A stretch of DNA of 64,000 nucleotides. Origin: Candidatus Bathyarchaeota archaeon (GTDB lineage: Archaea; Thermoproteota; Bathyarchaeia; Bathyarchaeales; Bathycorpusculaceae). The notes beneath the pieces were generated by a model. That model ran no database searches, was not told where the DNA came from, and saw nothing but the letters and a program-made list of their open reading frames with translations. Shown one piece after another: positions 1 to 64,000 of this stretch. The first letter of the stretch is position 1; every line of letters starts with the position of its first letter. The translations under genes and the position numbers were made by a program. The DNA lies in NCBI GenBank assembly GCA_963739305.1, contig CAVTZU010000028.1, forward strand, positions 62,443 to 126,442. The letters run 5' to 3'.

Positions 1-1005
1 TTCTCTTGCTTCTAACGCCGGTCCAACCGCGCTCCCAAGGGGCTGTTCACCGAAGGTGACTCCGACTTGAACGTTCATTCCTAAACGTTTTCCCAAGTCC
101 ATGAAATCGGCTGCAAGAGCTTCTGCCTCACCGATGGTTTTTATCTTCGCTCCTCTTCCGGTTGGTATGTCCAACACGACGTGCGTCGCACCTATGGCTT
201 TCTTCTTGCTCATGATTGAAGGAAGAAGCATTGGGTCTATCGCCAACGGATACTCGACTTGAATAAAGATATCATCAGCAGGCGCCAACTCGAGTGCCCC
301 TCCCCACACCAAGCAGCCATTCGTCTTTTCGACGACGCCTCTTATTTCATCAACCGACAATTTTACTGGACACAAAACTTCCACGCGATCTGCAGTTCCG
401 GCTGGCGAGGTCACGGCTCTTGATGACGTTTTTGGGATCGTGAAACCAGCAGCTGCGATTATCGGCACGACGAGGATTGACGTCTTGTCTCCCGGAATGC
501 CGCCGATGCTGTGTTTGTCGAGTATCGGCTTCTTCCCCAGCGCCAAGGTGCTTCCAGTCTCCACCATTGCCCTAGACAACGATTCAGCTTCTTCCATGCT
601 CATCCCGTGAATGTAAAGAGCGGTGAGAAAAGATGCTAGTTCAATGTTGCTGAGGTGGCCTTCAACGACATCATGGATTATTGAGACTATCTCATTTTCT
701 CGCAGCCGACTGTTGTTGATTTTTGCCTGGATGTAACTGAGCGATTCTGGAAGATTGACAGATTCGACTTCAACGTTCTCTTCCCCTACTATGTCCAGTT
801 TCTTAGCTGGCTCTTCATAGAGACCGATTGACTTGCGCGAGAAATTGGCGGCTACGTTCACTATCGCGACCGCCTCCTTATCCCTGTAGGATATTCTCAC
901 TCTGTCAGAAGAGAGAACGCCCAGGTAGTTTGCAGATGTCTCATCAAGCACCGCAACGCTTCTACCGCCTGCTTGTATATGCAGAAGTTTCGCCTTGAGC
1001 TTCAT
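1..1005 (-). CDS. deoA: AMP phosphorylase (thymidine phosphorylase family), 3' end beyond window
   Basis: Manual translation from ATG at 1005: MKLKAKLLHIQAGG...ILDKHSIGGIPGDKTS...IPKTSSRAVTSPAGTADRVEVL; not in the ORF track because it runs off the edge; adjacent to RuBisCO and R15P isomerase. Confidence 0.93.
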   Translation of the reverse strand, partial: MKLKAKLLHIQAGGRSVAVLDETSANYLGVLSSDRVRISYRDKEAVAIVNVAANFSRKSIGLYEEPAKKLDIVGEENVEVESVNLPESLSYIQAKINNSRLRENEIVSIIHDVVEGHLSNIELASFLTALYIHGMSMEEAESLSRAMVETGSTLALGKKPILDKHSIGGIPGDKTSILVVPIIAAAGFTIPKTSSRAVTSPAGTADRVEVLCPVKLSVDEIRGVVEKTNGCLVWGGALELAPADDIFIQVEYPLAIDPMLLPSIMSKKKAIGATHVVLDIPTGRGAKIKTIGEAEALAADFMDLGKRLGMNVQVGVTFGEQPLGSAVGPALEARE

Positions 1006-1088
1006 CAATACCACACCCGCACACTATAAGCGCGGTTGAAATTAAAGCCTTTAAGCAACCTAGACCAAACAATTCGAAGCACAGGGGT

Positions 1089-2324
1089 TTGCTAATCTTG
1101 AGATACGTGGATTTTGTCGACTTGAAATACAAGCCGAACGAGACGGAAGTTATCTGCACCTTCCTAGTCGAGCCACAAGGAGTAAGCATGAAAGAAGCCG
1201 CAGGTGCAGTTGCTGCTGAAAGCTCCATAGGAACGTGGACAGAGCTGACAACGATCAAACCATACGTCGAAAGACTTGCCGCTCACGTGTTCAGCATCAA
1301 AGACAACACTGCAAAAATCGCGTATCCAATAGAGCTCTTCGAGCCTGGAAACATGCCTAACATCCTCAGTAGCGTCGCGGGAAACGTCTTCGGACTGAGA
1401 ACTCTGAAAAACCTGCACCTCGACGACGTGGATTTCCCAGACAGGCTTGCAAAAAGCTTCAAAGGCCCAAAGTACGGAGTCGAAGGAGTCCGCAAAATCT
1501 TGAAAGTCTACGATCGCCCGTTGGTGGGAACGATCATCAAACCAAAGCTCGGCCTGAAAACTAATGACCACGCTGAAGTCGCCTTCGAGGCGTGGGCTGG
1601 AGGGTGTGACATCGTCAAGGACGACGAGAACCTGAGCAGCCAAAAGTTCAACACCTTCGAAGATCGGTTAGTGCGCACGCTTGAAAGTAGAGACCGAGCC
1701 GAAAAAGAGACAGGCGAAAGAAAAGTCTACATGATCAACGTCACGGCGGAAACAAATGAAATGCTGAGAAGAGCCGAACTCGTCCTCAAACATGGTGGAG
1801 AATACGCGATGATCGACATACTCACATGCGGCTTCTCAGCCCTGCAAACATTCAGGGAGCGGAACTTCAACCTCGTGATTCACGCACACAGAGCCGGACA
1901 CGCTGCCGTTACAAAAAACCCCAAACACGGAATCTCGATGCGCGTCTTGTCAAAAATAGCGCGAATAATAGGAGTCGATCAACTTCACGTTGGCACAGTG
2001 GTTGGAAAAATGTTTGAAACAAAACAGGAAGTCGCAGAAAACTGCGACGCCCTGAAAATGCCAATGGCAAGCATGAAAAAAGTCATGCCGGTCGCCTCAG
2101 GCGGGCTATATCCCGCGCTTGTTCCAGCGCTAGTGGAATTCTTCGGCGCCGACTTTGTCATCCAAGCGGGAGGAGGCATCCACGGTCACAAAGACGGCAC
2201 GATGGCAGGAGCCAAAGCCATGAGACAAGCCGTGGACGCGGCGTTGAAAGGCGTAACTCTAGCAGAATACTCGCGGAAACACAAGGAATTGAAAGCAGCC
2301 CTCGAAACCTGGAAGAACGCTTGA
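1089..2324 (+). CDS. rbcL: Form III RuBisCO large subunit
   Basis: AAESSIGTW, GTIIKPKLG, IVKDDEN, HAHRAGH, QLHVG..GKM, PVASGG, QAGGGIHGH all present; true start may be TTG 1098. Confidence 0.96.
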   Translation: MLILRYVDFVDLKYKPNETEVICTFLVEPQGVSMKEAAGAVAAESSIGTWTELTTIKPYVERLAAHVFSIKDNTAKIAYPIELFEPGNMPNILSSVAGNVFGLRTLKNLHLDDVDFPDRLAKSFKGPKYGVEGVRKILKVYDRPLVGTIIKPKLGLKTNDHAEVAFEAWAGGCDIVKDDENLSSQKFNTFEDRLVRTLESRDRAEKETGERKVYMINVTAETNEMLRRAELVLKHGGEYAMIDILTCGFSALQTFRERNFNLVIHAHRAGHAAVTKNPKHGISMRVLSKIARIIGVDQLHVGTVVGKMFETKQEVAENCDALKMPMASMKKVMPVASGGLYPALVPALVEFFGADFVIQAGGGIHGHKDGTMAGAKAMRQAVDAALKGVTLAEYSRKHKELKAALETWKNA

Positions 2325-2332
2325 CAGCCTAG

Positions 2333-3262
2333 CTATTCGAAGACCCACGGATACTTTCTGTGCATCACTTCAGTTACGGAATGAGGAGAGACAATTCCCT
2401 CTTCACATATTATGCCATGGATAAAATCTCTTCTCGTGACGTCGAACGCCGGATTTCTAATGACGAGCTCCTTCGGCGGGTCCTTCCAAACCTCGCGAGG
2501 ACTCCTTTCCTCGATTTTCTCGTAGTCCCCGTACATCGTCGCAGGATCAAACTTCAACAATTCAGAGACCACGTAGAACGGTGTCCGAGATTCAGCTGCG
2601 ACCAGGGCAACCGTGCTCGTTCCAATTTTGTTAATCACGTTTCCTTCCGAAGTGATAGCGTCGGCACCTACGAGGACCAAATCAACGTCATTCATGAAGA
2701 ACCGAGCTGCGGAATCAACGATAAAACTCGTTTTCACGCCGATTTCCAGCATTTCCTTGGCAGTCGTCTGCCCCTGAAGTACAGGCCTGGTTTCCGTGCA
2801 AATCATTTCGAACGATTTTCCTTCACGCTTCGCCTCTTTCAGCAGGTTTGTGACCGTTGAGGAGTGACAGTGGGTCAGAATCACCGAGTCATGTCTGATT
2901 CTTCGGGCCCCAATCTCGGCTATTCTCTTGCTGGACTCTTCGAGTTGTGAAAGAAACTGCCCTGAAGCCTGAGAAACTATTTCCGCAAGCTTTTTCACGT
3001 TTCTCTCTTCATTCTTTTCGACCCTGTTAACGATGAGCCTTAGAGCATTCCTCATCAAAGGTTCAGTGGGTCTTGAAGAGAAGAAGATGTCCTTTGCTTT
3101 GACAAGCTCTCTGACAAAGTCCTTTTTCGTCGGAGCTTCGGTTCTATCTGCAAGCGCTTCCACAGCTTTTATTGCAGCGATAGCCACGTTTCTTGCACCC
3201 TGAACCTCAAGTCGCCTTATCCTCTTCACAGTTGATTGAACTGCGTCGGACAACTGATTCAC
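2333..3262 (-). CDS. Ribose-1,5-bisphosphate isomerase (eIF-2B-like)
   Basis: EVQGARNVA, SRPTEP, LTHCHSS (catalytic Cys), ETRP, GADAI..NKIGT, NPAFDVT; pathway context. Confidence 0.92.
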   Translation of the reverse strand: MNQLSDAVQSTVKRIRRLEVQGARNVAIAAIKAVEALADRTEAPTKKDFVRELVKAKDIFFSSRPTEPLMRNALRLIVNRVEKNEERNVKKLAEIVSQASGQFLSQLEESSKRIAEIGARRIRHDSVILTHCHSSTVTNLLKEAKREGKSFEMICTETRPVLQGQTTAKEMLEIGVKTSFIVDSAARFFMNDVDLVLVGADAITSEGNVINKIGTSTVALVAAESRTPFYVVSELLKFDPATMYGDYEKIEERSPREVWKDPPKELVIRNPAFDVTRRDFIHGIICEEGIVSPHSVTEVMHRKYPWVFE

Positions 3263-3312
3263 CTTCGATTGATCGTCCGCAAAATACTACATGAAAGTAG
3301 AATAAGCTTTCC

Positions 3313-3909
3313 CTATCTGGCGTACCGATCGTTCGTCCAAACGTCCGCCGTATCGCTGTATCCGAGTCTCTCCCAGTACCCAAGCTCCTTCTTCAAAGTG
3401 AAAGTTATCCTGATGACCCACAAGGCGCTCTTGTAGGCATACTTCTCTGGAACAACGAGCCTCAAAGGAAACCCAATGCCTTCCTCGAGCGGCTTGCCGT
3501 TCAAACCATAAGCCAGCACGACATCGTCACCCGAAAGTTCTTCGGTCGACAGTGAAGTCGTGTATCCGTCGGCGCACAGAAACGTGACGAACTTGGCATT
3601 CTCTCTGGGCTTAACTAGATTGATAATCTCGCTGAAACGTATGCCTTCCCATTTGCAGTCGAGAACGCTCCATCCTTCAACGCAGTGAAAGTTGCTTACA
3701 GAATGAACCTTTGGAAGCCCAAGCACAGCATTCCAGTTCAGTCTAACTGGGTTCTCGACTTCGCCGCCGATTTCCAAAATGTAGGTTTTCAAGTCGATCT
3801 TGGGGTTGGATCGAGCGATACCCGGATGGTCGATCCCCCATCTAAGGAGACTTTTTATCGGTCTCTGACCGGGAGGAAGCTTGCCTCGGTCTTTTTTTCC
3901 TTGATTCAT
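3313..3909 (-). CDS. Molybdopterin-dependent oxidoreductase (sulfite oxidase/MsrP-like Moco domain)
   Basis: LPPGQ, FHCVEGWS, GFPLRLVVP.KYAYKSALW, GYWE..GYS. Confidence 0.88.
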   Translation of the reverse strand: MNQGKKDRGKLPPGQRPIKSLLRWGIDHPGIARSNPKIDLKTYILEIGGEVENPVRLNWNAVLGLPKVHSVSNFHCVEGWSVLDCKWEGIRFSEIINLVKPRENAKFVTFLCADGYTTSLSTEELSGDDVVLAYGLNGKPLEEGIGFPLRLVVPEKYAYKSALWVIRITFTLKKELGYWERLGYSDTADVWTNDRYAR

Positions 3910-3985
3910 TATCGCTCAAGAAGAATGATTCCGTGTCGGAAATAAGCCTTGCGAGAGCAAATTCTCCATTGTGACAAAATAGCGT

Positions 3986-5089
3986 TCAAGCGGATTCAAA
4001 GAAACTTGTAAGTCGAGCCTGCTCCTCTTCAATCACAGCGAGGTTCGATAGTTTCACCCCGACTCTTCGAATGTCCAGCTCGCTCTCTTCAATAAACTTC
4101 TCGAACAGTTCTCTCACTATCCTCTTCATCAAATAGACGCTGTTTGACGGCGAATCTAAAGACCTCGACCTTGAATAAGTCCTCAGATCAACCGTGATCG
4201 CAATTATTCCTACCGTTTTGAAAGTCAATCTCTCTTCCAAGACCCTGTTATAGAGGTCATCGCACAGTTCCGTTGCCTTCTCCATGACAGCGTCAACGTC
4301 ACGAGTGTTCTGTCTCAATGTTGCGATTCTGCTTATCGATTCTGCTTCCCCTTTTTCTTGCACAGGCTCATTGTCCAGTCCCTGTGAGGCGTTGTAGAAG
4401 TATGTCCCGAGAGTCTTACCGAAGACGCCGACAAGCTTCTGCACATCAGTCTTAGCAAGTTCGCCGATTGTGCAGACGTGCATGCTCTGCATCCTCATCA
4501 GGGTTTTCTTTCCAACACCGATCAAACGGTCGACGGGCAAGGGCTGAAGGAAGCTTGATACATGATTCGGGGTTACGACGGTCAACCCGTCAGGTTTTTT
4601 TTCGTCCGCGGCAATCTTGGCGATCAATTTGTTAGGTCCAACGCCTATCGAGCAAGTGAGCCGCTCCAGCTTGAACAGTTCGTTCTTGACTGTTCTCCCG
4701 AATTCCTCGGCAAAAGAAAAGTCTGCTTTCGTCTTGTCTGAAACATCCAGAAAAGCTTCGTCAATCCCCACCTGCTCGAACGCATCAGCAAACCTCTTCA
4801 AAACGGTCATCACTCTCCCAGAGACTTCCTCATAGAAGTCGTAGTCAACGGGCAGAAAAACCGAATCAACGCCTTCTAGCTTCTTCTTGGCAAGATAAAT
4901 CGGTATGCCCGACCTCACCCCATATTTCCTTGCAACATAGTTCGCCGTGCTGACAGCTCCACTGTCCTCAGTGCGTCCAGAATAGACGCAGACGACAACG
5001 GGTTTCTCCTTTATCGACGGGTTCCTCAACTCCTCGCATTGAGCAAAGAAGTAGTCCAGATCAACGAGCATGATAACTCTGGAAGCCAA
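3986..5089 (-). CDS. dinB: Y-family DNA polymerase IV
   Basis: VDLDYFFAQCE, STANYVAR.YGV.SG, IDEAFLD, NKLIAKIA...KPDG, GVGKKT. Confidence 0.95.
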   Translation of the reverse strand: MASRVIMLVDLDYFFAQCEELRNPSIKEKPVVVCVYSGRTEDSGAVSTANYVARKYGVRSGIPIYLAKKKLEGVDSVFLPVDYDFYEEVSGRVMTVLKRFADAFEQVGIDEAFLDVSDKTKADFSFAEEFGRTVKNELFKLERLTCSIGVGPNKLIAKIAADEKKPDGLTVVTPNHVSSFLQPLPVDRLIGVGKKTLMRMQSMHVCTIGELAKTDVQKLVGVFGKTLGTYFYNASQGLDNEPVQEKGEAESISRIATLRQNTRDVDAVMEKATELCDDLYNRVLEERLTFKTVGIIAITVDLRTYSRSRSLDSPSNSVYLMKRIVRELFEKFIEESELDIRRVGVKLSNLAVIEEEQARLTSFFESA

Positions 5090-5155
5090 GGACCCATACC
5101 CACTGATGAAAAACTGCAGAAATGATTTACGTCTTTCCTCTTCCCAAGTTTCAAA

Positions 5156-5545
5156 CTACGTTTCCGTTACCTGAAGCTCCAACCTCTCGCCGCTACGATT
5201 GTAGACCGCAACGCAGGCCTCGCCGTCGAAAGGAGATGCCACGATCATAAGAACCCTTCCGAACATGTGGTTAAGATCGGTCGTTGACGGCCTGAAGTTG
5301 CCAGAAGGGTGAGAGTGAACTGTTCCCATTATCGAAAAATCCATGGGCATCATATAAATCGGGATATGAGCGAAGCCGTGTCCGTAACTGGCCAATGGAG
5401 GAACAAGCAAGTCCGTGACCACAACCAGGTCCTTGGTCTTTTTTCCTCTCAGAAGCAAGATCGTTTCTTTCGGGAAAAGCCTTTTTGCACCCTCGAAAAT
5501 CGCTTCTAACAATTCTCGCCTGATTGAAACCGCCTTCGTTCCCAT
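5156..5545 (-). CDS. JAMM/MPN+ metalloprotease
   Basis: E...HSHPSG..PS..D JAMM motif. Confidence 0.88.
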   Translation of the reverse strand: MGTKAVSIRRELLEAIFEGAKRLFPKETILLLRGKKTKDLVVVTDLLVPPLASYGHGFAHIPIYMMPMDFSIMGTVHSHPSGNFRPSTTDLNHMFGRVLMIVASPFDGEACVAVYNRSGERLELQVTET

Positions 5546-5702
5546 GCTTCAACGCTCCATCGCTTCAACTCGCCCCGCGCATTCAAATATACCTTTAGCC
5601 CTCACCAGCCCTGAAAACCGACGTCAGCCCAAGCGTGCCCTGCAAGGAAAGCCGAGTTTTCAAGCGTCGGTCAGATGCTCTCCAGCAGCTGATCACGCAT
5701 AT

Positions 5703-5936
5703 TCACGGGTAGGTGTGAGCGTCCACTTCAACTTCTCTTGGCAGCCTTTTTATCCTAATCTCTATGCTTGCTGGCTCTTCTTTCCCCGTCTCCTTCAGAG
5801 TCTTCAAGAGACCGATCATCATGTTCGCCAGAGTCTCCTGCATGAAATGGTTCAGAGGCAACTTGATATTGTTCAGTCGCACTTCAGTTTCGAAACTCTT
5901 CTTCAACACTCTATGTTTGGAACTCAACAAATTCAC
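5703..5936 (-). CDS. Small hypothetical protein
   Basis: 77-aa ORF with natural-looking composition, co-oriented with downstream genes. Confidence 0.55.
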   Translation of the reverse strand: MNLLSSKHRVLKKSFETEVRLNNIKLPLNHFMQETLANMMIGLLKTLKETGKEEPASIEIRIKRLPREVEVDAHTYP

Positions 5937-6072
5937 CCTTGAGAACAGTCTGCTGCCAACGCTGATAACGATTACGGTGAACAGAAGCTGGGAACTGCCC
6001 CCTTTTTAGGGGGCGCGAAATAATCAAAACACACTTAAGAGCATCCAGCACTTTTTGACACGGTCGTGAATA

Positions 6073-6873
6073 TTGCGAACCTGGCGGCTATTGAAACCTG
6101 AAACGCACAGCGCGTTCATGAATATGGCGATCGACGAGAGCATCCTGAAATCGAAGACAGATCATCTCGTGCCTAGTACGGTCCGTTTTTACCGTTGGGA
6201 ACCATCTGCTGTTTCAATTGGAAGGTTCCAAGATGCAGAGAAAGAAACTCACTTGGCAAACTGCAGAAAACACGGCATCGACGTCGTCAGGAGGATAACG
6301 GGCGGAGGCGCGGTGTACCACGATTCTGCAGACGAGATCACGTACAGCGTAATCGCCGACAGAGATGATCTCGGAACAGAAGACATCGCTGACATCTACG
6401 CCAAGATCTATTCTGGCCTGACCAAAGCACTTGCAATACTTGGAGTAAACGCGGATTTTAACCAGGGCAGCGTAAAGGCATGCCCTAACCTAACCGTCAG
6501 AGGCAGAAAAATATCTGGAAGTGCTCAGGCTCACAGACACGGGGTAGTATTGCAGCATGGAACTCTGCTTACCAAAGTCAACCTTGAAAGGATGTTCAGG
6601 TTTCTGCGGGTACCGTGGGCACAAACCTGTTTTCAAGTTGTGAGGGTTGCTGAAAGCAGGATCACTTCGATAAGCTCTGAAACCGGACGAGACTCATCTG
6701 ACGACGAAATAATCAATGCACTCGTGAGAGGCTTTGAAAGCGGCTTGGACATAAAAATGAAGAACGGAAGATTGACTCCAAAAGAGCTTGAATCTGCCGA
6801 AGACCTTTGCGAGACGAAATATGCTACAGACGCCTGGAACCTCAGGAGCTGCAGCTCACTCCAAGAGCAGTAG
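6073..6873 (+). CDS. Lipoate-protein ligase A family protein
   Basis: NMAIDE, VRFYRW, VVRRITGGGAVYHD, GRKISGSAQ, LQHGTLL. Confidence 0.92.
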   Translation: MRTWRLLKPETHSAFMNMAIDESILKSKTDHLVPSTVRFYRWEPSAVSIGRFQDAEKETHLANCRKHGIDVVRRITGGGAVYHDSADEITYSVIADRDDLGTEDIADIYAKIYSGLTKALAILGVNADFNQGSVKACPNLTVRGRKISGSAQAHRHGVVLQHGTLLTKVNLERMFRFLRVPWAQTCFQVVRVAESRITSISSETGRDSSDDEIINALVRGFESGLDIKMKNGRLTPKELESAEDLCETKYATDAWNLRSCSSLQEQ

Positions 6874-7375
6874 CAAGTCGCCTCAGATCTTCGTCGCTCA
6901 TCCATTCAGTCTTCAGATAAAGACAGATTCTCTGTTCACTCATTCCGAGCCTGCGGGCCTCTTTGACCGCAGCTCGATAAGCTTCAATCTCCGTTGGTCT
7001 CTCGGTGTACGAGTAGTGGATGTCGAAAAGCTCCTTTCCCTCGTTGAACTGTTTGACGTGGACGAGTTCATGTATCAGATCGAGGTATATGTCGACTTTG
7101 TCGCCTTCGTTCATGTACCTCGTGCTTATCATCAGGTGACCGTCAAGATTATCGACAAACATGTAGCCGCCTATCCACGTGAACTCGATCTTCAGATTTT
7201 CTAGAATCTCATCGGTTTTTTCTCCGAATGTGTCTCTGACGGCCTGGACTTTTTCCATACCTTTGAAGTAGTCGGTGAAATAGTGGGTCGAGCCCCTCGT
7301 GCTTAAGATCTGTCTCAAGCGCAACAATCTGATAAGTCGAAATACGTTTGGAACCAGAATTTCAGCGGCGTTCAT
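6842..7375 (-). CDS. Putative zinc metallopeptidase (HExxH)
   Basis: LIHELVHVKQ...PTEIEAY motif; start uncertain. Confidence 0.65.
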   Translation of the reverse strand: MNAAEILVPNVFRLIRLLRLRQILSTRGSTHYFTDYFKGMEKVQAVRDTFGEKTDEILENLKIEFTWIGGYMFVDNLDGHLMISTRYMNEGDKVDIYLDLIHELVHVKQFNEGKELFDIHYSYTERPTEIEAYRAAVKEARRLGMSEQRICLYLKTEWMSDEDLRRLATALGVSCSS

Positions 7376-7433
7376 TTTCTCCAGACACTCTTCAAGGATT
7401 TTTGAGTTAATTTCCTCTTAACCAAAGCTTGCT

Positions 7434-8867
7434 TCAGTGTTTCTCAATTCTCCATCTAACGCCCTGAGCAGTATCTTCGACTATTACGCCCATGATTCTG
7501 AGTTGATCTCTTAGCTCGTCAGCCGTTTTCCAGTCTTTGGATTTTCGGGCTTCCTCTCGTTTTCGAATCAGCTCCATCGCTTCGCTTGGAAGTTCTTCTG
7601 TCTTTTTCACTTGGCCGATGACGCCTAAAGCCTCGTCGAATTTGAGCATCAAGCCGTACACTTCACGTCCTTCTTCCTTGCTTACCTCACCATTATCCAA
7701 AAGATTGTTTACGTCTCTGACAAAATCGAAAAGATGAGCTAGAGCGACGCTTATGTTCAGGTCGTCATCCATAGCCGACTCAAATCCCCTTTGCACACCG
7801 TCGACAAGTTGTTTCAGTTTGTCCCCTGCAGGTTTGCCGTTTGTCTCAAGCAGACGATGCACGAAGTTTCTCAAACGATCAAGCGCTTTCTGGGCTGCTT
7901 CCAACCCTTCAAAAGTGAAGTTGATCTGCTGCCTGTAATGCACGGACATCATCAAATATCGGATCGCAATTGGATCAAAGCCTTTCCCGGTTAGATCCTT
8001 CAGAGTGTAATAATTGTGAAGTCTCTTGGCCATCTTCTTTCCTTCAACGAGCAAGTGTTCGTTGTGCAGCCAATAGTTCACAAATTTCTTCCCCGTCGCC
8101 GATTCGCTCTGGGCTATCTCGTTTTCATGATGCGGAAACAGGTTATCGACGCCGCCGCAGTGAATGTCAAAGGTTTCTCCCAAATACTTCATCGACATCG
8201 CGGAGCACTCGACGTGCCAGCCGGGTCTTCCTTTGCCCACCTCCGTTTCCCAGTAAACGTCGCCGTCATCCTTGTCCCAAGCCTTCCACAGAACGAAATC
8301 AGACGCCTCTTCCTTGGCGTACTCATCGACCTTAACTCTCGCGCCTGGCTTGAGATCTTCAACTTGAATCTTGGCAAGCTTCCCGTAGTCTTTGACCTTT
8401 GATATGTTGAAGTAGATCGAGCCGTCTTCCCCTCTATACGCGTAGCCTTTTTCCAGAAGCTTCTTAACGAGTGCCACCATTTCCGGAATATGATCGGTTG
8501 CTTTCGGATAGTGAGTAGCTCTCTCAAGGTTCAATGCATCAATGTCTTCGAAGAACGCTTTGGTGAATCGCTCCGTATACTCCTTCAACTGTACACCCTG
8601 AGTTCTCGATGCCTTGATGGTCCTGTCATCCACATCCGTCAAATTCATAACATGTACAACTTGAAAGCCTCGGTACTCAAGCCACCTTTTCAGCATGTCT
8701 TCGAACAGGAATGCCCTCAAGTTGCCAATGTGAACGTAATCATAGACCGTGGGGCCACAAGTGTACATCTTCACGTGGCCCGGTTCCATTGGAACGAACC
8801 TCTCCTTTTCGCGCGTCAGAGTGTTGAAAAACTGAATGCTACTGGACTGCATACTCGCTTTTCCCAT
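7434..8867 (-). CDS. cysS: Cysteine--tRNA ligase
   Basis: CGPTVYD..HIGN, GRPGWHVECSAM, HCGGVD..FPHHENE, KKMAK (KMSK-like). Confidence 0.97.
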   Translation of the reverse strand: MGKASMQSSSIQFFNTLTREKERFVPMEPGHVKMYTCGPTVYDYVHIGNLRAFLFEDMLKRWLEYRGFQVVHVMNLTDVDDRTIKASRTQGVQLKEYTERFTKAFFEDIDALNLERATHYPKATDHIPEMVALVKKLLEKGYAYRGEDGSIYFNISKVKDYGKLAKIQVEDLKPGARVKVDEYAKEEASDFVLWKAWDKDDGDVYWETEVGKGRPGWHVECSAMSMKYLGETFDIHCGGVDNLFPHHENEIAQSESATGKKFVNYWLHNEHLLVEGKKMAKRLHNYYTLKDLTGKGFDPIAIRYLMMSVHYRQQINFTFEGLEAAQKALDRLRNFVHRLLETNGKPAGDKLKQLVDGVQRGFESAMDDDLNISVALAHLFDFVRDVNNLLDNGEVSKEEGREVYGLMLKFDEALGVIGQVKKTEELPSEAMELIRKREEARKSKDWKTADELRDQLRIMGVIVEDTAQGVRWRIEKH

Positions 8868-9001
8868 AGAGAATGAGACGGAGCATATTTAAGCATTATA
8901 CCATCAAACGACAACTTTAGCCTGGGACCGTTCAGTCATTCCGAGCAACCGATACGAATAATAACGGTTCACAATCATTTCATTCAGCAGTCGGTGAAAG
9001 A

Positions 9002-10228
9002 ATGAACAAACTTAAACTCCTCGTCTTGATTGAAATGGCTATTCTCGCCGTTTCCGCCACGTCTTTAGTTTCTCGTTCATTCTGCCAATCCTCCAATGAC
9101 GTTTGGATCGTTCACGACACGATTGATCCTACTCTCGAAGGGGTGAGATGGCAAGAAACCGGAGTAATCGATCAGGCTCCATCTTGGATAACCGACGGCA
9201 GATGGCTCGAGGTGTCAACGCGGGAAAATCTGGTCAGCCCCAACGACATCTTCGTCTCGATGTATGAACTTTTCAACTGGTCACTCGTGAAAACAGCGTA
9301 CAATCTTCAGTTCGCCACGTTCAATGATTTCACCCAGTATCTAGTTAACAATCCCGACTGGTGGCTCGAAGAGACTTGGCTACTAGATACATCTTGGTAC
9401 GGAATAGCGACCAACACAACAGGCATAAGCTGGTCATTCAACCAGCTCAACTCTGAAGCGCAACTCTGGACATGGTACCACATCACACGCATACCTGAAT
9501 ATTTCGTCGGAAGCGAACGACTGTCCAACTGGCTCGTCGGTTTTGACTTGACACCAATTTCAATCGGAAACTTGGAGATCTACCAGTTTTCTGAGGACAC
9601 AAATCAGGCAGGGTCTCAGTACAACCTCTACTTCAAAGCTCCAGCCAACATTCTCACGCAGCACTCCAACAACTACACCCTCACTCTCGGAGTCAACCCA
9701 CTCAATGCTGGTCGAACGCTCAATATCGACCAGTGGGTTGACGTGAACATGCCTGCAGACACGGAAATAAAGGAGACATCACCATCCAACATGTCCCTTA
9801 TGAAGGGCAACACTGCCACTTTTGTAATATCCAAAGATGATCCTCTTCCAACCTCATTCACAGTGGTAAGCGGTTCGCCGTCGAAGAGCTTCAGTCAAGT
9901 AGTCTGGGAAAGCGCGAGCGTCTGGTTGCTGACCCCGGGAGGATGGGCAGCCATGGCCACACTCGTGGTTCTCTCCTATACGGCTTTCAGAGGCAGAAGA
10001 ATCTGGGGCCGAAGCAAGCTATACCACCGGATGTACAAGAGCATGGTTACGATTTTCAACCTCTACTCCTCAGATATCATAAAGTTTCACCAAGAAATGG
10101 CCAACATCTCATCCTCTGTCTTCAACCTGCTCATCGAAGACAAGATCACTGACGAACAGTTCGAAAAACTGCTTGTAAGAAGGGATGATCTCGTGAAAAG
10201 AGTGCAAGGGGAACCCCCGAAACCTTAA
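9002..10228 (+). CDS. Secreted, C-terminally membrane-anchored hypothetical protein
   Basis: N-terminal signal-like helix, aromatic/Ser/Thr-rich ectodomain, TM helix, short cytoplasmic helical tail. Confidence 0.7.
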   Translation: MNKLKLLVLIEMAILAVSATSLVSRSFCQSSNDVWIVHDTIDPTLEGVRWQETGVIDQAPSWITDGRWLEVSTRENLVSPNDIFVSMYELFNWSLVKTAYNLQFATFNDFTQYLVNNPDWWLEETWLLDTSWYGIATNTTGISWSFNQLNSEAQLWTWYHITRIPEYFVGSERLSNWLVGFDLTPISIGNLEIYQFSEDTNQAGSQYNLYFKAPANILTQHSNNYTLTLGVNPLNAGRTLNIDQWVDVNMPADTEIKETSPSNMSLMKGNTATFVISKDDPLPTSFTVVSGSPSKSFSQVVWESASVWLLTPGGWAAMATLVVLSYTAFRGRRIWGRSKLYHRMYKSMVTIFNLYSSDIIKFHQEMANISSSVFNLLIEDKITDEQFEKLLVRRDDLVKRVQGEPPKP

Positions 10229-10323
10229 CAAAACGAGAAGGCACCAACGGAAAAGCGTGAATTTGTGGAATAGCTCTCTACTTTCTTGCAGTTCGATCCG
10301 AGACAGAAATTCGTTTTCGGCAT

Positions 10324-11142
10324 TTATGGTGGTGGCGGAGGAGGAGGCGGAATCATGGTGAAGTTAGGGGTCGATTCCGTCAAGGTTTCAAAGAAGTTTT
10401 GGAAGTTGAAATGACCTCCGAGAAGGTCTCTTAGAACTATCAAGAACAAGGGCAGAGTGAAAACTATGTTCAAGAGTAGCCCATACAGAGGTAATCCCAC
10501 AAAGGCCAAAACGATCGCTATGCTGTTCCAAACCATATGGTTAGCAACTCCCAAAAAGGAAAGGAGCAAAAACAGAGTGGCGGAGTTATCGGAAGACCTA
10601 TTCGGCGAGGGGCGACGTGAAAACATTACGAAAAAACTCATGCCTACGAATGCAGTCCATATTGGATGCATGAAAATTACTATCAGTCTCGTCAAGACCG
10701 TTTCCACAGTCGGCGAGGAGGCCACGTAGATTATGAATTCTGAGACCCCGAACCCCAAACCTGCAGCAGCACCAAGAGCAGCTCCGTAGCGACGATTTGG
10801 AATCATCTTCCACATAAAAAGGACAACTACTAACACACCCAAAGCTTTGAACAACTCCTCCAAAATTGGCGCAAAAATAGCTGTCGTCACGGCGAAACCC
10901 ACCCCTATCAAGAACACTAGTTCGACTACAAAGGACAATCCCATGCTCGCCAAAGCTGAGAAGATAAACGCTACGATGAGGCCAGAGTTGGGAGACTTTC
11001 CCTCAGGAAGCTGTGACGAATATTCAAGAGCGGAAAGTCTAGATCTGATGCGAGGAAAAAAGTTCGTTCCAGGACCGTGTAATCCCGTCAAAAGTTTCTG
11101 ACGTGGAGGCGGAGGAGGAGGCGGAAGCGGTGGTTGTTCCAT
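10324..11142 (-). CDS. PrsW-family intramembrane glutamic protease with polyproline termini
   Basis: APILEELFK, GLGFGVSE, MHPIWT, NHMVWN motifs; multiple TM helices. Confidence 0.85.
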   Translation of the reverse strand: MEQPPLPPPPPPPRQKLLTGLHGPGTNFFPRIRSRLSALEYSSQLPEGKSPNSGLIVAFIFSALASMGLSFVVELVFLIGVGFAVTTAIFAPILEELFKALGVLVVVLFMWKMIPNRRYGAALGAAAGLGFGVSEFIIYVASSPTVETVLTRLIVIFMHPIWTAFVGMSFFVMFSRRPSPNRSSDNSATLFLLLSFLGVANHMVWNSIAIVLAFVGLPLYGLLLNIVFTLPLFLIVLRDLLGGHFNFQNFFETLTESTPNFTMIPPPPPPPP

Positions 11143-11183
11143 TTGATTCCCGACATGGAGTACGTTTTCAAAGTGGCCGACCT

Positions 11184-11708
11184 CTACGGCGGTGGAGGCG
11201 GAGGAGGAGGCGGAGGAACCGTGGCAAAAACCTCTTTTACCGAAACCACCGTGGTTCCTGCCATGCGGTCAAAATATCTCTGTCTAGGGTCGGGTCCAGG
11301 AGTCGCTATGCCAATGAGGAAGTCGATGAGAAAGATGATCCAGAAAATCTTGCTCAAGTTTCTGGTCAGCACCTTGTTACTGGGCGCCTTGCTCCCGTCG
11401 AGCATCTGCACCTTCAAGCCCATCACTCTTTTTCCCAAGGTTGCAGCAGACGTTGAGGATTCTAAGACCACGGAGTATATCACCCAGAGCAGGCCATAAA
11501 AAAGCGGCCAGAGTAACACATAAACAGCCCATGAGAGGGGGCCCAGAGCTTTTGCAAGTGGTGCTCCTCCGTTCCAAACGAGCGCCCACCATATGACCCA
11601 CCCTATTATGGCAAAGGGGATGCTGTCGATTATGGCGGCGACGATTCTTAGAAGCCAGTGAGTACCCATGTCAACATGGGGATTTGGAGCTCCGTAGCCT
11701 GTAGACAT
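11184..11708 (-). CDS. RDD family membrane protein with polyproline tail
   Basis: RIVAAIID, TLGKRVMGLKV, RQRYFDRMAGTTVV. Confidence 0.88.
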   Translation of the reverse strand: MSTGYGAPNPHVDMGTHWLLRIVAAIIDSIPFAIIGWVIWWALVWNGGAPLAKALGPLSWAVYVLLWPLFYGLLWVIYSVVLESSTSAATLGKRVMGLKVQMLDGSKAPSNKVLTRNLSKIFWIIFLIDFLIGIATPGPDPRQRYFDRMAGTTVVSVKEVFATVPPPPPPPPPP

Positions 11709-11887
11709 TCTTTCAGCTCGCCTAGTAATCAGTATGATTCGTTTTTATTACTTTCTGTCTCTCCGAGAAAAAAGCGGTGCATACATCGAAGTGCTGACGA
11801 AACAAGCTTGAAAACAGAAGATGAACTCAAGAGTCTCAAAGCTTATAAACTGTTTCTCCAGATGAAATCACAAGGTGAAGTGACAAA

Positions 11888-12256
11888 ATGTCTAAGCAAG
11901 AAAAAGCGATGACAAAGGACCGTCTCATCGGCATGAAAGTCATAAACGCGGATGGTAACAGTGCAGGAACCATCAAAGACATAGCGTTCACTGTCGGAAA
12001 GATGGGCATGACACTCCTCATCAAAACTGAGGATGGCGAGGACGTTGAGGTCCCGTGGGACCAAATTCAAGCAGCAGGAGACTTCGTCCTGCTGAAGCCT
12101 GCAGCTGCCCAGCCACAACCTTTCGTAACACAGCTAGGAGGGCAACCTCAACAGGCCCAAACGCAACAACCAACATGCCCTACTTGCGGGGGACCGTTGA
12201 CTTACATTCAGCAATACCAGCGATGGTACTGTTACAAAGACAAGAAGTACGTCTAA
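11888..12256 (+). CDS. PRC-barrel protein with C-terminal CxxC/aromatic module
   Basis: LIGMKVINADG..AGTIKDI..., VPWDQIQAAGDFVLL; tail CPTCGGPLTYIQQYQRWYCYKDKKYV. Confidence 0.8.
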   Translation: MSKQEKAMTKDRLIGMKVINADGNSAGTIKDIAFTVGKMGMTLLIKTEDGEDVEVPWDQIQAAGDFVLLKPAAAQPQPFVTQLGGQPQQAQTQQPTCPTCGGPLTYIQQYQRWYCYKDKKYV

Positions 12257-12312
12257 AAGAGCTACACCTCGATTTTTTCTTCTTTTCCTTCCGTCTGGCC
12301 AAAAGATAATTG

Positions 12313-12894
12313 CTAGACATATTTCTTTTCGTTCTGACAATACCATCTGTTGTATTGTTGAATGAAAGTCAGAGGCTGACCGCATGTCGGACAAACAGGG
12401 GCGGCTGCCATTGGTGGCGGCGGAGGGGCTCTTGAGATATGGGATAAATTGAATATTCCAGGCATCGCGAAGGGTCTCTTTTCAAGCATTCCGCCAAAAT
12501 ACCCGCCGATCATGAAAAATACGAATGCAAACAGTACGCTTATGAGCCATCCCAGAAAGGTACTGCCAGCTGTGTTCGGAGTCAGGACGGCTGAAATTAT
12601 CGTTTGAAAAAGAGTAATTATTGTGTAGATGAATGCCGTGAAGAATCCGGCGCTGAGACCTTCCATCTCGAGCTTTTCACCCGTTGCATGGAATCTGAAG
12701 TTGAGGTAGGAAGCTACCATTCCTCCCGGTATCGTGAAAAAGACGTCAGCCACGACGAGTATCCCGACGAATTGGATCATGTCCTTGGCACCGCCCGTTG
12801 CGGAGACAAGAGCGAATTCACCGAACAGGAAACCAATCAGACCTGCAACGAGGTAATCCAGCAAGGATCCTTCTCTTGAAGCCATACGAACCAC
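12313..12894 (-). CDS. Four-TM membrane protein with the same C-terminal CxxC/aromatic module
   Basis: Hydrophobic helices, APPPPP linker, tail CPTCGQPLTFIQQYNRWYCQNEKKYV. Confidence 0.75.
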   Translation of the reverse strand: MVRMASREGSLLDYLVAGLIGFLFGEFALVSATGGAKDMIQFVGILVVADVFFTIPGGMVASYLNFRFHATGEKLEMEGLSAGFFTAFIYTIITLFQTIISAVLTPNTAGSTFLGWLISVLFAFVFFMIGGYFGGMLEKRPFAMPGIFNLSHISRAPPPPPMAAAPVCPTCGQPLTFIQQYNRWYCQNEKKYV

Positions 12895-13143
12895 CCATCT
12901 AACGTCCAGTTTCTCTGCTCTTGTTTTTCACAGGTATTTAACACTTTATACCTCATGCGCGATGGCCTGCAGCGGTCTGCTGTGGTAGGTTGCCAAAAAT
13001 CACCGACCATACAACGACGAAGTATAGAGCAAGCGTGAAATCTCAAGACTTTCCGAATTTCGCCAGAGAAATCGAATACCCTTGTTATAGAAAAACCTCA
13101 GAGAAACATATAAGACTGCAGATACGGGATATTCCTGAACAAA

Positions 13144-14280
13144 ATGTATCCTGAAACAAAAAGTTTCGGCGTTTTCGAACCTTTGGTGGGTTCGTGGTAT
13201 GAATCACTGAAAAACCCCGGAAAGTCTCAAGAGCAGCTCCTCACCAGTTTACTGGAGAAATATTCCAAGACGCAATATGGAAACGATCATGGAGCGGCAA
13301 GGATCAAGGGAATCACCGACTTCAGGGAACATTTTCCTAGGCTGGACTACAAAGGACTAGCCCCTTATCTATCCGAAGTTATCAACGGCAACTACGGTTC
13401 ACTTCTACCCGAGCCCTTGGCTTGCTGGGTAATGACACGCGGATCCACAGGCCCAGCAAAAGTGTTACCTGCCACTCAGACACACATTGAACAAATACTC
13501 ACCTGCGGATCGAGAGCGCTAATAAACTATGCTCTCAGGACCAAAAACTATGAGCTCTTTGACGGCAAAATTTTCAACCTGAACTTCCCGTCGAACGTTC
13601 ACACTATGACGATGAATGGACAAGAGATGACATATGGCTACAGCTCCGGAACCTATGCGAGACTAATTCCCGCATTAGAGCAGATCCAACTTCTGCCCAA
13701 ACAAGAAGACATAGACTCCACCGGATCAGGAATCACCAAGAGAGATTGGGAAAACAGGTTTGAGATTGCCTATGAGCAAGCTTTGAGCCAGAACGTCGAA
13801 GCCGCGATGGGCGTGACACCAGTTATCTTAGCGTTTGCCAAGTATGTCACGAGAAAACATGGAAAGAAACCGAAGGATCTGTGGAAACTGAAAGCACTGT
13901 TCTGTACTAGTGTTCGAAAAATCCAGTTTAGGTACGCACCTACACTTAGAAAGTATTTTGGGCAGATACCGGTAATTGAAATGTACAGCGCGACGGAAGG
14001 CGTGTTTGGTCAACAGCTCGACGAGCTGCCCTACATCACTCCCAACTATGACAGTTACTTTTTCGAGGTGGTGACCAGCCGTGGACTCAAGATGTTGCAT
14101 GAACTGAAAAGAGGAGAATGGGGAGAACTCCTTGTGTCATCATGCATGTTTCCAAGATACGCGATCGGAGACATGATCGAAGCAGCAGGAAAGGATCACT
14201 TCAGAGTCTTCGGAAGACAAAACTTTCGAACGATACTGGAGCACCGACTGCACAGAATGTTTCTTGGATGGTCAATCTAG
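13144..14280 (+). CDS. GH3 family acyl-adenylating enzyme
   Basis: N-terminal TQYG..HG, MTRGSTGPAK (TSGT-like P-loop), EMYSATEG.FG, YFFE, RYAIGD. Confidence 0.78.
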   Translation: MYPETKSFGVFEPLVGSWYESLKNPGKSQEQLLTSLLEKYSKTQYGNDHGAARIKGITDFREHFPRLDYKGLAPYLSEVINGNYGSLLPEPLACWVMTRGSTGPAKVLPATQTHIEQILTCGSRALINYALRTKNYELFDGKIFNLNFPSNVHTMTMNGQEMTYGYSSGTYARLIPALEQIQLLPKQEDIDSTGSGITKRDWENRFEIAYEQALSQNVEAAMGVTPVILAFAKYVTRKHGKKPKDLWKLKALFCTSVRKIQFRYAPTLRKYFGQIPVIEMYSATEGVFGQQLDELPYITPNYDSYFFEVVTSRGLKMLHELKRGEWGELLVSSCMFPRYAIGDMIEAAGKDHFRVFGRQNFRTILEHRLHRMFLGWSI

Positions 14281-14693
14281 GGCGCCGGGTGCCTCTTTCT
14301 CAACACCAATGCCCCGTACGCCGCTGCAACGATGATTATTAACCCGACGAGTACGAGGAAGAACGCCCAGAGGAACCGCCATTCGAAAGTGCGGTACATC
14401 CCGAGCCACCAAACCAGTCCCAAGAAGACCAGAATTAAGCCTCCAACCAGAGGCCCCAAGAATCCGTACTCGCCCTTCTCGTGTTTCTCTCCCTTTTCTT
14501 GCTTCTCGTGCTTCTCGTGTTTCTCACTTTTCTCCTCGTCCTTCTCGCGCCTTCGATATTCTCTTCGCGTAGCTGGAGCCGGAGGAGGAGTGGCAGCCTG
14601 CTGCATCTTCAGAGGAGCTCCACACTTAGAGCAGAAACTCATTTCTTCAGTAATTGGGGAACCACATTTTGGACAGTAGGACATACTCTGCAC
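14277..14693 (-). CDS. Zinc-ribbon membrane protein with EKHEK repeats
   Basis: YCPKCG...FCSKCG, charged repeat, two C-terminal TM helices. Confidence 0.78.
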   Translation of the reverse strand: MQSMSYCPKCGSPITEEMSFCSKCGAPLKMQQAATPPPAPATRREYRRREKDEEKSEKHEKHEKQEKGEKHEKGEYGFLGPLVGGLILVFLGLVWWLGMYRTFEWRFLWAFFLVLVGLIIIVAAAYGALVLRKRHPAP

Positions 14694-14733
14694 CTGTTTG
14701 TTACTTTTATTCGGAACAATTAGTATTTAAAAC

Positions 14734-15306
14734 ATGCTAAACTCGGCAAGTGTTATATACGCTCACAGAGCTAGAATATTTCGAAAGGAGGCAGGCCATT
14801 TGAGTTCGCAAGGATTCTCACACCAACATCGCGAAGGAATTCTCAGTGCGATTTCTGCCGGTGTCTTCTTTGTTTTGATCGGATCACTGTTCATAATTCA
14901 CCCAAATCTATATGATAACCTGGTCTCTTTCTTCTCAGACTTCAAAGTAGCCGCTGCTTTTGGTACCAATAACATCACGTTACCTATACCGATCGACGTT
15001 GCATCACACGTCAGTGTGTACACTGCTGCGGAGCAATTCAGCCTGGCATGGGGAGTTTTCCTCGTGGCAGCAATTGTTGTAAGGTTTGCAGTGAACACGC
15101 CGACCAGGAGGAAGGCACAGAACATTTCGGACATAATCTTCTGGTTTGGAACAGCCTATCTCATTCAAACCTGGTTGATTGGTCAGGCTAAATGGTTCGA
15201 ATTCTGGGCACTTACAATCATTCTCCTCGGAATCTCGCTCGTGGCAAGAGCAATATACCTTGCTTTAGTTTCAGCAACTCGCCACCAAAATGTGAAAACC
15301 CAATAG
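14734..15306 (+). CDS. Multi-pass membrane hypothetical protein
   Basis: About four TM helices; likely start TTG ~14800 after AAGGAGG. Confidence 0.7.
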   Translation: MLNSASVIYAHRARIFRKEAGHLSSQGFSHQHREGILSAISAGVFFVLIGSLFIIHPNLYDNLVSFFSDFKVAAAFGTNNITLPIPIDVASHVSVYTAAEQFSLAWGVFLVAAIVVRFAVNTPTRRKAQNISDIIFWFGTAYLIQTWLIGQAKWFEFWALTIILLGISLVARAIYLALVSATRHQNVKTQ

Positions 15307-15330
15307 ACCAGCAGACTTCGGGGTGACAGA

Positions 15331-15744
15331 TTGCCCATTTCTTACTCAGAAGCCCCAGATGTCAAAAAACTCGCAGATGAAATCGCCGAAAGCCTCGAAT
15401 TCTTCCACGTCGTTCCGCAGTATGTGTTTTGTCTCAGAAGCAAAGGCTCGAGTTCCAGACGAACCATCGCCCGCATTCACGGACTCGGCAAGGTGTGGCA
15501 GGAGACACTTAACATACCGCCGTCCTACGTAATTGAGGTCATTTCTGAACGGTACGACAGACTTACCCAGGACGAAAAAGAGAAAACGGTCATCCATGAA
15601 CTCCTACATGTTCCTGCAGCCTTCGCTGGAGGTTTTCGTCCCCACAAAGGATACATCAACGATGAAATCGTCGACAAACTTCACGGGACATTTCGCAAAC
15701 GGAGACAATCTGGAGGACAAGTTTTTAAGGAACATATGGAATGA
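15331..15744 (+). CDS. Putative metallopeptidase (phage-metallopeptidase-like)
   Basis: RS.GS..R.IARIHG, YVIEVISERY, VIHELLH, GGFRPH. Confidence 0.78.
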   Translation: MPISYSEAPDVKKLADEIAESLEFFHVVPQYVFCLRSKGSSSRRTIARIHGLGKVWQETLNIPPSYVIEVISERYDRLTQDEKEKTVIHELLHVPAAFAGGFRPHKGYINDEIVDKLHGTFRKRRQSGGQVFKEHME

Positions 15745-15794
15745 AAGAGGAAAACTGAAAATCATCGTCATCAGTTCACAATGAGAGAACCATC

Positions 15795-17402
15795 ATGAAA
15801 TATTCCATGAAAAGCCTTGCCCACAACGGAATCTATGTTCCTCAGTTCGATTACAGGGGATTTAGTGTCAGGATACAAGGTCAGCCTATTAAGTTGTCGA
15901 GAAAGACAGAACAAATGACTGTGTTCTGGATAAGAAAAAGACAATCCCTAACTTCTCCTCCTGACAAAAAGTTCTACGAGAACTTCATCAAAGACTTCTT
16001 GCATGCCTTGAAATCAGAAAACCCCAATATCAGCTCTCTGCAGAGTTTTGAAAACGGCTACCTAGACAGCCTCGACGAGAACGAGTGGATGCATGACGAA
16101 CACGCGCGAATCGACTTCTCAGAAATCGCAACATACGTCCAGCAAGAGCAAGAGAAGAGAACAAACATGCCCAAAGAGGAAAAGAAAAAACTCGCAGCTG
16201 AAAGAAAACTTGCTCGAGATGCACTAAGGGAAAGGTATGGATACGCAGTCGTTGACGGAAACAAACTTGAGATAGCAAACTGGACCGCCGAGCCATCCTG
16301 CATTTTCGCTGGGCGGGGAGACCATCCTAAGAGAGGGAAATGGAAAGAAGGACCCGCGGAGCAAGACATAATTCTGGACCTATCTTCTGACAGTCCGATG
16401 CCCCCTGGCAACTGGAAAGGCAGAATCTGGGAACCTGAGAAGATGTACATTGCAAAATGGGAGGACAAGCTGACAGGAAAAATAAAGTACGTTTGGTTCT
16501 CCGACTCCGCCTTTCTGAAACAAAAAGCAGAAGAAGAGAAGTTCAAAAAGGCTGGAAAGCTCAGCAAGGAAATACCAAAGGTCAAAGCTCACATCTTGAA
16601 AAACCTTAGCGCCGAAGACCTAGACACACGAAAGACAGCAACGGTCAGCTGGCTCATCCTAGAAGTAAACATGAGAGTCGGCGACGAAAAAGATCCAGGC
16701 GAGGCCGACACGGTAGGCGCAATCACCTTGAGGCCCGAACACATAAAGATTGAAGGAAACAAACTGAATTTTGATTTCTTAGGAAAAGACTGCGTAAGAT
16801 GGACAAAATCGATCGAGGCCCCGCCCGTGGTCATAAAGAACATGCAAGAATTTTCCAAAATGAGCAAAGAATACCTTTTCGAAGGAATAAACTCAAGGAG
16901 GGTGTCACGATTCCTTTCAAAACAGATGGAAGGATTAACAGCAAAGGTGTTCAGAACATGGAAATGCACAACGACTGTCAAGGAACATCTTGAAACGTGC
17001 AGCGTCACGAAAAACGATCCTGAGTACTCCAAGCAATACTGTGCAAAAATGGCTAATCTGAAAGCGGCGATAATAGCTAATCACAAGCGCAAGATCCCGC
17101 TGAACTACGAAGATAGACTTGCCAAAAAGCACGCACATGCCAAAGAACTCGAGATGAAGCTGAAAGAACGAAAAGAACAAGGCAAGAGCACCGAGACTCT
17201 CATGAAGAGACTGGAAAAGAGCAAGATTGATGCAAAACTTGCAGAAGAAACGAAAGAATACAACCTTGGCACCTCTCTCAAATCTTACATCGACCCCATG
17301 ACATATGTAAGATGGGCGAAAGATGTGGATTTTTCACTCGACAAGCTTTATCCTAAAACCCTTCGAAAGAAGTTCAGCTGGGCCTTAGGACCGGAAAGCT
17401 GA
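15795..17402 (+). CDS. DNA topoisomerase IB (eukaryote-like)
   Basis: LAHNG, GRGDHPKRGKWK, MRVGDEK, DFLGKD, AKVFRT, ANHKR, GTSLKSYIDP: full R-K-R-H-Y pentad. Confidence 0.94.
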   Translation: MKYSMKSLAHNGIYVPQFDYRGFSVRIQGQPIKLSRKTEQMTVFWIRKRQSLTSPPDKKFYENFIKDFLHALKSENPNISSLQSFENGYLDSLDENEWMHDEHARIDFSEIATYVQQEQEKRTNMPKEEKKKLAAERKLARDALRERYGYAVVDGNKLEIANWTAEPSCIFAGRGDHPKRGKWKEGPAEQDIILDLSSDSPMPPGNWKGRIWEPEKMYIAKWEDKLTGKIKYVWFSDSAFLKQKAEEEKFKKAGKLSKEIPKVKAHILKNLSAEDLDTRKTATVSWLILEVNMRVGDEKDPGEADTVGAITLRPEHIKIEGNKLNFDFLGKDCVRWTKSIEAPPVVIKNMQEFSKMSKEYLFEGINSRRVSRFLSKQMEGLTAKVFRTWKCTTTVKEHLETCSVTKNDPEYSKQYCAKMANLKAAIIANHKRKIPLNYEDRLAKKHAHAKELEMKLKERKEQGKSTETLMKRLEKSKIDAKLAEETKEYNLGTSLKSYIDPMTYVRWAKDVDFSLDKLYPKTLRKKFSWALGPES

Positions 17403-17524
17403 ACATGCGGGATATCTTCATTGGTTTGAAAAAAAACGAGTTTTAGTTTTCATCGACATGAACAGATATTGATTCCAAGGAACGGCTCAGCTCACAACCA
17501 TATAATCCAAAAGGCATATCTACG

Positions 17525-17615
17525 AAAAAAGATATAGTTGAGGGAGAATGGTAGAAAGTTTTTCCTGCGGGGAAAGGAGAAAGTTGAAAAATCTGGTTTC
17601 TACCATTCTCCACAC
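17525..17615 (-). ncRNA. Candidate structured small RNA (15-bp perfect stem)
   Basis: GGAGAATGGTAGAAA 17543-17557 / TTTCTACCATTCTCC 17597-17611; TATA-like TTAAGA ~25 nt upstream on the minus strand and oligo-T downstream. Confidence 0.4.
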
Positions 17616-17787
17616 AAGAAGAGTCAATAACATTCTGCTCTTAACCTTGTCGTTAGTTTTCGATTTTGTCAACATCCCAGACTATCTTGAGGGAAAAACA
17701 AGGATGCATTTTTGAGGGCCGCAAAGACGTCTTGCTGCCCTCCTGTTCAGCTCGCATGCACAGGTTTCCGACATTTTCTTCTCGTCG

Positions 17788-18213
17788 TTATTCTGCGTAC
17801 TTTCTGGCCTGCATGAAAAGGGTGACACATACAAGAAGAAGCAGGAGTGATGATATTGCCAGACCAGCGATGTTCCATGAATCGTGGATCGAGAACCAGA
17901 ATGAAACGAAGAAACTGCCGATCATCCCGATTAGTGCACCAAGGATCGTTCCAAAGTACAGAGATGCCACCGAATGTCTTTCCTGTAGGTTCTGTGCCGT
18001 CTTGATCGTTTCTACGCTGTCCAAAAGCGTCTTCAGAGTCTCAGTTGGGACAGTCACGTCAAGTTGCCGATGGTCCTCTGCTCGCAGCAAGTACGAATGC
18101 AGATCAAGAGTTGCTTGCCAAAAGTCCTGCAGAACATCTCTCATATTTTCATGATGCATATCCGCTGCCGTGGGTCTTGGATCGGCATCCGCATCGTCTT
18201 GATTTTGGTTCAA
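17788..18213 (-). CDS. Hypothetical membrane protein
   Basis: 141-aa ORF with two C-terminal TM helices. Confidence 0.6.
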   Translation of the reverse strand: MNQNQDDADADPRPTAADMHHENMRDVLQDFWQATLDLHSYLLRAEDHRQLDVTVPTETLKTLLDSVETIKTAQNLQERHSVASLYFGTILGALIGMIGSFFVSFWFSIHDSWNIAGLAISSLLLLLVCVTLFMQARKYAE

Positions 18214-18391
18214 CCAGCTCTACCTCTGTTCGTCTGCATCTCCACATTGATAGTCTTCTCACGATTATGAACCTTGTCTTCAGCCAAGAATCAAGAACTC
18301 GCATTCAGCCGTGAAGGTTTGGTTGGAACAAGGCTTTTATTCTAAGGCAGTTCTTACGTGAATTAATTCACGTGGAAATAAGGGATGACGA

Positions 18392-18658
18392 ATGAGAGGA
18401 GCACTTGTTTTCCTCGCAGTCTTCATCATAGTTCTGCTGGCGACCATAGCTTATCCAGATCTGCCGCTAGGCAAACAGATCTACAACGCCCTCAACCTTC
18501 CAACCCCTGATTACTTAGTTCTAGGTATTCAAGTAACAACGCTAATAGAAGCAGTCTTCAACGGAGTAATCTATGGCATAGTAGTTTGGATCATCTACAC
18601 GATTGCTGACCGAGCGACCAGAAAGAAACCTCAACCACAACAAAGCCAAAAATCATAA
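18392..18658 (+). CDS. Small two-TM membrane protein
   Basis: 88 aa, two hydrophobic helices, T-rich terminator-like tract downstream. Confidence 0.7.
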   Translation: MRGALVFLAVFIIVLLATIAYPDLPLGKQIYNALNLPTPDYLVLGIQVTTLIEAVFNGVIYGIVVWIIYTIADRATRKKPQPQQSQKS

Positions 18659-18757
18659 CAAGCCAGCTAAGAAAAGAACCCTCAACACCACATTCTTTTT
18701 CTTTGACAAAGCAACATAGGCAGATTCTTCAATGCATGTTTATCTTAGAAAGTTGAG

Positions 18758-18832
18758 TGGACGGGCCGGGATTTGAACCCGGGACCTCCACGATGCCAAC
18801 GTGGCGATCATACCAGGCTGATCTACCCGCCC
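18758..18832 (-). tRNA. tRNA-Ala(GGC)
   Basis: GGGCGGG acceptor with G3:U70, anticodon arm CCACG-TTGGCAT-CGTGG, T-loop GGTTCAAATCC, discriminator A. Confidence 0.96.
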
Positions 18833-19267
18833 GCTACATAGCGGTTCTCAAACCCACAAACAGCACATTAAGCTTTGACTTCTTGTCGCTGTCTGGCTCA
18901 GCTTCGGTTTACCATAGACTTTGACTAGGTCAATGAACACAGTTATTCTTAAACCATTCGAGAGTAAAAGGGGTCTAAAGACGAATCCGCACTTCGTTTT
19001 CCTAGTTTTGTTCATCCAACTCGTTTGATCAGAAACGTTTTTAACATTAAGAACAGAATAACTTTGTCTCATCCGAATCAGCTTCGCGGCACTTCTATTT
19101 ATCTTCACGTCCGCTTCATAGTCCTGTTCTTATTTCCAAGTCTCCCCTGCATTTGGCACACTTCATCCTTCAGGCATGGTGATTGCAATAATCGCCGTTA
19201 TTTGGATACGATGGGTTCTAAGTAAAACAATGACACATTCTCAATCAACAAGTAGTCGTACGAACGA

Positions 19268-20689
19268 CTATCCGCAGTGCAAGTATTGCCCGAGAATCTT
19301 TTCGATCTCCTCTGGCTTGCTGAACAAATCATTCCACAAATTTCGGTCGTCATAGCAAGTCAATTTCTGAATTGTTCTATCGATAATTCTTGACGGGAAG
19401 ACATCGTCAGCCTCGTAGTATTCTCGATCTCTCTGTAGGTTCTCAGCAGCTTCAATGCAGGAATGAGGCAACGGTCCAAACGAATCGTGTTCATTTTTCG
19501 TCGGTTGTGAGTGAAAGGCTTCCGACTCCCTCAAGGACTTCGCCGCGTTGTCAAGCCCATAGTTTGCAGCCAAAGCCAACCCTGCTAGAATTAGATGCGT
19601 ATTGGCGAAGGCATCTGGGGCTCTGTACTCAAACGTCTCTCGGCAGCTACTACTCATCTCTGCTTTCGTTCTGTGCTTCCACCACAAAGGTATCCGAACC
19701 AACGCTAGACGATTCCTGTCGCTCCAACAGATGTGCATCGGCGACTCTTTGCCCGCAATGAACCGCAGGTATGAAACAGGCGTTGGGTTACCGAAAGCGA
19801 CAAGGCTAGGCGTGAACTTCAGTATTCCAGCAATCATGCATAGTGCTTCTTTGCTCAGACTCCCGTTTGATTTCGAAACGATATTTCGTCCTCTTTTCAA
19901 GGCGCATAAATGAACGTGCATTCCGTTGCCTGCGTGATCCAAATTGATTTTCGGAGAAAATGAAGCAAAAACTCCGTGCCTCGCGCAGACGTTTCGAACA
20001 ACCCACTTTGCAATGACTGCCGTGTCGGCCATGTCCCCGAGGCTTTGAGCGGTTAACTCGATTTCATGTTGTTCCGCTGTTGTCTCGTCCTTGTTGATTA
20101 TCTTCCCAACTTCGCCGTGTCCATACTTTGTCCGGATGCCCATAACGCTCAGCGTAGCCAATACTTCGTTTCGAATCTCTTCGAAACTTGCGAACGGAGA
20201 AGACTCGTGATAATTCGCATCCGGGGATCCTGGAAAAAGGATTTCAGTTCGTTGTTTTTCAATGATGTAGAACTCAAGCTCAATCAATGCCTTCATGGTG
20301 GTGTTGTTTGAGGATTGCAGTTTTTTCTCAGCTCTTGTCAACACGCTTTGTGGAGCAATATTCAATGGTTTCCCGTTTTCATCTCTGTAGTCGCATAGTA
20401 CGTTTAGTGTCGGCAAAATTGTGAAGGGATTTGTGAAGAACCTATCAGTTCGCGGAGTTATGTAGATGTCGCTTTTTTCAGGTTCGATGAATGAGAACAG
20501 GCTTGAACCATCTGCGCGTTCGCCAAACTCAAGAATCTCTTTGACTCGTTCTTTGTCGGTTGTGGAGAAGCTGAGGGTTTTCAGTCTACCGTCTTCAGGT
20601 ATGTGACACAAGTTTAGTATTTTCAAGTTGTTTTTGGAGATGGCTTTGAATGCAGCCTCTTTCTCTGAGAAATTCACCATGTTGTGCAT
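19268..20689 (-). CDS. glnA: Glutamine synthetase family protein
   Basis: DGSS, ELEFY, HGEVG, EQHEIE, GNGMHVH, NRLALVRIP, FEYRAPD; start probably ATG 20689 or 20680 rather than 20821. Confidence 0.88.
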   Translation of the reverse strand: MHNMVNFSEKEAAFKAISKNNLKILNLCHIPEDGRLKTLSFSTTDKERVKEILEFGERADGSSLFSFIEPEKSDIYITPRTDRFFTNPFTILPTLNVLCDYRDENGKPLNIAPQSVLTRAEKKLQSSNNTTMKALIELEFYIIEKQRTEILFPGSPDANYHESSPFASFEEIRNEVLATLSVMGIRTKYGHGEVGKIINKDETTAEQHEIELTAQSLGDMADTAVIAKWVVRNVCARHGVFASFSPKINLDHAGNGMHVHLCALKRGRNIVSKSNGSLSKEALCMIAGILKFTPSLVAFGNPTPVSYLRFIAGKESPMHICWSDRNRLALVRIPLWWKHRTKAEMSSSCRETFEYRAPDAFANTHLILAGLALAANYGLDNAAKSLRESEAFHSQPTKNEHDSFGPLPHSCIEAAENLQRDREYYEADDVFPSRIIDRTIQKLTCYDDRNLWNDLFSKPEEIEKILGQYLHCG

Positions 20690-20888
20690 TGATGAACCTT
20701 CTGCGAGCACTTCTAGGATTCCAGATTCTGATATTTTAACTCTCCCGATGAAAACTTGTTTCATGTTCAACTGTTGTACATGATTGGGAATAATGATAGT
20801 TAGCTCTTCACAACGATACATTTTAGGGATTCGCTAAGTTTATTTATAAAGCGTCAGTGTTATAGGGTGAAGAAACAACGGAGTTTCA

Positions 20889-21464
20889 GTGATGTCTCGG
20901 AAGATTCCGTCGAAGGACGAAGCACTTGAAGCGTTGGATTTCATAGTGAATGTTCTCAAGGAGCATGAGAAGGACCTTGATAGACTGATAAGCGAACTTG
21001 GTAACGTTACTGAAAAGATGGGTGACACGGGCGAACTTACTGGAAAGGTCGAGAAGGTTGAGGAGCGGTTGACAACGCTTCAAAACGATATTTCGAACCT
21101 GATAACACAGATTTCCACTTCACGCGAACAGCCAGTAGCTTCCGTGCCCATATCGTTGCAGGTTTCTTCAAAGCCCAAGGCTGAGGAGACGCAGGTTAAG
21201 GAGAGAGAGGTTCGTGGACCTCCAGTTATACTTCGATGCAAGGAGTGGGAAGATTTCCAGAATGTGGCGGGACAGGCACAGACTCTTTCTTTCATGTATC
21301 GAGAGGCAGAAAGAACATTTCAGGTTGATGCAGTGAAGGACTACCAGATTATCACTTATAGTGGTCCGCTTCCTAAGGGAGCGGCGATGTTGAAGGCATG
21401 GCTCTCGAAGCAGCTGGATGTTGCTGAGAAGAAGATTCTTGAAGGCATTTTGGCCATAGGCTAG
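20889..21464 (+). CDS. Coiled-coil hypothetical protein
   Basis: 191-aa ORF with heptad-like N-terminus; TTTATAAA TATA box at ~20843. Confidence 0.7.
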   Translation: MMSRKIPSKDEALEALDFIVNVLKEHEKDLDRLISELGNVTEKMGDTGELTGKVEKVEERLTTLQNDISNLITQISTSREQPVASVPISLQVSSKPKAEETQVKEREVRGPPVILRCKEWEDFQNVAGQAQTLSFMYREAERTFQVDAVKDYQIITYSGPLPKGAAMLKAWLSKQLDVAEKKILEGILAIG

Positions 21465-21974
21465 AATTATTTGCAAATATGTGTATGTTTCTGGACTTAA
21501 CAATGTTTTTATATTAGACTTGACTCTTAAGTCTTACGATGTGCGGAGGGTCGAGGTTGAAGGCCAACCACAGAGCCAATACGATTTTTTTCCGTTCTCG
21601 AAGCCTTCTCCTTTCTCCTCAGTGACGGAAAATGGCCGAGTGGCTGACTAACAGACGATGAACCCCCCACATCAAACAGAAGAAACACCTGGAAGCCGGA
21701 ATCGATGGACCAAACATCAATGACAATACAAAAAATCAACGAAGAATTCGTAAACTTCAGAAAAACAATGGAAGAACTCTACATGCTAAAACGGGTGGCT
21801 TCAGACTTGAAGAACTACCGACGAATGATAAAACTCAAAAAGTACGATTAGACCGACGACTCACTGATTCACAGATAGCACAATCCGTCTTCGATCCGAT
21901 TCTTCAGCATGAAAAAGGTGCGAAAAGACTTTTAGAATCCTTTTCGGAACTATAGTGATTAGGAAGTCGATATT

Positions 21975-22472
21975 ATGAAGGATAGAACGGCGAACAACGT
22001 TCATGACGCCTTCGTGGGTGAAGCAAAAGCTTACCAGCGCCTCCTAATGTTCGCACAAAAGGCTGACCAGGAATCATTGCCGCAGATAGCTCATCTCTTC
22101 AGAGCCGTAGCCGCGGCTGAGGGCGTTCACTCACGCAGGCACTTCGCGTTGCTTGAATCTGTTTCAGACACACAGAGCAACCTGGAAAAAGCGTTTCAAT
22201 CCGAGACCGCAGTGAATGGTGTTCACTATTTGAGGATGCTGCAAGAAGCAGAAGAGGACGGTGAAGAGGCAGCGTCATTTGTCTTCTCCCAAGCAAGGGA
22301 CGTTGAAGCTGAGCATGCCAGATTGTACGAAAGGGCACTCACTGACCTGATAGCGCAACGATCGACTGAATACTATGTCTGTTCAGTGTGCGGACACGTC
22401 CACGAACGCGAAGCGCCAGAAACCTGTCCCATCTGCGGAGCACCAAAGACAGCTTTCGAAAAGGTTCCTTAG
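21975..22472 (+). CDS. Rubrerythrin
   Basis: AFVGEAKA, AE..H diiron motifs, C-terminal CSVCG...CPICG. Confidence 0.92.
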   Translation: MKDRTANNVHDAFVGEAKAYQRLLMFAQKADQESLPQIAHLFRAVAAAEGVHSRRHFALLESVSDTQSNLEKAFQSETAVNGVHYLRMLQEAEEDGEEAASFVFSQARDVEAEHARLYERALTDLIAQRSTEYYVCSVCGHVHEREAPETCPICGAPKTAFEKVP

Positions 22473-22566
22473 AGACAATTCTCTTCCGTTTTTTAGGCAT
22501 GCCGTAACGCTTTCTTCAAAAAAGTATAGTAGATACATTCTGCAATAGATCTACTAATGCAACTGT

Positions 22567-22896
22567 GTGAGTCACATGGAATTTTGCGAAAAGTGCGGTT
22601 CCCGCATGGTCAGAACCAAGGAAGGTTTCGCCTGTTCGAGATGCGGCATCGCAAGATATGCAAATCCTGACTCTCGAACTTTGAAAAGGAAGGATCGAGA
22701 AAGCAGCGTCTATGTTCTGGGGGAATCGACGACAGAACATTCAAAAACTGACCGCCGATGTCCAAAATGTGGAAATGAAGAGGCTTTTTACTGGTTTTCC
22801 GGCGTTTCCGGTGAACACGCGGGCATCCGTCAGGAAAGGACAATAGAGCATTTCAAATGCACGAAATGTGCTTTCTCTTGGACTGGAGAATCATAG
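22567..22896 (+). CDS. TFS/RpoM-like two-zinc-ribbon protein lacking the RSADE motif
   Basis: MEFCEKCG...FACSRCG, CPKCGNEEAFYW...FKCTKC.FSW. Confidence 0.8.
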   Translation: MSHMEFCEKCGSRMVRTKEGFACSRCGIARYANPDSRTLKRKDRESSVYVLGESTTEHSKTDRRCPKCGNEEAFYWFSGVSGEHAGIRQERTIEHFKCTKCAFSWTGES

Positions 22897-22944
22897 AAAA
22901 CGCATTTTGTCGAATGCTCTAGTCATCACAGAGCGGCCGTTTCA

Positions 22945-23655
22945 TCATGAGCGGTAACCGCATAGACTCGATGTGCACGTTGCACAGATTTTCTGGTGTT
23001 CAAGGTTAGAAAGGACTATTCGACTCAAGATCCAGTACATTGTTGTCACGAGAAAGTACATCTCAACCACGACAGTTCCATTCGTCTCAATTACTCCGAT
23101 CAACATGAAAAGCGCCCCAGCCACGAACAATACGTTCAGGATGAAATGAAACCAACTTACTGACATTAACGCCTTCGCATACTGCAAAAGGCCAAGCAGG
23201 ACAGCACTGAAACCGAACCAGAATATGAACACAGCTACTTCATGCACTGCAAACGCGTTGACCGCGTAAGATAAGCTTCCAAGTATCGCAATCAAGGCAC
23301 CCGTAAGTAAGCCAGAGCATCCTGCACAGTAGACCTTATTCCTGATCTTCAAGACATGAGTGCTGAACCTGCCACATGACGGATGATGACCCTCGTACAC
23401 TATTGTCCTCTGATCATCTTGAATGGCTCCAGCTTTTTTCAGTTGACTTTGATCATCTGCCTGCTTGTGAAGGGTTAGCTTTGAGCACTTGGAAGGCAAC
23501 AATGCTGCCAACCCACCTAAGAAGCATATGCCCATGAATACTGAGATGACAACTTCCTTGGGCAGAACAGTTCCCGCAGGCTTGTACATGACTGTTAACC
23601 AGACTACCAGAATCAGGCAAATCAAAGAACTGGTGGTGAACGCCCATGAGGCCAC
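22945..23655 (-). CDS. Membrane protein with Cys/His motif (DUF2085-like)
   Basis: GHHPSC...H......YCAGC.G plus about six TM helices. Confidence 0.6.
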   Translation of the reverse strand: MASWAFTTSSLICLILVVWLTVMYKPAGTVLPKEVVISVFMGICFLGGLAALLPSKCSKLTLHKQADDQSQLKKAGAIQDDQRTIVYEGHHPSCGRFSTHVLKIRNKVYCAGCSGLLTGALIAILGSLSYAVNAFAVHEVAVFIFWFGFSAVLLGLLQYAKALMSVSWFHFILNVLFVAGALFMLIGVIETNGTVVVEMYFLVTTMYWILSRIVLSNLEHQKICATCTSSLCGYRS

Positions 23656-23688
23656 ATTAGTTTTTCTCAGCTGTGTATCCTCCTGGCG

Positions 23689-26328
23689 TCAGGCGGTTTG
23701 GTCTAGACGATGAGCAAAACGTCTATAGAACCATCTCTTCAGGATCTCGACCATCAACAGGTAGGCGGCAACGAAGACCAACAGGAAGACAAAAAAGGCT
23801 CCCGGAAGTCTCGCAAAACTGAACCAACCGTTAACAATTGGTATAAATGGTAGAATTATAGCGACGAAGACCACGGTCAGACTCGCAAATAGCAGAGTCT
23901 TGCTGGGTCTGCTCTTGAAGAAAGGCGATCTTCTTGTGCGTATAACGAATATCACAAGCGTTTGAGTGCACAAAGATTCTACAAACCAAGCAGTCTGGAA
24001 GATTGACTCAAAAAGTGACTCAGAAGGAGTGAATCCGCGGAAGAGCGCGAGCATTACCAAGAATGTCAAGAAGTCGAAAATGCTGCTGATCGGTCCGAAG
24101 AAGACCATGAAGTTTCTGATGTAGGAAATGTCAAGTCTCTTTGGTTTGCGAACGTATTCGGGATCGACGTTGTCCGTTGGAATCGCTATCTCAGAAAAAT
24201 CATAAAGAAGGTTGTTAAGGAGGATTTGAATCGGGAGCATCGGCAGGAAGGGCAAGAAAAGAGAAGCGCCTGCAGCGCTAAACATGTTTCCAAAGTTGGA
24301 GCTTATTCCCATCAATATGTACTTCATAGTGTTGCCAAATGTCTTCCTTCCTTCGAGAACTCCTTCACTGAGCACTGTCAGGTCTTTATGAAGGAGAATG
24401 ATGTCTGCCGACTCTCTGGCAACGTCGACCGCGTTCTCAACCGATATGCCGACGTCTGCGATGTGCATTGAGGTGGCGTCGTTGATACCGTCGCCGAGAA
24501 AGCCCACGACGTGTCTGTTGCGTTTTAGTGCGTTCATGATTCTGTCTTTTTGAGATGGGCTTACCCTTGCGAAGACGTTGGCTTCTTCAACAACTCTTGA
24601 AAGACCCGGATCTTGAAGTTTAGCGATGTCGTTTCCAACGACGATTCCTTTGATCTCAAAACCGAGTTGTTCACAGACTTTCCGGGTTACCAGCTCGTTG
24701 TCGCCTGTCAGAATCTTAAGTTCTATCCCGGCTTCCTTGATCAAGCGAAGAGACTCTCTTGAGCTCTGCTTCGGCGGATCCATGAACGCTACGAAACCCA
24801 AGAAAACCATATCACACTCATCCGCGATTGAATACGCGGACTTCTCTTCGATTTTCTTATATGCCACTCCAAGAACCCTGAACCCTTGCGAACTCAACTT
24901 GTGATAATTATCCTCAATTCTCTTCTCCTGCTCCTCAGTCAAGCTAAGTACCTGATTGTCGAGCTCAAACTGAGAACAGACCCTGACTATTTCTTCCAAC
25001 GCCCCCTTCGTGAGGAAAAGTCTCTCACCTTCGCGCCCGACAGTAATTGAAACTCGTCTCCTCACGAAATCGAACGGGACTTCGTCTATTTTCTCATAGC
25101 CCACTATGTCGAGATTTTTGAATCTGAGTATGGCGGTGTCGAGAGGGCTCTTCAACCCTGTTTCATATTGACTGTTTAGGTACGCATAAAGGAGAACCTT
25201 GTCGTCGTCTTTTCCCTCAGGGTCCGTGTGCAAGACAAGGGTGATTACGTTTTCAGTAAGTGTGCCAGTTTTGTCTGTGCATAGCACGTCCATGTTTCCG
25301 AAGTTCTGAATCGATGCCAGACGCTTCACAATCACGCTTTTCTTGGACATGGCCAAAGCGCCCTTCGACAGGTTCACCGAGATAATCATCGGAAGAAGCT
25401 CAGGCGTTAGGCCCACTGCCAGAGCCACAGCGAAAAGGAGTGATTCTAAGACTCCCCTTTTGAAAAGCGCATTTATGAAGAAAACAACTATGACCAGAAC
25501 CAATGCGACTTGCATCAGTAGAAGACCGAACCGTCTGAGTCCCCTTTCAAATTCTGTTTCGGGCTCCCTTTCCGTGAGAGTTTTCGCAATTTTCCCAAAT
25601 TCGGTTGAGCTCCCCGTCCTTGCAACGGCAGCTACCCCTGTTCCGCTGACGACCGAGGTTCCTTGGAAAACGTAGTTGTCCCTTTCGGCCAATGCTGCAC
25701 TCTTGACCGCGAGTGGCGCGCTCGTCTTTTCAACCGGAAATGATTCACCAGTCAACGCTGACTGGTCAACGTACAGGTCCTTTGAAGTTATTATTCTAGA
25801 ATCTGCTGGTATGATGTCTCCAGCTGAAAGGTATGTTATGTCTCCGGGCACTATTTCGGACAGATTGACTTCGGTCTTAACGCCGTTTCTTAGAACAGTC
25901 GCAGTGGTGACTACTCTTCTCTTGAGAAGCTCAACTGACCTTTCAGCCTTTGACTCTTGATAAACATCAAGGACTACGCTCAGGAGCACGATTGAGAATA
26001 TGATTAGAGCAGGAACAGTCTCTCCTGTGATGCCTGAAATCAGGCCTGCTGCAAGAAGTATGACAACCAAGGGGTTTCTCAGGTGGTAAAGAATCTCAAC
26101 TAAGCCTGTCCGCTTCTTTCTCTTTGCAAGCTCGTTGCGACCGAATGTTTCAGCGCGATTCTCGGCTTCTTGAGCGGACAAGCCATTCTGAGAAGTATTT
26201 AATCTAGAGAGCACGTCATCTACTGGCAGACTTAGAAGCTCATCAGTACTCACCGATTGAGATTCGCTCGATGCCTGTTCCGCTTCTTTCTTTTTGGCCG
26301 ACCGTGCGAATCCCATTAATGCCACCAT
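23689..26328 (-). CDS. mgtA: Mg2+-transporting P-type ATPase
   Basis: TGES, AVGLTPELLP, DKTGTLT, PFDFVRRR, TGDN, GDGIND, SSNFGNMFS, NNLLYD, WFVESL.TQTLV. Confidence 0.93.
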   Translation of the reverse strand: MVALMGFARSAKKKEAEQASSESQSVSTDELLSLPVDDVLSRLNTSQNGLSAQEAENRAETFGRNELAKRKKRTGLVEILYHLRNPLVVILLAAGLISGITGETVPALIIFSIVLLSVVLDVYQESKAERSVELLKRRVVTTATVLRNGVKTEVNLSEIVPGDITYLSAGDIIPADSRIITSKDLYVDQSALTGESFPVEKTSAPLAVKSAALAERDNYVFQGTSVVSGTGVAAVARTGSSTEFGKIAKTLTEREPETEFERGLRRFGLLLMQVALVLVIVVFFINALFKRGVLESLLFAVALAVGLTPELLPMIISVNLSKGALAMSKKSVIVKRLASIQNFGNMDVLCTDKTGTLTENVITLVLHTDPEGKDDDKVLLYAYLNSQYETGLKSPLDTAILRFKNLDIVGYEKIDEVPFDFVRRRVSITVGREGERLFLTKGALEEIVRVCSQFELDNQVLSLTEEQEKRIEDNYHKLSSQGFRVLGVAYKKIEEKSAYSIADECDMVFLGFVAFMDPPKQSSRESLRLIKEAGIELKILTGDNELVTRKVCEQLGFEIKGIVVGNDIAKLQDPGLSRVVEEANVFARVSPSQKDRIMNALKRNRHVVGFLGDGINDATSMHIADVGISVENAVDVARESADIILLHKDLTVLSEGVLEGRKTFGNTMKYILMGISSNFGNMFSAAGASLFLPFLPMLPIQILLNNLLYDFSEIAIPTDNVDPEYVRKPKRLDISYIRNFMVFFGPISSIFDFLTFLVMLALFRGFTPSESLFESIFQTAWFVESLCTQTLVIFVIRTRRSPFFKSRPSKTLLFASLTVVFVAIILPFIPIVNGWFSFARLPGAFFVFLLVFVAAYLLMVEILKRWFYRRFAHRLDQTA

Positions 26329-26821
26329 TCATGACTACAGACTATAAGATCTAAGTCTAAACCAGACAGATTGAAACGCTCATGTACGTCTAATCTAATA
26401 ATCGTTTTGGCAAACCGCCTCACTGCGCTCTGTTTGTAGTCTTCCAACAAAGGGAAAACGGATTTGGGAGACTCTTGTTTCGGGAAAATGGAAATGACGA
26501 TTGCGCGTGTGTTAATGCCGATGTTCAAGCGCGATGACTCTTGTAGCGCGTCTGAACCAATAGTCCACGGAAGGGAATGTTTTTCGTGAAACCCCTGACT
26601 CCTCAAGAGAACTCGCAGATGATTGCCGGAATATTGTCAGATCATTTCTACTTGATTTTTCGGATCGTCCAAAAGCGTACCTGGAATATTAGAAAATCGC
26701 AATCGAGGAACAATGAAAAGCTCAAGTCCATCGATTGGCAAAACAAAAGCCGAAAAAGATAAAGGGTTCAGGGGAACTCGAATAAGCGCGCTATAGAGAG
26801 AAGGTGTTATGAGGTACTGGA

Positions 26822-27790
26822 ATGATTCCGGTTGAAATTTCGTTTGTCAGAAAGTCGTATGGTGATTTGAAGGCGGTCGATGGAGTCTCCTTTTCTGTTC
26901 AGGAAGGTGAGGTCTTCGCCCTTCTTGGCCCAAACGGAGCGGGTAAGACAACGCTGATAGAGATTCTGGAGGGCTTGCGGAAAAGGGATGAAGGCAATGT
27001 GAAGGTGCTGGGTCTCGATCCTTGGGGGAACGGCTATGTGCTTCACAGAAGAATCGGGGTTATACCGCAGGATTTTACGTTCTTCGACAAGCAGAATCCG
27101 AGGGAAGCACTGGAATATTACGCTGCTCTTTTTGGGGTGAAAATTGATGCAGATCAGATACTGCGGGAAGTGGTTTTGGACGATTCGGCGAATGTTCTTT
27201 TTGAGAACCTTTCTGGTGGGCAGAAGCAGAAGCTTGGTCTCGCGCTTGCACTAGTGAATTCTGCCGAACTTCTTTTCCTAGACGAACCCACCACGGGACT
27301 TGATCCGAATGCGCGAAGGTCGATCTGGGATGTGATAAGAGGGCTGAGGAGCAAGGGCCGGACGGTAATTCTAACTACTCATTACCTTGATGAGGCTGCG
27401 CAGCTTTCAGACAGGGTAGCCATCATGGATCATGGACATGTCGTAGCGATGGGAACTTCCGATGAGATCATCGAAGCTCACGGCTCAGGGGAAAGACTGG
27501 AAATACACGGAACAGAGGAGTTGGCCGCTTACCTCAAAGCAAACACAAACTTGAACGTCCAATCTAACGGGAAGGGTCTGATCAGTATAGCAATCACTCA
27601 GAAACGCGATGCACTGACAGCCTTGACAGCTGTTGAACGATCTGGGCTCGAATGGCGAGACCTGCATACTCGTCGCGACAGTCTGGATGACGTATTCGTG
27701 AAACTTGTGGCTGGGAGGATTGATGAGAAAGGCGAGATAAGAGTCGAAAACACTGGTAGCAATTCGAATGGTCAGGGGAGGCGAAAATAG
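26822..27790 (+). CDS. ABC exporter ATP-binding protein
   Basis: GPNGAGKT, LSGGQ, LDEPTTGLD, TTH. Confidence 0.93.
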   Translation: MIPVEISFVRKSYGDLKAVDGVSFSVQEGEVFALLGPNGAGKTTLIEILEGLRKRDEGNVKVLGLDPWGNGYVLHRRIGVIPQDFTFFDKQNPREALEYYAALFGVKIDADQILREVVLDDSANVLFENLSGGQKQKLGLALALVNSAELLFLDEPTTGLDPNARRSIWDVIRGLRSKGRTVILTTHYLDEAAQLSDRVAIMDHGHVVAMGTSDEIIEAHGSGERLEIHGTEELAAYLKANTNLNVQSNGKGLISIAITQKRDALTALTAVERSGLEWRDLHTRRDSLDDVFVKLVAGRIDEKGEIRVENTGSNSNGQGRRK

Positions 27791-28885
27791 ATGGCTAATG
27801 CACGAAGAATCATTTCTGACCTCCGATTGTTTGGTCGTGGCTACCTTAGAAACGCAGCAGGCCTGTTCTTCGGACTAATTTTCCCTGTCATCCTCATACT
27901 CATCTTCGGAGCGATTTTCTCATCGGGTTTTTCAGGATCAATTACGCTCTACTATCAGAACCACGACGGTGGGCAGATCTCCACATCTTTTCTGAACACG
28001 CTCAACAGCACAGGCACCGTTAAATTAGTTTCAGTCAGTGATTCGGAGAACTTCTCTCAATATCTGTCAGCCCATTCCGCTTCGGATGGATTGATCATAC
28101 CCCCTGATTTCTCGGCGAACTACTTGGCAGGCCAGCGTGTTAACGTCACGCTTTACGGTAACCCATCTCAAAGTTCCAGTTCAATCGTGATTGGAACCGT
28201 CACTGGAGTGATAAACGGGTTCAACTTGGCTCGCTACGGAGGCTCATCGATCATCGGAATAAGTCAGACTACCGCTAATACTCAGGTGACCAAATACATC
28301 GATTTTCTCGTTCCAGGCCTCGTCGGCTTCTCAATACTCGTAAGCCCGATGTTTTCTCTCGTCAACATATCATCTGAATACAAGAGAATAAAGCTGTTCA
28401 AGCAGTTGTCGTTAACTCCTCTAACCAAGATCGAGTGGCTAGCGTCGAAGGTTCTCTTTTACATCCTTTTGTCGGCAAGCTCATTTCTCCTGATGACTGT
28501 GGTCGGAGTGTTTGTCTTTGGGGCACACATCGTGCTTTCACTGTGGCTAATACCATTCCTCGTATTGGGACCGATGTTCTTCGCATCGCTGGGTATGCTG
28601 GTTGGAACTATCTCTAAAAGCACAGAAACCGCCAGTGTCGTAGGAAACATCATAACGTTTCCGATGATGTTCCTCTCAGGCACGTTCTTCCCGATCACGC
28701 TCATGCCAACATATCTTCAATACTTCGCGCATGTCCTGCCCCTATTCTACATAATAGATGGACTCAACGGCGTCATGATTTACGGCAACTATGTGCAAGC
28801 ACTTATCGACTTGGCCGTCGTTGCAGCAATCACGATAATTGCGTTCGTGGCGGCAGCAAGACTATTCAAGTGGAGAGAAGACTAA
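27791..28885 (+). CDS. ABC-2 type permease
   Basis: YIDFLVPG, PMMFLSGTFFP, six-TM ABC-2 topology; abuts the ATPase. Confidence 0.92.
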   Translation: MANARRIISDLRLFGRGYLRNAAGLFFGLIFPVILILIFGAIFSSGFSGSITLYYQNHDGGQISTSFLNTLNSTGTVKLVSVSDSENFSQYLSAHSASDGLIIPPDFSANYLAGQRVNVTLYGNPSQSSSSIVIGTVTGVINGFNLARYGGSSIIGISQTTANTQVTKYIDFLVPGLVGFSILVSPMFSLVNISSEYKRIKLFKQLSLTPLTKIEWLASKVLFYILLSASSFLLMTVVGVFVFGAHIVLSLWLIPFLVLGPMFFASLGMLVGTISKSTETASVVGNIITFPMMFLSGTFFPITLMPTYLQYFAHVLPLFYIIDGLNGVMIYGNYVQALIDLAVVAAITIIAFVAAARLFKWRED

Positions 28886-28980
28886 ATTCGAAGATAACAC
28901 CCGCGAGCTCCAAGCGTATCTCTCCACATCTTCCGGAAAATGAAAAAAGCCCTCAAAAAGTGCGGTCAGTTCGTTGAAGA

Positions 28981-29002
28981 GTGCGGGGGGTGGGATTTGA
29001 AC
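28981..29002 (-). mobile_element. Isolated 3' fragment of a tRNA (Leu-type), probable att scar
   Basis: Reverse complement GTTCAAATCCCACCCCCCGCAC = T-loop plus 3' acceptor strand; no anticodon or D arm follows. Confidence 0.7.
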
Positions 29003-29309
29003 TCGCCCCGAGCCAGCGTTTCTGAAGTATTACGAAACGACTCCCGCAAATTCCCCCTTTTTACAAATCTATGCTATAGCTTTTGAAAACCAATCATAGA
29101 GTCTGAAGCCGGGATAACTTCTTTAACTTTTTTCCAAGGAGTTTTCTTGACATCTGCTTCAAGATCGTCTTCAGCTTCAAAGATCTGCAGCCATCTTTGG
29201 AAATGGCTTTCATCTGACACTCAAGACTAACTTCGTATCGGTCTCGAATTAGACTAAGAGAATATGGGATAAAAAAAAGGAGGGAAGCGATTGATTTCCA
29301 ACAGTCGAT

Positions 29310-29910
29310 CTACATGATATATGGCAGAAGTCTTGGCAGGATGTCGCCCAAAGCTCTGTAGACAATGTATGTTAGGGTCGTTCCACCGAGAAGGTAACCT
29401 CCGTACTGAGTGAATTGGGACATGAGGCTCTGAGCATAGTTTGCTGCAGTCCAACAGTTGATTGCCGAACAAGCTTGAACGAAGAACATTTGTAATTGTT
29501 GGTCAAGGTATGCTTTGCAGAGGTTAATTGATGATAGGCTGCCTGAGTATGCTTGAATACACCGGCTGTTCACACAGGAATAAGCTGTGAATGAAATCTG
29601 TGCTTTGCAATCCCAAGTAGTAGTTCCGACGACAGTGAAGTAGCCTATCAGTGAACAGGGCCATCTTCCGTTCACGTTGGACCACCTGTAGAAATCCATT
29701 TCAAGGACAAGATTTCCGTTGCTCTTAGCTGTTATGTAGATTTCACTTCCATCAGGACGCCAATATCCACCAGAGATGGTAAATGTCGCATGAGCCGATT
29801 GAGTCATCAAGAGACCTAGGATAAATGGCAGCAATGCGAAGGCCAACACCCGAAATGCCTCAGTTGCTTTCAAAATTCTTTCCTCCTTCGATTTCTTGTC
29901 CAGTCTGTTC
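29310..29910 (-). CDS. Secreted Cys-rich hypothetical protein
   Basis: Likely start MNRLDKK; signal peptide ending AHA; seven Cys; hydrophobic C-terminus. Confidence 0.55.
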
Positions 29911-30080
29911 ATTTCTGGTCCCGCTAGGACCGTCGCCTTGAGGTCGGCTGGACAGACTTGCTTGAACCCTGTTTTTGACCTCCCAGTTGCCGCCGGCGGT
30001 TGAGGCCAGGACACATTTAGACGCCTCTTTTCGAACTGGGTTTTCAGAAAAACTGGAGCGAACAGCACACAGATCGTACA

Positions 30081-30356
30081 TCAGTCGGTCCCTCCAATGT
30101 AACCTTGAAGCTCATAGTCTTCTTGCAGTTTCGCAGATGATCGTCTTCTTTTGATAATAGAGACTTTTTGAATCGAAACTATTCTGTTTCCTTTGATTTC
30201 TGTCTCATAAGCTCGTTCACCGTGATCATCTAGCAAAATAACTTTAGCAACTGTTCGGTCGTTGTCACTCGCGGTACCGTCTGAGGTTGCTATCAGTATG
30301 CTGTCAGTACGTGCCCCATTCTGAAGTCTTGGCCTTTCCTGGGCATTCTGTTTCAA
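30081..30356 (-). CDS. Small hypothetical protein
   Basis: 91-aa ORF preceded by GAGGGATG; co-oriented with neighbours. Confidence 0.5.
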   Translation of the reverse strand: MKQNAQERPRLQNGARTDSILIATSDGTASDNDRTVAKVILLDDHGERAYETEIKGNRIVSIQKVSIIKRRRSSAKLQEDYELQGYIGGTD

Positions 30357-30857
30357 TTTTCATCCCTCGCTGATCTGAGCGGTGAAAACCCAGCAAATCT
30401 GATTCATCTGTCAGCCACCGCCTACCTTGTGTACTGGGATGGATCTGGGATGGTTCTGTCACTAGCACTCCCGATTAGGAGGGCTATCTCTGCCATAGCC
30501 ATTTGCGGAAAATCTTTGAGAACGTCAAGTCTGCCTGAGAAACCTGTGGCTACCACTATGTCTTCGTAGAATATAACATAGTACTGAAGCACGGGCGTTA
30601 TTTTCATGATTCTTAGGATGGCTCCATCTTTGTCGGCAGTTGGCGAAAGTCAACATTGCGGCCTTTCGTATCATCCTGTCCCTGTGGGTCATCAAGTAAT
30701 TTCTTTGGGCTATATCGAGATCGAAACTGATTTTTGCGCTAAATTCAACCAATACGTTTGTCATTTTTCGTTCCCAAATCCTGATGATGTTATCGAGTAA
30801 ACATAACGATGTCCCACACAAACGGTGGATGTGAATAACCTTTGGTGTCGCGATGTA

Positions 30858-30949
30858 ACAGAAATCTTGAAAGCAACGTGAAAGGTCACAGCATGAAACG
30901 AAATGTTGAGAGACACGACGAAATGTTGCAGAATTGAACAAAATGTCAA
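30858..30949. repeat. Five phased direct repeats (core RAAATGTYR, ~20-bp period)
   Basis: GAAATCTTG 30861, GAAAGGTCA 30880, GAAATGTTG 30900, GAAATGTTG 30920, AAAATGTCA 30940. Confidence 0.65.
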
Positions 30950-30998
30950 TCAATGCGACTTTATGCAGCCTTAATCCTATTCAGGGCGTTGGCGGATA

Positions 30999-31451
30999 TT
31001 GATGCGTGCAGGGATCAAAATGAAACGAAGTTGCTCTAGAACCTTGCTGATGCACTTGAATGTTGTCACTCTGCCCCGACTCAAAGGAAACTTAGAATCC
31101 GTCTTTGCTGATGATGAACAAGACGCCAAGCATCTCGTTTCAGATGCTAAAGGGTTCAGCAATGTGATTATTCTTAGGAAGGTCGAGTCCATTGATGGTG
31201 TATTCGTAAGACTGCCCAACGGGCAAAATATCGGCTCGTTAGGGGTGATGTTGGATTATCTGGAAAAATCACATGTTGATGTCGGCGCGTATAGTAATGG
31301 CAGAGAATGTCCTTTTTATCGATTCGTCTACACTGATTTTTACGGTCCTAAGCAGGTGCGCAAGAAGATTTATGAGGTCGTGGCTCCCTCAATAGCTTCA
31401 CTCGAGCCATGTTACTCGTTCCTCAAGAAGTACTTTGGTGGTAAAGATTGA
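30999..31451 (+). CDS. Hypothetical protein coupled to the kinase-fold gene
   Basis: 150-aa ORF whose stop overlaps the TTG start of the next gene. Confidence 0.6.
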   Translation: MMRAGIKMKRSCSRTLLMHLNVVTLPRLKGNLESVFADDEQDAKHLVSDAKGFSNVIILRKVESIDGVFVRLPNGQNIGSLGVMLDYLEKSHVDVGAYSNGRECPFYRFVYTDFYGPKQVRKKIYEVVAPSIASLEPCYSFLKKYFGGKD

Positions 31452-33253
31452 CCGAGGAAAAAGCTGAAGCACTTCCGATAGACTATTTTGCGTCCATTGG
31501 AATTGGAAATCGAATTCTTAAGTTGTTGCGCGATATTCCCTTTGAAGAAGCTCGTTTGGGCGGATATACTGAAACTAAGTTGAAGAAACTTCTTTCAAAT
31601 TACAGACGACAGCTGATTGCGAGGAATTTGGTAAGATCAACAAAACCTGCACAAGAAGAACAGAAGTCTGAAGCTTCTGGGAAAGAGTCGAAGAGTCACG
31701 GCAAGAGGTCGCTCTATGAAGAACTTGAAGCACTGGAAGAATCATGTCAAATAGAAATTCGTAGGGAAGAAGGAGAACCTCCTCGTTACAGCTTGAGTAA
31801 CAATGCGCTATTCTACATTCATAGTCTATTTCCAACCGCACTGAATTTCCATACGGTGGCGGAGAGATGCATAAAAGCCCCATCGTTCAAATGGAGCCCA
31901 CGTCCAATAGGAGAGTCTGAACTCCTTCTGGATGAGATAATCTTGGTCCCAGGTTCTCTGATACTTGCAGGGGAACATAGTGTATTGCTGGGTCAGCCTG
32001 CCATAGTCTTACCAATACCTCTCCATGTAATGGTTCACGCGACGGTTTACCAGTGCAAAAAGACCACGGAGGTTATTAAGCTCCCCCCAACATTCCCATC
32101 TCCGAACTCTTTGATCGGAGAAATAAGTACGTTTCCAGGAACGCCAGAACGCAGTCGTACTCAAGATTATAAATTCAACGAGCAAGTGAAGTCGGTTGTG
32201 GATCTATTTCAGAAGAAATTAATAGCCTTTAACGAGAGCTCAAATTATTATGTCGTGCTGGACATCCGGAGTCAAATCCCCCCTTCTGTCGGTCTCGGTA
32301 GCAGCGGAGCATTATGTGCTGCCTTGGCAATCTTGCTTGATCGCATAAAATATTTCGGGGACAAAAGTCCAATCGATAACCTAAATCAGAAAGATCTGGG
32401 CAATCTGTTCGACGACAAGAAGTCTAGACTTATGGAGATATTTCTCAACGCATCGGAATTCGAAGCAGTTGTCCATGGAGAAAGCTCCGGAGTTGGACCG
32501 TTCGCCAGCTTGGTCGGAGACGACTGTTTCACGCCTTTATGGTATGATTTAGGTGTCAGACCGGATGATAAAGTTGCCAAAGGAAAAAGTCGACTGAGTC
32601 AACACTTGAATCGAAGGAACAAAGGAGCGAAGTGCACATTAGACCTGAAATGTAAGAGAGGATCTGAAGAGGCCAGGAGATATCTGAGCAGATATTTGGG
32701 ATTAGCCGCTGTCTATACGACTCAAAGTCGTCCAGAGCTAAAGTCAAAACAAGCCGAATCTTCGTACTGGCATTCTTTAGGAAGACCTGACTGTCGCCGC
32801 GATTTCTTTGCGATTACACAGAAGTTGTGGGACAACTTATGCCATGTAAACAAAGAAAGCGAAGCTGATGATGACATACAAGATGTAATCACTTGCGTCA
32901 ATCTTTTCGGAGGGTATGAAGAGGGATATCTGAAGATGTTGCGCCAAGAAAGCGAAGCGACGCCTCGAGAACTAGTATACCACATGCGCGGATTCGGTCT
33001 AGGGGCAAAGTACGTAGGCGTAGGTTTTGGGGGAGATATTGTTGTGATTGGCCGAAAGGAGAAGTTAGGAATGATGCTATTTCCAAGTTACTTCCCCGTG
33101 CACTTTAGCAGTGTAAATCTCACTGACGACGAGAAAGTAACTCCTTCGATAGACGTGAAAGCACGGCCATTGATAATTCAAAAAGACAAATTCGTGGAAG
33201 AACTCATGCCCCAATTCATGAAACGCGCCCAACGGGCTTATTTGAGCTACTAG
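31448..33253 (+). CDS. wHTH domain fused to mevalonate-kinase-like GHMP fold (catalytic residues altered)
   Basis: PGSLILAGEHSV, SQIPPSVGLGSSGA, E..VHGESSGVG, GAKYVGVGFGG; ~130-aa N-terminal wHTH-like region. Confidence 0.75.
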   Translation: MTEEKAEALPIDYFASIGIGNRILKLLRDIPFEEARLGGYTETKLKKLLSNYRRQLIARNLVRSTKPAQEEQKSEASGKESKSHGKRSLYEELEALEESCQIEIRREEGEPPRYSLSNNALFYIHSLFPTALNFHTVAERCIKAPSFKWSPRPIGESELLLDEIILVPGSLILAGEHSVLLGQPAIVLPIPLHVMVHATVYQCKKTTEVIKLPPTFPSPNSLIGEISTFPGTPERSRTQDYKFNEQVKSVVDLFQKKLIAFNESSNYYVVLDIRSQIPPSVGLGSSGALCAALAILLDRIKYFGDKSPIDNLNQKDLGNLFDDKKSRLMEIFLNASEFEAVVHGESSGVGPFASLVGDDCFTPLWYDLGVRPDDKVAKGKSRLSQHLNRRNKGAKCTLDLKCKRGSEEARRYLSRYLGLAAVYTTQSRPELKSKQAESSYWHSLGRPDCRRDFFAITQKLWDNLCHVNKESEADDDIQDVITCVNLFGGYEEGYLKMLRQESEATPRELVYHMRGFGLGAKYVGVGFGGDIVVIGRKEKLGMMLFPSYFPVHFSSVNLTDDEKVTPSIDVKARPLIIQKDKFVEELMPQFMKRAQRAYLSY

Positions 33254-33266
33254 AAGAATAAAGACC

Positions 33267-34236
33267 TTGTCAAAAGTCACGGTAGTGTCTCATCCAATTC
33301 AAGGTTTGGTCAAATATCACGGTCTCAAAGACCCTTTGAAAAGAATACCTTTTCATGATTCTATATCAGTCTGCGTGGAAGGTCTTGCAACAAGAACCAC
33401 GGTCGAAATAATGGAAAATAATGCTCCCGATTACATTTGGATTAATGGTTTCAGCCTTAAGGGTTCAGCAAGAAGACGCGTTGAACTTGTTCTAAACATA
33501 CTGAGAAGGAAAAGCCCGAACCAAATGCGGGATAAAGATTGTGTCGCAAAACAATATTACTGATGGGAAAGGATTGGGTTTCTCTTCCTCGGGCTTCTCC
33601 GCACTAGGTCTTGCGACAGCCAAAGTATTAGGTCTGAAGCTTGATTCAATCTCGCTGCAGGAGACAGTTAGGCTTGGATCTGGATCTGCGACCAGAAGCT
33701 TGGCGGGTGGCTTTGCTATATGGTATGCGAATAACAATGGGAGATCTTACGCCCAAATGCTAGCCCCTCCTGACGCTGTCCATCTTGGAATCGTCGTTGT
33801 TCCAATCCCAGACAGAATAATCACAGATTCGATCCACCAAGAAATAGAGACCTCGCCTTTCTTTCATTCTCGACTGAAGGTATTGCCTGATTTGATGGAA
33901 TCAATGAAAAAAGCAATATTCAATGATGATGTGGGTGAAATTGGGAGATTGGCAGAACAAGATAGTCTATCTCTTCATGCAGTGACAATGACCACCAGAA
34001 GTGGATGGATACTGATGAAGCCTGAAACAATCCGGGTCATAAATCAGGTGAAAAAATTGAGAAAAAGGGGACTGAATGCTTGGTTTTCGTTGGATACAGG
34101 TCCGTCTGTATTCATCAATACAGTTCCTCAAGAGGCAAAGGAAATCTCGACGCAAATAGAGAGCGAACTAAGACTACGAACGATTGTAAGTGGCATTGGA
34201 GGACCCCCTCAAATATCAACAGACCATCTGTTCTGA
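33267..34236 (+). CDS. mvaD: Phosphomevalonate/diphosphomevalonate decarboxylase, split by one frameshift near 33510
   Basis: HPIQGLVKYHG...RIPFHDSISV, KGLGFSSSGF, RLGSGSATRS..GGF, FSLDTGPSV; removing one A from the A4 run at 33510-33513 joins both ORFs. Confidence 0.85.
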
Positions 34237-34676
34237 AATTGGATCTGATCAGTCTAATTCGCACTGCAGATTGGGTTGTACGACGTCTGATATTGCAGAC
34301 AAGAAGGGCAGATTTGACTTCTGCAACTGTATCAAGAGGCCTGAACTACTCGTAAAACGACAACGTTGACGGCGACGGTGACGGCGTGAACAAGAAATCC
34401 TTGTCAACTCGCGCGTTAGAATTAAGCACCAGCTGGTTTGGTCTTTGATATTTCTTGGTCATGATTGTAACGGGCAACAGAGGATCGCTACCAAACCCTA
34501 CTTGAAATTGAACTGAGTGTCGCCATGAACCCTACCTTTGGTGGCGATGTCTCCCGCAAACCCCTCTTTTTATTTAAAAGTGTTCGCCTGTGAAGGTTGC
34601 GGAATTTCGTTCTAAACATCGTCTGCATAAGCCTTAGCGCGCGCGTAAAGTTTTATCCCAAACCAAAATTGAGGCT

Positions 34677-35414
34677 TCAAACGTAGAGTACGCCAATGCC
34701 AAAACCTTCTTGGTTACTGCTATTGACTATCTCCTTGTGAAAATACCCAGGTTTTATTTCATTCCAAAACTTGTTCACTGCACCTGCCAGTTCTGGGGGA
34801 CCCCTGCAAATATCGTGGAAAGCAATTAAACCGCCTTTGCGTACTAGTGGACTGTACATTTGGAAATCTTTCTTGACGCCTTCGTAAGTGTGATCACCAT
34901 CTATGAAAAGAAAGTCAACTTGTTGATCTTTCAGGATTGATCTCACGGTTGACAAACTGGACGGTGAATGTGAGTCAGCTCGGACCAAGAATATTCGTTG
35001 ATTTCTTTGAGCGAAGTTTGTGAAGAAGGGTATTTTGATATCTTCATATCCTCCTCCAAATTTGCCTTGCGGCAAGTCTAGACTAATTATTCTAGCGTTT
35101 GGGTCTATCATTCGAGTGAAGAGAAACAGTGTTCCTCCTTGAGCTGTTCCGATTTCAAGTATGGTACATATGTTCTGTTCGCTTAGTATAGACAGCAAAG
35201 TCTCGATTTCTTGCTTAATCTGAAAAGGTTCGATTGACCAGCCTATCAAGTTTAGGGGTTTGTGATGAAAAATGTCAAATGTTAGATCCACATAATCCGC
35301 GGGTGTTTTGCATTTTCTTGCTTTCTTACTCAAAACTGAAGAGGCTATTCTCACTCTGATTCCACAAATGTCAAACTTGCCAAGATTAATTTCACGATTA
35401 AATGGAAGTTTCAT
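34677..35414 (-). CDS. Class I SAM-dependent methyltransferase (Methyltransf_24-like)
   Basis: LEIGTAQGGT, FLFIDGDHTYEGVKKD, GGLIAFHD; start set at ATG 35414 because the longer ORF overlaps the next gene. Confidence 0.85.
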   Translation of the reverse strand: MKLPFNREINLGKFDICGIRVRIASSVLSKKARKCKTPADYVDLTFDIFHHKPLNLIGWSIEPFQIKQEIETLLSILSEQNICTILEIGTAQGGTLFLFTRMIDPNARIISLDLPQGKFGGGYEDIKIPFFTNFAQRNQRIFLVRADSHSPSSLSTVRSILKDQQVDFLFIDGDHTYEGVKKDFQMYSPLVRKGGLIAFHDICRGPPELAGAVNKFWNEIKPGYFHKEIVNSSNQEGFGIGVLYV

Positions 35415-35472
35415 TCCGAAAACAAAAGTGGACGAGTTTCCTTTTAAGGGTTTTTTCTTATGGTTTTGCCAA

Positions 35473-35486
35473 TTAGCGCGCGCTAA
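35473..35486. promoter_or_regulatory. Perfect 14-bp palindrome TTAGCGCGCGCTAA
   Basis: Lies between the divergent methyltransferase and ligase genes; half-site copies recur nearby. Confidence 0.45.
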
Positions 35487-35674
35487 GAAGAAAAGGTTCC
35501 TCAAGTTGTCTTGATAGTAGGATCTCACATTCACGCATACCAATAATGTTAAGAGATGCATGTCTTCGAAAAGTAGAATGAATGATGGATAAGGTGATCT
35601 AATTACCGAACATTTTTTCCGAAAGCTACGAAAGCATCTATTCGCGTGCTCGTATTTTACATAATCTGCGAATA

Positions 35675-36940
35675 TTGCAAAGAAACACATGGTTGTCTTC
35701 TTCTGAATTGGAAAGGATGCAAACGAAAAAACTCCGGAGTATTTTGGAATATGCATATGAAAACGTTGCTTTTTATCATCAGAGGTTTAATATGGCGAAA
35801 GTTAAGCCGAGTGACATAAAATCCTTAGAAGATCTGCCCAAGATTCCAATTCTTACAAAATCAGAGGTCCGAAATAATTCTAACTCTCTTATTTCAAAGG
35901 GAGTTATAAAAGAACTATGCAAGAAGGAAGAGACTTCGGGCACAACTGGCATCTCCTTATCCATTATCGCTGAGAAAAGAGTGTCCTATATCATGGCAGC
36001 AAACAAGTTAAGACACTACGTAGAAAATGGGGGAAAATTATTTAGAGACAGATATGTCGTCCTTCTCCCATCATTCAGGCCCCTCAGAGGGACCTATCTG
36101 GGTGTTCTTCTTAGAAAGTTAGGAATCCTAAGAAGGGTTGATTTGAATACCCGGTATCCGATAGAAGGCATAATTGACAGGTTAGTTGACTTTAAGCCAG
36201 AAGTAATTGACAGCTATCCGAGTTTCCTTCTCCTATTAGCGAGGGAACTAGAAAAAAAAGGAAATGCGATTCAACCAAGACTTGTTTTTGTTAGTGGAGA
36301 GCTCCTCGATGCTAGGAGTCGAAAGCTGATCAATTCTTCGTTCGAAACTGAGATGTTTGACACATACGGCTGTACAGAAGCGGGATTCATCGCTTGGGAA
36401 TGCTCTGAACATGCTGGTTACCATACCAATGTGGACCTAGTGGTTGCTGAGTTTGTAAAGGATGGCGAACAAGTTGCAGCGGGAGAGTCTGGTGAGATCA
36501 TTCTCACGCCACTCTGGAACTTTGCTATGCCGTTGATAAGGTATAAAGTCGGTGACATTGGCACACCAAGCGGTGAAAGTTGCCCATGTGGAAGAGGACT
36601 ACCTTTAATGAAGGTATTAGAAGGGAGATTTGAGGATCTCATAATATTGCCAACTGGTAGAATAATTTCTCCTCTCGTCATTTCATGTTATTTTGAAGGC
36701 ATTGAGGGAATAACTGAGTACAGAGTAATTCAAGAAAAAACAGATGACTTCATTGTACAAATTGCATTAAAGGAAGGTTACGGAGATGACACGCTTCTTC
36801 AAATCAGAGACAGATTCATGAAAGGGTTAGGGGAAGACATAACGATCAACTTCGAGGTTGTTGACACCATACCAAGAGATGGTAAACTCCGGCGCATAGT
36901 CTCTAAGTGCCTCCCCCGAGAACGCTTTTTCTCCATTTAG
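35675..36940 (+). CDS. Phenylacetate-CoA ligase (PaaK/CapK)-like adenylating enzyme
   Basis: AYENVAFY, TSGTTG, YPSFL, SGELL, DTYGCTE, PLIRYKVGD, EGR. Confidence 0.88.
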   Translation: MQRNTWLSSSELERMQTKKLRSILEYAYENVAFYHQRFNMAKVKPSDIKSLEDLPKIPILTKSEVRNNSNSLISKGVIKELCKKEETSGTTGISLSIIAEKRVSYIMAANKLRHYVENGGKLFRDRYVVLLPSFRPLRGTYLGVLLRKLGILRRVDLNTRYPIEGIIDRLVDFKPEVIDSYPSFLLLLARELEKKGNAIQPRLVFVSGELLDARSRKLINSSFETEMFDTYGCTEAGFIAWECSEHAGYHTNVDLVVAEFVKDGEQVAAGESGEIILTPLWNFAMPLIRYKVGDIGTPSGESCPCGRGLPLMKVLEGRFEDLIILPTGRIISPLVISCYFEGIEGITEYRVIQEKTDDFIVQIALKEGYGDDTLLQIRDRFMKGLGEDITINFEVVDTIPRDGKLRRIVSKCLPRERFFSI

Positions 36941-37059
36941 CTCGTGGTCAATGTATGCTAAACAGCTAAGAGTGAATAATGGACGCGCAATTTTGAGAAA
37001 CATAGCATGAGTCTTCATTGTTCCTTTTCTGTTCTATAAGAGAGTTCCAGAAGGAATAT

Positions 37060-37239
37060 ATGAACAAACTAGTTGTAATAACAGTCATGAAAACTGACCT
37101 TGCTATTAGAATACGACATGGTTGGACAAAAGACGAAAATGAGCACGCAGCGAAACCTAAGGTAACCACCTGCGGCGGCGGAGGATGCGGATGCGGAACT
37201 GGATGCTCATTTTCGCAAGTGACTGAAAAAACACGCTAG
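37060..37239 (+). CDS. Putative RiPP (TOMM/LAP) precursor peptide
   Basis: 59 aa from ATG 37060 or 50 aa from ATG 37087; charged leader then TTCGGGGCGCGTGCSFS; 16 bp from the SagB stop. Confidence 0.8.
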   Translation: MNKLVVITVMKTDLAIRIRHGWTKDENEHAAKPKVTTCGGGGCGCGTGCSFSQVTEKTR

Positions 37240-37255
37240 TAGAATGTCCTGATCG

Positions 37256-38038
37256 TCACCTTCCAATTGCAGCCATGTACAAAGTCGATTCAACATTACC
37301 ATCGAGACCTAACAAATCGTTGAGTTGGTTATCGGAGAAGCCGCCGATTGAACAACACTCTAAGCCCAACGCAGTTGAGATCAAGTAGATATTTTGCATA
37401 AGATGGCCTGCCTCGAACAGAACATACCGATACCCTCGTTCTCCATATTTTGTCTCTGTCCTCTCAAATACCGCGCTAATTACACAGATAAAAGCAGCGT
37501 TACGCGTCCAATCCTGATTGTTTAAACAAGTACTGAACTCCTTTGCGTTGCTATTCGCCTTAGTTTGTTCGAGCGATTGCGATTTAACATTGAAATGATA
37601 TACGCCGTTCTTCAACTTTTTCACGTGAAATGATATAACGTAAACTTCCAATGGATAACGTGCTCCTGCTGAGGGATAAGCACGAAGCTCTGATAGATCC
37701 GTTCCTTCAACAGTGTGTGTAATTCCTGCTGAGCACAGTAAGACGGTAGCAACGTCTCTCAGCGTGACTGCTTTCCCAACAAAATCCCTTTGTGATCTGC
37801 GGCGGTCAAGAACCTCGTAAAATGGTAGTGAACATTGTATTACATCGCGCGCGCGTGACAAGCCAATTTGCTTAAACCTTGGATACGATTTGTAGCTAAT
37901 TTCTTTCCACTCGAGAGGCCATTCAACAATATCTATTTCGGCACTTGGAATGAAAAGCTTCGTATTTTCATGAAAGATTTTGGAAAGCGAAATTTTTTTA
38001 TTGTTCGCACTAAACTCATTAGAAAACATAGTTATCAC
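37256..38038 (-). CDS. SagB/ThcOx-family FMN-dependent azoline dehydrogenase
   Basis: FHENTK, RRRSQRDF, RAYPSAGARYPLEVY, KYGERGYRY, EAGHLMQN. Confidence 0.93.
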   Translation of the reverse strand: MITMFSNEFSANNKKISLSKIFHENTKLFIPSAEIDIVEWPLEWKEISYKSYPRFKQIGLSRARDVIQCSLPFYEVLDRRRSQRDFVGKAVTLRDVATVLLCSAGITHTVEGTDLSELRAYPSAGARYPLEVYVISFHVKKLKNGVYHFNVKSQSLEQTKANSNAKEFSTCLNNQDWTRNAAFICVISAVFERTETKYGERGYRYVLFEAGHLMQNIYLISTALGLECCSIGGFSDNQLNDLLGLDGNVESTLYMAAIGR

Positions 38039-39373
38039 AGAAATGGATGGGGGATGGGATTTAACCTTTCTTGTGCATCAGCCTTTTTGTGCCCCAAAGT
38101 TTCAGGCACATTTCTTAAACGGCTGCCACCCCAATACCTGAATCTTTCATCCAGGTACAGTGGTTGAAGTTCCGGCATTACAACCTTCACCACCCTCAAC
38201 CCTAGTTCCTCAACGTCAAGAGTCGTAACGTCAACATAATAACATGCTTGATTGCGTTCTCGTAGGATTTTCAGGCATGTTTTAAGTTTGTCGCTCTTTC
38301 CCTTTTTTTTATTACGAAGATTACCACTCAGTGGTTTTTTCTTTGCGCCCAAGAGAAATGATAATTTGGGAATCATCGATACATCGGACCATAATAGTCC
38401 TCTCTGTTCAAGATTGCTGATGTTTTCCCACTTGGGGTCCGTTGTAGGGGGCTTTACAGTTTTGTCTTGTTTTAGTGTACGCAGCCAATGCCTTGATTGT
38501 TGAGATTCCTCCATGCATCCTAAAATTGCTTCTTCTGCGTTAAGACTTGCTTTTGCTCCAACTGAAATTGCCGGTCCGACCCCAGTTCTGTCTATCAGCA
38601 GACATAAGAAGACAGGTATAGGAATGTCTGTAGTTATATCGTATACGTAAACTTCCAAATTTGCATCCCTGAATCGTGTTAGAAGCGTTCCAATAAGATT
38701 ATCATTTAAAGAAGAAAGGTCAACAAGCGGGGAAGATAATTTATTAAGATAGGTGATGATGAATGCGTCCCTTTCGACAACTTCGCAGATCCCACGGTAC
38801 AAGGCATCGGAGATGTCCAACCCTGCTGCTGCACCTGTTGTTATTGGCAATCTGATTATGGGCTCATTGTGACCGTATATGTAGGGCACGTGAACCAATT
38901 GTGCGGGTAGAAGTCTTTCTGAATCATCGAAAACAGAATGGCTAGAAACCCAATTGAATTGTGAATGTCCATCGAAAAGGAATCTAGCATACTTTTCTTG
39001 TCGCCTTTGATTCTCTGAAGGACCGACTACCGTGAATGGATCTATAGCACGCTCTGATCCAAGTTCATTATATGAGGCTTTTGTGAGATTCTCTTCGAAA
39101 TATATAGAGAGGCAGTATCTTTCGATAGCTTCTCCTATTGCCTTAACCTTCCCTCTTTCTTCGTTAATCGATGTGCCACCCACAGTTTCTTCTTTTATTC
39201 CTCCTGTACTAAAGACAGTGGTATTGCAGATTTCGGATGCATAGTTAAAAAGTCTGGGCTCATCATCATAAGTTGGTGCCCTGTACAACTTGCGGATAAT
39301 GCCGATTCTTGGATTTATTATGTGCCAAACAAGGTTTAGAAAGCTTTTTTCCTTGTCGTCTTCCTGTGCTCAA
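38035..39373 (-). CDS. YcaO cyclodehydratase (D protein); N-terminus apparently frameshifted near 39345
   Basis: KAIGEAIERY, TTGAAAG, GICEVVERDA, C-terminal PIPHPFL; in-frame IINPRIGII upstream of 39288 implies the TTG 39373 start. Confidence 0.93.
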
Positions 39374-39375
39374 TG

Positions 39376-40453
39376 TCAAGAGTCAGCTTCCTTTCTTTTT
39401 CCGCAAGTAGGGCAGTTAGGAACCTTTAGCAGACGATCCACACTTAAACTGTACGTTTTGAAATTTACGTGGAGAACTCCCGACAATGTGGCTGGGTCAC
39501 TATACTTTCCTAAGTACTTGAGAGCCTCTAAAGTCGTTAAGCCTGCTATGATGTCCGCAAAGGGGCTTATTAGTCCAAGTTGCTTCTCGTCTGACATGAG
39601 CTGTTCTTGATATGCAGTATAAAGCTCGATGTCGTCTATGTTTGATTTGATCCTGAGGATAATAGCAATCGAAACATGGAGACATGTAAGGAATGACGGT
39701 AGGACCCACTTCACCATGGTCCTCGTAAACTGCGGTATTTAACCACGGTTTACCTTGAGTAACGCACATGCGATTCAGCGACGATCGGTACAGTAAGGAT
39801 CGATTTTCAGAACAACAAACTACAAGATCGACAAGATTTAGGCAATCTAAGAATTGCTTATCTGACAAGTCAGCTTTAACCCAATGGAGTTCAGTTTTGT
39901 CTGAAACTATTGAACGCAGTGCTTCGCCGCGTTGGGTACCAGCATCACGATTTGTGTATGGACCTAACTCGATGTCTGCTGGTCCAACTTCTTTTGAGTC
40001 AGATGCGAACAGCTTTCCTACGCCATTAAGTGCCAGAGAAGAAGCGACCCTAGAGCCAACAGCGCCAAGTCCTACCAAAAATACGGAGGAATTCTTGAGT
40101 CTTTTTGTAGGCTCATACATCTTAGAGTAATTACCAATCGAGGCAAAGTAGAGTGTTTTCAAAGTATTAGCATTAATGTCATTTTGAGAAAGTTTAAAGT
40201 GGTTCACGTTGTCATCATCAAATACTATTGAATTATCGCTTAAGAATCGAATAATGGATTTAACACGCTCTTTGGGATACTTGGTTAACCTAAGAATCTC
40301 CTCAAAATCATGTTTACCATCAAGAAAAGGCAACAGTTTTTCGAGTAAACCTACCGATTTACCATGGACTTCAACTATCTTATCCCCGCATATGAAATAA
40401 AGGCTACCGTGTTTTCTGACAACTGTAAAATACAAAGGGATTTTTGGCTTCAA
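39376..40453 (-). CDS. RRE plus ThiF/E1-like leader-binding C protein, split by one frameshift near 39661
   Basis: N-terminal LLPFLDGKH..EEI (wHTH RRE-like), VGLGAVGS, GPTVIP..SPCFDC, C-terminal PNCPTCG; deleting one T gives continuous CFDCYILRIKSN. Confidence 0.87.
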
Positions 40454-40650
40454 ACCTGAATCTCCAAGTCAAGGTCAACTGAAAAATACTTACCTTACTC
40501 GGAATATACTTCTTTCGTTAGCGCGCGCGTTTCTGGCAACAACGGCGAGTATGGCTTTCCGCGCTCGATATTCAGCGACGTTACTATCATGGCGGAGTTG
40601 GCTTTAATTAGTTCCTTTCGCATCTGCGATGTATTCAAGAGGTCCCTTAA

Positions 40651-41235
40651 ACGTTCGCAATTGGCCACTTCGCTTTGGGATACATAACGGGAAAGGGCTG
40701 TTCAAAGCTTGCCAAAGTCAAAGCGAACTTGCCACTTCTGCTTGCAGCTTCGGTTCTTCCAGATGTTGATCTGCTACTGCGTTTCCTTATGCACCGGGGA
40801 CCTACGCACTCATTCATCACCATAACCGTACTGATGATTCCGTTTTTTATTGTTTATCGCAAGCAAGCCATCCCGTATTACGCGGCTTTGCTTTCTCACA
40901 TTCTCATAGGCGATTTTTTCACCGGAGGGGTCGAGCTGTTCTGGCCACTGTCCCAAAATTGGTTCGGAGCTTTAAACATTGAAGTAACTAGCCTAACTAA
41001 CGTTATTGCGGAGCTTGTCCTTTTCTTCTTAACCTTGCCGATCATGTACAAGCTGGGCGAATTGCAAACTCTTTTGAAGCCGCACAACAAGAACTGGGCT
41101 CTAATAATCCCACTAGGTGCAGTTCTCGGACCTTTGCTTACGGTTGGTCGAGGCCAAGAATATGCTCTTCCAACCCTCCTTGTGGTTCCGAGCCTGTTCT
41201 ATATCAGGTCTGTTTGCATATTCCATGTTTGTTGA
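40651..41235 (+). CDS. YdjM-like membrane-bound metal-dependent hydrolase (possibly damaged)
   Basis: GH at the N-terminus, LPDVD, HRGPTHS, SHILIGD, LFWP; expected start reads ACG at 40651 and the C-terminus shifts frame near 41205. Confidence 0.75.
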   Translation, partial: TFAIGHFALGYITGKGCSKLAKVKANLPLLLAASVLPDVDLLLRFLMHRGPTHSFITITVLMIPFFIVYRKQAIPYYAALLSHILIGDFFTGGVELFWPLSQNWFGALNIEVTSLTNVIAELVLFFLTLPIMYKLGELQTLLKPHNKNWALIIPLGAVLGPLLTVGRGQEYALPTLLVVPSLFYIRSVCIFHVC

Positions 41236-41399
41236 ACTTCGAGCTGAGCACAATCAGGACGCAGACAAGCTACAATCTCGCTCGCGCACGCGTAGCGCGG
41301 CGTTATTCAAATACAAACTCGAGAAAAGTCTCTACATATCTTCCAAGTTTTTTTGGCGTTTGTTGATGATATATCAACTAATATTCCACTCAAGTCGCG

Positions 41400-41457
41400 T
41401 ATCTAGTTTTAATATACGACAGCCTCTAATTTGTTAATCGTACAATAAAACTAGATA
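41400..41457. repeat. 20-bp inverted repeat (18/20 match)
   Basis: TATCTAGTTTTAATATACGA 41400-41419 / TCGTACAATAAAACTAGATA 41438-41457. Confidence 0.65.
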
Positions 41458-41737
41458 TGACTAGTAGGGCGCGCGCGACAATGTTTCATTACTACTCGTG
41501 CAGGATGTTCTAAGTTCCAGAGAGCTCACTTACCAGTTAGCGCGTGCCCCCACGTACTTATCACAGTTTAATGCATTGAATTCGATCGATCGAATCGTGC
41601 CATCGCGTTAGCGCGCGCGATCACCCGCCACGGATACGTGACAACGACGTTCTTGAACACATATCTGACAAGACTATCACAACCGCACTACCTGAACTAC
41701 AAAGAATAGATACGCTCTGCTTCCGCTGGGCCGAGTG

Positions 41738-41950
41738 TTACGTGATTTGGAAGATGCGCATGACGACCGTGGCCATGAATCCTATTCCTAGGGCTAGTGC
41801 TGCGAGTCTGAAGCGTTTCTTTTCTATTGCGACGTTTCCGAGTTTGCCGGTTGAGCTGGAGAGGAGTTCTGAGGTTATGAGGAGGATTATTGCGGTTACG
41901 GCGAGCCAGAGGCCGATGTCGGATACTGATAGTGGAAAGTGGAGGTTCAT
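41738..41950 (-). CDS. Small two-TM membrane protein
   Basis: MNLHFPLSVSDIGLWLAVTAIILLITSELL...; follows the stop of the upstream gene after AAGGA. Confidence 0.7.
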   Translation of the reverse strand: MNLHFPLSVSDIGLWLAVTAIILLITSELLSSSTGKLGNVAIEKKRFRLAALALGIGFMATVVMRIFQIT

Positions 41951-41954
41951 TTCG

Positions 41955-42941
41955 TTATCCTTCTTTGAGTTCGAGGGTGGCTTCGAGTGTTTTTGCATCT
42001 GGTGATGTGTTTAGGGTTTGGATTGTGACTTGTTTGCCTGTGGCTTTGGCGATCGTGCAAGCTATGGCGCTTACGAGTGGGTCGCCGAGGAGTGTGACGC
42101 TTTTTAGCGTTTCGTCGCGGTACAGGTTCTTGTAGATCGAGTCGGTGATTTTGAGGGTGATTTGGTTGTTTTCTGTTTTGATTTCTATTTCTTTGGCGAG
42201 TTGGAAGTTTTCGAGTATCAGTTGGGGCAGGCTGGTTGAGAGGTCTTCGAGGCTCATTTTTGTGATGTCGGTTCGGAGGAGTATTTCAAACTGGTCTAGG
42301 AAGCTTGAGCCTGGTGGGATGAGGATTACTCCTCTGGGGTTTTTGGTTATGAATTTGCTCTGGGCCATCTCTTCTATCGACGGTGCGGTCTGCTCGGTGT
42401 CTACGGGTATGAATGTGATTGTTTCTTTGAGGCCTTTGAGATGTTGAGGAAGGTAGGCTCCTTTTGGGTAGGGTGGATAATAGATTGGTTTGCCTTTGCA
42501 GTTGAGGTCTCTGATTATTCTGTCGATGGTTTGGTAGAAAGTTGTGGCGGTTGTGCTGAGGAGGCTGCCTCTGACGTAGGCTACGGGTCTCACGAGGTAG
42601 AAAAGGGCTCCCCAAAACGTCAGACCCAACCCAATAAACGCGAGGACCTGTGATTGAGATATTATCGAATAGACGAGTGCCAGTACCCCTGGAACGGCGA
42701 AGACAATGCTGATCCTGGTTGCGGATCGGCGGCCGAGTGTTTGAAGCTGGTTTTTGAGGCGCTCAATTTCCTGTTGCAGCTGTTCGACCGATTCGGCTGA
42801 CTGTTTAGTCGGTTCGAGTTCTGCTGGTATGCCGTTTAGTTCGGTGGTTTTCTGTTTTTCATCGGGGGACAATTTGGTTTTCATACCAACATTCCGCTGA
42901 TGCGCTTTTAAAGTTTCTAAAGGGCGAGGCTGGTTTCCCAC
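41955..42941 (-). CDS. Hypothetical membrane protein
   Basis: Coiled coil, two TM helices, soluble C-terminal domain; start may be ATG 42884. Confidence 0.7.
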   Translation of the reverse strand: MGNQPRPLETLKAHQRNVGMKTKLSPDEKQKTTELNGIPAELEPTKQSAESVEQLQQEIERLKNQLQTLGRRSATRISIVFAVPGVLALVYSIISQSQVLAFIGLGLTFWGALFYLVRPVAYVRGSLLSTTATTFYQTIDRIIRDLNCKGKPIYYPPYPKGAYLPQHLKGLKETITFIPVDTEQTAPSIEEMAQSKFITKNPRGVILIPPGSSFLDQFEILLRTDITKMSLEDLSTSLPQLILENFQLAKEIEIKTENNQITLKITDSIYKNLYRDETLKSVTLLGDPLVSAIACTIAKATGKQVTIQTLNTSPDAKTLEATLELKEG

Positions 42942-43086
42942 GGGAAATAGGATCTATAAATGGCAGAATCAACCTCTTCCTTGATGATTCTACTCTTGTT
43001 TTTCTGCTTTGCGTCTCTTATAATCGTTCTTCCTTACTTGGAAAAGATCTGCTCACACTTGGAAAGCGTCGAAAAAAAGAGAATTC

Positions 43087-43794
43087 TCAATCGGTCTGGT
43101 GTTCGATTTTTGAGAAGTTCGATTTGATTATGGTTTTGAAGATTCTTTGTCCGTCTCGGAGGATTTTGACTCTTGATAGGTTGTATCGTCTTTTTTCGGT
43201 GGTGATTGGTTTTTCTTGGAATTTGAAGCCGTTTTTGAGTCCTTTTACTGTGATTTCGCTTTCTATTTCGAAGCCTGTTGAGTTGAGGTTCATTTTGTCT
43301 AGGACTTGTTTTTTGATGGCTCTGAAGCCGGTTTGGCTGTCGGTTATGCGTTTTCCAGTTAAGGCAGTTATCGTAGTGTTGAATATGTAGTTGCCGATGC
43401 GATTGAGTTGGGTTGTCGAGTCGTTGTCTGTTCCTAGGAAGCGGGAGCCTGCCACGATGTCGGTTCCGTTGTAGAGTGGTGTGACGAGGTCTGGGATTTC
43501 TTTGGGCTTGTGGGTTCCGTCTGAGTCGATTGTGACGATTATTTCGCCTTGAGCTTGTTCGAAGCCTTGTCGTAGGGCGTAGCCTTTTCCTCTGTTTTGA
43601 GGGTAGGTGATGACTGTGGTTTTGTATTTTGAGGCTACTCTTGAGGTGTTGTCGGATGATCCGTCGTCGACAACGATGATCTCGTAGGGGACTTGCAGGC
43701 TATCTAGTGCTTGCGTGGTCTGTTCTATGACTAGGCCTATGGATTTTTCTTCGTTATAGGCTGGTATGATTACTGAGATAGCCTGTCGTTGCAT
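43087..43794 (-). CDS. GT2 glycosyltransferase (dolichol-phosphate mannose synthase-like)
   Basis: VIIPAYNEE, VVDDGSSD, NRGKG, IDSDG.H, DSQTGFRA. Confidence 0.92.
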   Translation of the reverse strand: MQRQAISVIIPAYNEEKSIGLVIEQTTQALDSLQVPYEIIVVDDGSSDNTSRVASKYKTTVITYPQNRGKGYALRQGFEQAQGEIIVTIDSDGTHKPKEIPDLVTPLYNGTDIVAGSRFLGTDNDSTTQLNRIGNYIFNTTITALTGKRITDSQTGFRAIKKQVLDKMNLNSTGFEIESEITVKGLKNGFKFQEKPITTEKRRYNLSRVKILRDGQRIFKTIIKSNFSKIEHQTD

Positions 43795-44697
43795 TCTTCT
43801 TCTCCCTTCTCTACCATCGTTGATACTCGAATCTGATGGCGGTAGTTAAACCGATAAGGAATCGTGCTATAGAACAATCGTCTACATAAATATTGTGGGG
43901 AACTTCCATGCGTTGATCATTAATTTGCGTTTGATTCAGTTCTGTCTGCGATTTTTCTTTCAAATACCTTCTAAGGTTTAACTGGGCATGGATGAAGGAA
44001 GTGAGGAAGATCGTAGCGGATTTGCATTTGTGATTGTTCATTCTTTTTTCACTTTCGAGTATCGCATGCAAGAATGCAAAACGTATTTTTAAGCACGTAT
44101 GGAACAATAGCTATGGTACCGAATTGCATATAGTGATGCTGCAACCAAAGCCAAAGTTGCCTTGGTTGATTTCTTGGTCATTGCGGGAGAAAATGTGGTT
44201 CAGCGCGCATAGTTCGGTTGTGCGTGCGCACAAGTCGCACAGCAAATGAATCAAAAAAAAGCGCCGTCATTTTAATTGCCTTCTATGGTTCTGCTGGGCA
44301 TAGATGAAGGTTGGATTTCGTGTTCAAATGATGCTTTTGTGAGTTGGATCGTTTTGTGTGTCTCTTCATGCGCGCGCCTCCCCCTACGGTTCTGTGGTAA
44401 CGTCAGTTGTGATGTTGTGTGGTAACAAACATAGCGGGCGTGATGAGTCGTCACGTGTTTTTGGGGGAAAAGTGCACGCTGAAAGATGGGTGTCTTCATG
44501 TTCTTTTATAGAATGCTAGAAATATGACGGTTGTATTGCATATGACGGATCAAAGGGGGCGACGGTTCCATGAGCACGCGCGATGTCAAGAGAAAGGAGA
44601 GAAATCTAGGGCAGATGACGGTGGGGCGCCGTTGGTGCTTTGGGCCTTTCAAGACTAGTGAGAGCGGCTTACGTGTATGTTGATCAGGGTTTGAAGA

Positions 44698-45534
44698 ATG
44701 GCAGTAGATCAAGAAAGCGTGTCAAGAATTCTTTCTATTCTATCTCACAGTCTGAGGAGGGATATTCTCCTTAATCTCAGTGAGAAGGGTGAGTGCTCGT
44801 TCACGGAGTTGATGAATGCTCTTAATATTGATACGGGAAAGTTGAGTTTTCACCTTCGGAGTCTCGGTTCTTTTCTTGAGCAGACATCGACCGGGAGGTA
44901 TAGGTTGAGCCGAGCGGGTGAAAATGCGGTTAGACTAATTCGAGACTTAGAGGGGTGGGCTGTCGATGCTGATGTTGTGAGAAAAACTTCCAGTTTGCCA
45001 CTTGCTTTGTTCAAGACGAGAGTTTTCGCTTTTCTCATAGATTTCTCTTTGACGCTGGCGATTGGAATTCTGATAACGTTGCCGAATGCTATCGCTTTGT
45101 TTACGAGAGGGGCGGGAGTGTTCTCTTTTGACATGACCACAATTATGTTTGTGACTCTGGCTTTTCTGTGGGTGTATTCGACGCTTCTTGAGGGGTTTGT
45201 GGGTCAGAGTCTTGGAAAAAGGATTATGGGTTTGAAGGTTGTGAGAGTTGATGGCAAAAAGCTTTTCTACGATCACGCGGCCGTTAGGAATTTTGGCAAA
45301 GCCTTTCTTTTGCCCTTTGACCTGCTCGTTGGATGGAGATTGAAGGATGAGAGGTTCATCAGGTACTTCGACAAGTTTGCGGGCACGACGGTGATTGACT
45401 TGAAACAGAATCTTCCAGCGCGGCATGTTTCAGAAGTGCGAGTCTGGGCTCGGCGGTTGACTTCAGCATGCTCGTGTGCGCTTGGGCCTTCACCGGGAGC
45501 ATTGAGCTCTGGCGTGTGCCATTTGAATGGTTGA
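44698..45534 (+). CDS. ArsR-type wHTH fused to an RDD domain
   Basis: LSHSLRRDIL...TGKLSFHLRSL; RVFAFLID, GQSLGKRIMGLKV, FDKFAGTTV; C-terminal tail may be read-through. Confidence 0.82.
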   Translation: MAVDQESVSRILSILSHSLRRDILLNLSEKGECSFTELMNALNIDTGKLSFHLRSLGSFLEQTSTGRYRLSRAGENAVRLIRDLEGWAVDADVVRKTSSLPLALFKTRVFAFLIDFSLTLAIGILITLPNAIALFTRGAGVFSFDMTTIMFVTLAFLWVYSTLLEGFVGQSLGKRIMGLKVVRVDGKKLFYDHAAVRNFGKAFLLPFDLLVGWRLKDERFIRYFDKFAGTTVIDLKQNLPARHVSEVRVWARRLTSACSCALGPSPGALSSGVCHLNG

Positions 45535-45807
45535 TCGTTTCATGATTAGTGTTCGTTGTCAATTTCGGTTTGAAAATCATGCGAAGTCGCCTTTGCAAGT
45601 TTCCAAGCAGCATTGACTATTTGTCTAAGTGCCTTTGTCAAAAACTCTTAAGATCATAGTCCTCGTCTCAATCAAGATTCAAAATGGGTTGAGAAAGGAA
45701 TGACGAGAGCATTGACAGACCGGATTTTTCATGGATTGAGGGGAACGAGACTCGTTATGGCGGCGTGCGCAATGGATAGTCGCCGAATGTTCATGGTATG
45801 AGCACGT

Positions 45808-46906
45808 ATGGCTGGCATGTGGGGTTTTGGGAATAAGAAACGGTTGACGACGTTTCTGATAGCTCTGGTGCTCTTGTCGGTTTGTATGGTCAATCTGGTT
45901 CTGAAGAATCGTTCGCCTCTTAAGGTGTCGGCAGTTGAGGCGGCGGTGACTCTGGGCGTTTACTGGGATGCGAATTGTACCAGCCCGGTGTCGTCGATCG
46001 ATTGGGGGACTTTGGTGCCTGGGGAGCAGAAGACGATGCCGATGTACGTTCGTAACGAAGGAAATGACTCGTGTCTTCTGAGTCTTCAGGTGGTTGACTG
46101 GCAGGGAGGCAACGCTTCCAACTGTGTGAGTTTTAGTTGCGAAGAACCGCGAATCATGTCGGGTCAGACTGCCCCGATCAATCCAAGCCTGCTGGTATTT
46201 CCTAATGCATCGGCGATTTCCAGTTTCAGCTTCAACATCATTCTGCAGACCGCGCTGGTGGGAACGACTTTTGTGCTGTCGGATTTGGATAGCCTCGTCA
46301 TTAAGGCGGGGGTGAACCAAGCTTATTTCGTGTACGCTGATCCTCATCGGATGACTAGGGCCGTTGCGACTTATGACGTTGCTTCTGGCTCCATCGTCTA
46401 CGGCCTTTGCGCTTAACGCGCAGAATCAAGGTTTTGACACCAGGTCGGATTGGGTTTCGCAGGGCGCTTCGGATAAGGGGCGACTTCTGCTTTCAAACAA
46501 GACTTTCTTGATGTTTGGCGGCTGGGCTCCCAACTGGTGCGTGAACTATCTGCAGGGAAAAGGCTTGACGCCCGTATCTGCTTTCATCCAGACTGTGGGC
46601 GGACAGCCGCACATGAGGTTTGTGAACACAAAGACCGGTGCGGTTCTTGTCGATATTCTGCAAAGCACTGACTTCGAGCATCAAGACTATTTTGTGACGA
46701 TGGCGTTTAAGGACGGTAACGGCAATGAAGTTTTCGTATCCTATGGTTTCGATTGGAAGGGAACGTGGAGTGCCGGAATTTTCCTTGGAGCGATATCTTC
46801 AAACTTGCTCGCCTTTACCAATCAATACTACGTTATGCATTGGGTCGATTCAAACGGTGATGGAATTCCGCAGTTTGAAGAGATGACGCAGGTCGCGACG
46901 GGCTGA
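45808..46906 (+). CDS. Secreted/surface protein split by a frameshift near 46410
   Basis: Signal helix, IDWG.L.PG Ig-like segment, continues in the 46364 frame to WVDSNGDGIP (EF-hand-like). Confidence 0.65.
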
Positions 46907-46958
46907 CTTCATTTTTGGAAGAGCGCTTGCGTGTGCGCTATCCGTAAGTGTGAATGAT

Positions 46959-48030
46959 TCAGTGAGGTGGTGAGGCGCGGCTGTTTGAAGGTTGGTTCTT
47001 CATCTTTCTGGAAGACAGTTTGCAGAGGAGATTCAACGCGTTTTTTTCTTCATCCGTGTTTCTGGTTTGAATGATCTTGGCTTTCTCGGCGCTTGAAAAA
47101 AGTTCTTCGCCTCTCTCGGATCGAACTACGACGAAGCTCCATCCTTCCAAGCCTAGGCCTCCGACTGAAATGTCTGCGAGTTCGGAGCTGAAGTCGGAAC
47201 AGGATATGCAGCTTTTTCTAGCGTATTTCTTGACTTCGGTTAGGGGAAGAGTGAGGATTTGTCCATTCTTCATGGTTATGATCATTTTTCCCTTTATGTT
47301 GATCTTGATGATGTCTTTCAGATTTAGTCCGAGTTCTCTGTGAAGGTGCTTCTCAACGAGTGTTTCGAAATCAAAGCATTCTGAACACATGAGGCCTATG
47401 AGGAGTTTCACTGAATTATACTTCTTCAATCCTGCCAACTGCATCTTCCTAATAGCGTTGATTTGGCAAGGTGTTCCTACGAAAGCTAGGTCAGTGCTCT
47501 TTTCTGCAACGGGTGCTAGTGCGAGAAGATTCGGGGAATAGGAGTACCTGGTTCCTGCGCAGGCCAAGATTTCTGCGGAGCTTGATGCAACCTTTGGAAC
47601 TGGGTATAAGGGCCTGGTCGGGTCGACGCCAGAAACGACGGCACGGCGGAAATGTAGCCTGTTTTCAAGCCATGAACTAGAAGTGCGGTGACGACGCCGC
47701 CGTCTTGAGCAAGACGTCGTATTTCTTTTCGGTTGCTCGAGCCGCAATGGTTCGTCGATAGACTCCGAACAGTTCCTCTTTTCTGCGTTCTCTGCCGAAT
47801 GATAGTCTTTCCGTTTTTGATGGTGACCACTCGTATTGAGAACAGACTTTGGGACAGAGGCCGCATTCTTTGCATTCTTCTACTAGGCTTGGCTTTGTTT
47901 GGATGAAAGAAAGAGATCTGTAAGGGCAAGCGATAATGCACGCGCGGCACTCGACGCATCTGTCGTTGTCTACAACGTCACGTTGCAGGGTGTTCTGAAA
48001 GCTCCGTTCAGATGAGTTCATGTTCATCAA
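46959..48030 (-). CDS. Coenzyme F420 hydrogenase/dehydrogenase beta-subunit family with 4Fe-4S domain, multiply frameshifted
   Basis: CVECRACIIACP, CKECGLCPKVC, AQDGGVVTALL, VGTPCQI, IGLMCSE, ADISVG spread over three frames. Confidence 0.85.
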
Positions 48031-48038
48031 ACCTTTCC

Positions 48039-49330
48039 TTAGGTTGATGCGCGCTTTCGAGTTTTGAATTGCGCCACTTTTTCAGCTGCTCCCAAGACAG
48101 GGCTTACCATTTTTGAGACGAAGCCCATTCCTGCGAACATGATTCTGAGGCTGTTTATGTCTGCTGAATAGACTGCGCCGATGAGAGGAGCGGTGACCAC
48201 GTATACAGTGAGGAAAACGGCAAGGCCGACTATAAGTCTTATCCAGTTCGTTGGCAGAAGAGTGGCTGGTAAGTATGCGATGATAGCTGCTGTTGTGGAG
48301 GCTGCGAGGATTTTGGCTGAGGATTGGAAGTCGGCTTTCGCTTGGTAATGCTTCCATATCCAGTATAGTGCCCAAATCATGCTGGGAATTCCGGATAGGA
48401 TTCCTGCTATAATGAGGCCTGTTATTCCATACATGGAAATGAGCGCAATACCTAGTGGAAGGCCTATTATGAAGGTGATTATACTTTGATACATGGGTAT
48501 TCTCGTTTTTCCTAGGCCAGTCAGGAGACCACCTGCGCTGATGCTTCCGATGGCGACAAAGAGGTTTCCGGTGACCATTATGGTTAGGAAGAGCGGTCCG
48601 TAAACGTATTTTTCTCCGTAGAGTGCGCCGATGATCGGTCCTGACACAGCCATTAGAATCATGGTTGCTGGCACAAGTAATATGGAGGCGTATTTTGTTG
48701 AGGATGCGAACACGGCTTTTAAGAGGTCATGTTCGTTCTCTGGGTTGAGTTTTGAGAATGCTGGGAACAGGACTGTTCCTATGGGGATGCTGAGGAAGGT
48801 TAGAAGGACCGCGAAGTTTGAGGCTGTTAGGTAGTTGCCGTACATCGAGTTGGTGGTCAAGGGGACTATCATGAAGGCGTATACTTGGGTGAGGACGCCG
48901 CCTAGGCTAGATGAAATCGAGAGAGGCACTCCGTAGCTTAGCATGGTTCTGAGAGTTCGGGTTATGTTGGTTCCTTTTGTTACCTTCTTTCTTAAAGGCC
49001 TGAGGAGGATAATGTAGAATGTTGTTAGCCCGATGATCGCTGCGGCAACGACGGACAATGCGTTTCCAAGGACTGCTCCGAGGACGCTGTAGCCTAGAAA
49101 GACGAGTACGGGGCCTATAGCTGTTTTTGTGATAGCTTGACAGATGAGCGTGAAGCTGTTGAGTTTCATTCTTTCAAAGCCTATGAATACGGCTTGAGAT
49201 GCTGCGAGGATTGCGCCTGCAACGATTGAGACCGACATCATAGCTATGTAGGATGCAGATTCTGGTCTTTGGAAGATTGTTGAAGCGATAAACGTTGCGA
49301 GGAAGAGGGCCAGGAATGCTGGCCTGGATG
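48039..49330 (-). CDS. Wzx-like oligosaccharide flippase, 5' end cut off at the junction
   Basis: Multi-TM MOP-fold pattern, YGNYLTA..F, VLFPAFS, LYGEKY; the ORF-track N-terminus comes from the foreign sequence. Confidence 0.82.
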
Positions 49331-49345
49331 CACGTGCAGACGCGG
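49310..49345. other. Junction between archaeal and high-GC bacterial sequence
   Basis: Abrupt composition and codon change that truncates a gene on each side. Confidence 0.88.
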
Positions 49346-49657
49346 CGCGCTTTCGTGCTCGTCGAGGCGCGGAGAGCGCCGCGAACATCTCGAGGATGCC
49401 CGCCGCATGCCCGGCCGCATCCTTCTCCGACATCTTGCGGACCGAGGCTTCCGGTGCCGACATGCCGCCGGCCGCGTGCACTTCATGCATCGCTGCCTTG
49501 AGCATCGAAAAAAACGTTCGCGAATGGACTCCGGCAGGTCCGGCTCGCGCAGCGGCGCGAGGTGCCTGCGGTACGCGTCGAGCAGGCGCGGCTTGACGTG
49601 GCCCGTTCCAACGAGCAGCTGCATTGCCGCGTGAAATTCGTCCGGATCTGCCGCCAT
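49331..49657 (-). CDS. Bacterial hypothetical protein, frameshifted and truncated
   Basis: MAADPDEFHAAMQLLVG...VRKMSEKDAAGHA across frames; GAGAGG RBS. Confidence 0.55.
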
Positions 49658-49845
49658 TGCCGGCCTCTCACTGCGTAAAATTGTTCTTGTTCAATGCCTT
49701 GGAGCTGATTCTTAATCTTTTAGGTCACTAATAGTGCGGGTACGTAAAAACCGAGGAGAATCAGCCTCCTACAGCTTCAATATACGCCTACGCATTAGAA
49801 CTGCAACGGTGATTGATTCCAGTCCCCGGACACCGATCCATGGTG

Positions 49846-51523
49846 CTATTGCGGCAGGCGCCGCACCTCGCCCCTGCCACGAGGGTCTGACGCGGCGTCC
49901 CAGCCATCCGGCGTGCGCACGATCATCTGCACATCCCCCACGGCCAGTCGTTGTTCGACCCTGTAGCCGCGTTGCCGCAAGGCATCGATCGTGGCTGCAG
50001 GAAGTTCGCCGTCATACGTGATGAGGTCCGCCGGCAGGCCTGGTGGTGGAACCGCGGGGCGGCCACGGCCTGCTGCGTCGTCATCCCGTAGTCGACGACG
50101 TCGACGAGGCCTGCAACACGCCGGTGATGATCGTCGAGCCGCCGGGGAGCCGACCACGATCGGAACCTTCCCTCCGATCGAGCAGGATGGTGGGCGTCAT
50201 CGAGGACAGCATGCGCTTGCCCGGCTGGATCGCGTTGGCATCGCCCGCGAGCAGCCCGTACAGGTTCGGCATGCCGGGTTTGGCGCTGAAGTCGTCCATC
50301 TCGTTGTTGAGCAGGAACCCGGCGCCGCCGACGACGAGGCCGCTGCCGAAGTCCGCCGTTCAACGTGTATGTGATCGCGACGGCGTTGCCCTCGCGGTCG
50401 ACGATCGAGTAGTGCGTCGTGTGGCGCGCTCGGCGGACCGGCGCCCGACGCTCGTCGGCGCGGCGCGATCGACTGCGGATTCCCGCGCGCAGCGCGTGCG
50501 CGTACGCTTGGTCGTGAGCCGCTCGATCGGCACCTGACGAAGTCCGGGTCGCCGAGCAGTCGTTCGCGGTCGGCGTAGACGCGCGGCGCATCGCCTCGCG
50601 ACCAGGTGCGTGTAGCTGCGCCGAGTGCCACAGGCGCGGCGAGGTCCTCAGCCCGCGCGTCGATCATGCCCAGCAACTGCGGCAGCGCACGCCGCCCGAG
50701 CTGGGGGGCGGCATGCCGACACATGACTGGCCGCGGTAGCGTGCGCGGAGGGCTCGCGCCACGTGGGCCGGTAGGCGGCAGGTCGCTCGCGCGTGATCAG
50801 GCCGCCGCCCGCTGCATCTCGGCGACGACCAGGTCGGCGGTCCGCCCGCGGTAGAAGTCGTCGACCGCCCTTCTGGATGCGCGCAGGGTCCGCAAGGGTG
50901 GGCTGGCGAAAAGTTTCACCGGCCTGAAGCGTGCCGAAGTGCGCCACGAAATTCGTGCCGGCGAATCGGGCTTCTTCCGCTGCAGCCCGTTCGGCCAGCA
51001 ATGCGGAACGACGAAACCCTGATCTGCAGCGGACCGCGGGTGCTACGACCGCGCCCAGGATAACCTGCCAAACCTGCTGTGCGCCTCCCACAGGCCCGCG
51101 ACGTACCGGGTACGCCACTGCGCGATGTCCAGTGAGGCTCAGGTCGTCGATCACATTGCCGGCCGCGTCGAGGTACATGTCGCGCGTCGCGGCGGCCGGC
51201 GCCGCCTCGCGGTAGTCGAGGAACGTGGCAGCGCCGTCAATCCAGGCCAGCATGAACCCGCCGCCGCCGAGGTTGCCGGCCTCCGGATATGTCACCGCGA
51301 GCGAGAAGGCGCCGGCGACGGCCGCGTCCACCGCATTGCCGCCGGCGCCGAGGATGTTCGCGGCAACGGCGGCGCTGAACGAATCCGGCATGGCCACCGT
51401 ACCGCCGCGGCCAGCCTGGGCGGTGGCCGTGGGTGCCTGAGCGGGTTGTCGCGCCGGAGCGCCGGCGCACGCCGACAGCAGCGCAACGATGACCAGCAGC
51501 AGGGAGCGGCGAAACTTGTCCAT
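49846..51523 (-). CDS. ggt: Gamma-glutamyltransferase, many frameshifts
   Basis: GGNAVDAAVA, GNLGGGGF, DYREAAP, HTTHYSIVD, MDDFS, PGKRMLSSMTPT, SDPRG. Confidence 0.9.
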
Positions 51524-51679
51524 GGGGTGGCTCGCGTGGCAGTGAACTCGCCCTGCATGCTATCGCAGCAAAACGCTCTGCAGTCGTGCGTGCCTATAAT
51601 CGCAAACAGGGGACGCTTGCCGATTTCCGCACATGGGCGAGCATGCCTATTTGTCAGCAGGCCACGCGCAGGAACCAGA

Positions 51680-52750
51680 ATGACGAACGCAACCGCCGAA
51701 TCGACCCGTGCCGCGGCTACGCAGCGGCCGATGCCGGGAGCCCGCTGCGCCCGCATTCGTTCACACGGCGGGCATTGCGGCCGAACGACGTCCGCATCGC
51801 ATCCGTTACTGCGGTGTCTGCCACACCGACCTGCATCATGGCGCGCAATGACTGGCGCGGCACGCTTACCCGATCGTCCCGGGGCACGAGATCGTGGGCC
51901 AGGTGACGGCGATCGGCGGCGAGGTCACGGGCTCGCCGTGGGGGACTGGGTGGCGGTGGGGTGCCTGGTCGACAGCTGCCTGGCATGCGGCGAATGATCG
52001 CAGGTCGCGAAAGTACTGCCAGAAGGGTTAGACACTGACCTACAACGGCAAGGATCGGCCCGACCGGCGAAGTCACCTATCGGCGGTTACTCGACCCACG
52101 TCGTCGCGCGCGAGGAGTTCGTGCTCAGGTGCCGGCAGGGCTCGATCCTGCGCGCGCCGCGCCGTTGCTCTGCGCCGGCATCACGACGTACTCGCCGTTG
52201 CGTCACTGGCAGGTCGGGCCCGGCACGAAGGTGGCGGTGGCGGGTCTTGGCGGTCTCGGTCACATGGGCGTGAAGCTGGCCCGTGCCATGGGCGCCGAGG
52301 TGACCGTAATCACCCGTTCCGCGGCCAAGGCCGCCGAGGCGCATGCGCTCGGCGCTCAGCACGTGCTGGTGTCCTCCGATGCAGAGGCGATGAAGCGCGC
52401 CGCGGGTAGGTTCGACTTCGTGCTGGACACCATTCCTGTCATGCACGAGGTCGATCCATATCTGCGGCTGTTCCGCGCCCACGGTGCGATGGTGCTGGTC
52501 GGCGCGATCGACGCGATCCCGTCCTTCCACAGCCGCCTGCTCTCGCCGGACGCAAGACGCTGTCGGCCTCGGCGATCGGCGGCGTGGCCGAAACGCAGGA
52601 ACTGCTCGATTTCTGCGCGCGCAGGGCATCGTCGCAGAGTGCGAGATGACGCCTATTCAGCGCATCAACGAAGCCTTCGAGCGGATGGAGAAGGGCGACG
52701 TGCGGTACCGCTTCGTCATCGACCTGGCGTCGCTGGATCCGGCCGCCTGA
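51680..52750 (+). CDS. Zn-dependent NAD(P) alcohol dehydrogenase (cinnamyl-ADH type), frameshifted
   Basis: CHTD, GHE, VGCLVDSC, APLLCAGITTYSPL, GLGGLGHM, DVRYRFVID. Confidence 0.88.
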
Positions 52751-52766
52751 GGCGCGGGAGCGCGAC

Positions 52767-53834
52767 ATGATCGTCTCGACCACGCTGACCGGCAGCAACG
52801 CGGAGATCATCGGCGATGCGATCGCGTCGGTCGTCGAGCACGTGGACCGCTGCCTGGTCATCGACACCGGCGCGAAGGACGACTCGATCGAGGTCGCGCG
52901 CCGCGTCGCGGGTGACAAGCTGCTGCTCAGGGAATTCCCTGGAAGAACGACTTTTCCGCAGCCAGGAATTTCGCGCTCAAGCCGCGGCACAGGCGGGCGC
53001 AGCTGGGCAGTGACGCTGGATACGGACGAAAGGATGCTGTTCGAGCCCGGTATCGATCTGGCGGGCCAGCTCGAGAAGACCGCATGCACAGATCTGCATG
53101 GTGCTGGACGACGGCGGCACGTACGCCAAGGAGCGCATCCTGCGCCTGCCGGCCAGGCGTCCGCTGGCGCGGGCCGACGCACGAGTGCTGGAAGGGCGGG
53201 CGAGTGCGAACTCGCACGCCTCGAGGGCGTGCGCTTCCACGAATTGCCCAAGGACCCGGCAGCCGCGCATGGCAAGTTCGAGCGCGACGTCGCGTTACTG
53301 AAGCGGTACACGAAGCAGCACGCGAAGCAGGCGCGCTGGTTCTATTACCTGGGCGCCTCGCACCAGCAGCTTGGCGAGTACGCCGCGGCGATCGACGCGT
53401 TCCGGACCTGTGCGAACTCAGGGGCTGGGAAGAGGAGGGCGCCTGGGCGTGCTCGGCGCCGCTGACTGCTGTTGCAAGCTCTATCGCTGGAGCGACGCCG
53501 TCCAGTTCTGTGCGGCGGGCTCGCCATCCGACCGGCGACGGCCGAACTCGCCTGGCTCGCAGGGTTTGCGTCCTTCAAGGCACAGCGCACGACGATGCGA
53601 TGCCTGGTCGAACATGGCCGCGGCGAACGGACTCTACCGGGCCGGGGTGCGCAGTTCGAGCGCGTCAGCTTCCGCCACCCAGGTCTCTATGAAGGTCCCT
53701 ACGACGTGCTGCGCTGGACCTACAAGGCGCTCGGCAAGGACAAGGAGGCGGCCGAGGCCGAGCGGGATTACGGGCTCGCAAGGCGCGCAAGGGAAGCTGC
53801 GGTCACGCAGCGCGTGAAGACTGGCCGCCGCTGA
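52767..53834 (+). CDS. GT2-like glycosyltransferase with TPR repeats, frameshifted
   Basis: VIDTGAKDDS, LDTDE, RW..FYYLGAS TPR-like helices. Confidence 0.72.
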
Positions 53835-53895
53835 ACGCGCACGTGTGCAGCTCGGAGCTCTGAACGGCGCGTGAAGTATTGGTAAGGTGGCGGGC

Positions 53896-54973
53896 ATGAA
53901 ATACCGCGTCATCCAGTGGGCCACCGGCGGCATGGGCAGGAACTGCCTGGCGCGGTCATCGATCATCCTGCAATGGAACTGGCCGGCGTCTATGTCTACG
54001 GAGCCACAAGGCCGGCAAGGACGCAGGCGAGCTTGCCCGCAGGGAGCGGACCGGCATCATCGCCACCCGCAACGTGGCCGAGATACTCGCGCTGGAAGCC
54101 GACGTGGTGATCCACGCGGCGCGGCTCGCACCGCCCTATGGCTCGCACGATGCCGACATCATCAAGCTGCTGGCAGCGGGCAAGAACGTCATCAGCATCA
54201 ACGGCTACAGCCGGCCGCAGCACTGGGGCGGCATGCGGCTTGCCGCACTGGAGGCGGCATGCAAGTCGGGCGGGACGACGTTGCTCGGGGCCGGTCTCAA
54301 TCCGGGATTTGCCGGCGAACAACTCACGGTCGTGCGACCGGTGTGTGTACGCAGGTCGACCACGTCGAGGTCGTCGAGAGCGTGGACTGCCGGCCGGTCC
54401 GCAGCCCCGATTATGTGTTCAAGATCCTGGGATTCGGCGCGGAGCCGGGCGCGGTCGATCCGAACGATCCGGCATGGGGACCTTCGTCGTCGCTGAACGG
54501 CATGTACGCCGAGGTCCTCGCGGCGATGGCCGAGCACCTCGGCCTGCGCCTGGACCGGGTCGATACCGAGCACCGCGTGTTTCCAGCCGCGACGGATCTC
54601 AACGTGCTGCGGGGCTGATACCGCAGGGCCGCGTCAGCCACTTCAACTGGCGCTGGCACGGAACGTCGGTGGTGAGCCGAGACTGACGATGTCCATCCAC
54701 TGGTACATGGAAACCGCGCACCTTGAAGATCCGCGGCCGCCGTTGTGGCGCATCCACGTGCGGGGTCAGCCGGGCGTCCGTCTGTCGGTGGACATGGAGA
54801 AACGGGCTGGGGACACGTCGCCGACATCCGCCGAGCAGATTGCCGTGGCGGGCTCGGTGATCAATGCGATCCCAATCGTGTGCGCGGCCCAGCCGGGTGT
54901 GATGACGCGCCCACTGGCAACGCCGTTTCGCGAAGAACTCATGAGTGGTGAGCGACGGCCGGAGTCACCCTGA
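53896..54973 (+). CDS. DapB-like/amine dehydrogenase family NAD(P)-binding protein, frameshifted
   Basis: YRVIQWATGGMG, LAAGKNVI, GAGLNPGF, INAIPIVCAAQPG. Confidence 0.75.
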
Positions 54974-55019
54974 TCGTGGGTCCTGCAGCAGGCCAGGGCT
55001 TGAGTCATCTTGCCCAGGC

Positions 55020-55483
55020 TCAGTAGGGCGTCCCGTCCTTGTGGAAATAGCCGCCGCCCCTGAATAGCGTCCCGCATCGAAGACCATGTCGATGTCCGAA
55101 TACTCGCCATGGTCCTCGTCGCTGCGATTGCTCACGACGAGGAACGTCGCGTCGCTGGCGGACCGGTTCTGCAGGCAGTGGCCATTCTTTGCGCCCGCAG
55201 GGAAACCAGCGCTGTCGCCGGCGAGCAGGAGTTCTTCGCCGGCATCGGTCACGAGCACGAGTTCGCCACTCACCATGAAGACAAACTCGTCTTCGTGCGA
55301 GTGCCAGTGACGCTGGCTGGACCATGCGCGGGGCGCCAGACGCACCAGGTTCGCGCCAAGTTGCGTGAGTCCCGCCGCCTCACCCAACCGCTGCCAGCTT
55401 CGTTCGCGGCAGGGAACGTCGAAGGGCGACGGATAGCGCGACCCCGTGCCCGACGGCGCTGCCTGCGGATTGATTTTCGCCAT
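55020..55483 (-). CDS. Cupin domain protein
   Basis: SSQRHWHSHEDEF, NGHCLQNRS, EYSDID; one C-terminal frameshift. Confidence 0.85.
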
Positions 55484-55553
55484 GTCATTCTCCGGCTGCA
55501 GATTGCCCGGCAATCATAGTCGACCGTCCGGCACGTGACAGACAGGGACCGGG

Positions 55554-58042
55554 CTAACGCTGCATGAGGTCCGCGGCCTGTCCGGCCGGCTGCCGCTGCC
55601 CGGGCCTTGCGCCGTGACAGACATTGCTGCGGATGAAGCCGCGACTTGGCGTCAGGCCGAGTTCGCAGCTGCGCACACACAGGGCGCGAAATGCGGTGTC
55701 ATCGAAGCCAGTCGTCTCATGGTACAGGCGCATGAGATCAGCCCACCGTCGTGCCGGAATCGGCCGGGCGCTGCTCGCGAACGAACTGCAGTCGCGGCTG
55801 GAGGCGCAGGACTCCGCAGCTTGGATCACCGTCGCGCAGTCCGCGCGACTGAGCGGTCGGCTGGGCTCGGGTGTGCGTGACACGACGATGTTGCCGGCGG
55901 CGGTCAGCGTCGCGTCGCGGCGCTCGCCGTTCCACACGCCGAGGTTGACCTGCACGCCGCTGTCCGCAGCGGTCACTGCGCCGGCGCCGGAGCTGGCCCA
56001 CACTCCCGGCATACGCCGCAGTGACGCTCCGGCGCCGGATTGCAGGTCCAGCCAGAAGGGTTGCTGCAGGCCGCAGGGGACCTCCCCCTCATCGCACCGC
56101 GTGAAGCCGACGACGACTTCCCGGTCCGAAAAGACAGCGCGATGAACCAGCGTCACTGCATCATCGCGCAGGCCCGGGATGGCAGCGCCATTCAGCAGAA
56201 CGATGTTCCCCTTGCCACCGTCTGCGGCGGTCGCGATCGCCAAGGTCCCGAGCGAGGTCTCGAGCAGAACGGCGTCTTGCGCAGGTCCTGTTGCGACACC
56301 GACGGCCGGGGACCTTCTCCGTCACAGGACGCGCTATGGCCGCCGCAGCGGGGGCCGGTGGGCGGTCGCCCCCGCTGTCGGGGCTCGCGTGCGCGAGGCC
56401 CAGCTCGCAACAACGGCATAGACAGCCAACGCAGCCAGCAAGGCCACCGGGACCCATCGCCAACCCGACACGCGAACCGACGGGCTGCTGGCCTTCGCGT
56501 GCGACGGCGCACTCTTTGACTCTGCGGCAGCGGGTGGCGGTGGCACAGCCACTTTTCGAGTGTGGCCATCGACCGGCAAACGCGAGGCATGCGCCAGAGG
56601 CGGTATCGAAACTTGCCGCGTGCCAGGTTGCGGCGGCACAGGTTCGGCGATGACCGGATCCGTCCTCACGCCAGCCGTCGTATCCGATATGGCGCCCATC
56701 GGCCGCCGTTGTCCGCGCAACCGGTACCGCGCCTCGGCCTCCGAGAGCCTGTGCAGCTGCGCCTGGTCCGTGACCGAGATGGCGACGTCCTTCTGGCGAT
56801 GCGCACCACTTCCCGCGCTATGGACCGGCTCGACGAGACCGACCGTGCTGAGCCACTGCCCGACCCAGGACTGGTCCGGAGGCTGTTCCAGACGGGCAAG
56901 TGCGTCCGGCCAGATCTTCAGGCACACCATGTCATGCGAACGCTCTGCGAACTCGACGCGCAGGCAAGCCACGTCGGGATGCAACGCACGACTCTTGGCG
57001 ACGCGGACGACCTTGCCGATCAGTTCGACCCGATCCCGACGCGGGCGCAGCAGCGCGCGAAGTTACTGCGTCGACGATCTCGTGGACCGAGGTGTACTTG
57101 CTGCGCAGGGCTACGGACGCATCGCCCGAAAACACGACCGGGACGGCCGGGATGTTGCGGCCCTCGAGAAAATCCTCGAGGGCAGGAATCTGGTCGAATG
57201 GCGCCATGCAGATCGCGGCGAGGTCGTGCACGCGCTGTTCAAGTCCAGGCACCGAAGCCAGCAGGCTGAACACCGGCGAGTTGGCCGGGTCGGTCAAATC
57301 CGCCGCGCGTAACAGGAACGCGTCTGCGTCGCTTTCGGTCTGCTCCCAGAGGGCAGGCCGTCTGCAGAGCGCGTCCAGCGCAAGATCGATGACGGAGAAC
57401 GAGAACCTGTCAAGTTCTCCGTCGAAATGCCACGCACGCCGCGCAGGGTGCTGGAAGTTTCGCTGCCCGAGTTCTGCATTGGGCAGTTGCGCAAGTTGCG
57501 GCACGAACATGCCGTCGTAGTCGATCAGCCGCAGGTGCGTGGCGTCCTGCACGATGATGTTGGCCGGCTGGATGTCGCCGTGCGCAATGCCGTCTCCTGC
57601 AGGTGCCTGGCGAGCCCGCGCAGCGAAGCCCGCAGCGCCTGCAGTGCGTTGACGTCGTTGCGGTGATCCGACACGAACGCAGCGAGCGTCGGCCCTCCGC
57701 CCATTCCATCCTGACGATCGGGTACGTGCCGCTCTCGGTCGTGATGCCTGCCGGCTGGAACCTGCATTCGACGAAATGGGGGCTGCCTATCGACTGCAGG
57801 CAGGCGTCGATTGCCGCGTAACGCTCGTGCAGGGAATCTGCCTGCTTGTGAAAACAGCGGACGGCGTAGCGCCTGCCGTCCACGACAACCTCGAAGGTCA
57901 GCGCAAAATTCCCGCTGTGCGCAACGGGCAGGCCGGGACCGCGCATGCGCAGTGTGCCCCGGCCGAGCAACGGGTCCGACAGCACGATGCCCAGGTTGAG
58001 CGAAAGCGCGTCGCAGTATTCGGCGAAAGAAGGGTATTGCAT
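55554..58042 (-). CDS. Ser/Thr protein-kinase-like protein with TM segment, frameshifted
   Basis: SGNFA, YAVRCF, MEW.EG, HGDIQPANI, LIDYDGM, NFQHP.R, DRFS. Confidence 0.72.
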
Positions 58043-58101
58043 GTTCCGTGGCAGCTGCAGCGCAGGTTGCGGTGTTCCACCGCAACCCGCACCGCTGCCA
58101 T

Positions 58102-58605
58102 TCAGGCGAGTTTCGTGCCCACCAGTGCGTTGAGTTGCGCGAGAAACTGCCGTTCGCCTTCACTCACCCGCTCGCCGCCGAAGCCGAGGAACCCTCCTTC
58201 GGTGGACGCATTCGCGACCTTCTGGCCGATTCCAGCGAGCAGCGTGCGAAAGGCGTCAGCGTCGGCCGCGGCACCCTTGGCCGTCAGCGCCGCCAATGCT
58301 GCGGCAGTTGCATCAGTCGCGGCCTTCTGCAGCAAGGTGTTGAGGGACGCCCGGTCCGGCGCGGACTTCGCCATGCTCTTGATCTGATCCTGGGCCGCGC
58401 GCATCTCGTCCTTGCCGAAGATCTCTTTCAGCAGGGGTTGCTCGCCACGCAGGGCCTCGGCCATGGCCGAGGCCATCGCCATCCCTTCGGAAAGACTGCC
58501 AAACAAACCGCTGTTGCCCGCGGTGGCGGTGGCCAGTGCGACTAGCTGTGGCGCATTGCGAAGTGCCTGCCACTGCTCGGGGGGGAAATCTGTACGGGTA
58601 GCCAT
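58102..58605 (-). CDS. Hypothetical protein
   Basis: Intact 167-aa ORF with EGGFLGFGGERVSEGE; AAGGA RBS. Confidence 0.78.
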   Translation of the reverse strand: MATRTDFPPEQWQALRNAPQLVALATATAGNSGLFGSLSEGMAMASAMAEALRGEQPLLKEIFGKDEMRAAQDQIKSMAKSAPDRASLNTLLQKAATDATAAALAALTAKGAAADADAFRTLLAGIGQKVANASTEGGFLGFGGERVSEGERQFLAQLNALVGTKLA

Positions 58606-58738
58606 GCGTTCGTCCTTGTGTGGTGGGTGTACCCTCCGTGAGAGTTTGGCAGGTCAGGGGCCGGTCGTGAATTCGATGTCGTGGCAGTGAAGGCGATGCG
58701 AAATCTGCGCCGCCCGCCGGGCGGCGCGCCGATACGAC

Positions 58739-59577
58739 TCATTGAACAGTGCGAGTCTCGATGATCAGGTCGAGACGAAGTGCACCGTCGGTTCGCCGCC
58801 TGCGGCACCGCCCTGCTCGAAGCGCTTGACCCGCACCACGTGTTGTTCGCCCGCTCTGGGCGTATAGCCCTCGATGCCTTCGGGCAACGGCCGCCATTCG
58901 CCCGGCGACCCGCTGGCGAGGCCGCTCTCGTCGAAGTGGCGATCGCGCACCATCAGGCAGGGGGGTGACGACGGGGCAGGCGCTACGCAGGGCTCGGTCG
59001 ATACCTCGAGGAACGCGCGCGTGCCGGGGCCGCCGAAGCGGGTTTCCGGAGTCGGCGTACCGCTGAAGGTCAAGGCGCTGCCATCCGCTGCCGCGAGGCG
59101 CAGCTCAGGCGCCCGGCCTCACCGGTGAGAGCGACCGTCAGGGTGCCGGTCATGAACCTGGCGAATGCAGCATCGGCGTCGCCGAGCGGCGGGGGACAGG
59201 CCATCATCGTCGACATTCCCGGGCTGAGCTGCAGTTGCGTCGTGTCGAGCAACTGGTAACCCACGCTGATGCGATTGCAGCCGCCGGTCACGCCGAGCCG
59301 GCCGTCGCCGAACTCCACGCCCATGGGCTTGTCCGGTGCCGGGAAGAACGCGGCGAGCGACTGGCCCGCGGCGTCGGTCGCCGACTTGAGTTGCCACTGG
59401 TATGCGACCAGGGTTGTGGCTCGTGTCAGCGGTGGGCGCGGCGAGGCGTTTCGACGCAACGGCGGGCGCGGTCGCTGCCTCCGGCGCCGGCGACTCGGGC
59501 GGCGTGCTGCGGGCGCAACCCGCCACGCCAGCGCGGCACACAACGAGAGCAAGACGACAGGGGCGATGCAGGGACAT
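58739..59577 (-). CDS. META-domain plus DUF4377-like lipoprotein, frameshifted
   Basis: Lipobox-like VAGC, WQL, GGCNR, STMMAC, CLMVR...IEGY. Confidence 0.75.
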
Positions 59578-59672
59578 GGCGTACTCCGCTCGAATGGTTG
59601 ATCATGGAAGCACGTGGGACTGCGAGCCGGGCGACCAGCGTGCGCGGCGGCGCGAGCTGCGGTTTCAGGGGG

Positions 59673-60722
59673 TCATCCGGGCACGGACTCGCGAATGTGT
59701 TGCGCGAAATCCTCCACCGGCTTCGGCTGCCTGCACCGACGGGTCGACCCGCGAGCGCCGCCGCATTTCCGCGAAGGGAAACGTCGCGTCCAGCAGCCGA
59801 ACATCGTAGAAATACCGGTCGACCCAGCCGTTGAGGTAATGCCGGAAATCGAAGTCGCCGCTGCGGCCGACCAGGTTCGCATAGCGCACGATGTTGATCG
59901 TGCAGCTGTTGCTCAGCAGGTGATAGAACTCCGGGCGGTCGGCGAGCTCGTTGATGCGCCAAGGTAGACCTGCAACAGCTGGCGCGCACTTTCGGCCGGG
60001 ACCCGCAGACGGTAGAGTACACGTCTTCATTGCGATAGTTGGTGCGGACACCCACGAGGTCACGTTCCTCGCCGACCACGTAGATCAATTCGAACTGCTT
60101 GAAGAGCGAGGCGATCGGGTCAAAGCCCTCGTCCACCTCCGGCCGAGTCTCGATGGAGATGTTGAGCGGCGGCGCGTTGTCGAAGATGAAGCTCACAAAC
60201 GTGTGGCCGACGGGCCCCGGCATCCAGTAGGACACGAAGAAATCGAGCCCTGTCAGGTGCGACAACGAGACTTCGCGTTCCTCGTAGCGCACCGTGAAAT
60301 CGTCCCGGCTGCGATAGTCGAAATCGCGTACGCCGGTGATGCGCACGCGGTCACCGTCGATGTGGCCCGCGGCATGACCGCGACTTCCGGCCGCCAGTCG
60401 CGTTCGTGCGAAGGCCGGATGAGGCTCCAGCCGACCAGAAACGAACCAGATACAGTCCCGCGAAGACCCAGCGCATGCGCGGCCGGCCCGTCAGCCCAGA
60501 TTGCCCAGATGCTCGAACGCCGCGAAGACGATCGCGAGCCCGATCCGCAACGGCGCCCAGGGCAGGGTGGAGAAATAGATGGCTCAGGCTGGCCCAGGCC
60601 GAGAACCAGGGGCCAGGATAAGAACAAATCTGGGCGCCCTTGAGCCAGCCAGGGCCCGGAATCTTCCCACCCAGCCCGTCCGGAAGGAGGGTCCCCGGTC
60701 GTTCGATTCAGTCGGCTGTCAT
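59673..60722 (-). CDS. DUF4105 (Lnb N-terminal-like) protein, frameshifted
   Basis: PSHERDW.PE, VRDFDYRS, GHTFVSF, ISIETR, EERDLVGVRTNYR, FYHLLSNSCT. Confidence 0.8.
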
Positions 60723-62162
60723 AAGCGCGGCCGGGGCGATGGAATTCTGCGGCTTCGGGCGCGATCGAGGTGGCGATATCGACCCAGCCGCCGCCCATCG
60801 CCTGGTACACGTTCACGACCTGCGCGTAGCGATCAGCCTGCAGGCGCACCGACGCCAGTTCGGCTGCGAACAACTCGTTCTCAGCCCACCAGCACGTCCA
60901 GATAGCCCGCTACCCCCTTGTCGAATCTCAGGGTCGACAGGCGGGCGAACTCGCGCAGCGCATCGACGCGCCGCTGCTGCGGACTCGACCTCCGCGATCT
61001 TCTTCTGCGAGCCCGTCAGCGCATCGTTGGTCTCGCGAAATGCGTTCAGGATCGTCTGTCGATAGACAAGCTCCTCTCCTGCCGGGACAGTGCCTCGGCC
61101 GCATCGACCTGGCCCTTGATGCCGCCGAAGGTAAAGATCGGGCCGGACACACTGCCTCCGAGCAGCAGGGGTGGTCGCGGGGTCGGTCAGCAAGTCGGCG
61201 AACGCCGTGCTGACGGTGCCAAGGGCGCCCGTGATCGAGATGTCCGGATAGTAGAGCGCCCGCGTGGCGCCGACGTTGGCATTCGCCGCAACCAGGTTCT
61301 GCTCCGCCTGCAGGATGTCCGGCCGGCGCTGCAGCAGGGTCGCGGGCAGGTCTGCCGGTATCTGGGGCGCGACCAGCTGGTCAATGGTCTTGCCGCGCGG
61401 GATCGGCCCCGGATTTCGGTCCGAGCAGGATCGAGATCAGGTTCTCCTGCGCGGCGATGGCCTGTTCGAAGGCTGGAATGGCCGCTTGCGCCTGCTCCGT
61501 TGCGAGGTGATCTGCATCACTTCGGTTTTTGCGACGACGCCGGCCTTGAATCGCAGGTCGAAGATTCGCGCCGTTTCGCCGAAGTTCGGGGCGGTCGCCT
61601 GGGCGATCTCGAGCTGACGGTCGAGCGCACGCAGCGCGATGTAGCTGGTGGCGACGCTCGCCACCAGCGAAGCACCACGCCGCGCTGGGCCTGCTCGCTG
61701 GCGTAGACCTGCGCCTGCGACGCCTCGGACAGGCGCCGCACGCGCCCGAACAGGTCGAGCTGCCAGGACGCGCCGAGCGAGGCCTGGTACAGCGAGAAGT
61801 AGGGTCGGCACCCGGCGGCAGCGGCGGCTGGCCGACCCGGCTGGCCGCACCCGGCTGGCGTCGGCGCCGTAGCCGAACTGCGGATAAAGCTGCGAACGGG
61901 TGGCTTCCAGGCGCCGAAAACTGATCGACCCGCGCCGCGGCAATGCGCACGTCGAGGTTCTCGCGCAGGCGGTCTCCACCAGCCCGTTGAGCACCGGGTT
62001 GCCGAACTGCTCCCACCACTTGGTGTTGGCCACTTCGGCGGCCTGCGCGTAGTCGATACGCCACGCTGCCGGTGTATTCGCCTCGGGCCGTACGTAGTCG
62101 GGACCGGGCATGCAGCCGGCAATGCCGGCTGTCGCGAACGCCAGGATCGCGTATCTCCTCAT
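60719..62162 (-). CDS. NodT/OprM-type outer-membrane efflux lipoprotein, frameshifted
   Basis: AGC..GPDYVRP, WWEQFG, WQLDLFG, AFRETNDAL, YQAMGGGW. Confidence 0.85.
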
Positions 62163-62410
62163 CTCGATTCATTCCTCTGGTGCGTGGCGGACATCAAGTC
62201 TGCGACTGCGCAAGCGGCGGGCTGCAGTTTATCCTGCTTTCTGCAATCCTGTTTGCGCCGGGAAGCCTGGACACGCGCCGGCGGCGCGAAAATGAGTCTA
62301 CTTTCGCGGGCGCTGGCTCAGATAATCTACAATGCAAAGCGTTTCTTTATCCACCCGGGCTCCACGGTCTGGCGACCGTTTTCGCCACCTCCGACCGTTC
62401 AAGTTCACTC

Positions 62411-63631
62411 ATGGTATACGCAGACCGCGTCAAGTAGGCGGGCACTCGGCAGCGGGCCGGTGGTCCAGGCTCATGGCCGTTGCCAGCCTGTTGCTGGCGG
62501 GCACCGCCCAGGCCGCAGCACCCGGACCTGGCCAAGGCCGAGCAGCTGCTGCAGGCGGGGCAGGCGGCCGAAGCCAAGGCGCTCTTCGAGCAGGCACTCG
62601 AGGCCGACCCGAGTTCTGTCGGGGCACATCTCGGGCTGGCCGCGCCTACTACGCGCTCGGCGAGTACGCGCGCGCCGGAACGAATTCGAGACGGTGCTGC
62701 GGTACGACAACCTGCCGCGGGACCTGCACGGCAGACGGAGACCTATGACCGGGGGCGGCCGACTACGTTGCCTGCCGGCTGGCCTCCCTTTTATTACGGC
62801 GAGACCGGTGTCGGCAATTATCGGCAAAACTCCTCAAATCGACTGATATTTTCGGCGGTGGCGGCAACTACGATACGTTCCTGCCGATGCGCGTCGGGGG
62901 TGGCTGGAACAGGAGCATTTCCGACCGCCATTCGTTCAATGGCACGCTGGACTACCGCTTCCGCTGGTACGACGACAGCGACCGTCGCAACGACTCGGAC
63001 CTGCGCTGGAACTTCAACCTCAGCCGGCCCGTGGACGACGACAACCTGCGCTTCGGCCTGCGCGGGCGGAAGAGCTACCGGGGCGACGGTCAGTACCGCA
63101 ATGACTGGGGCGTGTTCGGCGGTTACGGCCTCGGGTTCGGCCCGAACGATCACTCACGATCGGCGGCGAGGTCCGCGAACGCCGTTATCCGCGCGGGCCG
63201 CTGCGCGACCGCACGCGCGACATCGCCGAGCTGACCGTCAACTGGACGCATTCGCTGCGCGAACGGCCGTACCGCCTGACCTCGGCGGGCATGACGCAGG
63301 AATGGGCGACACAGGAGCGCTCGAAGGCGACGCCTCGTTCTGGGGCGTCAACGGCGAGATCGATCATTCGTTCTCCGACACGCTGGACGGTTCTTCTGGT
63401 GGGCATACGCAAACGAGCGTACGACGACGAGCGGCCCGACTTCACGACGGATCCCGACCTGCTGGGGGTTCGCAATGACGACCTCTGGAATTTCGGCGGC
63501 GGACTGGTGTGGGGTTTCGCGCCAGGCTGGACCCTGCGCCCGACGTTCGAGTACGACTGGGAAGACAGCAACATCCTGAGCTGGCCTACAGCTAGACCGA
63601 ATTCTGGCTGACGGTCCGCAAGTCCTTCTGA
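62411..63631 (+). CDS. TPR plus outer-membrane beta-barrel protein (Slam-like), frameshifted
   Basis: Signal peptide, TPR helices, aromatic-rich beta strands, terminal WLTVRKSF. Confidence 0.6.
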
Positions 63632-64000
63632 CCTGCAACCGGGCTGATTGCGGCTCGTCGGGCACCGTCGGATCGCGGTCGACCAGATCTACGTCGTGCA
63701 GGTCGCGTTTTGGATTCCTTGACGACCCGGGTGTTGAGCGGCCGGATCGTGTCGATCCGGCACGTGCTCCGGCTGCCGGCGACGCCACTTCTCTGGACCA
63801 CGACGCTGTCGAATCCCGCCGCGACCCGGCCGCTGCGAGTGGTGAGGCCGATCGACGACGCGAACGCCATGTCGGGACATGGATTCGTCATTTCCAGCAG
63901 GAACCCACGATTGCTGCTGGGCCAGACCGTCAGCGCGCTGTCGCCGATCGCTCGCCAACCCCACAGCCGCCCGGGGCTGTGGAAGCTGCGGACGGGCTCG

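Follow-up and report, generated by a model that had tools for sequence, protein, structure and literature searches.

The gene at positions 31448..33253 (+ strand) of the window, which is the whole 64 000-nucleotide stretch of DNA analysed, encodes a 601-residue protein in which a winged helix is fused to a mevalonate-kinase-like GHMP domain (WH-GHMP protein). The catalytic lysine and aspartate of mevalonate kinase are replaced in this domain by serine and glycine, and neither residue was found at its site in any of the nearest relatives. The gene is part of a small conserved module, which is rare, lies beside a decarboxylase gene with a PMD signature and has in its divergent promoter region a repeat array found nowhere else in the genome. 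Since the catalytic residues are lost in all relatives and the gene belongs to a conserved module beside the decarboxylase gene, a metabolite-sensing regulator is a plausible, although unproven, role. We tentatively propose, at somewhat less than an even chance, that the WH-GHMP protein is a one-component, ligand-gated regulator that arose from a duplicated mevalonate-kinase-type GHMP domain.

The WH-GHMP protein is a member of the GHMP kinase superfamily. Its reading frame, which is intact in the window, starts with a TTG codon and has a 4-nt overlap with the upstream ORF at the stop of the latter. The Pfam family GHMP_kinases_N (PF00288) matched residues 247-309 with 31.1 bits (cut-off 22.3). 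In the AF2 model (pLDDT 84, pTM 0.87) the GHMP-fold domain, delimited by Foldseek and residue mapping, extends over residues ~157-560 (31916..33127, + strand); it comprises ~400 residues with insertions, and a C-terminal helix is added. Foldseek found the two-domain GHMP fold in 182 PDB matches at E<=0.001, headed by mevalonate kinases, galactokinases, PMK and MDD, and the closest folds were those of the mevalonate kinases 1kvk and 2r42 (E ~1e-10). The cut-offs of the mevalonate kinase equivalogs were not reached (TIGR00549, 66.2 against 163.05; NF003036, 37.8 against 403), and the ESM Atlas returned generic mevalonate-kinase-like clusters at 0.88 and nothing else. At 32113-32114 the read-based contigs differ from the window, which implies an I223F replacement.

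All four motifs quoted in an earlier, sequence-only reading of this DNA were located in the 601-residue ORF, on the + strand: motif I, PGS (31949-31957, residues 168-170); motif II, PPSVGLGSSGA (32279-32311, residues 278-288); HGESSGVG (32474-32497, residues 343-350); and motif III, GAKYVGVGFGGD (33002-33037, residues 519-530). Profile-to-PDB alignment with human and rat mevalonate kinase placed K13 opposite S170 and D204 opposite G350, whereas E193 corresponds to E339 and the serine of motif II is kept. The ATP loop and the Glu and Ser ligands of Mg are retained. According to the available text of PMC6283576, the lysine is strictly conserved in mevalonate kinases and the aspartate is the catalytic residue. 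Compared with the mevalonate kinases 1kvk, 2r3v and 6mde, the protein shares the GHMP fold, motif II, the Mg-ligand Glu and Ser and the glycine loop of motif III, as well as the His of GEH, which most clade members have kept. It differs by the Ser/Gly pair, by a motif III that ends in GGD instead of GGGC, and by the added N-terminal winged helix and C-terminal helix.

The two replacements are a property of the family. When residue states across the clade were read from an hmmalign alignment to the A2 profile, S/T stood opposite K13 and G/N/A opposite D204, and never K or D, in the 18 nearest relatives for which both sites are aligned (P0003-P0011, P0013-P0016 and P0018-P0021); the fragment P0017, aligned at the Asp site only, has G there. 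The conservation of K-to-S and D-to-G among homologues, on which the sequence-only reading had depended, therefore holds, and since the replacements are fixed in the family, the copy is not decaying. Full-length relatives with 41-66% identity share 82 invariant columns. Motif II, the Mg-ligand Glu and Ser and motif III are invariant and the SSGxGPFxSL loop is fixed in the clade, which also has invariant polar residues of its own (R428, K459, D530 and H552). Its architecture can be described as Ser/Ala for the Lys, Gly-Pro-Phe for the Asp loop and GGD in motif III. A decaying pseudogene copy of mevalonate kinase would explain the lost catalytic residues and the two neighbouring genes that look frameshifted in the window. 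We rejected this barely credible explanation in view of the intact frame, the invariant columns, the clade-wide fixation and the read-based contigs, which have an indel at both frameshift sites (one base omitted at 33506, two inserted after 30639).

The N-terminal ~130 residues had been read as a winged helix, and the structure prediction agrees. The domain spans residues ~12-128 (31481..31831, + strand), as delimited by the AF2 elements (H19-28, H32-36, H42-58, H89-98, E102-105, E113-116 and H118-127) and by VIA-align, and its core has pLDDT values of 86-94. VIA-align of the AF2 model identified the wHTH fold (a1-b1-a2-a3-b2-b3) with Z scores of 8.2-9.9, and among the matches listed all 50 of 50 were wHTH proteins, with RosR (6ez1, Z 9.9) and TubR (9.7) at the top, followed by MarR/PadR/ArsR chains (9.5-8.2). 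Foldseek alone gave no match to the N-terminus at E<=0.001 (best E 0.18), though its top matches were also wHTH proteins. At the sequence level no significant Pfam HTH family was found in the N-termini of the close clade (best HTH_54, E 0.029, in one of four fragments), and none of 78 candidates among shorter proteins was a stand-alone relative of the N-terminal 150 residues at E<=0.01. In the distant relative P0013, named an HxlR-family regulator by its source, the N-terminus matched MarR_2 (1.6e-4, below the gathering score) and a Csa3 HTH (2e-5).

Several features of this domain count against a regulator. A variable, basic loop (residues 59-88, nt 31622-31711) forms an insertion that separates helix 2 from helix 3, where it interrupts the HTH turn with 3-28 residues of charge 0 to +10 in the different sequences. 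The net charge of the recognition helix lies between -3 and +2 (acidic to neutral), and its Glu92 does not vary among the four close sequences of A5; for the structured winged helix as a whole the net charge is about neutral (-5 to +5). The VIA-align matches included TubR, a Wadjet subunit and ORC, and the winged-helix fold is also used in protein-protein contacts. At a threshold as loose as E<=1, Pfam gave no wHTH match for the N-terminus of the close clade.

The module consists, in this order, of a divergent small gene, a ~143-residue gene that overlaps the WH-GHMP start, and the WH-GHMP gene. The divergent gene (30425..30764, - strand), which encodes ~110-122 residues in relatives, is split into two frames in the window: 30425-30649 and 30528-30980 correspond to the C- and N-terminal halves of a 122-residue ORF in locus L027 and a 109-residue ORF in locus L024, which are 63% identical to each other. 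X3, the only read-based contig over 30639, has two extra bases after this position, which would shift the frame by two. No Pfam family matched the divergent gene product at E<=1. The ~143-residue gene (31020..31451, + strand) encodes a protein that is 57-63% identical to P0102 and to the ORFs which occupy the corresponding position in L027 and L024; the stop of the gene overlaps the WH-GHMP start in all four loci that span this junction. No match to this protein was found in Pfam, NCBIfam or PADLOC, and the ESM Atlas gave no usable one. The sequence-only reading had overlooked these conserved small partner genes. With two or three further small proteins in the module, any of which might be the DNA binder, the case for the WH-GHMP protein as the regulator is weakened.

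In G288 the module lies ~1 kb from CRISPR-like repeats and Csa1/Cas1/Cas2/Cas4/Cas3 genes, an adjacency seen in this one locus only. In the window, the region 4-7 kb downstream contains YcaO, ThiF-like and nitroreductase genes together with a small ORF rich in Cys and Gly; no YcaO gene occurs at L024 (20 kb) or L027 (7 kb), the two further loci for which several kb of flank are available.

As previously noted, an MvaD-type gene is the downstream neighbour: a PMD/MvaD-type decarboxylase gene (33267..34236, + strand) starts 13 nt after the WH-GHMP gene on the same strand. Its two pieces in the window matched the Pfam families MVD-like_N and MDD_C. The base at 33506 is an extra one in the window assembly: it is omitted in all three sequencing runs that cover the site, in agreement with the gap relative to L026 and L027, and its removal places the decarboxylase in a single frame. 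The intact L027 orthologue is 74-77% identical to the window pieces. It did not reach the cut-off of the MvaD equivalog NF040704 (267.6 bits against 475), and scored 171.4 bits on TIGR01240 (cut-off 171.35); NF040704 was the best NCBIfam match of the decarboxylase and 6n0x its best PDB match.

A His at Anaerolinea position 194 and a residue other than Lys at position 20 are used to tell PMD from DMD, as described in the available text of PMC11052028. Alignment to the Anaerolinea PMD (6n0x) and to its N20K/H194M mutant (6n0z) revealed the PMD signature, His194 being retained and position 20 occupied by Leu; the catalytic Asp/Arg/Ser motifs are present as well. The neighbour resembles haloarchaeal/Chloroflexi MvaD (6n0x) in its PMD-type His, in having Leu instead of the Lys of MDDs and in its Asp/Arg/Ser motifs, but falls below the equivalog cut-off and occurs in genomes that also have AcnX and UbiD genes. 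Of the five loci whose downstream sequence extends over at least 1 kb, four have a decarboxylase with this signature as the next gene downstream; one of the four harbours a 28-35%-identical relative. In G288 no adjacent MvaD-type gene was found, which counts against a regulator.

The divergent promoter region contains seven RATGT motifs on the same strand (30786..30946, + strand), with spacings of 22, 20, 24, 50, 20 and 20 nt that include three 20-nt tandem units. The array overlaps the promoter stretch (30850-30960) that the sequence-only reading had proposed for EMSA. Shuffled sequences contained 0.70 motifs on average and none of 2000 shuffles reached seven, for a motif that was chosen after inspection. 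In the 2.3-Mb genome the array is the only 160-bp window with at least six same-strand RATGT copies and, with the same proviso on the choice of the motif, the single place with four phased copies. Both L027 and L024 also contain the conserved intergenic blocks GATGTGAATAAC and AACAAAATGT. The array is a candidate operator.

Regulators of similar design are known. ROK repressors (Mlc/NagC), BirA and Bacillus subtilis PurR combine an N-terminal wHTH with an enzyme-derived sensor domain. Haloarchaeal GfcR likewise joins a wHTH to an enzyme-derived domain, as stated in the available text of PMC10838023. All of these share with our proposal a winged helix attached to a domain whose ancestor was an enzyme of the pathway under control, but none of them is known to use a GHMP domain. 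A literature search retrieved no description of a wHTH-GHMP regulator, nor of an archaeal mevalonate pathway regulator built on a GHMP domain; the mevalonate-responsive regulator cited in the reference list of a biosensor review is a designed one. Yeast Gal3p (3v5r), a non-catalytic GHMP-family sensor that ranked 50th among the Foldseek matches of the WH-GHMP protein, is a GHMP paralogue of a pathway kinase that senses ligand plus ATP without turnover, as we propose for the WH-GHMP protein. Gal3p is not known to have a DNA-binding domain, acts through binding of Gal80 and keeps most catalytic residues, whereas the WH-GHMP protein carries its own fused winged helix and lacks the Lys/Asp pair. 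With sequence kinship at the superfamily level only, the Gal3 comparison serves as an analogy.

The mechanism that we infer, including DNA binding, the ligand, the lack of turnover and the regulatory target, would be the following. The GHMP domain keeps its nucleotide/Mg site but has permanently lost the Lys/Asp pair for phosphoryl transfer. The protein may bind ATP and, along with it, a small metabolite, for which mevalonate and mevalonate-5-phosphate are the most economical candidates, the second being the presumed substrate of the adjacent PMD-type decarboxylase. Binding would alter the occupancy of the phased RATGT array by the winged helix, perhaps with the help of the basic loop. With this array as its target, the protein would act on the divergent promoter of its own module and might control an accessory, ATP-dependent PMD route to isopentenyl phosphate beside the housekeeping archaeal pathway.

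Rather less likely, but still to be taken seriously, is an active non-canonical GHMP enzyme, a kinase or another ATP-dependent one, that shares a pathway with the small proteins and the adjacent decarboxylase and uses its winged helix for oligomerisation, partner binding or tethering instead of gene regulation. The invariance of motif II, the Mg ligands and motif III favours an enzyme, and the invariant ATP/Mg site together with R428, K459, D530 and H552 could equally form a new active site or a binding site, which counts against a regulator; the fixed SSGxGPFxSL loop, the acidic to neutral recognition helix and the close operon association with a decarboxylase whose catalytic Asp, Arg and Ser are retained point in the same direction. 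Homoserine kinase is a GHMP member that functions without a catalytic base. Against an enzyme speak the loss of the mevalonate kinase pair at both residues together and the fusion of clade relatives to nitrilase-, PNP- and CHAT-type domains, which are not metabolic partners. A simple pairing of PMK with MDD is disfavoured by the PMD signature of the neighbour (His194, Leu for the MDD Lys), which should take the monophosphate already made by the housekeeping MVK.

The rarity of the module could also reflect a conflict, defence or mobile-element system, in which the Lys/Asp-less GHMP domain would be an NTP- or metabolite-gated switch, with nucleic acid or a partner protein as the presumed target of the winged helix. 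Full-length WH-GHMP copies are very patchily distributed, with finds in 2 of 401 genomes of the class and 1 of 401 of the phylum, and the module in the window lies in a stretch of lower GC content (0.41-0.45 versus 0.47-0.50). Other fusion partners occur in distant members of the clade, namely a nitrilase at the C-terminus (PADLOC DRT/CARF-nitrilase models, 3.8e-13), a PNP domain of the effector type (2.9e-13) or a CHAT domain at the N-terminus; the cas genes near the G288 module fit as well. We nevertheless hold this origin to be decidedly unlikely: PADLOC has no model for the WH-GHMP protein, the 150-residue partner, the decarboxylase piece or the 252-residue neighbour, none of 35 pattern stretches in the viral contigs (A7) was confirmed as a relative, the CRISPR adjacency is limited to one locus, and the conserved neighbour is an apparently functional metabolic enzyme. 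The YcaO, ThiF-like and nitroreductase genes and the Cys/Gly-rich ORF downstream in the window could suggest that the winged helix is a leader-peptide recognition element and that the protein modifies the product of this YcaO/azoline cluster. The linkage is missing at L024 and L027, and the domain begins with a helix, unlike PqqD-type elements, which are strand-first; among the 50 VIA-align matches listed there was no PqqD-type chain, which does not exclude one. Such a role is highly improbable.

Returning to the proposed regulator, the gene is an accessory one, as had been supposed: other loci of the same genome encode a canonical, housekeeping MVK, two AcnX proteins and one UbiD protein, and full-length copies were found in the few genomes given above. 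Profile scans of the genome contigs (A1, A7) yielded 37 and 70 pattern stretches, none of which was confirmed by tblastn; A2 lacked a sufficiently conserved stretch for such a scan. If mevalonate or mevalonate-5-phosphate were sensed, the protein would be a natural sensor for isoprenoid engineering, and it would offer a first way into the question of how some Bathyarchaeia alternate between the low-ATP archaeal pathway and the PMD route. It is conceivable, although unlikely, that it represents an archaeal transcription factor responsive to mevalonate-pathway metabolites, and Lys/Asp-less GHMP domains an unrecognised, widespread class of ATP- or metabolite-gated switches. Independently of sensing, the comparison delimits a large clade of GHMP-like proteins in which an alternative active-site architecture is fixed and the fusions are diverse. 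A wider clade of long GHMP-like proteins shares the substitutions at the Lys and Asp sites. The fusion of winged helix and GHMP domain, which persists in relatives of 24-29% identity, is old, and elsewhere a methyltransferase is a further output domain fused to the Lys/Asp-less GHMP module.

The WH-GHMP gene (31448-33253, + strand) is an uninterrupted ORF encoding 601 aa. It begins with TTG and overlaps the upstream ORF, at that frame's terminal TGA, by 4 nt; the homologues begin at the equivalent position of the alignment. The sole Pfam match of the protein was GHMP_kinases_N (31.1 bits, cut-off 22.3); on the mevalonate-kinase equivalog of NCBIfam it reached 66.2 bits, below the cut-off of 163.05. 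All four motifs quoted in the sequence-only reading of this locus were found (aa 168-170, 278-288, 343-350 and 519-530). Residue equivalences were taken from an alignment of the family profile with human and rat mevalonate kinase (MK). K13 of MK corresponds to S170 and D204 to G350, bearing out the proposed replacement of the catalytic Lys by Ser and Asp by Gly, while E193 (as E339) and the motif-II Ser are retained. According to PMC6283576, the catalytic Asp of MK is thought to deprotonate the C5 hydroxyl, the Lys is strictly conserved among MKs, and its replacement by Met in the human enzyme lowers kcat ~56-fold.

A word-indexed search yielded nine full-length relatives (P0003-P0011, 567-614 aa), one of which bears a Bathyarchaeia MAG name. 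In their alignment, which has 82 invariant columns, eight are 41-66% identical to the WH-GHMP protein and P0011 is 29% identical. An exhaustive representative search returned 89 proteins at E<=0.001, 20 at E<=1e-10 and 4 at E<=1e-30. When 98 proteins were aligned to the family profile, the Lys site was occupied by S/T and the Asp site by G/N/A in 18/18 of the nearest relatives aligned at both sites; the fragment P0017, aligned only at the Asp site, has G there. Lys was present in 18 rows, all of 235-494 aa, and Asp in all eight of these that were aligned at its site. The invariant columns and the substitutions fixed in 18/18 nearest relatives contradict a decaying mevalonate-kinase copy.

Many longer, remoter proteins have the same derived set (Ser/Ala for Lys, an SSGxGPFxSL loop and a motif III ending in GGD), some with extra nitrilase-like, PNP, methyltransferase or N-terminal CHAT domains. 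In the distant relatives P0024, P0026, P0032 and P0055, GHMP-like domains without the Lys and Asp are combined with a nitrilase-like C-terminus, PNP_UDP_1, a methyltransferase or an N-terminal CHAT domain; the nitrilase-like C-terminus matches PADLOC DRT/CARF-nitrilase models. The winged-helix fusion is still present in relatives of 24-29% identity. The N-terminus of the relative P0013, named HxlR-family regulator by its source, matched MarR_2 (1.6e-4) and a Csa3 HTH model (2e-5). Another relative bears a Nitrososphaerales MAG name.

The full-length AlphaFold2 model, built on an 18-row alignment (pLDDT 84.1, pTM 0.87), shows a GHMP fold from aa ~157 onward. The top Foldseek PDB matches of this part were mevalonate kinases (1kvk, 1.3e-10; 2r42), followed by galactokinases, PMK and MDD; target-normalised TM-scores of 0.46-0.74 among the matches listed indicate a divergent GHMP member. 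The N-terminus was modelled separately (core pLDDT 86-92) and consists of helices 19-28 and 32-36, a short strand, helix 42-58, a low-confidence loop, helix 89-98, a beta hairpin (102-116) and helix 118-127. For the N-terminus Foldseek alone gave no match at E<=0.001 (best E 0.18), although its top matches were wHTH proteins, and support came from VIA-align. Against 48,161 chains, 50/50 of the VIA-align matches listed were winged-helix proteins: RosR (Z 9.9 over 81 aa), TubR (Z 9.7), and also histone H5, ORC and chains of MarR, PadR and ArsR. The winged-helix fold suspected from sequence is therefore supported. The predicted DNA binding calls for caution, because the structured part has a net charge near zero (-5 to +5 in ten family members), the recognition helix has a charge of -3 to +2, and a basic loop of 3-28 aa splits the helix-turn-helix turn.

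The WH-GHMP gene belongs to a conserved module. In the four loci that include the junction (the window, L024 of genome G288, L026 and L027) the stop of a ~143-aa gene overlaps the WH-GHMP start, and the ~143-aa proteins of the other loci are 57-63% identical to the copy in the window. Upstream, the window, L027 and L024 each have a divergently oriented gene of ~110-122 aa. Beyond it, L027 and L024 have a ~150-aa gene (61% identical to each other) which is absent from the window. None of these small proteins matched a Pfam family at E<=1. The intergenic region between the divergent starts (30765-31019, 255 nt) has 72% per-column identity across three loci, with conserved blocks including GATGTGAATAAC and AACAAAATGT. 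It contains seven single-strand RATGT motifs spaced by 22, 20, 24, 50, 20 and 20 nt. The motif was picked after inspection of the sequence, so the statistics are descriptive and not a test: shuffles averaged 0.70 motifs and reached seven in 0/2000 cases, and L027 has four motifs (P 0.002) and L024 three (P 0.03). This candidate operator holds the only 160-bp stretch of the genome with at least six RATGT on one strand, and four phased copies occur nowhere else.

An MvaD-type gene directly follows WH-GHMP in the window, as first noted, and in L026 and L027. In a further locus, L028, it follows a WH-GHMP relative of only 28-35% identity; that relative (2-1237) reads as two ORFs, 2-817 and 827-1237, the frame being interrupted there. 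In G288 the MvaD-type gene is not adjacent but on a separate contig. MvaD-type genes (33-56% identity) occur in 77/401 class genomes, only two of which, G000 and G288, have WH-GHMP. PMC11052028 reports phosphomevalonate decarboxylase (PMD) in Bathyarchaeia and a His/Lys pair that separates PMD from DMD. The L027 decarboxylase aligned along its full length with Anaerolinea PMD (4.1e-47) and retains the GSGSAxRS and LDxGP motifs. The His of position 194 is kept, and Leu occupies the site that is Lys in the MDD-like mutant. These features argue that the predicted substrate is mevalonate-5-phosphate, a compound that the housekeeping kinase would already supply.

The WH-GHMP gene is accessory, as anticipated. 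The genome of the window (2.3 Mb, 36 contigs, four GHMP_N matches) encodes elsewhere a 327-aa mevalonate kinase of the canonical type (PGK, HGTPSGVD, GAKLTGAGGGGC), adjoined by an ORF read as a putative isopentenyl phosphate kinase, as well as two AcnX and one UbiD; the MvaD-type gene next to WH-GHMP is its only one. The family profile matched 19/401 class genomes at E<=1e-10, full-length only in G000 and G288; the remaining 17 matches were kinase cores in open frames of 211-353 aa. At E<=1e-18, 1/401 phylum genomes matched (G000).

In the window, neither the MvaD-type gene nor the divergent small gene has a continuous frame; relative to L027 and L026, the former carries a single surplus base within an A/G-rich run. 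Logan contigs from four runs of one study, whose support is not independent since the assembled sample may be among them, omitted the base at 33506 (3/3 covering runs), inserted 2 bases after 30639 (the one covering contig) and read GA>AT at 32113-32114 (4/4 runs). The last change turns I223 into Phe, and 8/9 close relatives have Tyr or Phe at this position. These differences indicate that the assembly carries small errors or minority variants and that its frames are not reliable at face value; the module is probably intact. Around 49300, within the 5′ part of a flippase-like ORF (48039-49505, - strand, 488 aa), GC rises from about 0.46-0.50 to 0.62-0.75 in ~200 nt and stays near 0.67 to the window end, which may mark a chimeric assembly join or foreign DNA; the contamination estimate for the genome is 7.8%.

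We tentatively read the WH-GHMP protein as a regulator of the familiar kind that combines a winged helix with an enzyme-derived sensor, here built on a GHMP domain, because the protein keeps a conserved ATP/Mg site and lacks the catalytic pair, the gene forms an operon with a decarboxylase and the promoter repeat array is unique. The substrate of that decarboxylase would resemble the ancestral GHMP ligand. An active enzyme with a new mechanism is a doubtful but serious alternative: some polar residues are invariant specifically in this clade, and the winged helix does not look clearly suited to DNA. Decay of a mevalonate-kinase copy, contradicted by conservation across relatives, is scarcely credible.

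A role in conflict or on a mobile element would accord with the rarity of the gene, its lower local GC, the effector-type fusions in distant relatives and a CRISPR-Cas neighbour in G288, but defence models gave no matches and we consider it rather unlikely. In L024 (G288:C2), the WH-GHMP orthologue is followed at a distance of 1-2 kb by CRISPR-like repeats (13722-14537, unit starting CTTTCAATTCCCTTTATTGGGATTTTTG) and by Csa1, Cas1, Cas2, Cas4 and Cas3-like genes (14485-19985). Full-text searches of the literature yielded no description of a wHTH-GHMP regulator; family members are labelled 'mevalonate kinase', 'hypothetical protein' or 'HxlR family regulator' by their sources.

Beside WH-GHMP lies an azoline-type peptide (RiPP) gene cluster (34677-40453), comprising a methyltransferase (34677-35756, - strand), a nitroreductase-family gene (37256-38038, - strand), YcaO (38035-39288, - strand) and a ThiF-like gene (39500-40453, - strand). 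A functional link to it is very improbable, as the linkage is not conserved. The cluster also includes a weak AMP-binding-family match (35675-36940, + strand) below the Pfam cut-off, and a 73-aa ORF (37018-37239, + strand) with a Cys/Gly-rich stretch at its end could be the RiPP precursor. The window also contains a eukaryote-type topoisomerase IB gene (15795-17402) with all three Pfam domains.

Follow-up and report, generated by a model that had tools for sequence, protein, structure and literature searches.

We describe here a 50-residue peptide gene in a genome fragment of Candidatus Bathyarchaeota archaeon (the window, i.e. the whole 64,000-nucleotide stretch of DNA that was analysed) which we hold, with a probability of roughly 0.78, to be a real precursor gene of the TOMM/LAP type and the substrate of the adjacent C protein, YcaO and SagB enzymes. 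The peptide ORF occupies the 315-nt gap between two gene ends (36940 on the plus strand and 37256 on the minus strand), and the minus-strand operon that encodes the three enzymes (C protein, YcaO, SagB) converges on it, with the SagB stop codon situated 17 nt from that of the peptide. The peptide gene, the candidate upstream element and the three modifying enzymes are located as follows:

37087..37239, plus strand: precursor peptide gene (50 aa plus TAG), based on its translation and on four relatives
37056..37061, plus strand: ATATAT, candidate archaeal TATA-like element, 25 nt before ATG 37087
37256..38038, minus strand: SagB-type FMN dehydrogenase (B protein); TIGR03605 149.7 bits (cut-off 78.4), Pfam Nitroreductase E 1e-25
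38035..39288, minus strand: YcaO cyclodehydratase (D protein, SagD family); TIGR03604 271.4 bits (cut-off 219.25), Pfam YcaO E 6e-62
39376..40453, minus strand: E1/ThiF-like C protein (SagC family), whose two frames, 39500-40453 and 39376-39717, overlap; ThiF 80.2 bits

Translation of 37087-37239 on the plus strand yields MKTDLAIRIRHGWTKDENEHAAKPKVTTCGGGGCGCGTGCSFSQVTEKTR, followed by TAG TAG. Its four Cys (residues 29, 34, 36 and 40) all fall within residues 27-43, a 17-residue patch that contains 7 Gly and in which residues 39-41 read Gly-Cys-Ser, exactly as an earlier interpretation of this DNA (hereafter the sequence-only reading) had claimed. The same reading had placed an ATATAT box 25 nt before ATG 37087, and the element was indeed located there; a leaderless transcript from this candidate element is plausible, and the hexamer itself is present in the 64 kb window at chance abundance (4 copies vs 4.16 expected). 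Two further starts lie in frame, of which ATG 37060 (59 aa) is the one used by the window's own database gene call (P0002) and TTG 37018 would give 73 aa; we favour ATG 37087 because P0124 and P0125, the two most distant relatives of the peptide, have their own start at the Met that aligns with it.

A short frame squeezed between convergent genes may be no gene at all: it could have arisen by chance, or be a GC-rich element with a regulatory or terminator role, and have been called as a protein automatically, and the presence of a short hexamer repeat within it lends itself to such an interpretation:

37183..37197, plus strand: GGATGC hexamer repeat (Gly-Cys units) within the core; Tandem Repeats Finder period 6, 2.5 copies, 100% matches

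The statistics of the region speak against it. At least 4 Cys together with at least 7 Gly in 17 residues were found in a single one (the peptide ORF) of the 921 segments that run from stop to stop over 30 aa or more in window positions 1-49500, a looser threshold (3 Cys with 5 Gly) again retained 1/921, and the patch was recovered in 0/200 order-1 Markov simulations; the Cys/Gly patch of the peptide ORF is not due to chance. Furthermore, the reading as a structured RNA or terminator was rejected, as the fold of 37150-37260 was no better than that of shuffles (z-score -0.10) and no Rfam match was present in 36700-37500. Neither Pfam nor NCBIfam gave a hit to the peptide (0 each, i.e. no curated family), and its best look-alikes in the ESM Atlas (scores 0.79 and 0.77) were two unnamed, uninformative clusters.

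The peptide was found to belong to a minute family. A word-index search with the peptide alone (5.8 billion clusters) returned two candidates, both of them members (P0002, the window's own 59-aa call, and P0003), a profile search of all 1.84 billion representatives recovered three proteins at E <= 0.001 (adding P0124), and a word-index search with the three-member alignment confirmed five out of 74 candidates, P0125 and P0126 being new, which brings the total to five members including the window (four relatives) in about 15 billion proteins:

P0003, from the aligned Met: MKTDLAIKIRHGWTKDEDESVLKPKVANCGGGCGCGGGFSPATEKTRK; leader identity to the window peptide 21/26
P0126, from the aligned Met: MKTELAIRIRHGWTKDENEHALKPKVANCGGGCGCGSSPVTEKTR; leader identity to the window peptide 24/26
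P0124, from the aligned Met: MKAGLNIKIRHGWTKDDNERAVKLKVATCGCSFSPETTKDDDEHTVKLKVATCGCSFSPVTEKAR; leader identity to the window peptide 18/26
P0125, from the aligned Met: MKAGLNIKIRHGWTKDDNERAVKLKVATCGCGCSFSPETTKDDDEHTVKLKVATCGCSFSPVTEKAR; leader identity to the window peptide 18/26

The contigs of P0124, P0125 and P0126 measure 6891, 1972 and 1413 bp, respectively. In three of the five members the called start precedes the Met that aligns with window position 37087, and the N-terminal extensions called for P0003 and P0126 are longest-open-frame artefacts: the P0126 extension corresponds to window 36900-37004 translated in another frame (32/35 residues identical), a stretch that takes in the 3' end of the gene for an adenylating enzyme and that in the window is separated from the peptide frame by a stop. 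This 3' end also lies upstream of the peptide gene in the P0126 genome, and the window shares the DNA upstream of the peptide gene with the P0003 and P0126 genomes. The three closest members are so alike that even the DNA before the start is conserved (a point in favour of the non-gene interpretation), and the independent depth of the family comes only from P0124 and P0125.

The family alignment divides the peptide into three segments:

37087..37164, plus strand: leader (residues 1-26), conserved, proposed docking element for the C protein
37165..37218, plus strand: core (residues 27-44, putative boundaries), with 4 Cys, 7 Gly, 3 Thr and 2 Ser
37219..37236, plus strand: follower (residues 45-50), conserved C terminus

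Across the five members 16 of the 26 leader positions are invariant, the core is hypervariable in both length (9 to 18 residues) and sequence with all of its indels in frame, and the follower stays in register despite them (T46, E47, K48 and R50 invariant in alignment A4). The last core residue before the follower is Pro in 4/5 members and Gln in the window. P0124 and P0125 differ by one Gly-Cys unit, which matches the GGATGC repeat of the window, and core indels could partly stem from slippage at GGATGC and GGN repeats, which would be inherently in-frame. Moreover, the same two members (2/5) carry two cassettes through a duplication that takes in the core and the leader's second half, each cassette having its own copy of this leader half and the same 9-residue core; the window peptide has one. 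The family bears the signature of a RiPP precursor, in that leader and flanks are conserved and the Cys-rich core between them is hypervariable. The organisation put forward by the sequence-only reading (leader, Cys/Gly core and short follower, on the strand opposite to the C/YcaO/SagB set) is thereby upheld by the family alignment and by the domain matches of the enzymes. It is hard to see how a non-coding element would preserve 18/26 leader residues and the follower in P0124 and P0125 while its core shifts in length in frame and an entire cassette is duplicated, and we consider it highly improbable that the ORF is not a gene.

A link between the precursor gene and the enzymes is furnished by P0003, which, like P0005 (a YcaO 90% identical to that of the window), occurs on a single contig 438,533 bp in length, the sources being the same for both. 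The two are evidently encoded on one contig, and therefore the sister genome retains both the peptide and the YcaO; in this one of the four relatives, for which adjacency to YcaO is inferred, a conserved equivalent accompanying a homologous YcaO was thus recovered, which for this relative answers the refuting condition set by the sequence-only reading (no such equivalent). Its further remark that annotation pipelines could miss the precursor held only in part, as all five members exist as predicted proteins, but none of them is named in the protein collections and three of the five were given a start that lies upstream of the aligned Met. A literature search (by general terms, not by sequence) found no description of the peptide family. 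The gene most likely encodes the peptide on which the neighbouring enzymes act, and it is the founder of a very rare, unnamed precursor family whose biochemistry is of a known kind.

The enzymes that converge on the peptide gene are recognisable and unequally preserved. The SagB gene is intact, unlike those for the C protein and YcaO. The YcaO ends in the Pro-rich motif that is known from the C termini of cyclodehydratases. Its relatives (about 445 aa) possess an N terminus about 28 aa longer than the window copy; the window frame is open upstream to about 39369 and similar in sequence there, contains no ATG, GTG or TTG before TTG 39288, and is preceded by TGA-CAT-TGA, with one TTG just upstream in a different frame. 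As regards the C protein, the SagC profile (TIGR03603) matches ORF 39500-40453 with its positions 61-212 and ORF 39376-39717 with its positions 212-297, and because these positions are contiguous the two ORFs are to be read as one C gene with a frame break near 39640-39655. Besides the C gene and the 5' end of the YcaO gene (39289-39372), two other genes in the window are broken or split, namely those encoding mevalonate diphosphate decarboxylase (33267-33563 and 33541-34236) and gamma-glutamyltransferase (49923-50591 and 50648-51523), and therefore assembly indels and real decay are indistinguishable here: the number of broken genes suggests one or the other, and accordingly the window's enzyme set may be defunct, or indel errors may be present in the assembly.

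The N terminus of the C protein was examined as the presumptive site of leader recognition. Its predicted secondary structure consists of three strands followed by three helices, which we take to be the element order of RiPP recognition elements; the prediction comes from a low-confidence model, as residues 1-271 folded from the single sequence gave a poor result (mean pLDDT 36.5). For the first 105 residues Pfam returned only a sub-threshold HTH match, and a complex prediction of the same 105 residues with the peptide (alignment A4), run without controls, scored 0.18 against a mark of 0.32, which weighs neither for nor against binding.

The damage to the C and D genes gives some room to the view that the peptide is a genuine Cys/Gly-rich protein left unmodified by its neighbours (perhaps a metal-binding peptide or a substrate of the adenylating enzyme), and that the C, D and B proteins act elsewhere or are decaying. 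Cys-Gly repeats can bind metals, and the peptide gene follows that of the adenylating enzyme on the same strand at a distance of 147 nt, in a neighbourhood that is kept in the P0126 genome:

35675..36940, plus strand: PaaK/F390-synthetase-like adenylating enzyme; NCBIfam matches below their cut-offs (NF045666 155.7 bits, PaaK 122.8 bits)
34677..35756, minus strand: class I SAM methyltransferase (Methyltransf_24/CmcI-like), divergent from the adenylating-enzyme gene; Pfam PF13578 E 8.9e-17, cluster membership uncertain

On the other hand, the evolution of the peptide in terms of leader, core and follower is typical of RiPP precursors, the sister genome keeps it together with a 90%-identical YcaO, and no alternative substrate for the enzymes was found near the cluster. 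With regard to the latter, the peptide ORF is the sole intergenic Cys/Ser/Thr-rich small ORF beside the cluster (16 kb searched), its profile detects a single copy in the window, and none of the 13 small ORFs inspected upstream of the C gene is rich in Cys, Ser or Thr. Other precursor candidates between 30 and 46 kb were rejected, the top Cys/Ser/Thr-rich ones among 445 segments being all placed inside or antisense to larger genes. We therefore regard an unmodified protein as quite improbable, and retain the precursor of the adjacent C/YcaO/SagB set as the preferred reading.

The limits of the cluster around this precursor are less sharply drawn. The PaaK-like enzyme is a possible tailoring enzyme whose membership in the cluster is uncertain, and a gene for a YdjM-family membrane protein (40675-41235; PF04307, E 2.1e-12) is found divergent from the C gene. 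Since the PaaK-like, methyltransferase, YdjM-like, GT2 and 328-aa unknown genes are each present in 0/80 of the distant YcaO loci listed (see below), their cluster membership rests on position only. No protease, exporter or immunity gene was seen adjoining the cluster: the nearest ABC-2 transporter (26822-28885) is situated about 8 kb away, and the only protease family recorded among the scanned window ORFs was PrsW (10324-11142), with no peptidase S8 in the 48 distinct ORFs scanned (a set of ORFs above about 90-180 aa that takes in a minor share of the high-GC region). The G+C content at 34000-40000 (the TOMM region) is 41-43%, as opposed to 45-50% in the flanking archaeal DNA, which would be compatible with an island acquired by horizontal transfer; the window contains a single tRNA gene (tRNA-Ala, 18757-18832), and it is not adjacent to this region.

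In order to place the enzymes among their kin, the YcaO, dehydrogenase and C protein sequences were compared with protein collections and with all PDB chains. Of 5900 candidates compared with the YcaO, 488 proved to be relatives at E <= 0.001; only three of these are more than 80% identical, the others (at most 50%) being mostly unnamed metagenome proteins. Its solved relatives (phmmer, E <= 1e-3) amount to 4 sequences, i.e. TruD (1e-22), LynD (1e-20), MusD (3e-19) and MJ1094, and McbD was not detected among all PDB chains at the same threshold. The dehydrogenase matched an Anabaena nitroreductase-like protein (8e-36) and McbC (6e-14; entries 6gos and 6grg, which also contain McbD and McbB), and the C protein matched MccB (4e-12) and ThiF (2e-9), with McbB not detected in the PDB at E <= 1e-2.

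A genome scan with the YcaO alignment produced 599 pattern matches (519 confirmed), from which 80 loci of at most 39% identity were listed; these include neither the window's genome nor the 90%-identical relative, and the best of them derive from Patescibacteria and Woesearchaeota. A SagB relative is present in 52 of the 80 (directly after YcaO in the closest ones), and a Cys-rich small ORF is situated immediately upstream of YcaO, on the same strand, in L003, L004, L005, L007 and L012 (35-39% identity, among the loci listed). The occurrence of such ORFs beside YcaO in the closest listed loci implies that the clade takes Cys-rich substrates, and the convergent arrangement of the window's precursor is, among the loci listed, unusual for this clade; opposite-strand precursor candidates were noted in a few distant listed loci (e.g. 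L037 and L072). The peptide profile, when run against the 80 loci, recovered only the window itself (next best E-value 1.4), hence no relative of the leader. Two other arrangements merit mention in their own right: a distant locus in an Alcanivoracaceae MAG (L038, 3526-4560) harbours a tandem of five small ORFs, alike in their leaders, whose Gly-rich cores all end in three Cys, which looks like a multi-copy precursor array, and two Patescibacteria loci (L003, 7663-7887; L012, 641-868) have, immediately before their YcaO genes, precursor-like ORFs that are almost the same in both and whose core is rich in Cys, Asp and Ser.

On the assumption that the peptide is the substrate of its neighbours, a sequence of maturation steps can be proposed, which we infer from the enzyme families named. 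A YcaO together with its C partner makes azolines, and SagB-type enzymes oxidise azolines. Here, the conserved N-terminal half of the leader (residues 1-16) would dock on the recognition domain at the N terminus of the E1-like C protein, upon which YcaO and ATP would carry out the cyclodehydration of the four core Cys (and possibly of Ser41 and Thr27, Thr28 and Thr38) to azolines. The SagB flavoprotein would then oxidise the azolines to azoles, whereby Gly-Cys-Ser at residues 39-41 could yield a fused thiazole-oxazole, and a protease would cut behind residue 26 to take off the leader, and might remove the six-residue follower too. The duplication of the leader's second half with the core in two relatives suggests that residues 14-26 and the follower act as per-core processing signals. 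The same duplication makes it likely that a short polyazole peptide of 9-18 residues is released from the precursor. The chemistry is expected to be canonical, and the product would probably serve as an antimicrobial or as a signal.

Among known systems, the SagBCD-type TOMM/LAP clusters resemble the window in combining a SagD-family YcaO and a SagB (both above curated cut-offs here) with a SagC/ThiF-like partner, and in having a short precursor whose N-terminal leader is followed by a Cys-rich core. They differ from it in gene order, since the window precursor is convergent to the enzymes and not upstream on their strand, and in the attributes of the peptide family (a conserved follower, two cassettes in some relatives, an archaeal host and no curated precursor family).

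The likeness to microcin B17, under whose name the sequence-only reading had placed the precursor, is more restricted. It extends to a Gly-rich Cys/Ser core, one Gly-Cys-Ser site (sites of this kind give fused bis-heterocycles in microcin B17) and a three-protein C/D/B logic in which McbC is detectably related to the window dehydrogenase (E 6e-14). The McbA core is, in comparison with that of the window (18 residues, 4 Cys), much longer, and the mcb operon has the order mcbABCDEFG, with the precursor first, on the same strand, and the export and immunity genes after. The window precursor, in contrast, is convergent and downstream of the B gene, no McbEFG-like, transporter or pentapeptide-repeat gene adjoins it, and neither McbD nor McbB was detected as kin of the window YcaO and C protein. 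Accordingly, core composition and the single Gly-Cys-Ser site are what stands of the microcin B17 comparison, whereas the nearest solved kin of the YcaO (the cyanobactin heterocyclases), the absence of detectable McbD and McbB kinship and the gene order tell against it, and gyrase poisoning finds no support in the present analysis. In the parts of Cox et al. 2015 (PMC4603692) available to us, the microcin B17 group is given as 30 clusters of E. coli and Pseudomonas, with the McbD isofunctional group defined by BLAST E < 1e-54.

The same source, as far as seen, also predicts two archaeal TOMM families with uncharacterised products, the haloazolisins and the thermoacidophisins (Cox et al. 2015, PMC4603692). 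The thermoacidophisins are alike to the window system in their archaeal hosts and in having discrete C and D proteins together with a B protein, and are set apart, by their description in those parts of the paper, by Tyr/Gly-rich precursors; the haloazolisins are set apart, likewise by description, by fused, divergent cyclodehydratases and mostly Ser-rich cores (PMC4603692).

The comparison with cyanobactins (PatE/TruE with PatD/TruD/LynD) opens a different view of the product, according to which the conserved flanks would be signals for excision and possibly head-to-tail macrocyclisation, and the precursor would release a small cyclic or doubly trimmed polythiazole instead of a microcin-like peptide that is long and linear. 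Two of the five family members are multi-cassette precursors with conserved flanks (each cassette with its own leader-half copy), Pro ends the core before the follower in four of the five, the heterocyclases of cyanobactins are the nearest solved kin of the window YcaO (TruD, LynD and MusD, E 1e-22 to 3e-19, within a comparison that is restricted to solved structures), and an adenylating enzyme lies beside the peptide gene in at least two genomes. However, no PatA/PatG-type subtilisin protease or macrocyclase was found among the scanned window ORFs, the C and D proteins are encoded by separate genes (they are fused in cyanobactin heterocyclases), and the window peptide itself is single-cassette and without Pro at the end of its core. 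We consider this mode of release doubtful, and the larger proposition that may be built upon it, namely an archaeal cassette-type polythiazole family in which one docking leader serves short, bracketed Cys/Gly cores that are excised as polyazoles of 9-18 residues and perhaps cyclised or C-terminally activated by the PaaK-like enzyme (without PatA/PatG), seems to us unlikely. The precursor gene as a TOMM/LAP substrate of its neighbours remains our preferred reading.

The remainder of the window provides the genomic setting of this precursor. It contains a number of archaeal host markers (type III RuBisCO, ribose-1,5-bisphosphate isomerase, FrhB-like, mevalonate-pathway genes and topoisomerase IB), a set that we take to point to TACK lineages. 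The first 3262 nt carry an AMP-salvage-type set (glycosyl transferase family 3 at the window edge, type III RuBisCO at 1089-2324 and ribose-1,5-bisphosphate isomerase at 2333-3262), and the topoisomerase IB gene (15795-17402) is of the eukaryote type. A 601-aa ORF (31448-33253) beside the mevalonate decarboxylase gene shows a short match to the GHMP-kinase N-terminal domain (residues 247-309, E 2.8e-7) between long unmatched flanks, and may encode an unusual mevalonate-pathway kinase. Furthermore, the G+C content rises from about 47-49% to 65-74% near 49.3-49.8 kb and stays high to the window end, and long ORFs overlap in many frames across 49200-64000; this may mean that two unrelated pieces were joined in a chimeric or concatenated assembly, or that a large segment of foreign origin is present.

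Of the components of a YcaO RiPP cluster, the precursor is the most difficult to assign, and in the present locus the assignment can be made with good confidence, the boundaries between leader, core and follower being readable from natural variation. According to the portions of a 2025 survey that we could consult (PMC12144867), archaeal YcaO RiPP clusters are widespread and only two archaeal lanthipeptides have been characterised. The peptide described here offers a short and specific candidate substrate with which an archaeal azole-forming system might be reconstituted, and its cassette variants hint at the mode in which the product is released. Were the cassette-type reading to be true, a cyanobactin-like logic would have arisen independently in uncultured archaea.

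Follow-up and report, generated by a model that had tools for sequence, protein, structure and literature searches.

The microcin B17 (McbBCD) and streptolysin S (SagBCD) systems share one logic, in which an E1-like C protein, a YcaO D protein and an FMN dehydrogenase B are combined with a precursor carrying a Gly/Cys/Ser-rich core behind its leader. The Bathyarchaeia locus described here resembles them in all these respects, but its host is archaeal, its C protein falls under the SagC cut-off and is closer to MccB, and it has a PaaK-like and a YdjM-like gene instead of a CPBP-type or ABC export/immunity set. MccB (microcin C7) and PaaA (pantocin A) possess the same peptide-binding N-domain plus E1-like domain with a Zn-type CxxC pair as this C protein; however, they are catalytic alone, whereas the Bathyarchaeia C family lacks NLxRQ and is coupled to a YcaO. 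A further likeness is to the cyanobactins, whose heterocyclases are the closest solved kin of the YcaO and whose PatE-type precursors carry several core cassettes, as does the two-core precursor of the related locus L008. In contrast to cyanobactin clusters, no PatA/PatG-type protease or macrocyclase was seen in the cassette, C and D are unfused, and the precursor in the window (the whole stretch of 64,000 nucleotides that was analysed) has a single core.

Linear azol(in)e-containing peptide (LAP) clusters of CPR bacteria, as the cluster descriptions in Sharrar et al. (2020, PMC7298704) present them, combine a YcaO, a nitroreductase and a peptidase. They fall among the same YcaO relatives as the Bathyarchaeia cassette, and an M16 peptidase like that of the published CPR cluster was found in 30 of 79 near-complete related loci. 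The cassette differs in lacking an M16 peptidase and in encoding its ThiF-like C protein separately, and in a quick tree the C-partnered YcaOs stood apart from most of the M16-type ones. Among archaea, the passages on TOMMs in Cox et al. (2015, PMC4603692) predict haloazolisins (Halobacteria) and thermoacidophisins (Sulfolobus), both uncharacterised, and note horizontal spread for the latter. Haloazolisins are depicted there as having Ser-rich cores and cyclodehydratases that are fused and truncated, and thermoacidophisin precursors as Tyr/Gly-rich; judged by these descriptions, the Bathyarchaeia cassette is set apart by its discrete C and D proteins, intact RRE and Cys/Gly-rich core. An earlier reading of this DNA, made from the sequence alone (the sequence-only reading), mentioned that archaeal TOMM loci had been predicted in a few lineages, but it overlooked the predicted archaeal YcaO RiPP clusters that, in their sections on archaea, two surveys already report (PMC4603692, PMC12144867). 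The archaeal RiPPs that the corresponding section of PMC12144867 lists as functionally characterised are lanthipeptides only, with no azole-containing one among them. The cassette adds a sound new instance to a kind of pathway that is already known, and knowledge of TOMM chemistry is unchanged by it.

Organization of the locus

Profile searches and an ORF listing placed the C gene, the YcaO and SagB on the minus strand of positions 37060-40453, together with a small convergent precursor ORF, and all the elements named by the sequence-only reading were present where it had put them. Its extent, however, was drawn too narrowly: the core genes stood, but the unit is larger (5.8 kb) and includes a PaaK-like ligase and a YdjM-like gene that had been overlooked. 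The features are as follows.

35485-41275, both strands: exchanged cassette of 5.8 kb and six genes, with PaaK-like and precursor genes rightward, then SagB, YcaO and C genes leftward, then the YdjM-like gene rightward
35675-36940, plus strand: PaaK-like adenylate-forming ligase, co-directional with the precursor gene and 119 bp upstream of it
37060-37239, plus strand: precursor gene (59 aa), ATG at 37060, GAAGGA stretch upstream, within ORF 37018-37239
37256-38038, minus strand: SagB-type FMN dehydrogenase, 260 aa, intact; TIGR03605 149.7 bits (cut-off 78.4), PF00881 91.3 bits
38035-39373, minus strand: predicted SagD-type YcaO cyclodehydratase, TTG start at 39373-39371; longest open frame 38035-39288 (417 aa)
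39376-40453, minus strand: C protein gene, RRE-like domain at the N-terminus and then an E1/ThiF-like domain containing a CxxC...CxxC pair, frame broken
40675-41437, plus strand: YdjM-like membrane protein, divergent from the C gene, PF04307 47.3 bits, frame broken

Between the precursor stop (37239) and the SagB stop (37256) lie 16 bp, SagB and YcaO share 4 nt, and 2 nt separate the C stop from the YcaO start after frame restoration. The cassette aligned with positions 4013-9796 of L004, a locus from a same-genus Bathyarchaeota MAG, as a single blastn alignment 5798 columns long with 91.1% identity, past which blastn detected no similarity in the L004 locus. Since curated cut-offs were passed and the whole arrangement, small ORF included, is conserved in independent contigs, chance can be excluded. 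D is followed directly by B in 76 of the 81 related YcaO loci. Among the cassette genes we recognised no known type of protease, transporter or immunity gene. The locus is quite probably a LAP/TOMM biosynthetic cassette in a Bathyarchaeia archaeon. As a compact six-gene unit whose cognate precursor is unambiguous and of which a relative has an intact copy, it makes a practical candidate for heterologous expression.

The predicted modification enzymes

The YcaO scored 271.4 bits with TIGR03604 (cut-off 219.25) and 210.3 bits with PF02624, and the intact L004 YcaO (445 aa) scored 274.3 bits with the former. It carries the motifs GEAIERY and EVVERD (two ExxER) and a C-terminal PIPHPF-L, and in a 29-sequence alignment of the family E81/E84/R85, E197/E200/R201 and the C-terminal P-H-P-F-L were all invariant; the ATP-binding Glu motifs and Pro-rich C-terminus pointed out before are thus present and conserved. 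We take the former to bind ATP and the latter to be a sign of azoline formation. The PxPxP motif is called canonical for azoline-forming YcaOs in the pertinent part of a recent preprint (bioRxiv 10.1101/2025.07.11.664356). A PDB search returned TruD, MusD and LynD, all azoline-forming cyanobactin heterocyclases, as the closest solved relatives. In the SagB-type dehydrogenase, which has McbC among its PDB relatives (E 6e-14), the expected Lys-Tyr motif was located at K197-Y198 within KYGERGYRY (starting at residue 197), and we presume that it plays its usual role there.

The C gene falls into two open frames, 39500-40453 (317 aa; 80.2 bits with PF00899) and 39376-39717 (113 aa), and the smaller fragment scored under the cut-offs of both TIGR03603 (40.7 bits) and TIGR03882 (25.6 bits). 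Its intact L004 homologue (358 aa), in contrast, passed the TOMM leader-binding model TIGR03882 (42.4 bits, cut-off 36.9), although with 67.1 bits it did not reach the cut-off of the SagC family (TIGR03603, 187.65); on these profile scores we regard the C protein as divergent and do not assign it to the SagC family. It matched MccB over its full length (sequence E 2e-20; Foldseek E 3e-22; VIA Z 25.8, residues 1-351), the N-domain included, and Foldseek also matched it to PaaA and LynD. MccB and PaaA, its nearest solved relatives, are catalytically active enzymes. In the AF2 model, residues 10-73 form three strands and then three helices (pLDDT 66-89). These results agree with the RRE/ThiF-like C protein of the sequence-only reading and, with the YcaO and SagB over their curated cut-offs and the intact C homologue over that of TIGR03882, also with its view of C+D+B as a thiazole/oxazole synthase set. 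All ThiF/MoeB equivalog models remained far under their cut-offs for the C protein. The NLxRQ stretch of MoeB/MccB is replaced in six of six aligned family members, and the Gly loop, which reads GLGAVG in the C protein, is kept in four of the six and missing in two, which is consistent with a non-catalytic scaffold. A Glu aligns with residue 130 of MoeB, presumably the catalytic Asp of that enzyme.

The precursor peptide

The 59-aa product, which ends in ...KPKVTTCGGGGCGCGTGCSFSQVTEKTR, divides into a leader MNKLVVITVMKTDLAIRIRHGWTKDENEHAAKPKV (~35 aa), a core TTCGGGGCGCGTGCSFSQ and a follower VTEKTR; the 18 residues of the core comprise 4 Cys, 3 Thr, 2 Ser and 7 Gly. The gene is single-copy in the genome. 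Comparison with the L004 and L007 homologues disclosed 42 invariant columns, confined to leader, follower and the C-G-C-G part, and the core differences were in-frame indels of 6 nt and 3 nt. Altogether, four related precursors have a common leader and a Cys/Gly core that differs by in-frame indels, and one of them, in L008, has two cores, each set between a repeated leader stretch (...DEH..K-L-K-V) before it and a T-[EK]-K stretch after it. Another variant, from a metagenome contig, is shorter by 3 nt and 12 nt and stays in frame, and Cys-rich small ORFs also adjoin the related C-D-B loci L009, L010, L083, L065 and L014. A conserved leader before a core that is hypervariable and yet in frame is what a RiPP precursor would present, as had been proposed for this small ORF.

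Complex prediction for the C protein and the precursor gave a score of 0.44 (runs 0.37, 0.48 and 0.44; best control 0.00), above a mark reached by 58 of 80 solved complexes and 2 of 110 mismatched pairs, with 7 of the 80 solved complexes and both passing mismatches among the passes at or below 0.60. Contact agreement in these runs was at least 54% and partner pLDDT at least 42. Like complexes (MccB-MccA, LynD-leader) have been solved, so that the pass may reflect likeness, and the prediction weakly suggests that the C protein binds the precursor.

Exchange and distribution of the cassette

The only close genomic relative is the same-genus MAG, Candidatus Bathyarchaeota archaeon; there the cassette is enclosed in a 438-kb contig and flanked by homologues of the flippase and FrhB genes of the window. 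The two genomes share only 66-78% identity in sampled core DNA, and the 91.1% identity of the cassette therefore points to a recent exchange: the cassette passes from lineage to lineage as one unit of 5.8 kb, and natural-product genes are thus exchanged between Bathyarchaeia lineages this far apart. Its evolution was marked by purifying selection together with a hypervariable core; dN/dS was 0.19-0.22 for the five enzyme genes (YcaO 0.19, PaaK-like 0.20, YdjM-like 0.20, C 0.21, and SagB against L004 0.22) and 0.46 for the precursor. The cassette is rare in the class, this YcaO turning up in one of the 10 further genomes of the genus and in none of the 50 other genomes searched from the family and order, and TIGR03604 being passed in 2 of 401 genomes of the class (G000 counted in).

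Tetranucleotide usage of the cassette correlated with that of the genome at 0.765 (8th percentile of 358 chunks), and that of its flanks at 0.87 and 0.90. The host-typical flanks and the presence of the cassette in the 438-kb contig uphold the assignment to Bathyarchaeia made from the sequence alone. In a quick tree, 13 of 13 C-partnered YcaOs fell in one 25-row group, together with sequences of Promethearchaeota and Aenigmarchaeota; with an SH-aLRT of 91, this group is not firmly resolved.

One-base insertions and alternative explanations

Relative to intact homologues, the C gene carries one extra base at about 39657-39660, the YcaO one at about 39363-39366 (third or fourth codon) and the YdjM-like gene one at about 41205. 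The two indels announced earlier are therefore real in this sequence, but the third had been overlooked. Those in C and YcaO were absent from the L004 relative and from every metagenome contig bridging the sites. Deletion depth over total depth at 39657/39660 was 5.23/5.23 (X1), 11.3/11.3 (X2), 28.9/28.9 (X3) and 7.37/7.37 (X4), and at 39363/39366, where only X1-X3 provided bridging contigs, it was 11.7/11.7, 29.3/29.3 and 24.1/24.1, respectively; these contigs, assembled from metagenome runs, represent relatives at 88-99% identity and may differ in strain from the source.

With dN/dS at about 0.2, the insertions are either assembly errors or very recent decay, and we lean slightly towards consensus errors for all three. 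The competing view, that the cassette was freshly inactivated in this strain and that no azole peptide is made here even though relatives make one, is a serious contender that we place a little below an even chance. The insertions are not homopolymer slips, and the assembly is not frameshifted in general: the split-ORF signature is 1.76 per 10 kb in this genome and 1.87 and 2.0 in two relatives, and nine of nine control genes at 13-29 kb of the window aligned full-length in a single frame, so the breaks could be real. In addition, most relatives have lost or lack the cassette, which is an accessory element, and other split genes lie nearby (MVD-like at 33.5 kb, FrhB at 47.7 kb). Against inactivation stand the lack of accumulated decay, there being no in-frame stops or deletions besides the low dN/dS, the three coding indels that are all single-base insertions inside 1.9 kb, and the absence of the extra base from every bridging contig. 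Moreover, the end of the contig, from about 49250 on, is a chimeric high-GC tail, a sign of local assembly trouble.

That same foreign tail (67% GC), a contamination estimate of 7.82% for the genome, a cassette GC of about 42.5% against 47% for the genome, and Patescibacteria and Saccharibacteria sequences in the YcaO clade could suggest that the segment is a mis-binned or chimeric bacterial (e.g. CPR) fragment. We consider this very improbable, as the flanks at 29-35.4 kb and 41.3-49.2 kb are host-typical, the same-genus MAG with the cassette was independently assembled, and the C-partnered YcaOs group with archaeal sequences, if not firmly. As to the chemistry, YcaOs have one ATP-dependent amide activation in common, and the McrA-thioamidation model TIGR03266 (methanogenesis marker 1) gave a non-zero match of 86.5-91.3 bits. 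An enzyme forming a backbone thioamide or amidine rather than an azoline is nonetheless highly unlikely, given that this match is far under the cut-off of 365 while TIGR03604 is passed, that TfuA (PF07812) had no match in the genome (97.1% complete), just as the sequence-only reading had argued when it set MCR thioamidation aside, and that a SagB dehydrogenase, a Cys-rich core and the invariant PxPxP-type C-terminus accompany the YcaO. It is also improbable, if less so, that the C protein is an active E1-type enzyme which, like MccB or PaaA, modifies the precursor by chemistry beyond or instead of azoles. The full-length matches to these enzymes, the GLGAVG loop and the Glu aligned with MoeB residue 130 would fit such a role; the replacement of NLxRQ throughout the family, the Gly loop lost in two members, the leader-binding model passed and the translational coupling with the SagD-type YcaO, an arrangement seen in split C/D cyclodehydratases, speak against it.

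Proposed pathway and accessory genes

For an azol(in)e-forming cassette, we infer the following steps from family membership. The 59-aa precursor would be made and its ~35-aa leader bound by the N-terminal RRE-like domain of the C protein, which would present the Cys/Gly-rich core to the SagD-type YcaO. With ATP, the latter would turn the four Cys, and perhaps Ser/Thr, into azolines by cyclodehydration, and the SagB flavoprotein would oxidize these to thiazoles or oxazoles with a loss of ~20 Da per ring. Some protease would then remove the leader by cutting behind the conserved K-[PL]-K-V and would probably trim the [VT]-T-[EK]-K follower as well, one candidate being the YdjM-like membrane hydrolase; more speculatively, the PaaK-like ligase may add a further modification. 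These roles of the PaaK-like and YdjM-like proteins are guesses. We also entertain, as a rather unlikely extension, a new archaeal LAP subclass of short polythiazoles, made from cyanobactin-like and possibly multi-core precursors with repeated recognition sequences between cores, in which the PaaK-like ligase, co-transcribed with the precursor, would perform a tailoring step (e.g. acyl capping or C-terminal activation), the YdjM-like protein would take part in processing or export, and the whole 5.8-kb unit would travel within variable cell-surface loci of sediment and peat Bathyarchaeia.

The cassette homology stops inside the YdjM-like gene, at 41275, and the L004 homologue is intact (206 aa); no solved relative of the protein was found, and it lies beside none of the 81 other YcaO loci. 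The conserved frame of the PaaK-like gene reaches back to 35603, where the TTG start of L004 reads TTA. Its NCBIfam scores were all under cut-off (DVU_1553-family ligase 155.7, FlxY 137.9 and PaaK 122.8-126.0 bits), and it matched the phenylacetate-CoA ligase 4r1l in the PDB with E 6e-26. Present in only 3 of the 81 related YcaO loci, the PaaK-like gene adjoins the precursor in all three contigs that reach that far (window, L004 and L007).

Gene content of the cassette

There is good support for a LAP/TOMM cassette, complete with a precursor of its own, at window positions 35485-41275. Its C, YcaO and SagB genes are three translationally coupled minus-strand genes (37256-40453), and a small ORF converges on them, with 16 bp from the precursor stop to the SagB stop:

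37060 (ATG), plus strand: precursor ORF, a 59-aa peptide ending in KPKV-TTCGGGGCGCGTGCSFSQ-VTEKTR
37256-38038, minus strand: SagB-type dehydrogenase, 260 aa; TIGR03605 149.7 bits (cut-off 78.4), PF00881 91.3 bits
38035-39288, minus strand: SagD-type YcaO frame; TIGR03604 271.4 bits (cut-off 219.25), PF02624 210.3 bits
39500-40453 and 39376-39717, minus strand: ThiF-fold C gene in two overlapping frames; PF00899 80.2 bits

The sequence-only reading had described a tightly coupled operon of these three genes beside a convergent precursor ORF, and the ORF positions and profile matches bear it out. The Lys-Tyr motif that it attributed to the dehydrogenase is present (KYGERGYRY), as are the Glu motifs of the YcaO (GEAIERY and EVVERD) and its Pro-rich C-terminal PIPHPFL. 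Among the profiles it had named, PF02624 and TIGR03605 matched, and TIGR03882 (TOMM leader-binding) was passed by an intact C protein from a related locus (42.4 vs 36.9). It was also right in noting the absence of TfuA, for which there was no match across the genome (G000), and this genome carries a single YcaO copy. For the precursor peptide, neither NCBIfam nor Pfam offered a credible family. No RNA run was listed as containing the locus. A bacterial-type promoter and terminator scan of 35300-41500, uninformative for an archaeon, returned 11 promoter-like and 4 terminator-like sites, not above the shuffle means of 12.7 and 5.4.

A second copy and its genomic setting

We sought the window YcaO in 61 same-order genomes (G000 included) and found it in G000 and in the same-genus MAG G005 (90% identity), that is, in one of 10 other same-genus genomes and in none of 50 genomes of other genera. 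The G005 locus (L004) sits within a 438-kb contig and comprises:

L004 C gene: single open frame, 358 aa
L004 YcaO: 445 aa, starting at a GTG that lies 2 nt past the C stop
L004 remaining set: SagB; a precursor-containing ORF of 84 codons; a PaaK-like ligase of 445 aa; a YdjM-like protein of 206 aa

Window 35485-41275 aligned with L004 4013-9796 as one segment of 5798 columns at 91.1% identity, and within the L004 locus no similarity extended past the segment ends. There is thus evidence that the cassette was recently exchanged, as the core DNA of the two genomes is 66-78% identical (20-kb window sample, tRNA apart) against 91% for the cassette. The flanks of L004 map to the FrhB (47008-47820, 86.8%) and flippase (48109-48646, 72%) genes of the window. 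In G005, the cassette and a 551-aa gene lie between the FrhB and flippase genes; in G000, FrhB and flippase adjoin each other, with the cassette 5.7 kb past FrhB and its orientation unchanged. A quite different chromosomal place in G005 was therefore rejected: the flippase and FrhB genes are neighbours of both copies, which differ in the side of FrhB on which they lie. Since a glycosyltransferase, a methyltransferase and a flippase occur in the surroundings of the cassette in both genomes, the setting looks like a variable cell-surface locus. In tetranucleotide usage the cassette departs mildly from its genome (r 0.765, at the 8th percentile of 358 chunks), and the flanks are typical (0.87 and 0.90). 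No integrase or transposase domains were found among the flanking ORFs scanned; tRNA genes number none in L004 and one in the window (tRNA-Ala, 18757-18832).

None of the short repeats around the cassette was convincing as terminal repeats; those at 35476-35495 and 40509-40528 form arms whose motif occurs 67 times genome-wide and is not conserved in L004. Matches to TTAGCGCGCGC stand at window positions 34634, 35473/35476 (palindrome TTAGCGCGCGCTAA), 40518, 41537 (one mismatch) and 41608. All six matches of the 64-kb window fall within 7 kb around the cassette (shuffle mean 1.58; 0 of 100 shuffles reached six), and the genome (2.3 Mb) has 67 occurrences of TTAGCGCGCGC. Both the ligase-precursor unit and the C-D-B unit have copies upstream, but the one at 40518 is not conserved in L004. 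Immediately beyond the cassette border in the relative, some 50 nt (L004:3839-3889), not a tRNA, contain the palindrome ATATTTGGATCCAAATAT and match at least seven places on six G000 contigs with 92-98% identity.

As to the two plus-strand genes shared besides the precursor, the ligase ORF opens with TTG in L004, but at that position (35603-35605) the window has TTA, with the following 24 codons conserved; a TTG at 35675, present in both copies, may be the true ligase start. The YdjM-like protein had no solved relative by sequence.

The precursor peptide and its variants

The precursor is real. Leader and follower are conserved across the window, L004 and L007 (a further related locus) with 42 invariant columns, and the cores differ in length and sequence (TTCGGGGCGCGTGCSFSQ, ANCGGGCGCGGGFSPA and ANCGGGCGCGSSP); a metagenome contig holds another version, in frame and shorter by 3 nt and 12 nt. 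The precursor dN/dS is 0.46, and the gene is the sole copy in the G000 genome. A search among 5.8 billion proteins matched the window and L004 peptides only (two of two candidates), a result that says little because short ORFs are often left uncalled.

Locus L008, whose YcaO is 79% identical, carries at its contig end (1557-1724) a partial precursor with two cores, ...VKLKV-ATCGCGCSFSPE-TTKDDDEHTVKLKV-ATCGCSFSP-VTEKAR, and the spacer between them repeats the C-terminal stretch of the leader. From this two-core arrangement and its repeat of the leader end, we infer that K-[PL]-K-V may be an N-terminal cleavage or recognition site and that the precursor may hold a C-terminal recognition stretch, in which case it would resemble the multi-core cyanobactin precursors with their recognition stretches. 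Cys-rich small ORFs also adjoin the C-D-B genes of L009, L010, L083, L065 and L014.

The C protein

By sequence, the best solved relative of the C protein was MccB (E 1.9e-20, residues 27-353 vs 25-349), followed by MoeB, UBA5 and ThiF. RiPP recognition elements have a strand-strand-strand-helix-helix-helix order. The AlphaFold2 model of the intact L004 C protein (mean pLDDT 75.2) begins with predicted strands at 10-14, 17-22 and 25-29 and helices at 32-43, 50-57 and 61-73, in apparent agreement with that order, and continues with an E1-like domain. Foldseek ranked MccB first (3.3e-22), then PaaA (8.8e-17), ThiF and MoeB, and LynD (1.2e-14), and VIA-align gave Z scores of 26.2 for MoeB and, over model residues 1-351, 25.8 for MccB. 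The NLxRQ stretch of MccB and MoeB is replaced (ADIELG in the C protein) in all six aligned family members, two of the six lack the glycine loop, and two CxxC pairs are invariant in the alignment. The L004 protein stayed under the cut-off of the SagC model (67.1 vs 187.65). This is a divergent and probably non-catalytic C protein.

Complex prediction hints weakly that the C protein may bind the precursor: the pair scored 0.44 (runs 0.37, 0.48 and 0.44; best control 0.00), a pass that may reflect likeness to complexes already solved. At least 54% of the contacts agreed between runs, with a partner pLDDT of at least 42. Of 80 solved complexes 58 reached the mark, as did 2 of 110 mismatched pairs; with scores of 0.60 or less, only 7 of the 80 solved complexes and both passing mismatches did so.

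Single-base insertions in the G000 copy

The base-by-base alignment of the window with L004 contains eight gaps, three of which are intergenic. The others are:

about 39660: extra base in the window, C gene
about 39366: extra base in the window, YcaO, third or fourth codon (TTG start 39373-39371)
about 41205: extra base in the window, YdjM-like gene
precursor core: in-frame gaps of 6 nt and 3 nt

The first two are the indels that had been noticed from the sequence; the third was added by the alignment to L004. Contigs from four public metagenome runs on peat and sediment (X1-X4) were compared with window 37000-40500. At 39657/39660, deletion depth over total was 5.23/5.23, 11.3/11.3, 28.9/28.9 and 7.37/7.37 in X1 to X4, and at 39363/39366 it was 11.7/11.7, 29.3/29.3 and 24.1/24.1 in X1 to X3, the X4 contig ending there. 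All bridging depth thus lacks one base at both sites; the bridging contigs, being mostly 88-99% alike, are relatives and not proven copies of the G000 strain, and therefore show no more than that the insertions are specific to the G000 assembly. Contig cover was low across the core region in X2-X4, a dip that was given no weight.

Between the window and L004, dN/dS is 0.19-0.22 in the C, D and B genes, the ligase gene and the YdjM-like gene, which indicates purifying selection for essentially all of the divergence of the two copies. The three insertions may be assembly errors, to which we give slightly better than an even chance, or a very recent inactivation in the G000 strain, whose chances we put a little short of even. 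A simple bad assembly is at odds with the control genes at 13-29 kb of the window (about 8.2 kb), all nine of which were full-length and in one frame against the ORFs of relatives. The split-ORF signature argues in the same direction, at 1.76 per 10 kb in G000 (1.94 Mb), 1.87 in G001 (300 kb) and 2.0 in G005 (100 kb), although this heuristic is crude and noisy (415 events genome-wide) and shows only that G000 is no worse than these two relatives. A local assembly problem is nevertheless suggested by more split genes nearby:

33267-34236: diphosphomevalonate-decarboxylase-like (MVD-like) gene, split, one ORF matching MVD-like_N positions 2-77 and the following one positions 87-153
46959-48030: FrhB-like gene, split, the Fer4 N-terminus being in another frame
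49923-51523: gamma-glutamyltranspeptidase (GGT) gene, split, with a break at 50591/50648

A local assembly problem is also suggested by the end of the window, which is the contig end. At about 49250 the GC content changes abruptly from about 47% to about 67% and remains so up to 64000, and the ORFs there are many, short and overlapping, none being long. Given this GC content and a tetranucleotide usage that correlates at -0.11 with the remaining genome, the stretch looks like a chimeric join to the DNA of another organism. The estimated contamination of the G000 genome is 7.82%.

The wider YcaO family and its distribution

Among 5752 candidates, 577 YcaO relatives were found at E <= 0.001, those outside the close group being 36-50% identical; the few named ones belong to Promethearchaeota, Aenigmarchaeota, Methanocellales and Patescibacteria. 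Of the 81 related loci compared, 80 lie on metagenome contigs and one on a Saccharibacteria contig. The YcaO is followed by a SagB gene in 76 of the 81, tblastn detects a C-like gene in 11, three have the ligase and none has the YdjM-like gene. With extra queries, the 79 loci with a near-complete YcaO divided into 30 with an M16 peptidase, 11 with a C protein, eight with neither despite enough flank and 30 too short to type. Pfam placed ThiF domains beside L009, L010, L018 and L083, and M16 peptidases beside L024, L027, L031 and L047. The M16 (insulinase-type) loci, these four and 26 others, have a YcaO-SagB pair and no ThiF-like gene by tblastn; they match the YcaO-nitroreductase-peptidase LAP clusters of candidate phyla radiation bacteria, as these are outlined in parts of PMC7298704. 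In a quick SH-aLRT tree, all 13 C-partnered YcaOs fell in one 25-row group (support 91) together with those of Promethearchaeota and Aenigmarchaeota, and the YcaOs of the window, L004, L006 and L007 shared a long, fully supported branch.

Predicted archaeal TOMMs, the haloazolisins and thermoacidophisins, appear in sections of a 2015 paper (PMC4603692), and sections of a 2025 survey that ran antiSMASH on 11,644 archaeal genomes place YcaO-related RiPP clusters in Asgard, TACK and DPANN lineages (PMC12144867). According to those sections of the survey, functional characterisation of archaeal RiPPs is limited to lanthipeptides (PMC12144867). Full-text literature searches turned up no description of an azole cluster from Bathyarchaeota or Bathyarchaeia; the supplements of PMC4603692 and PMC12144867 may list some. 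The interest of the cassette lies in its archaeal host, the evidence for recent exchange, a core that is hypervariable and in some cases duplicated, and two unexplained genes that were transferred with the rest.

Within the class, TIGR03604 exceeded its cut-off in two of 401 genomes (G000 included), and six of the 401 had matches at E <= 1e-20. The second genome over the cut-off is G270, a member of the Bathyarchaeia from a different family, where an unrelated pair of ThiF-like and SagD-type YcaO genes (L118, G270:C2:383624-387700) has a YcaO that scores 244.7 bits on TIGR03604 and is 26% identical to that of the window, with a SagB fragment at the locus edge. G000 itself has a second SagB-type gene (L115, C20:144700-145206; TIGR03605 131.7 bits, over the cut-off), which has no YcaO beside it and adjoins an M29 aminopeptidase gene.
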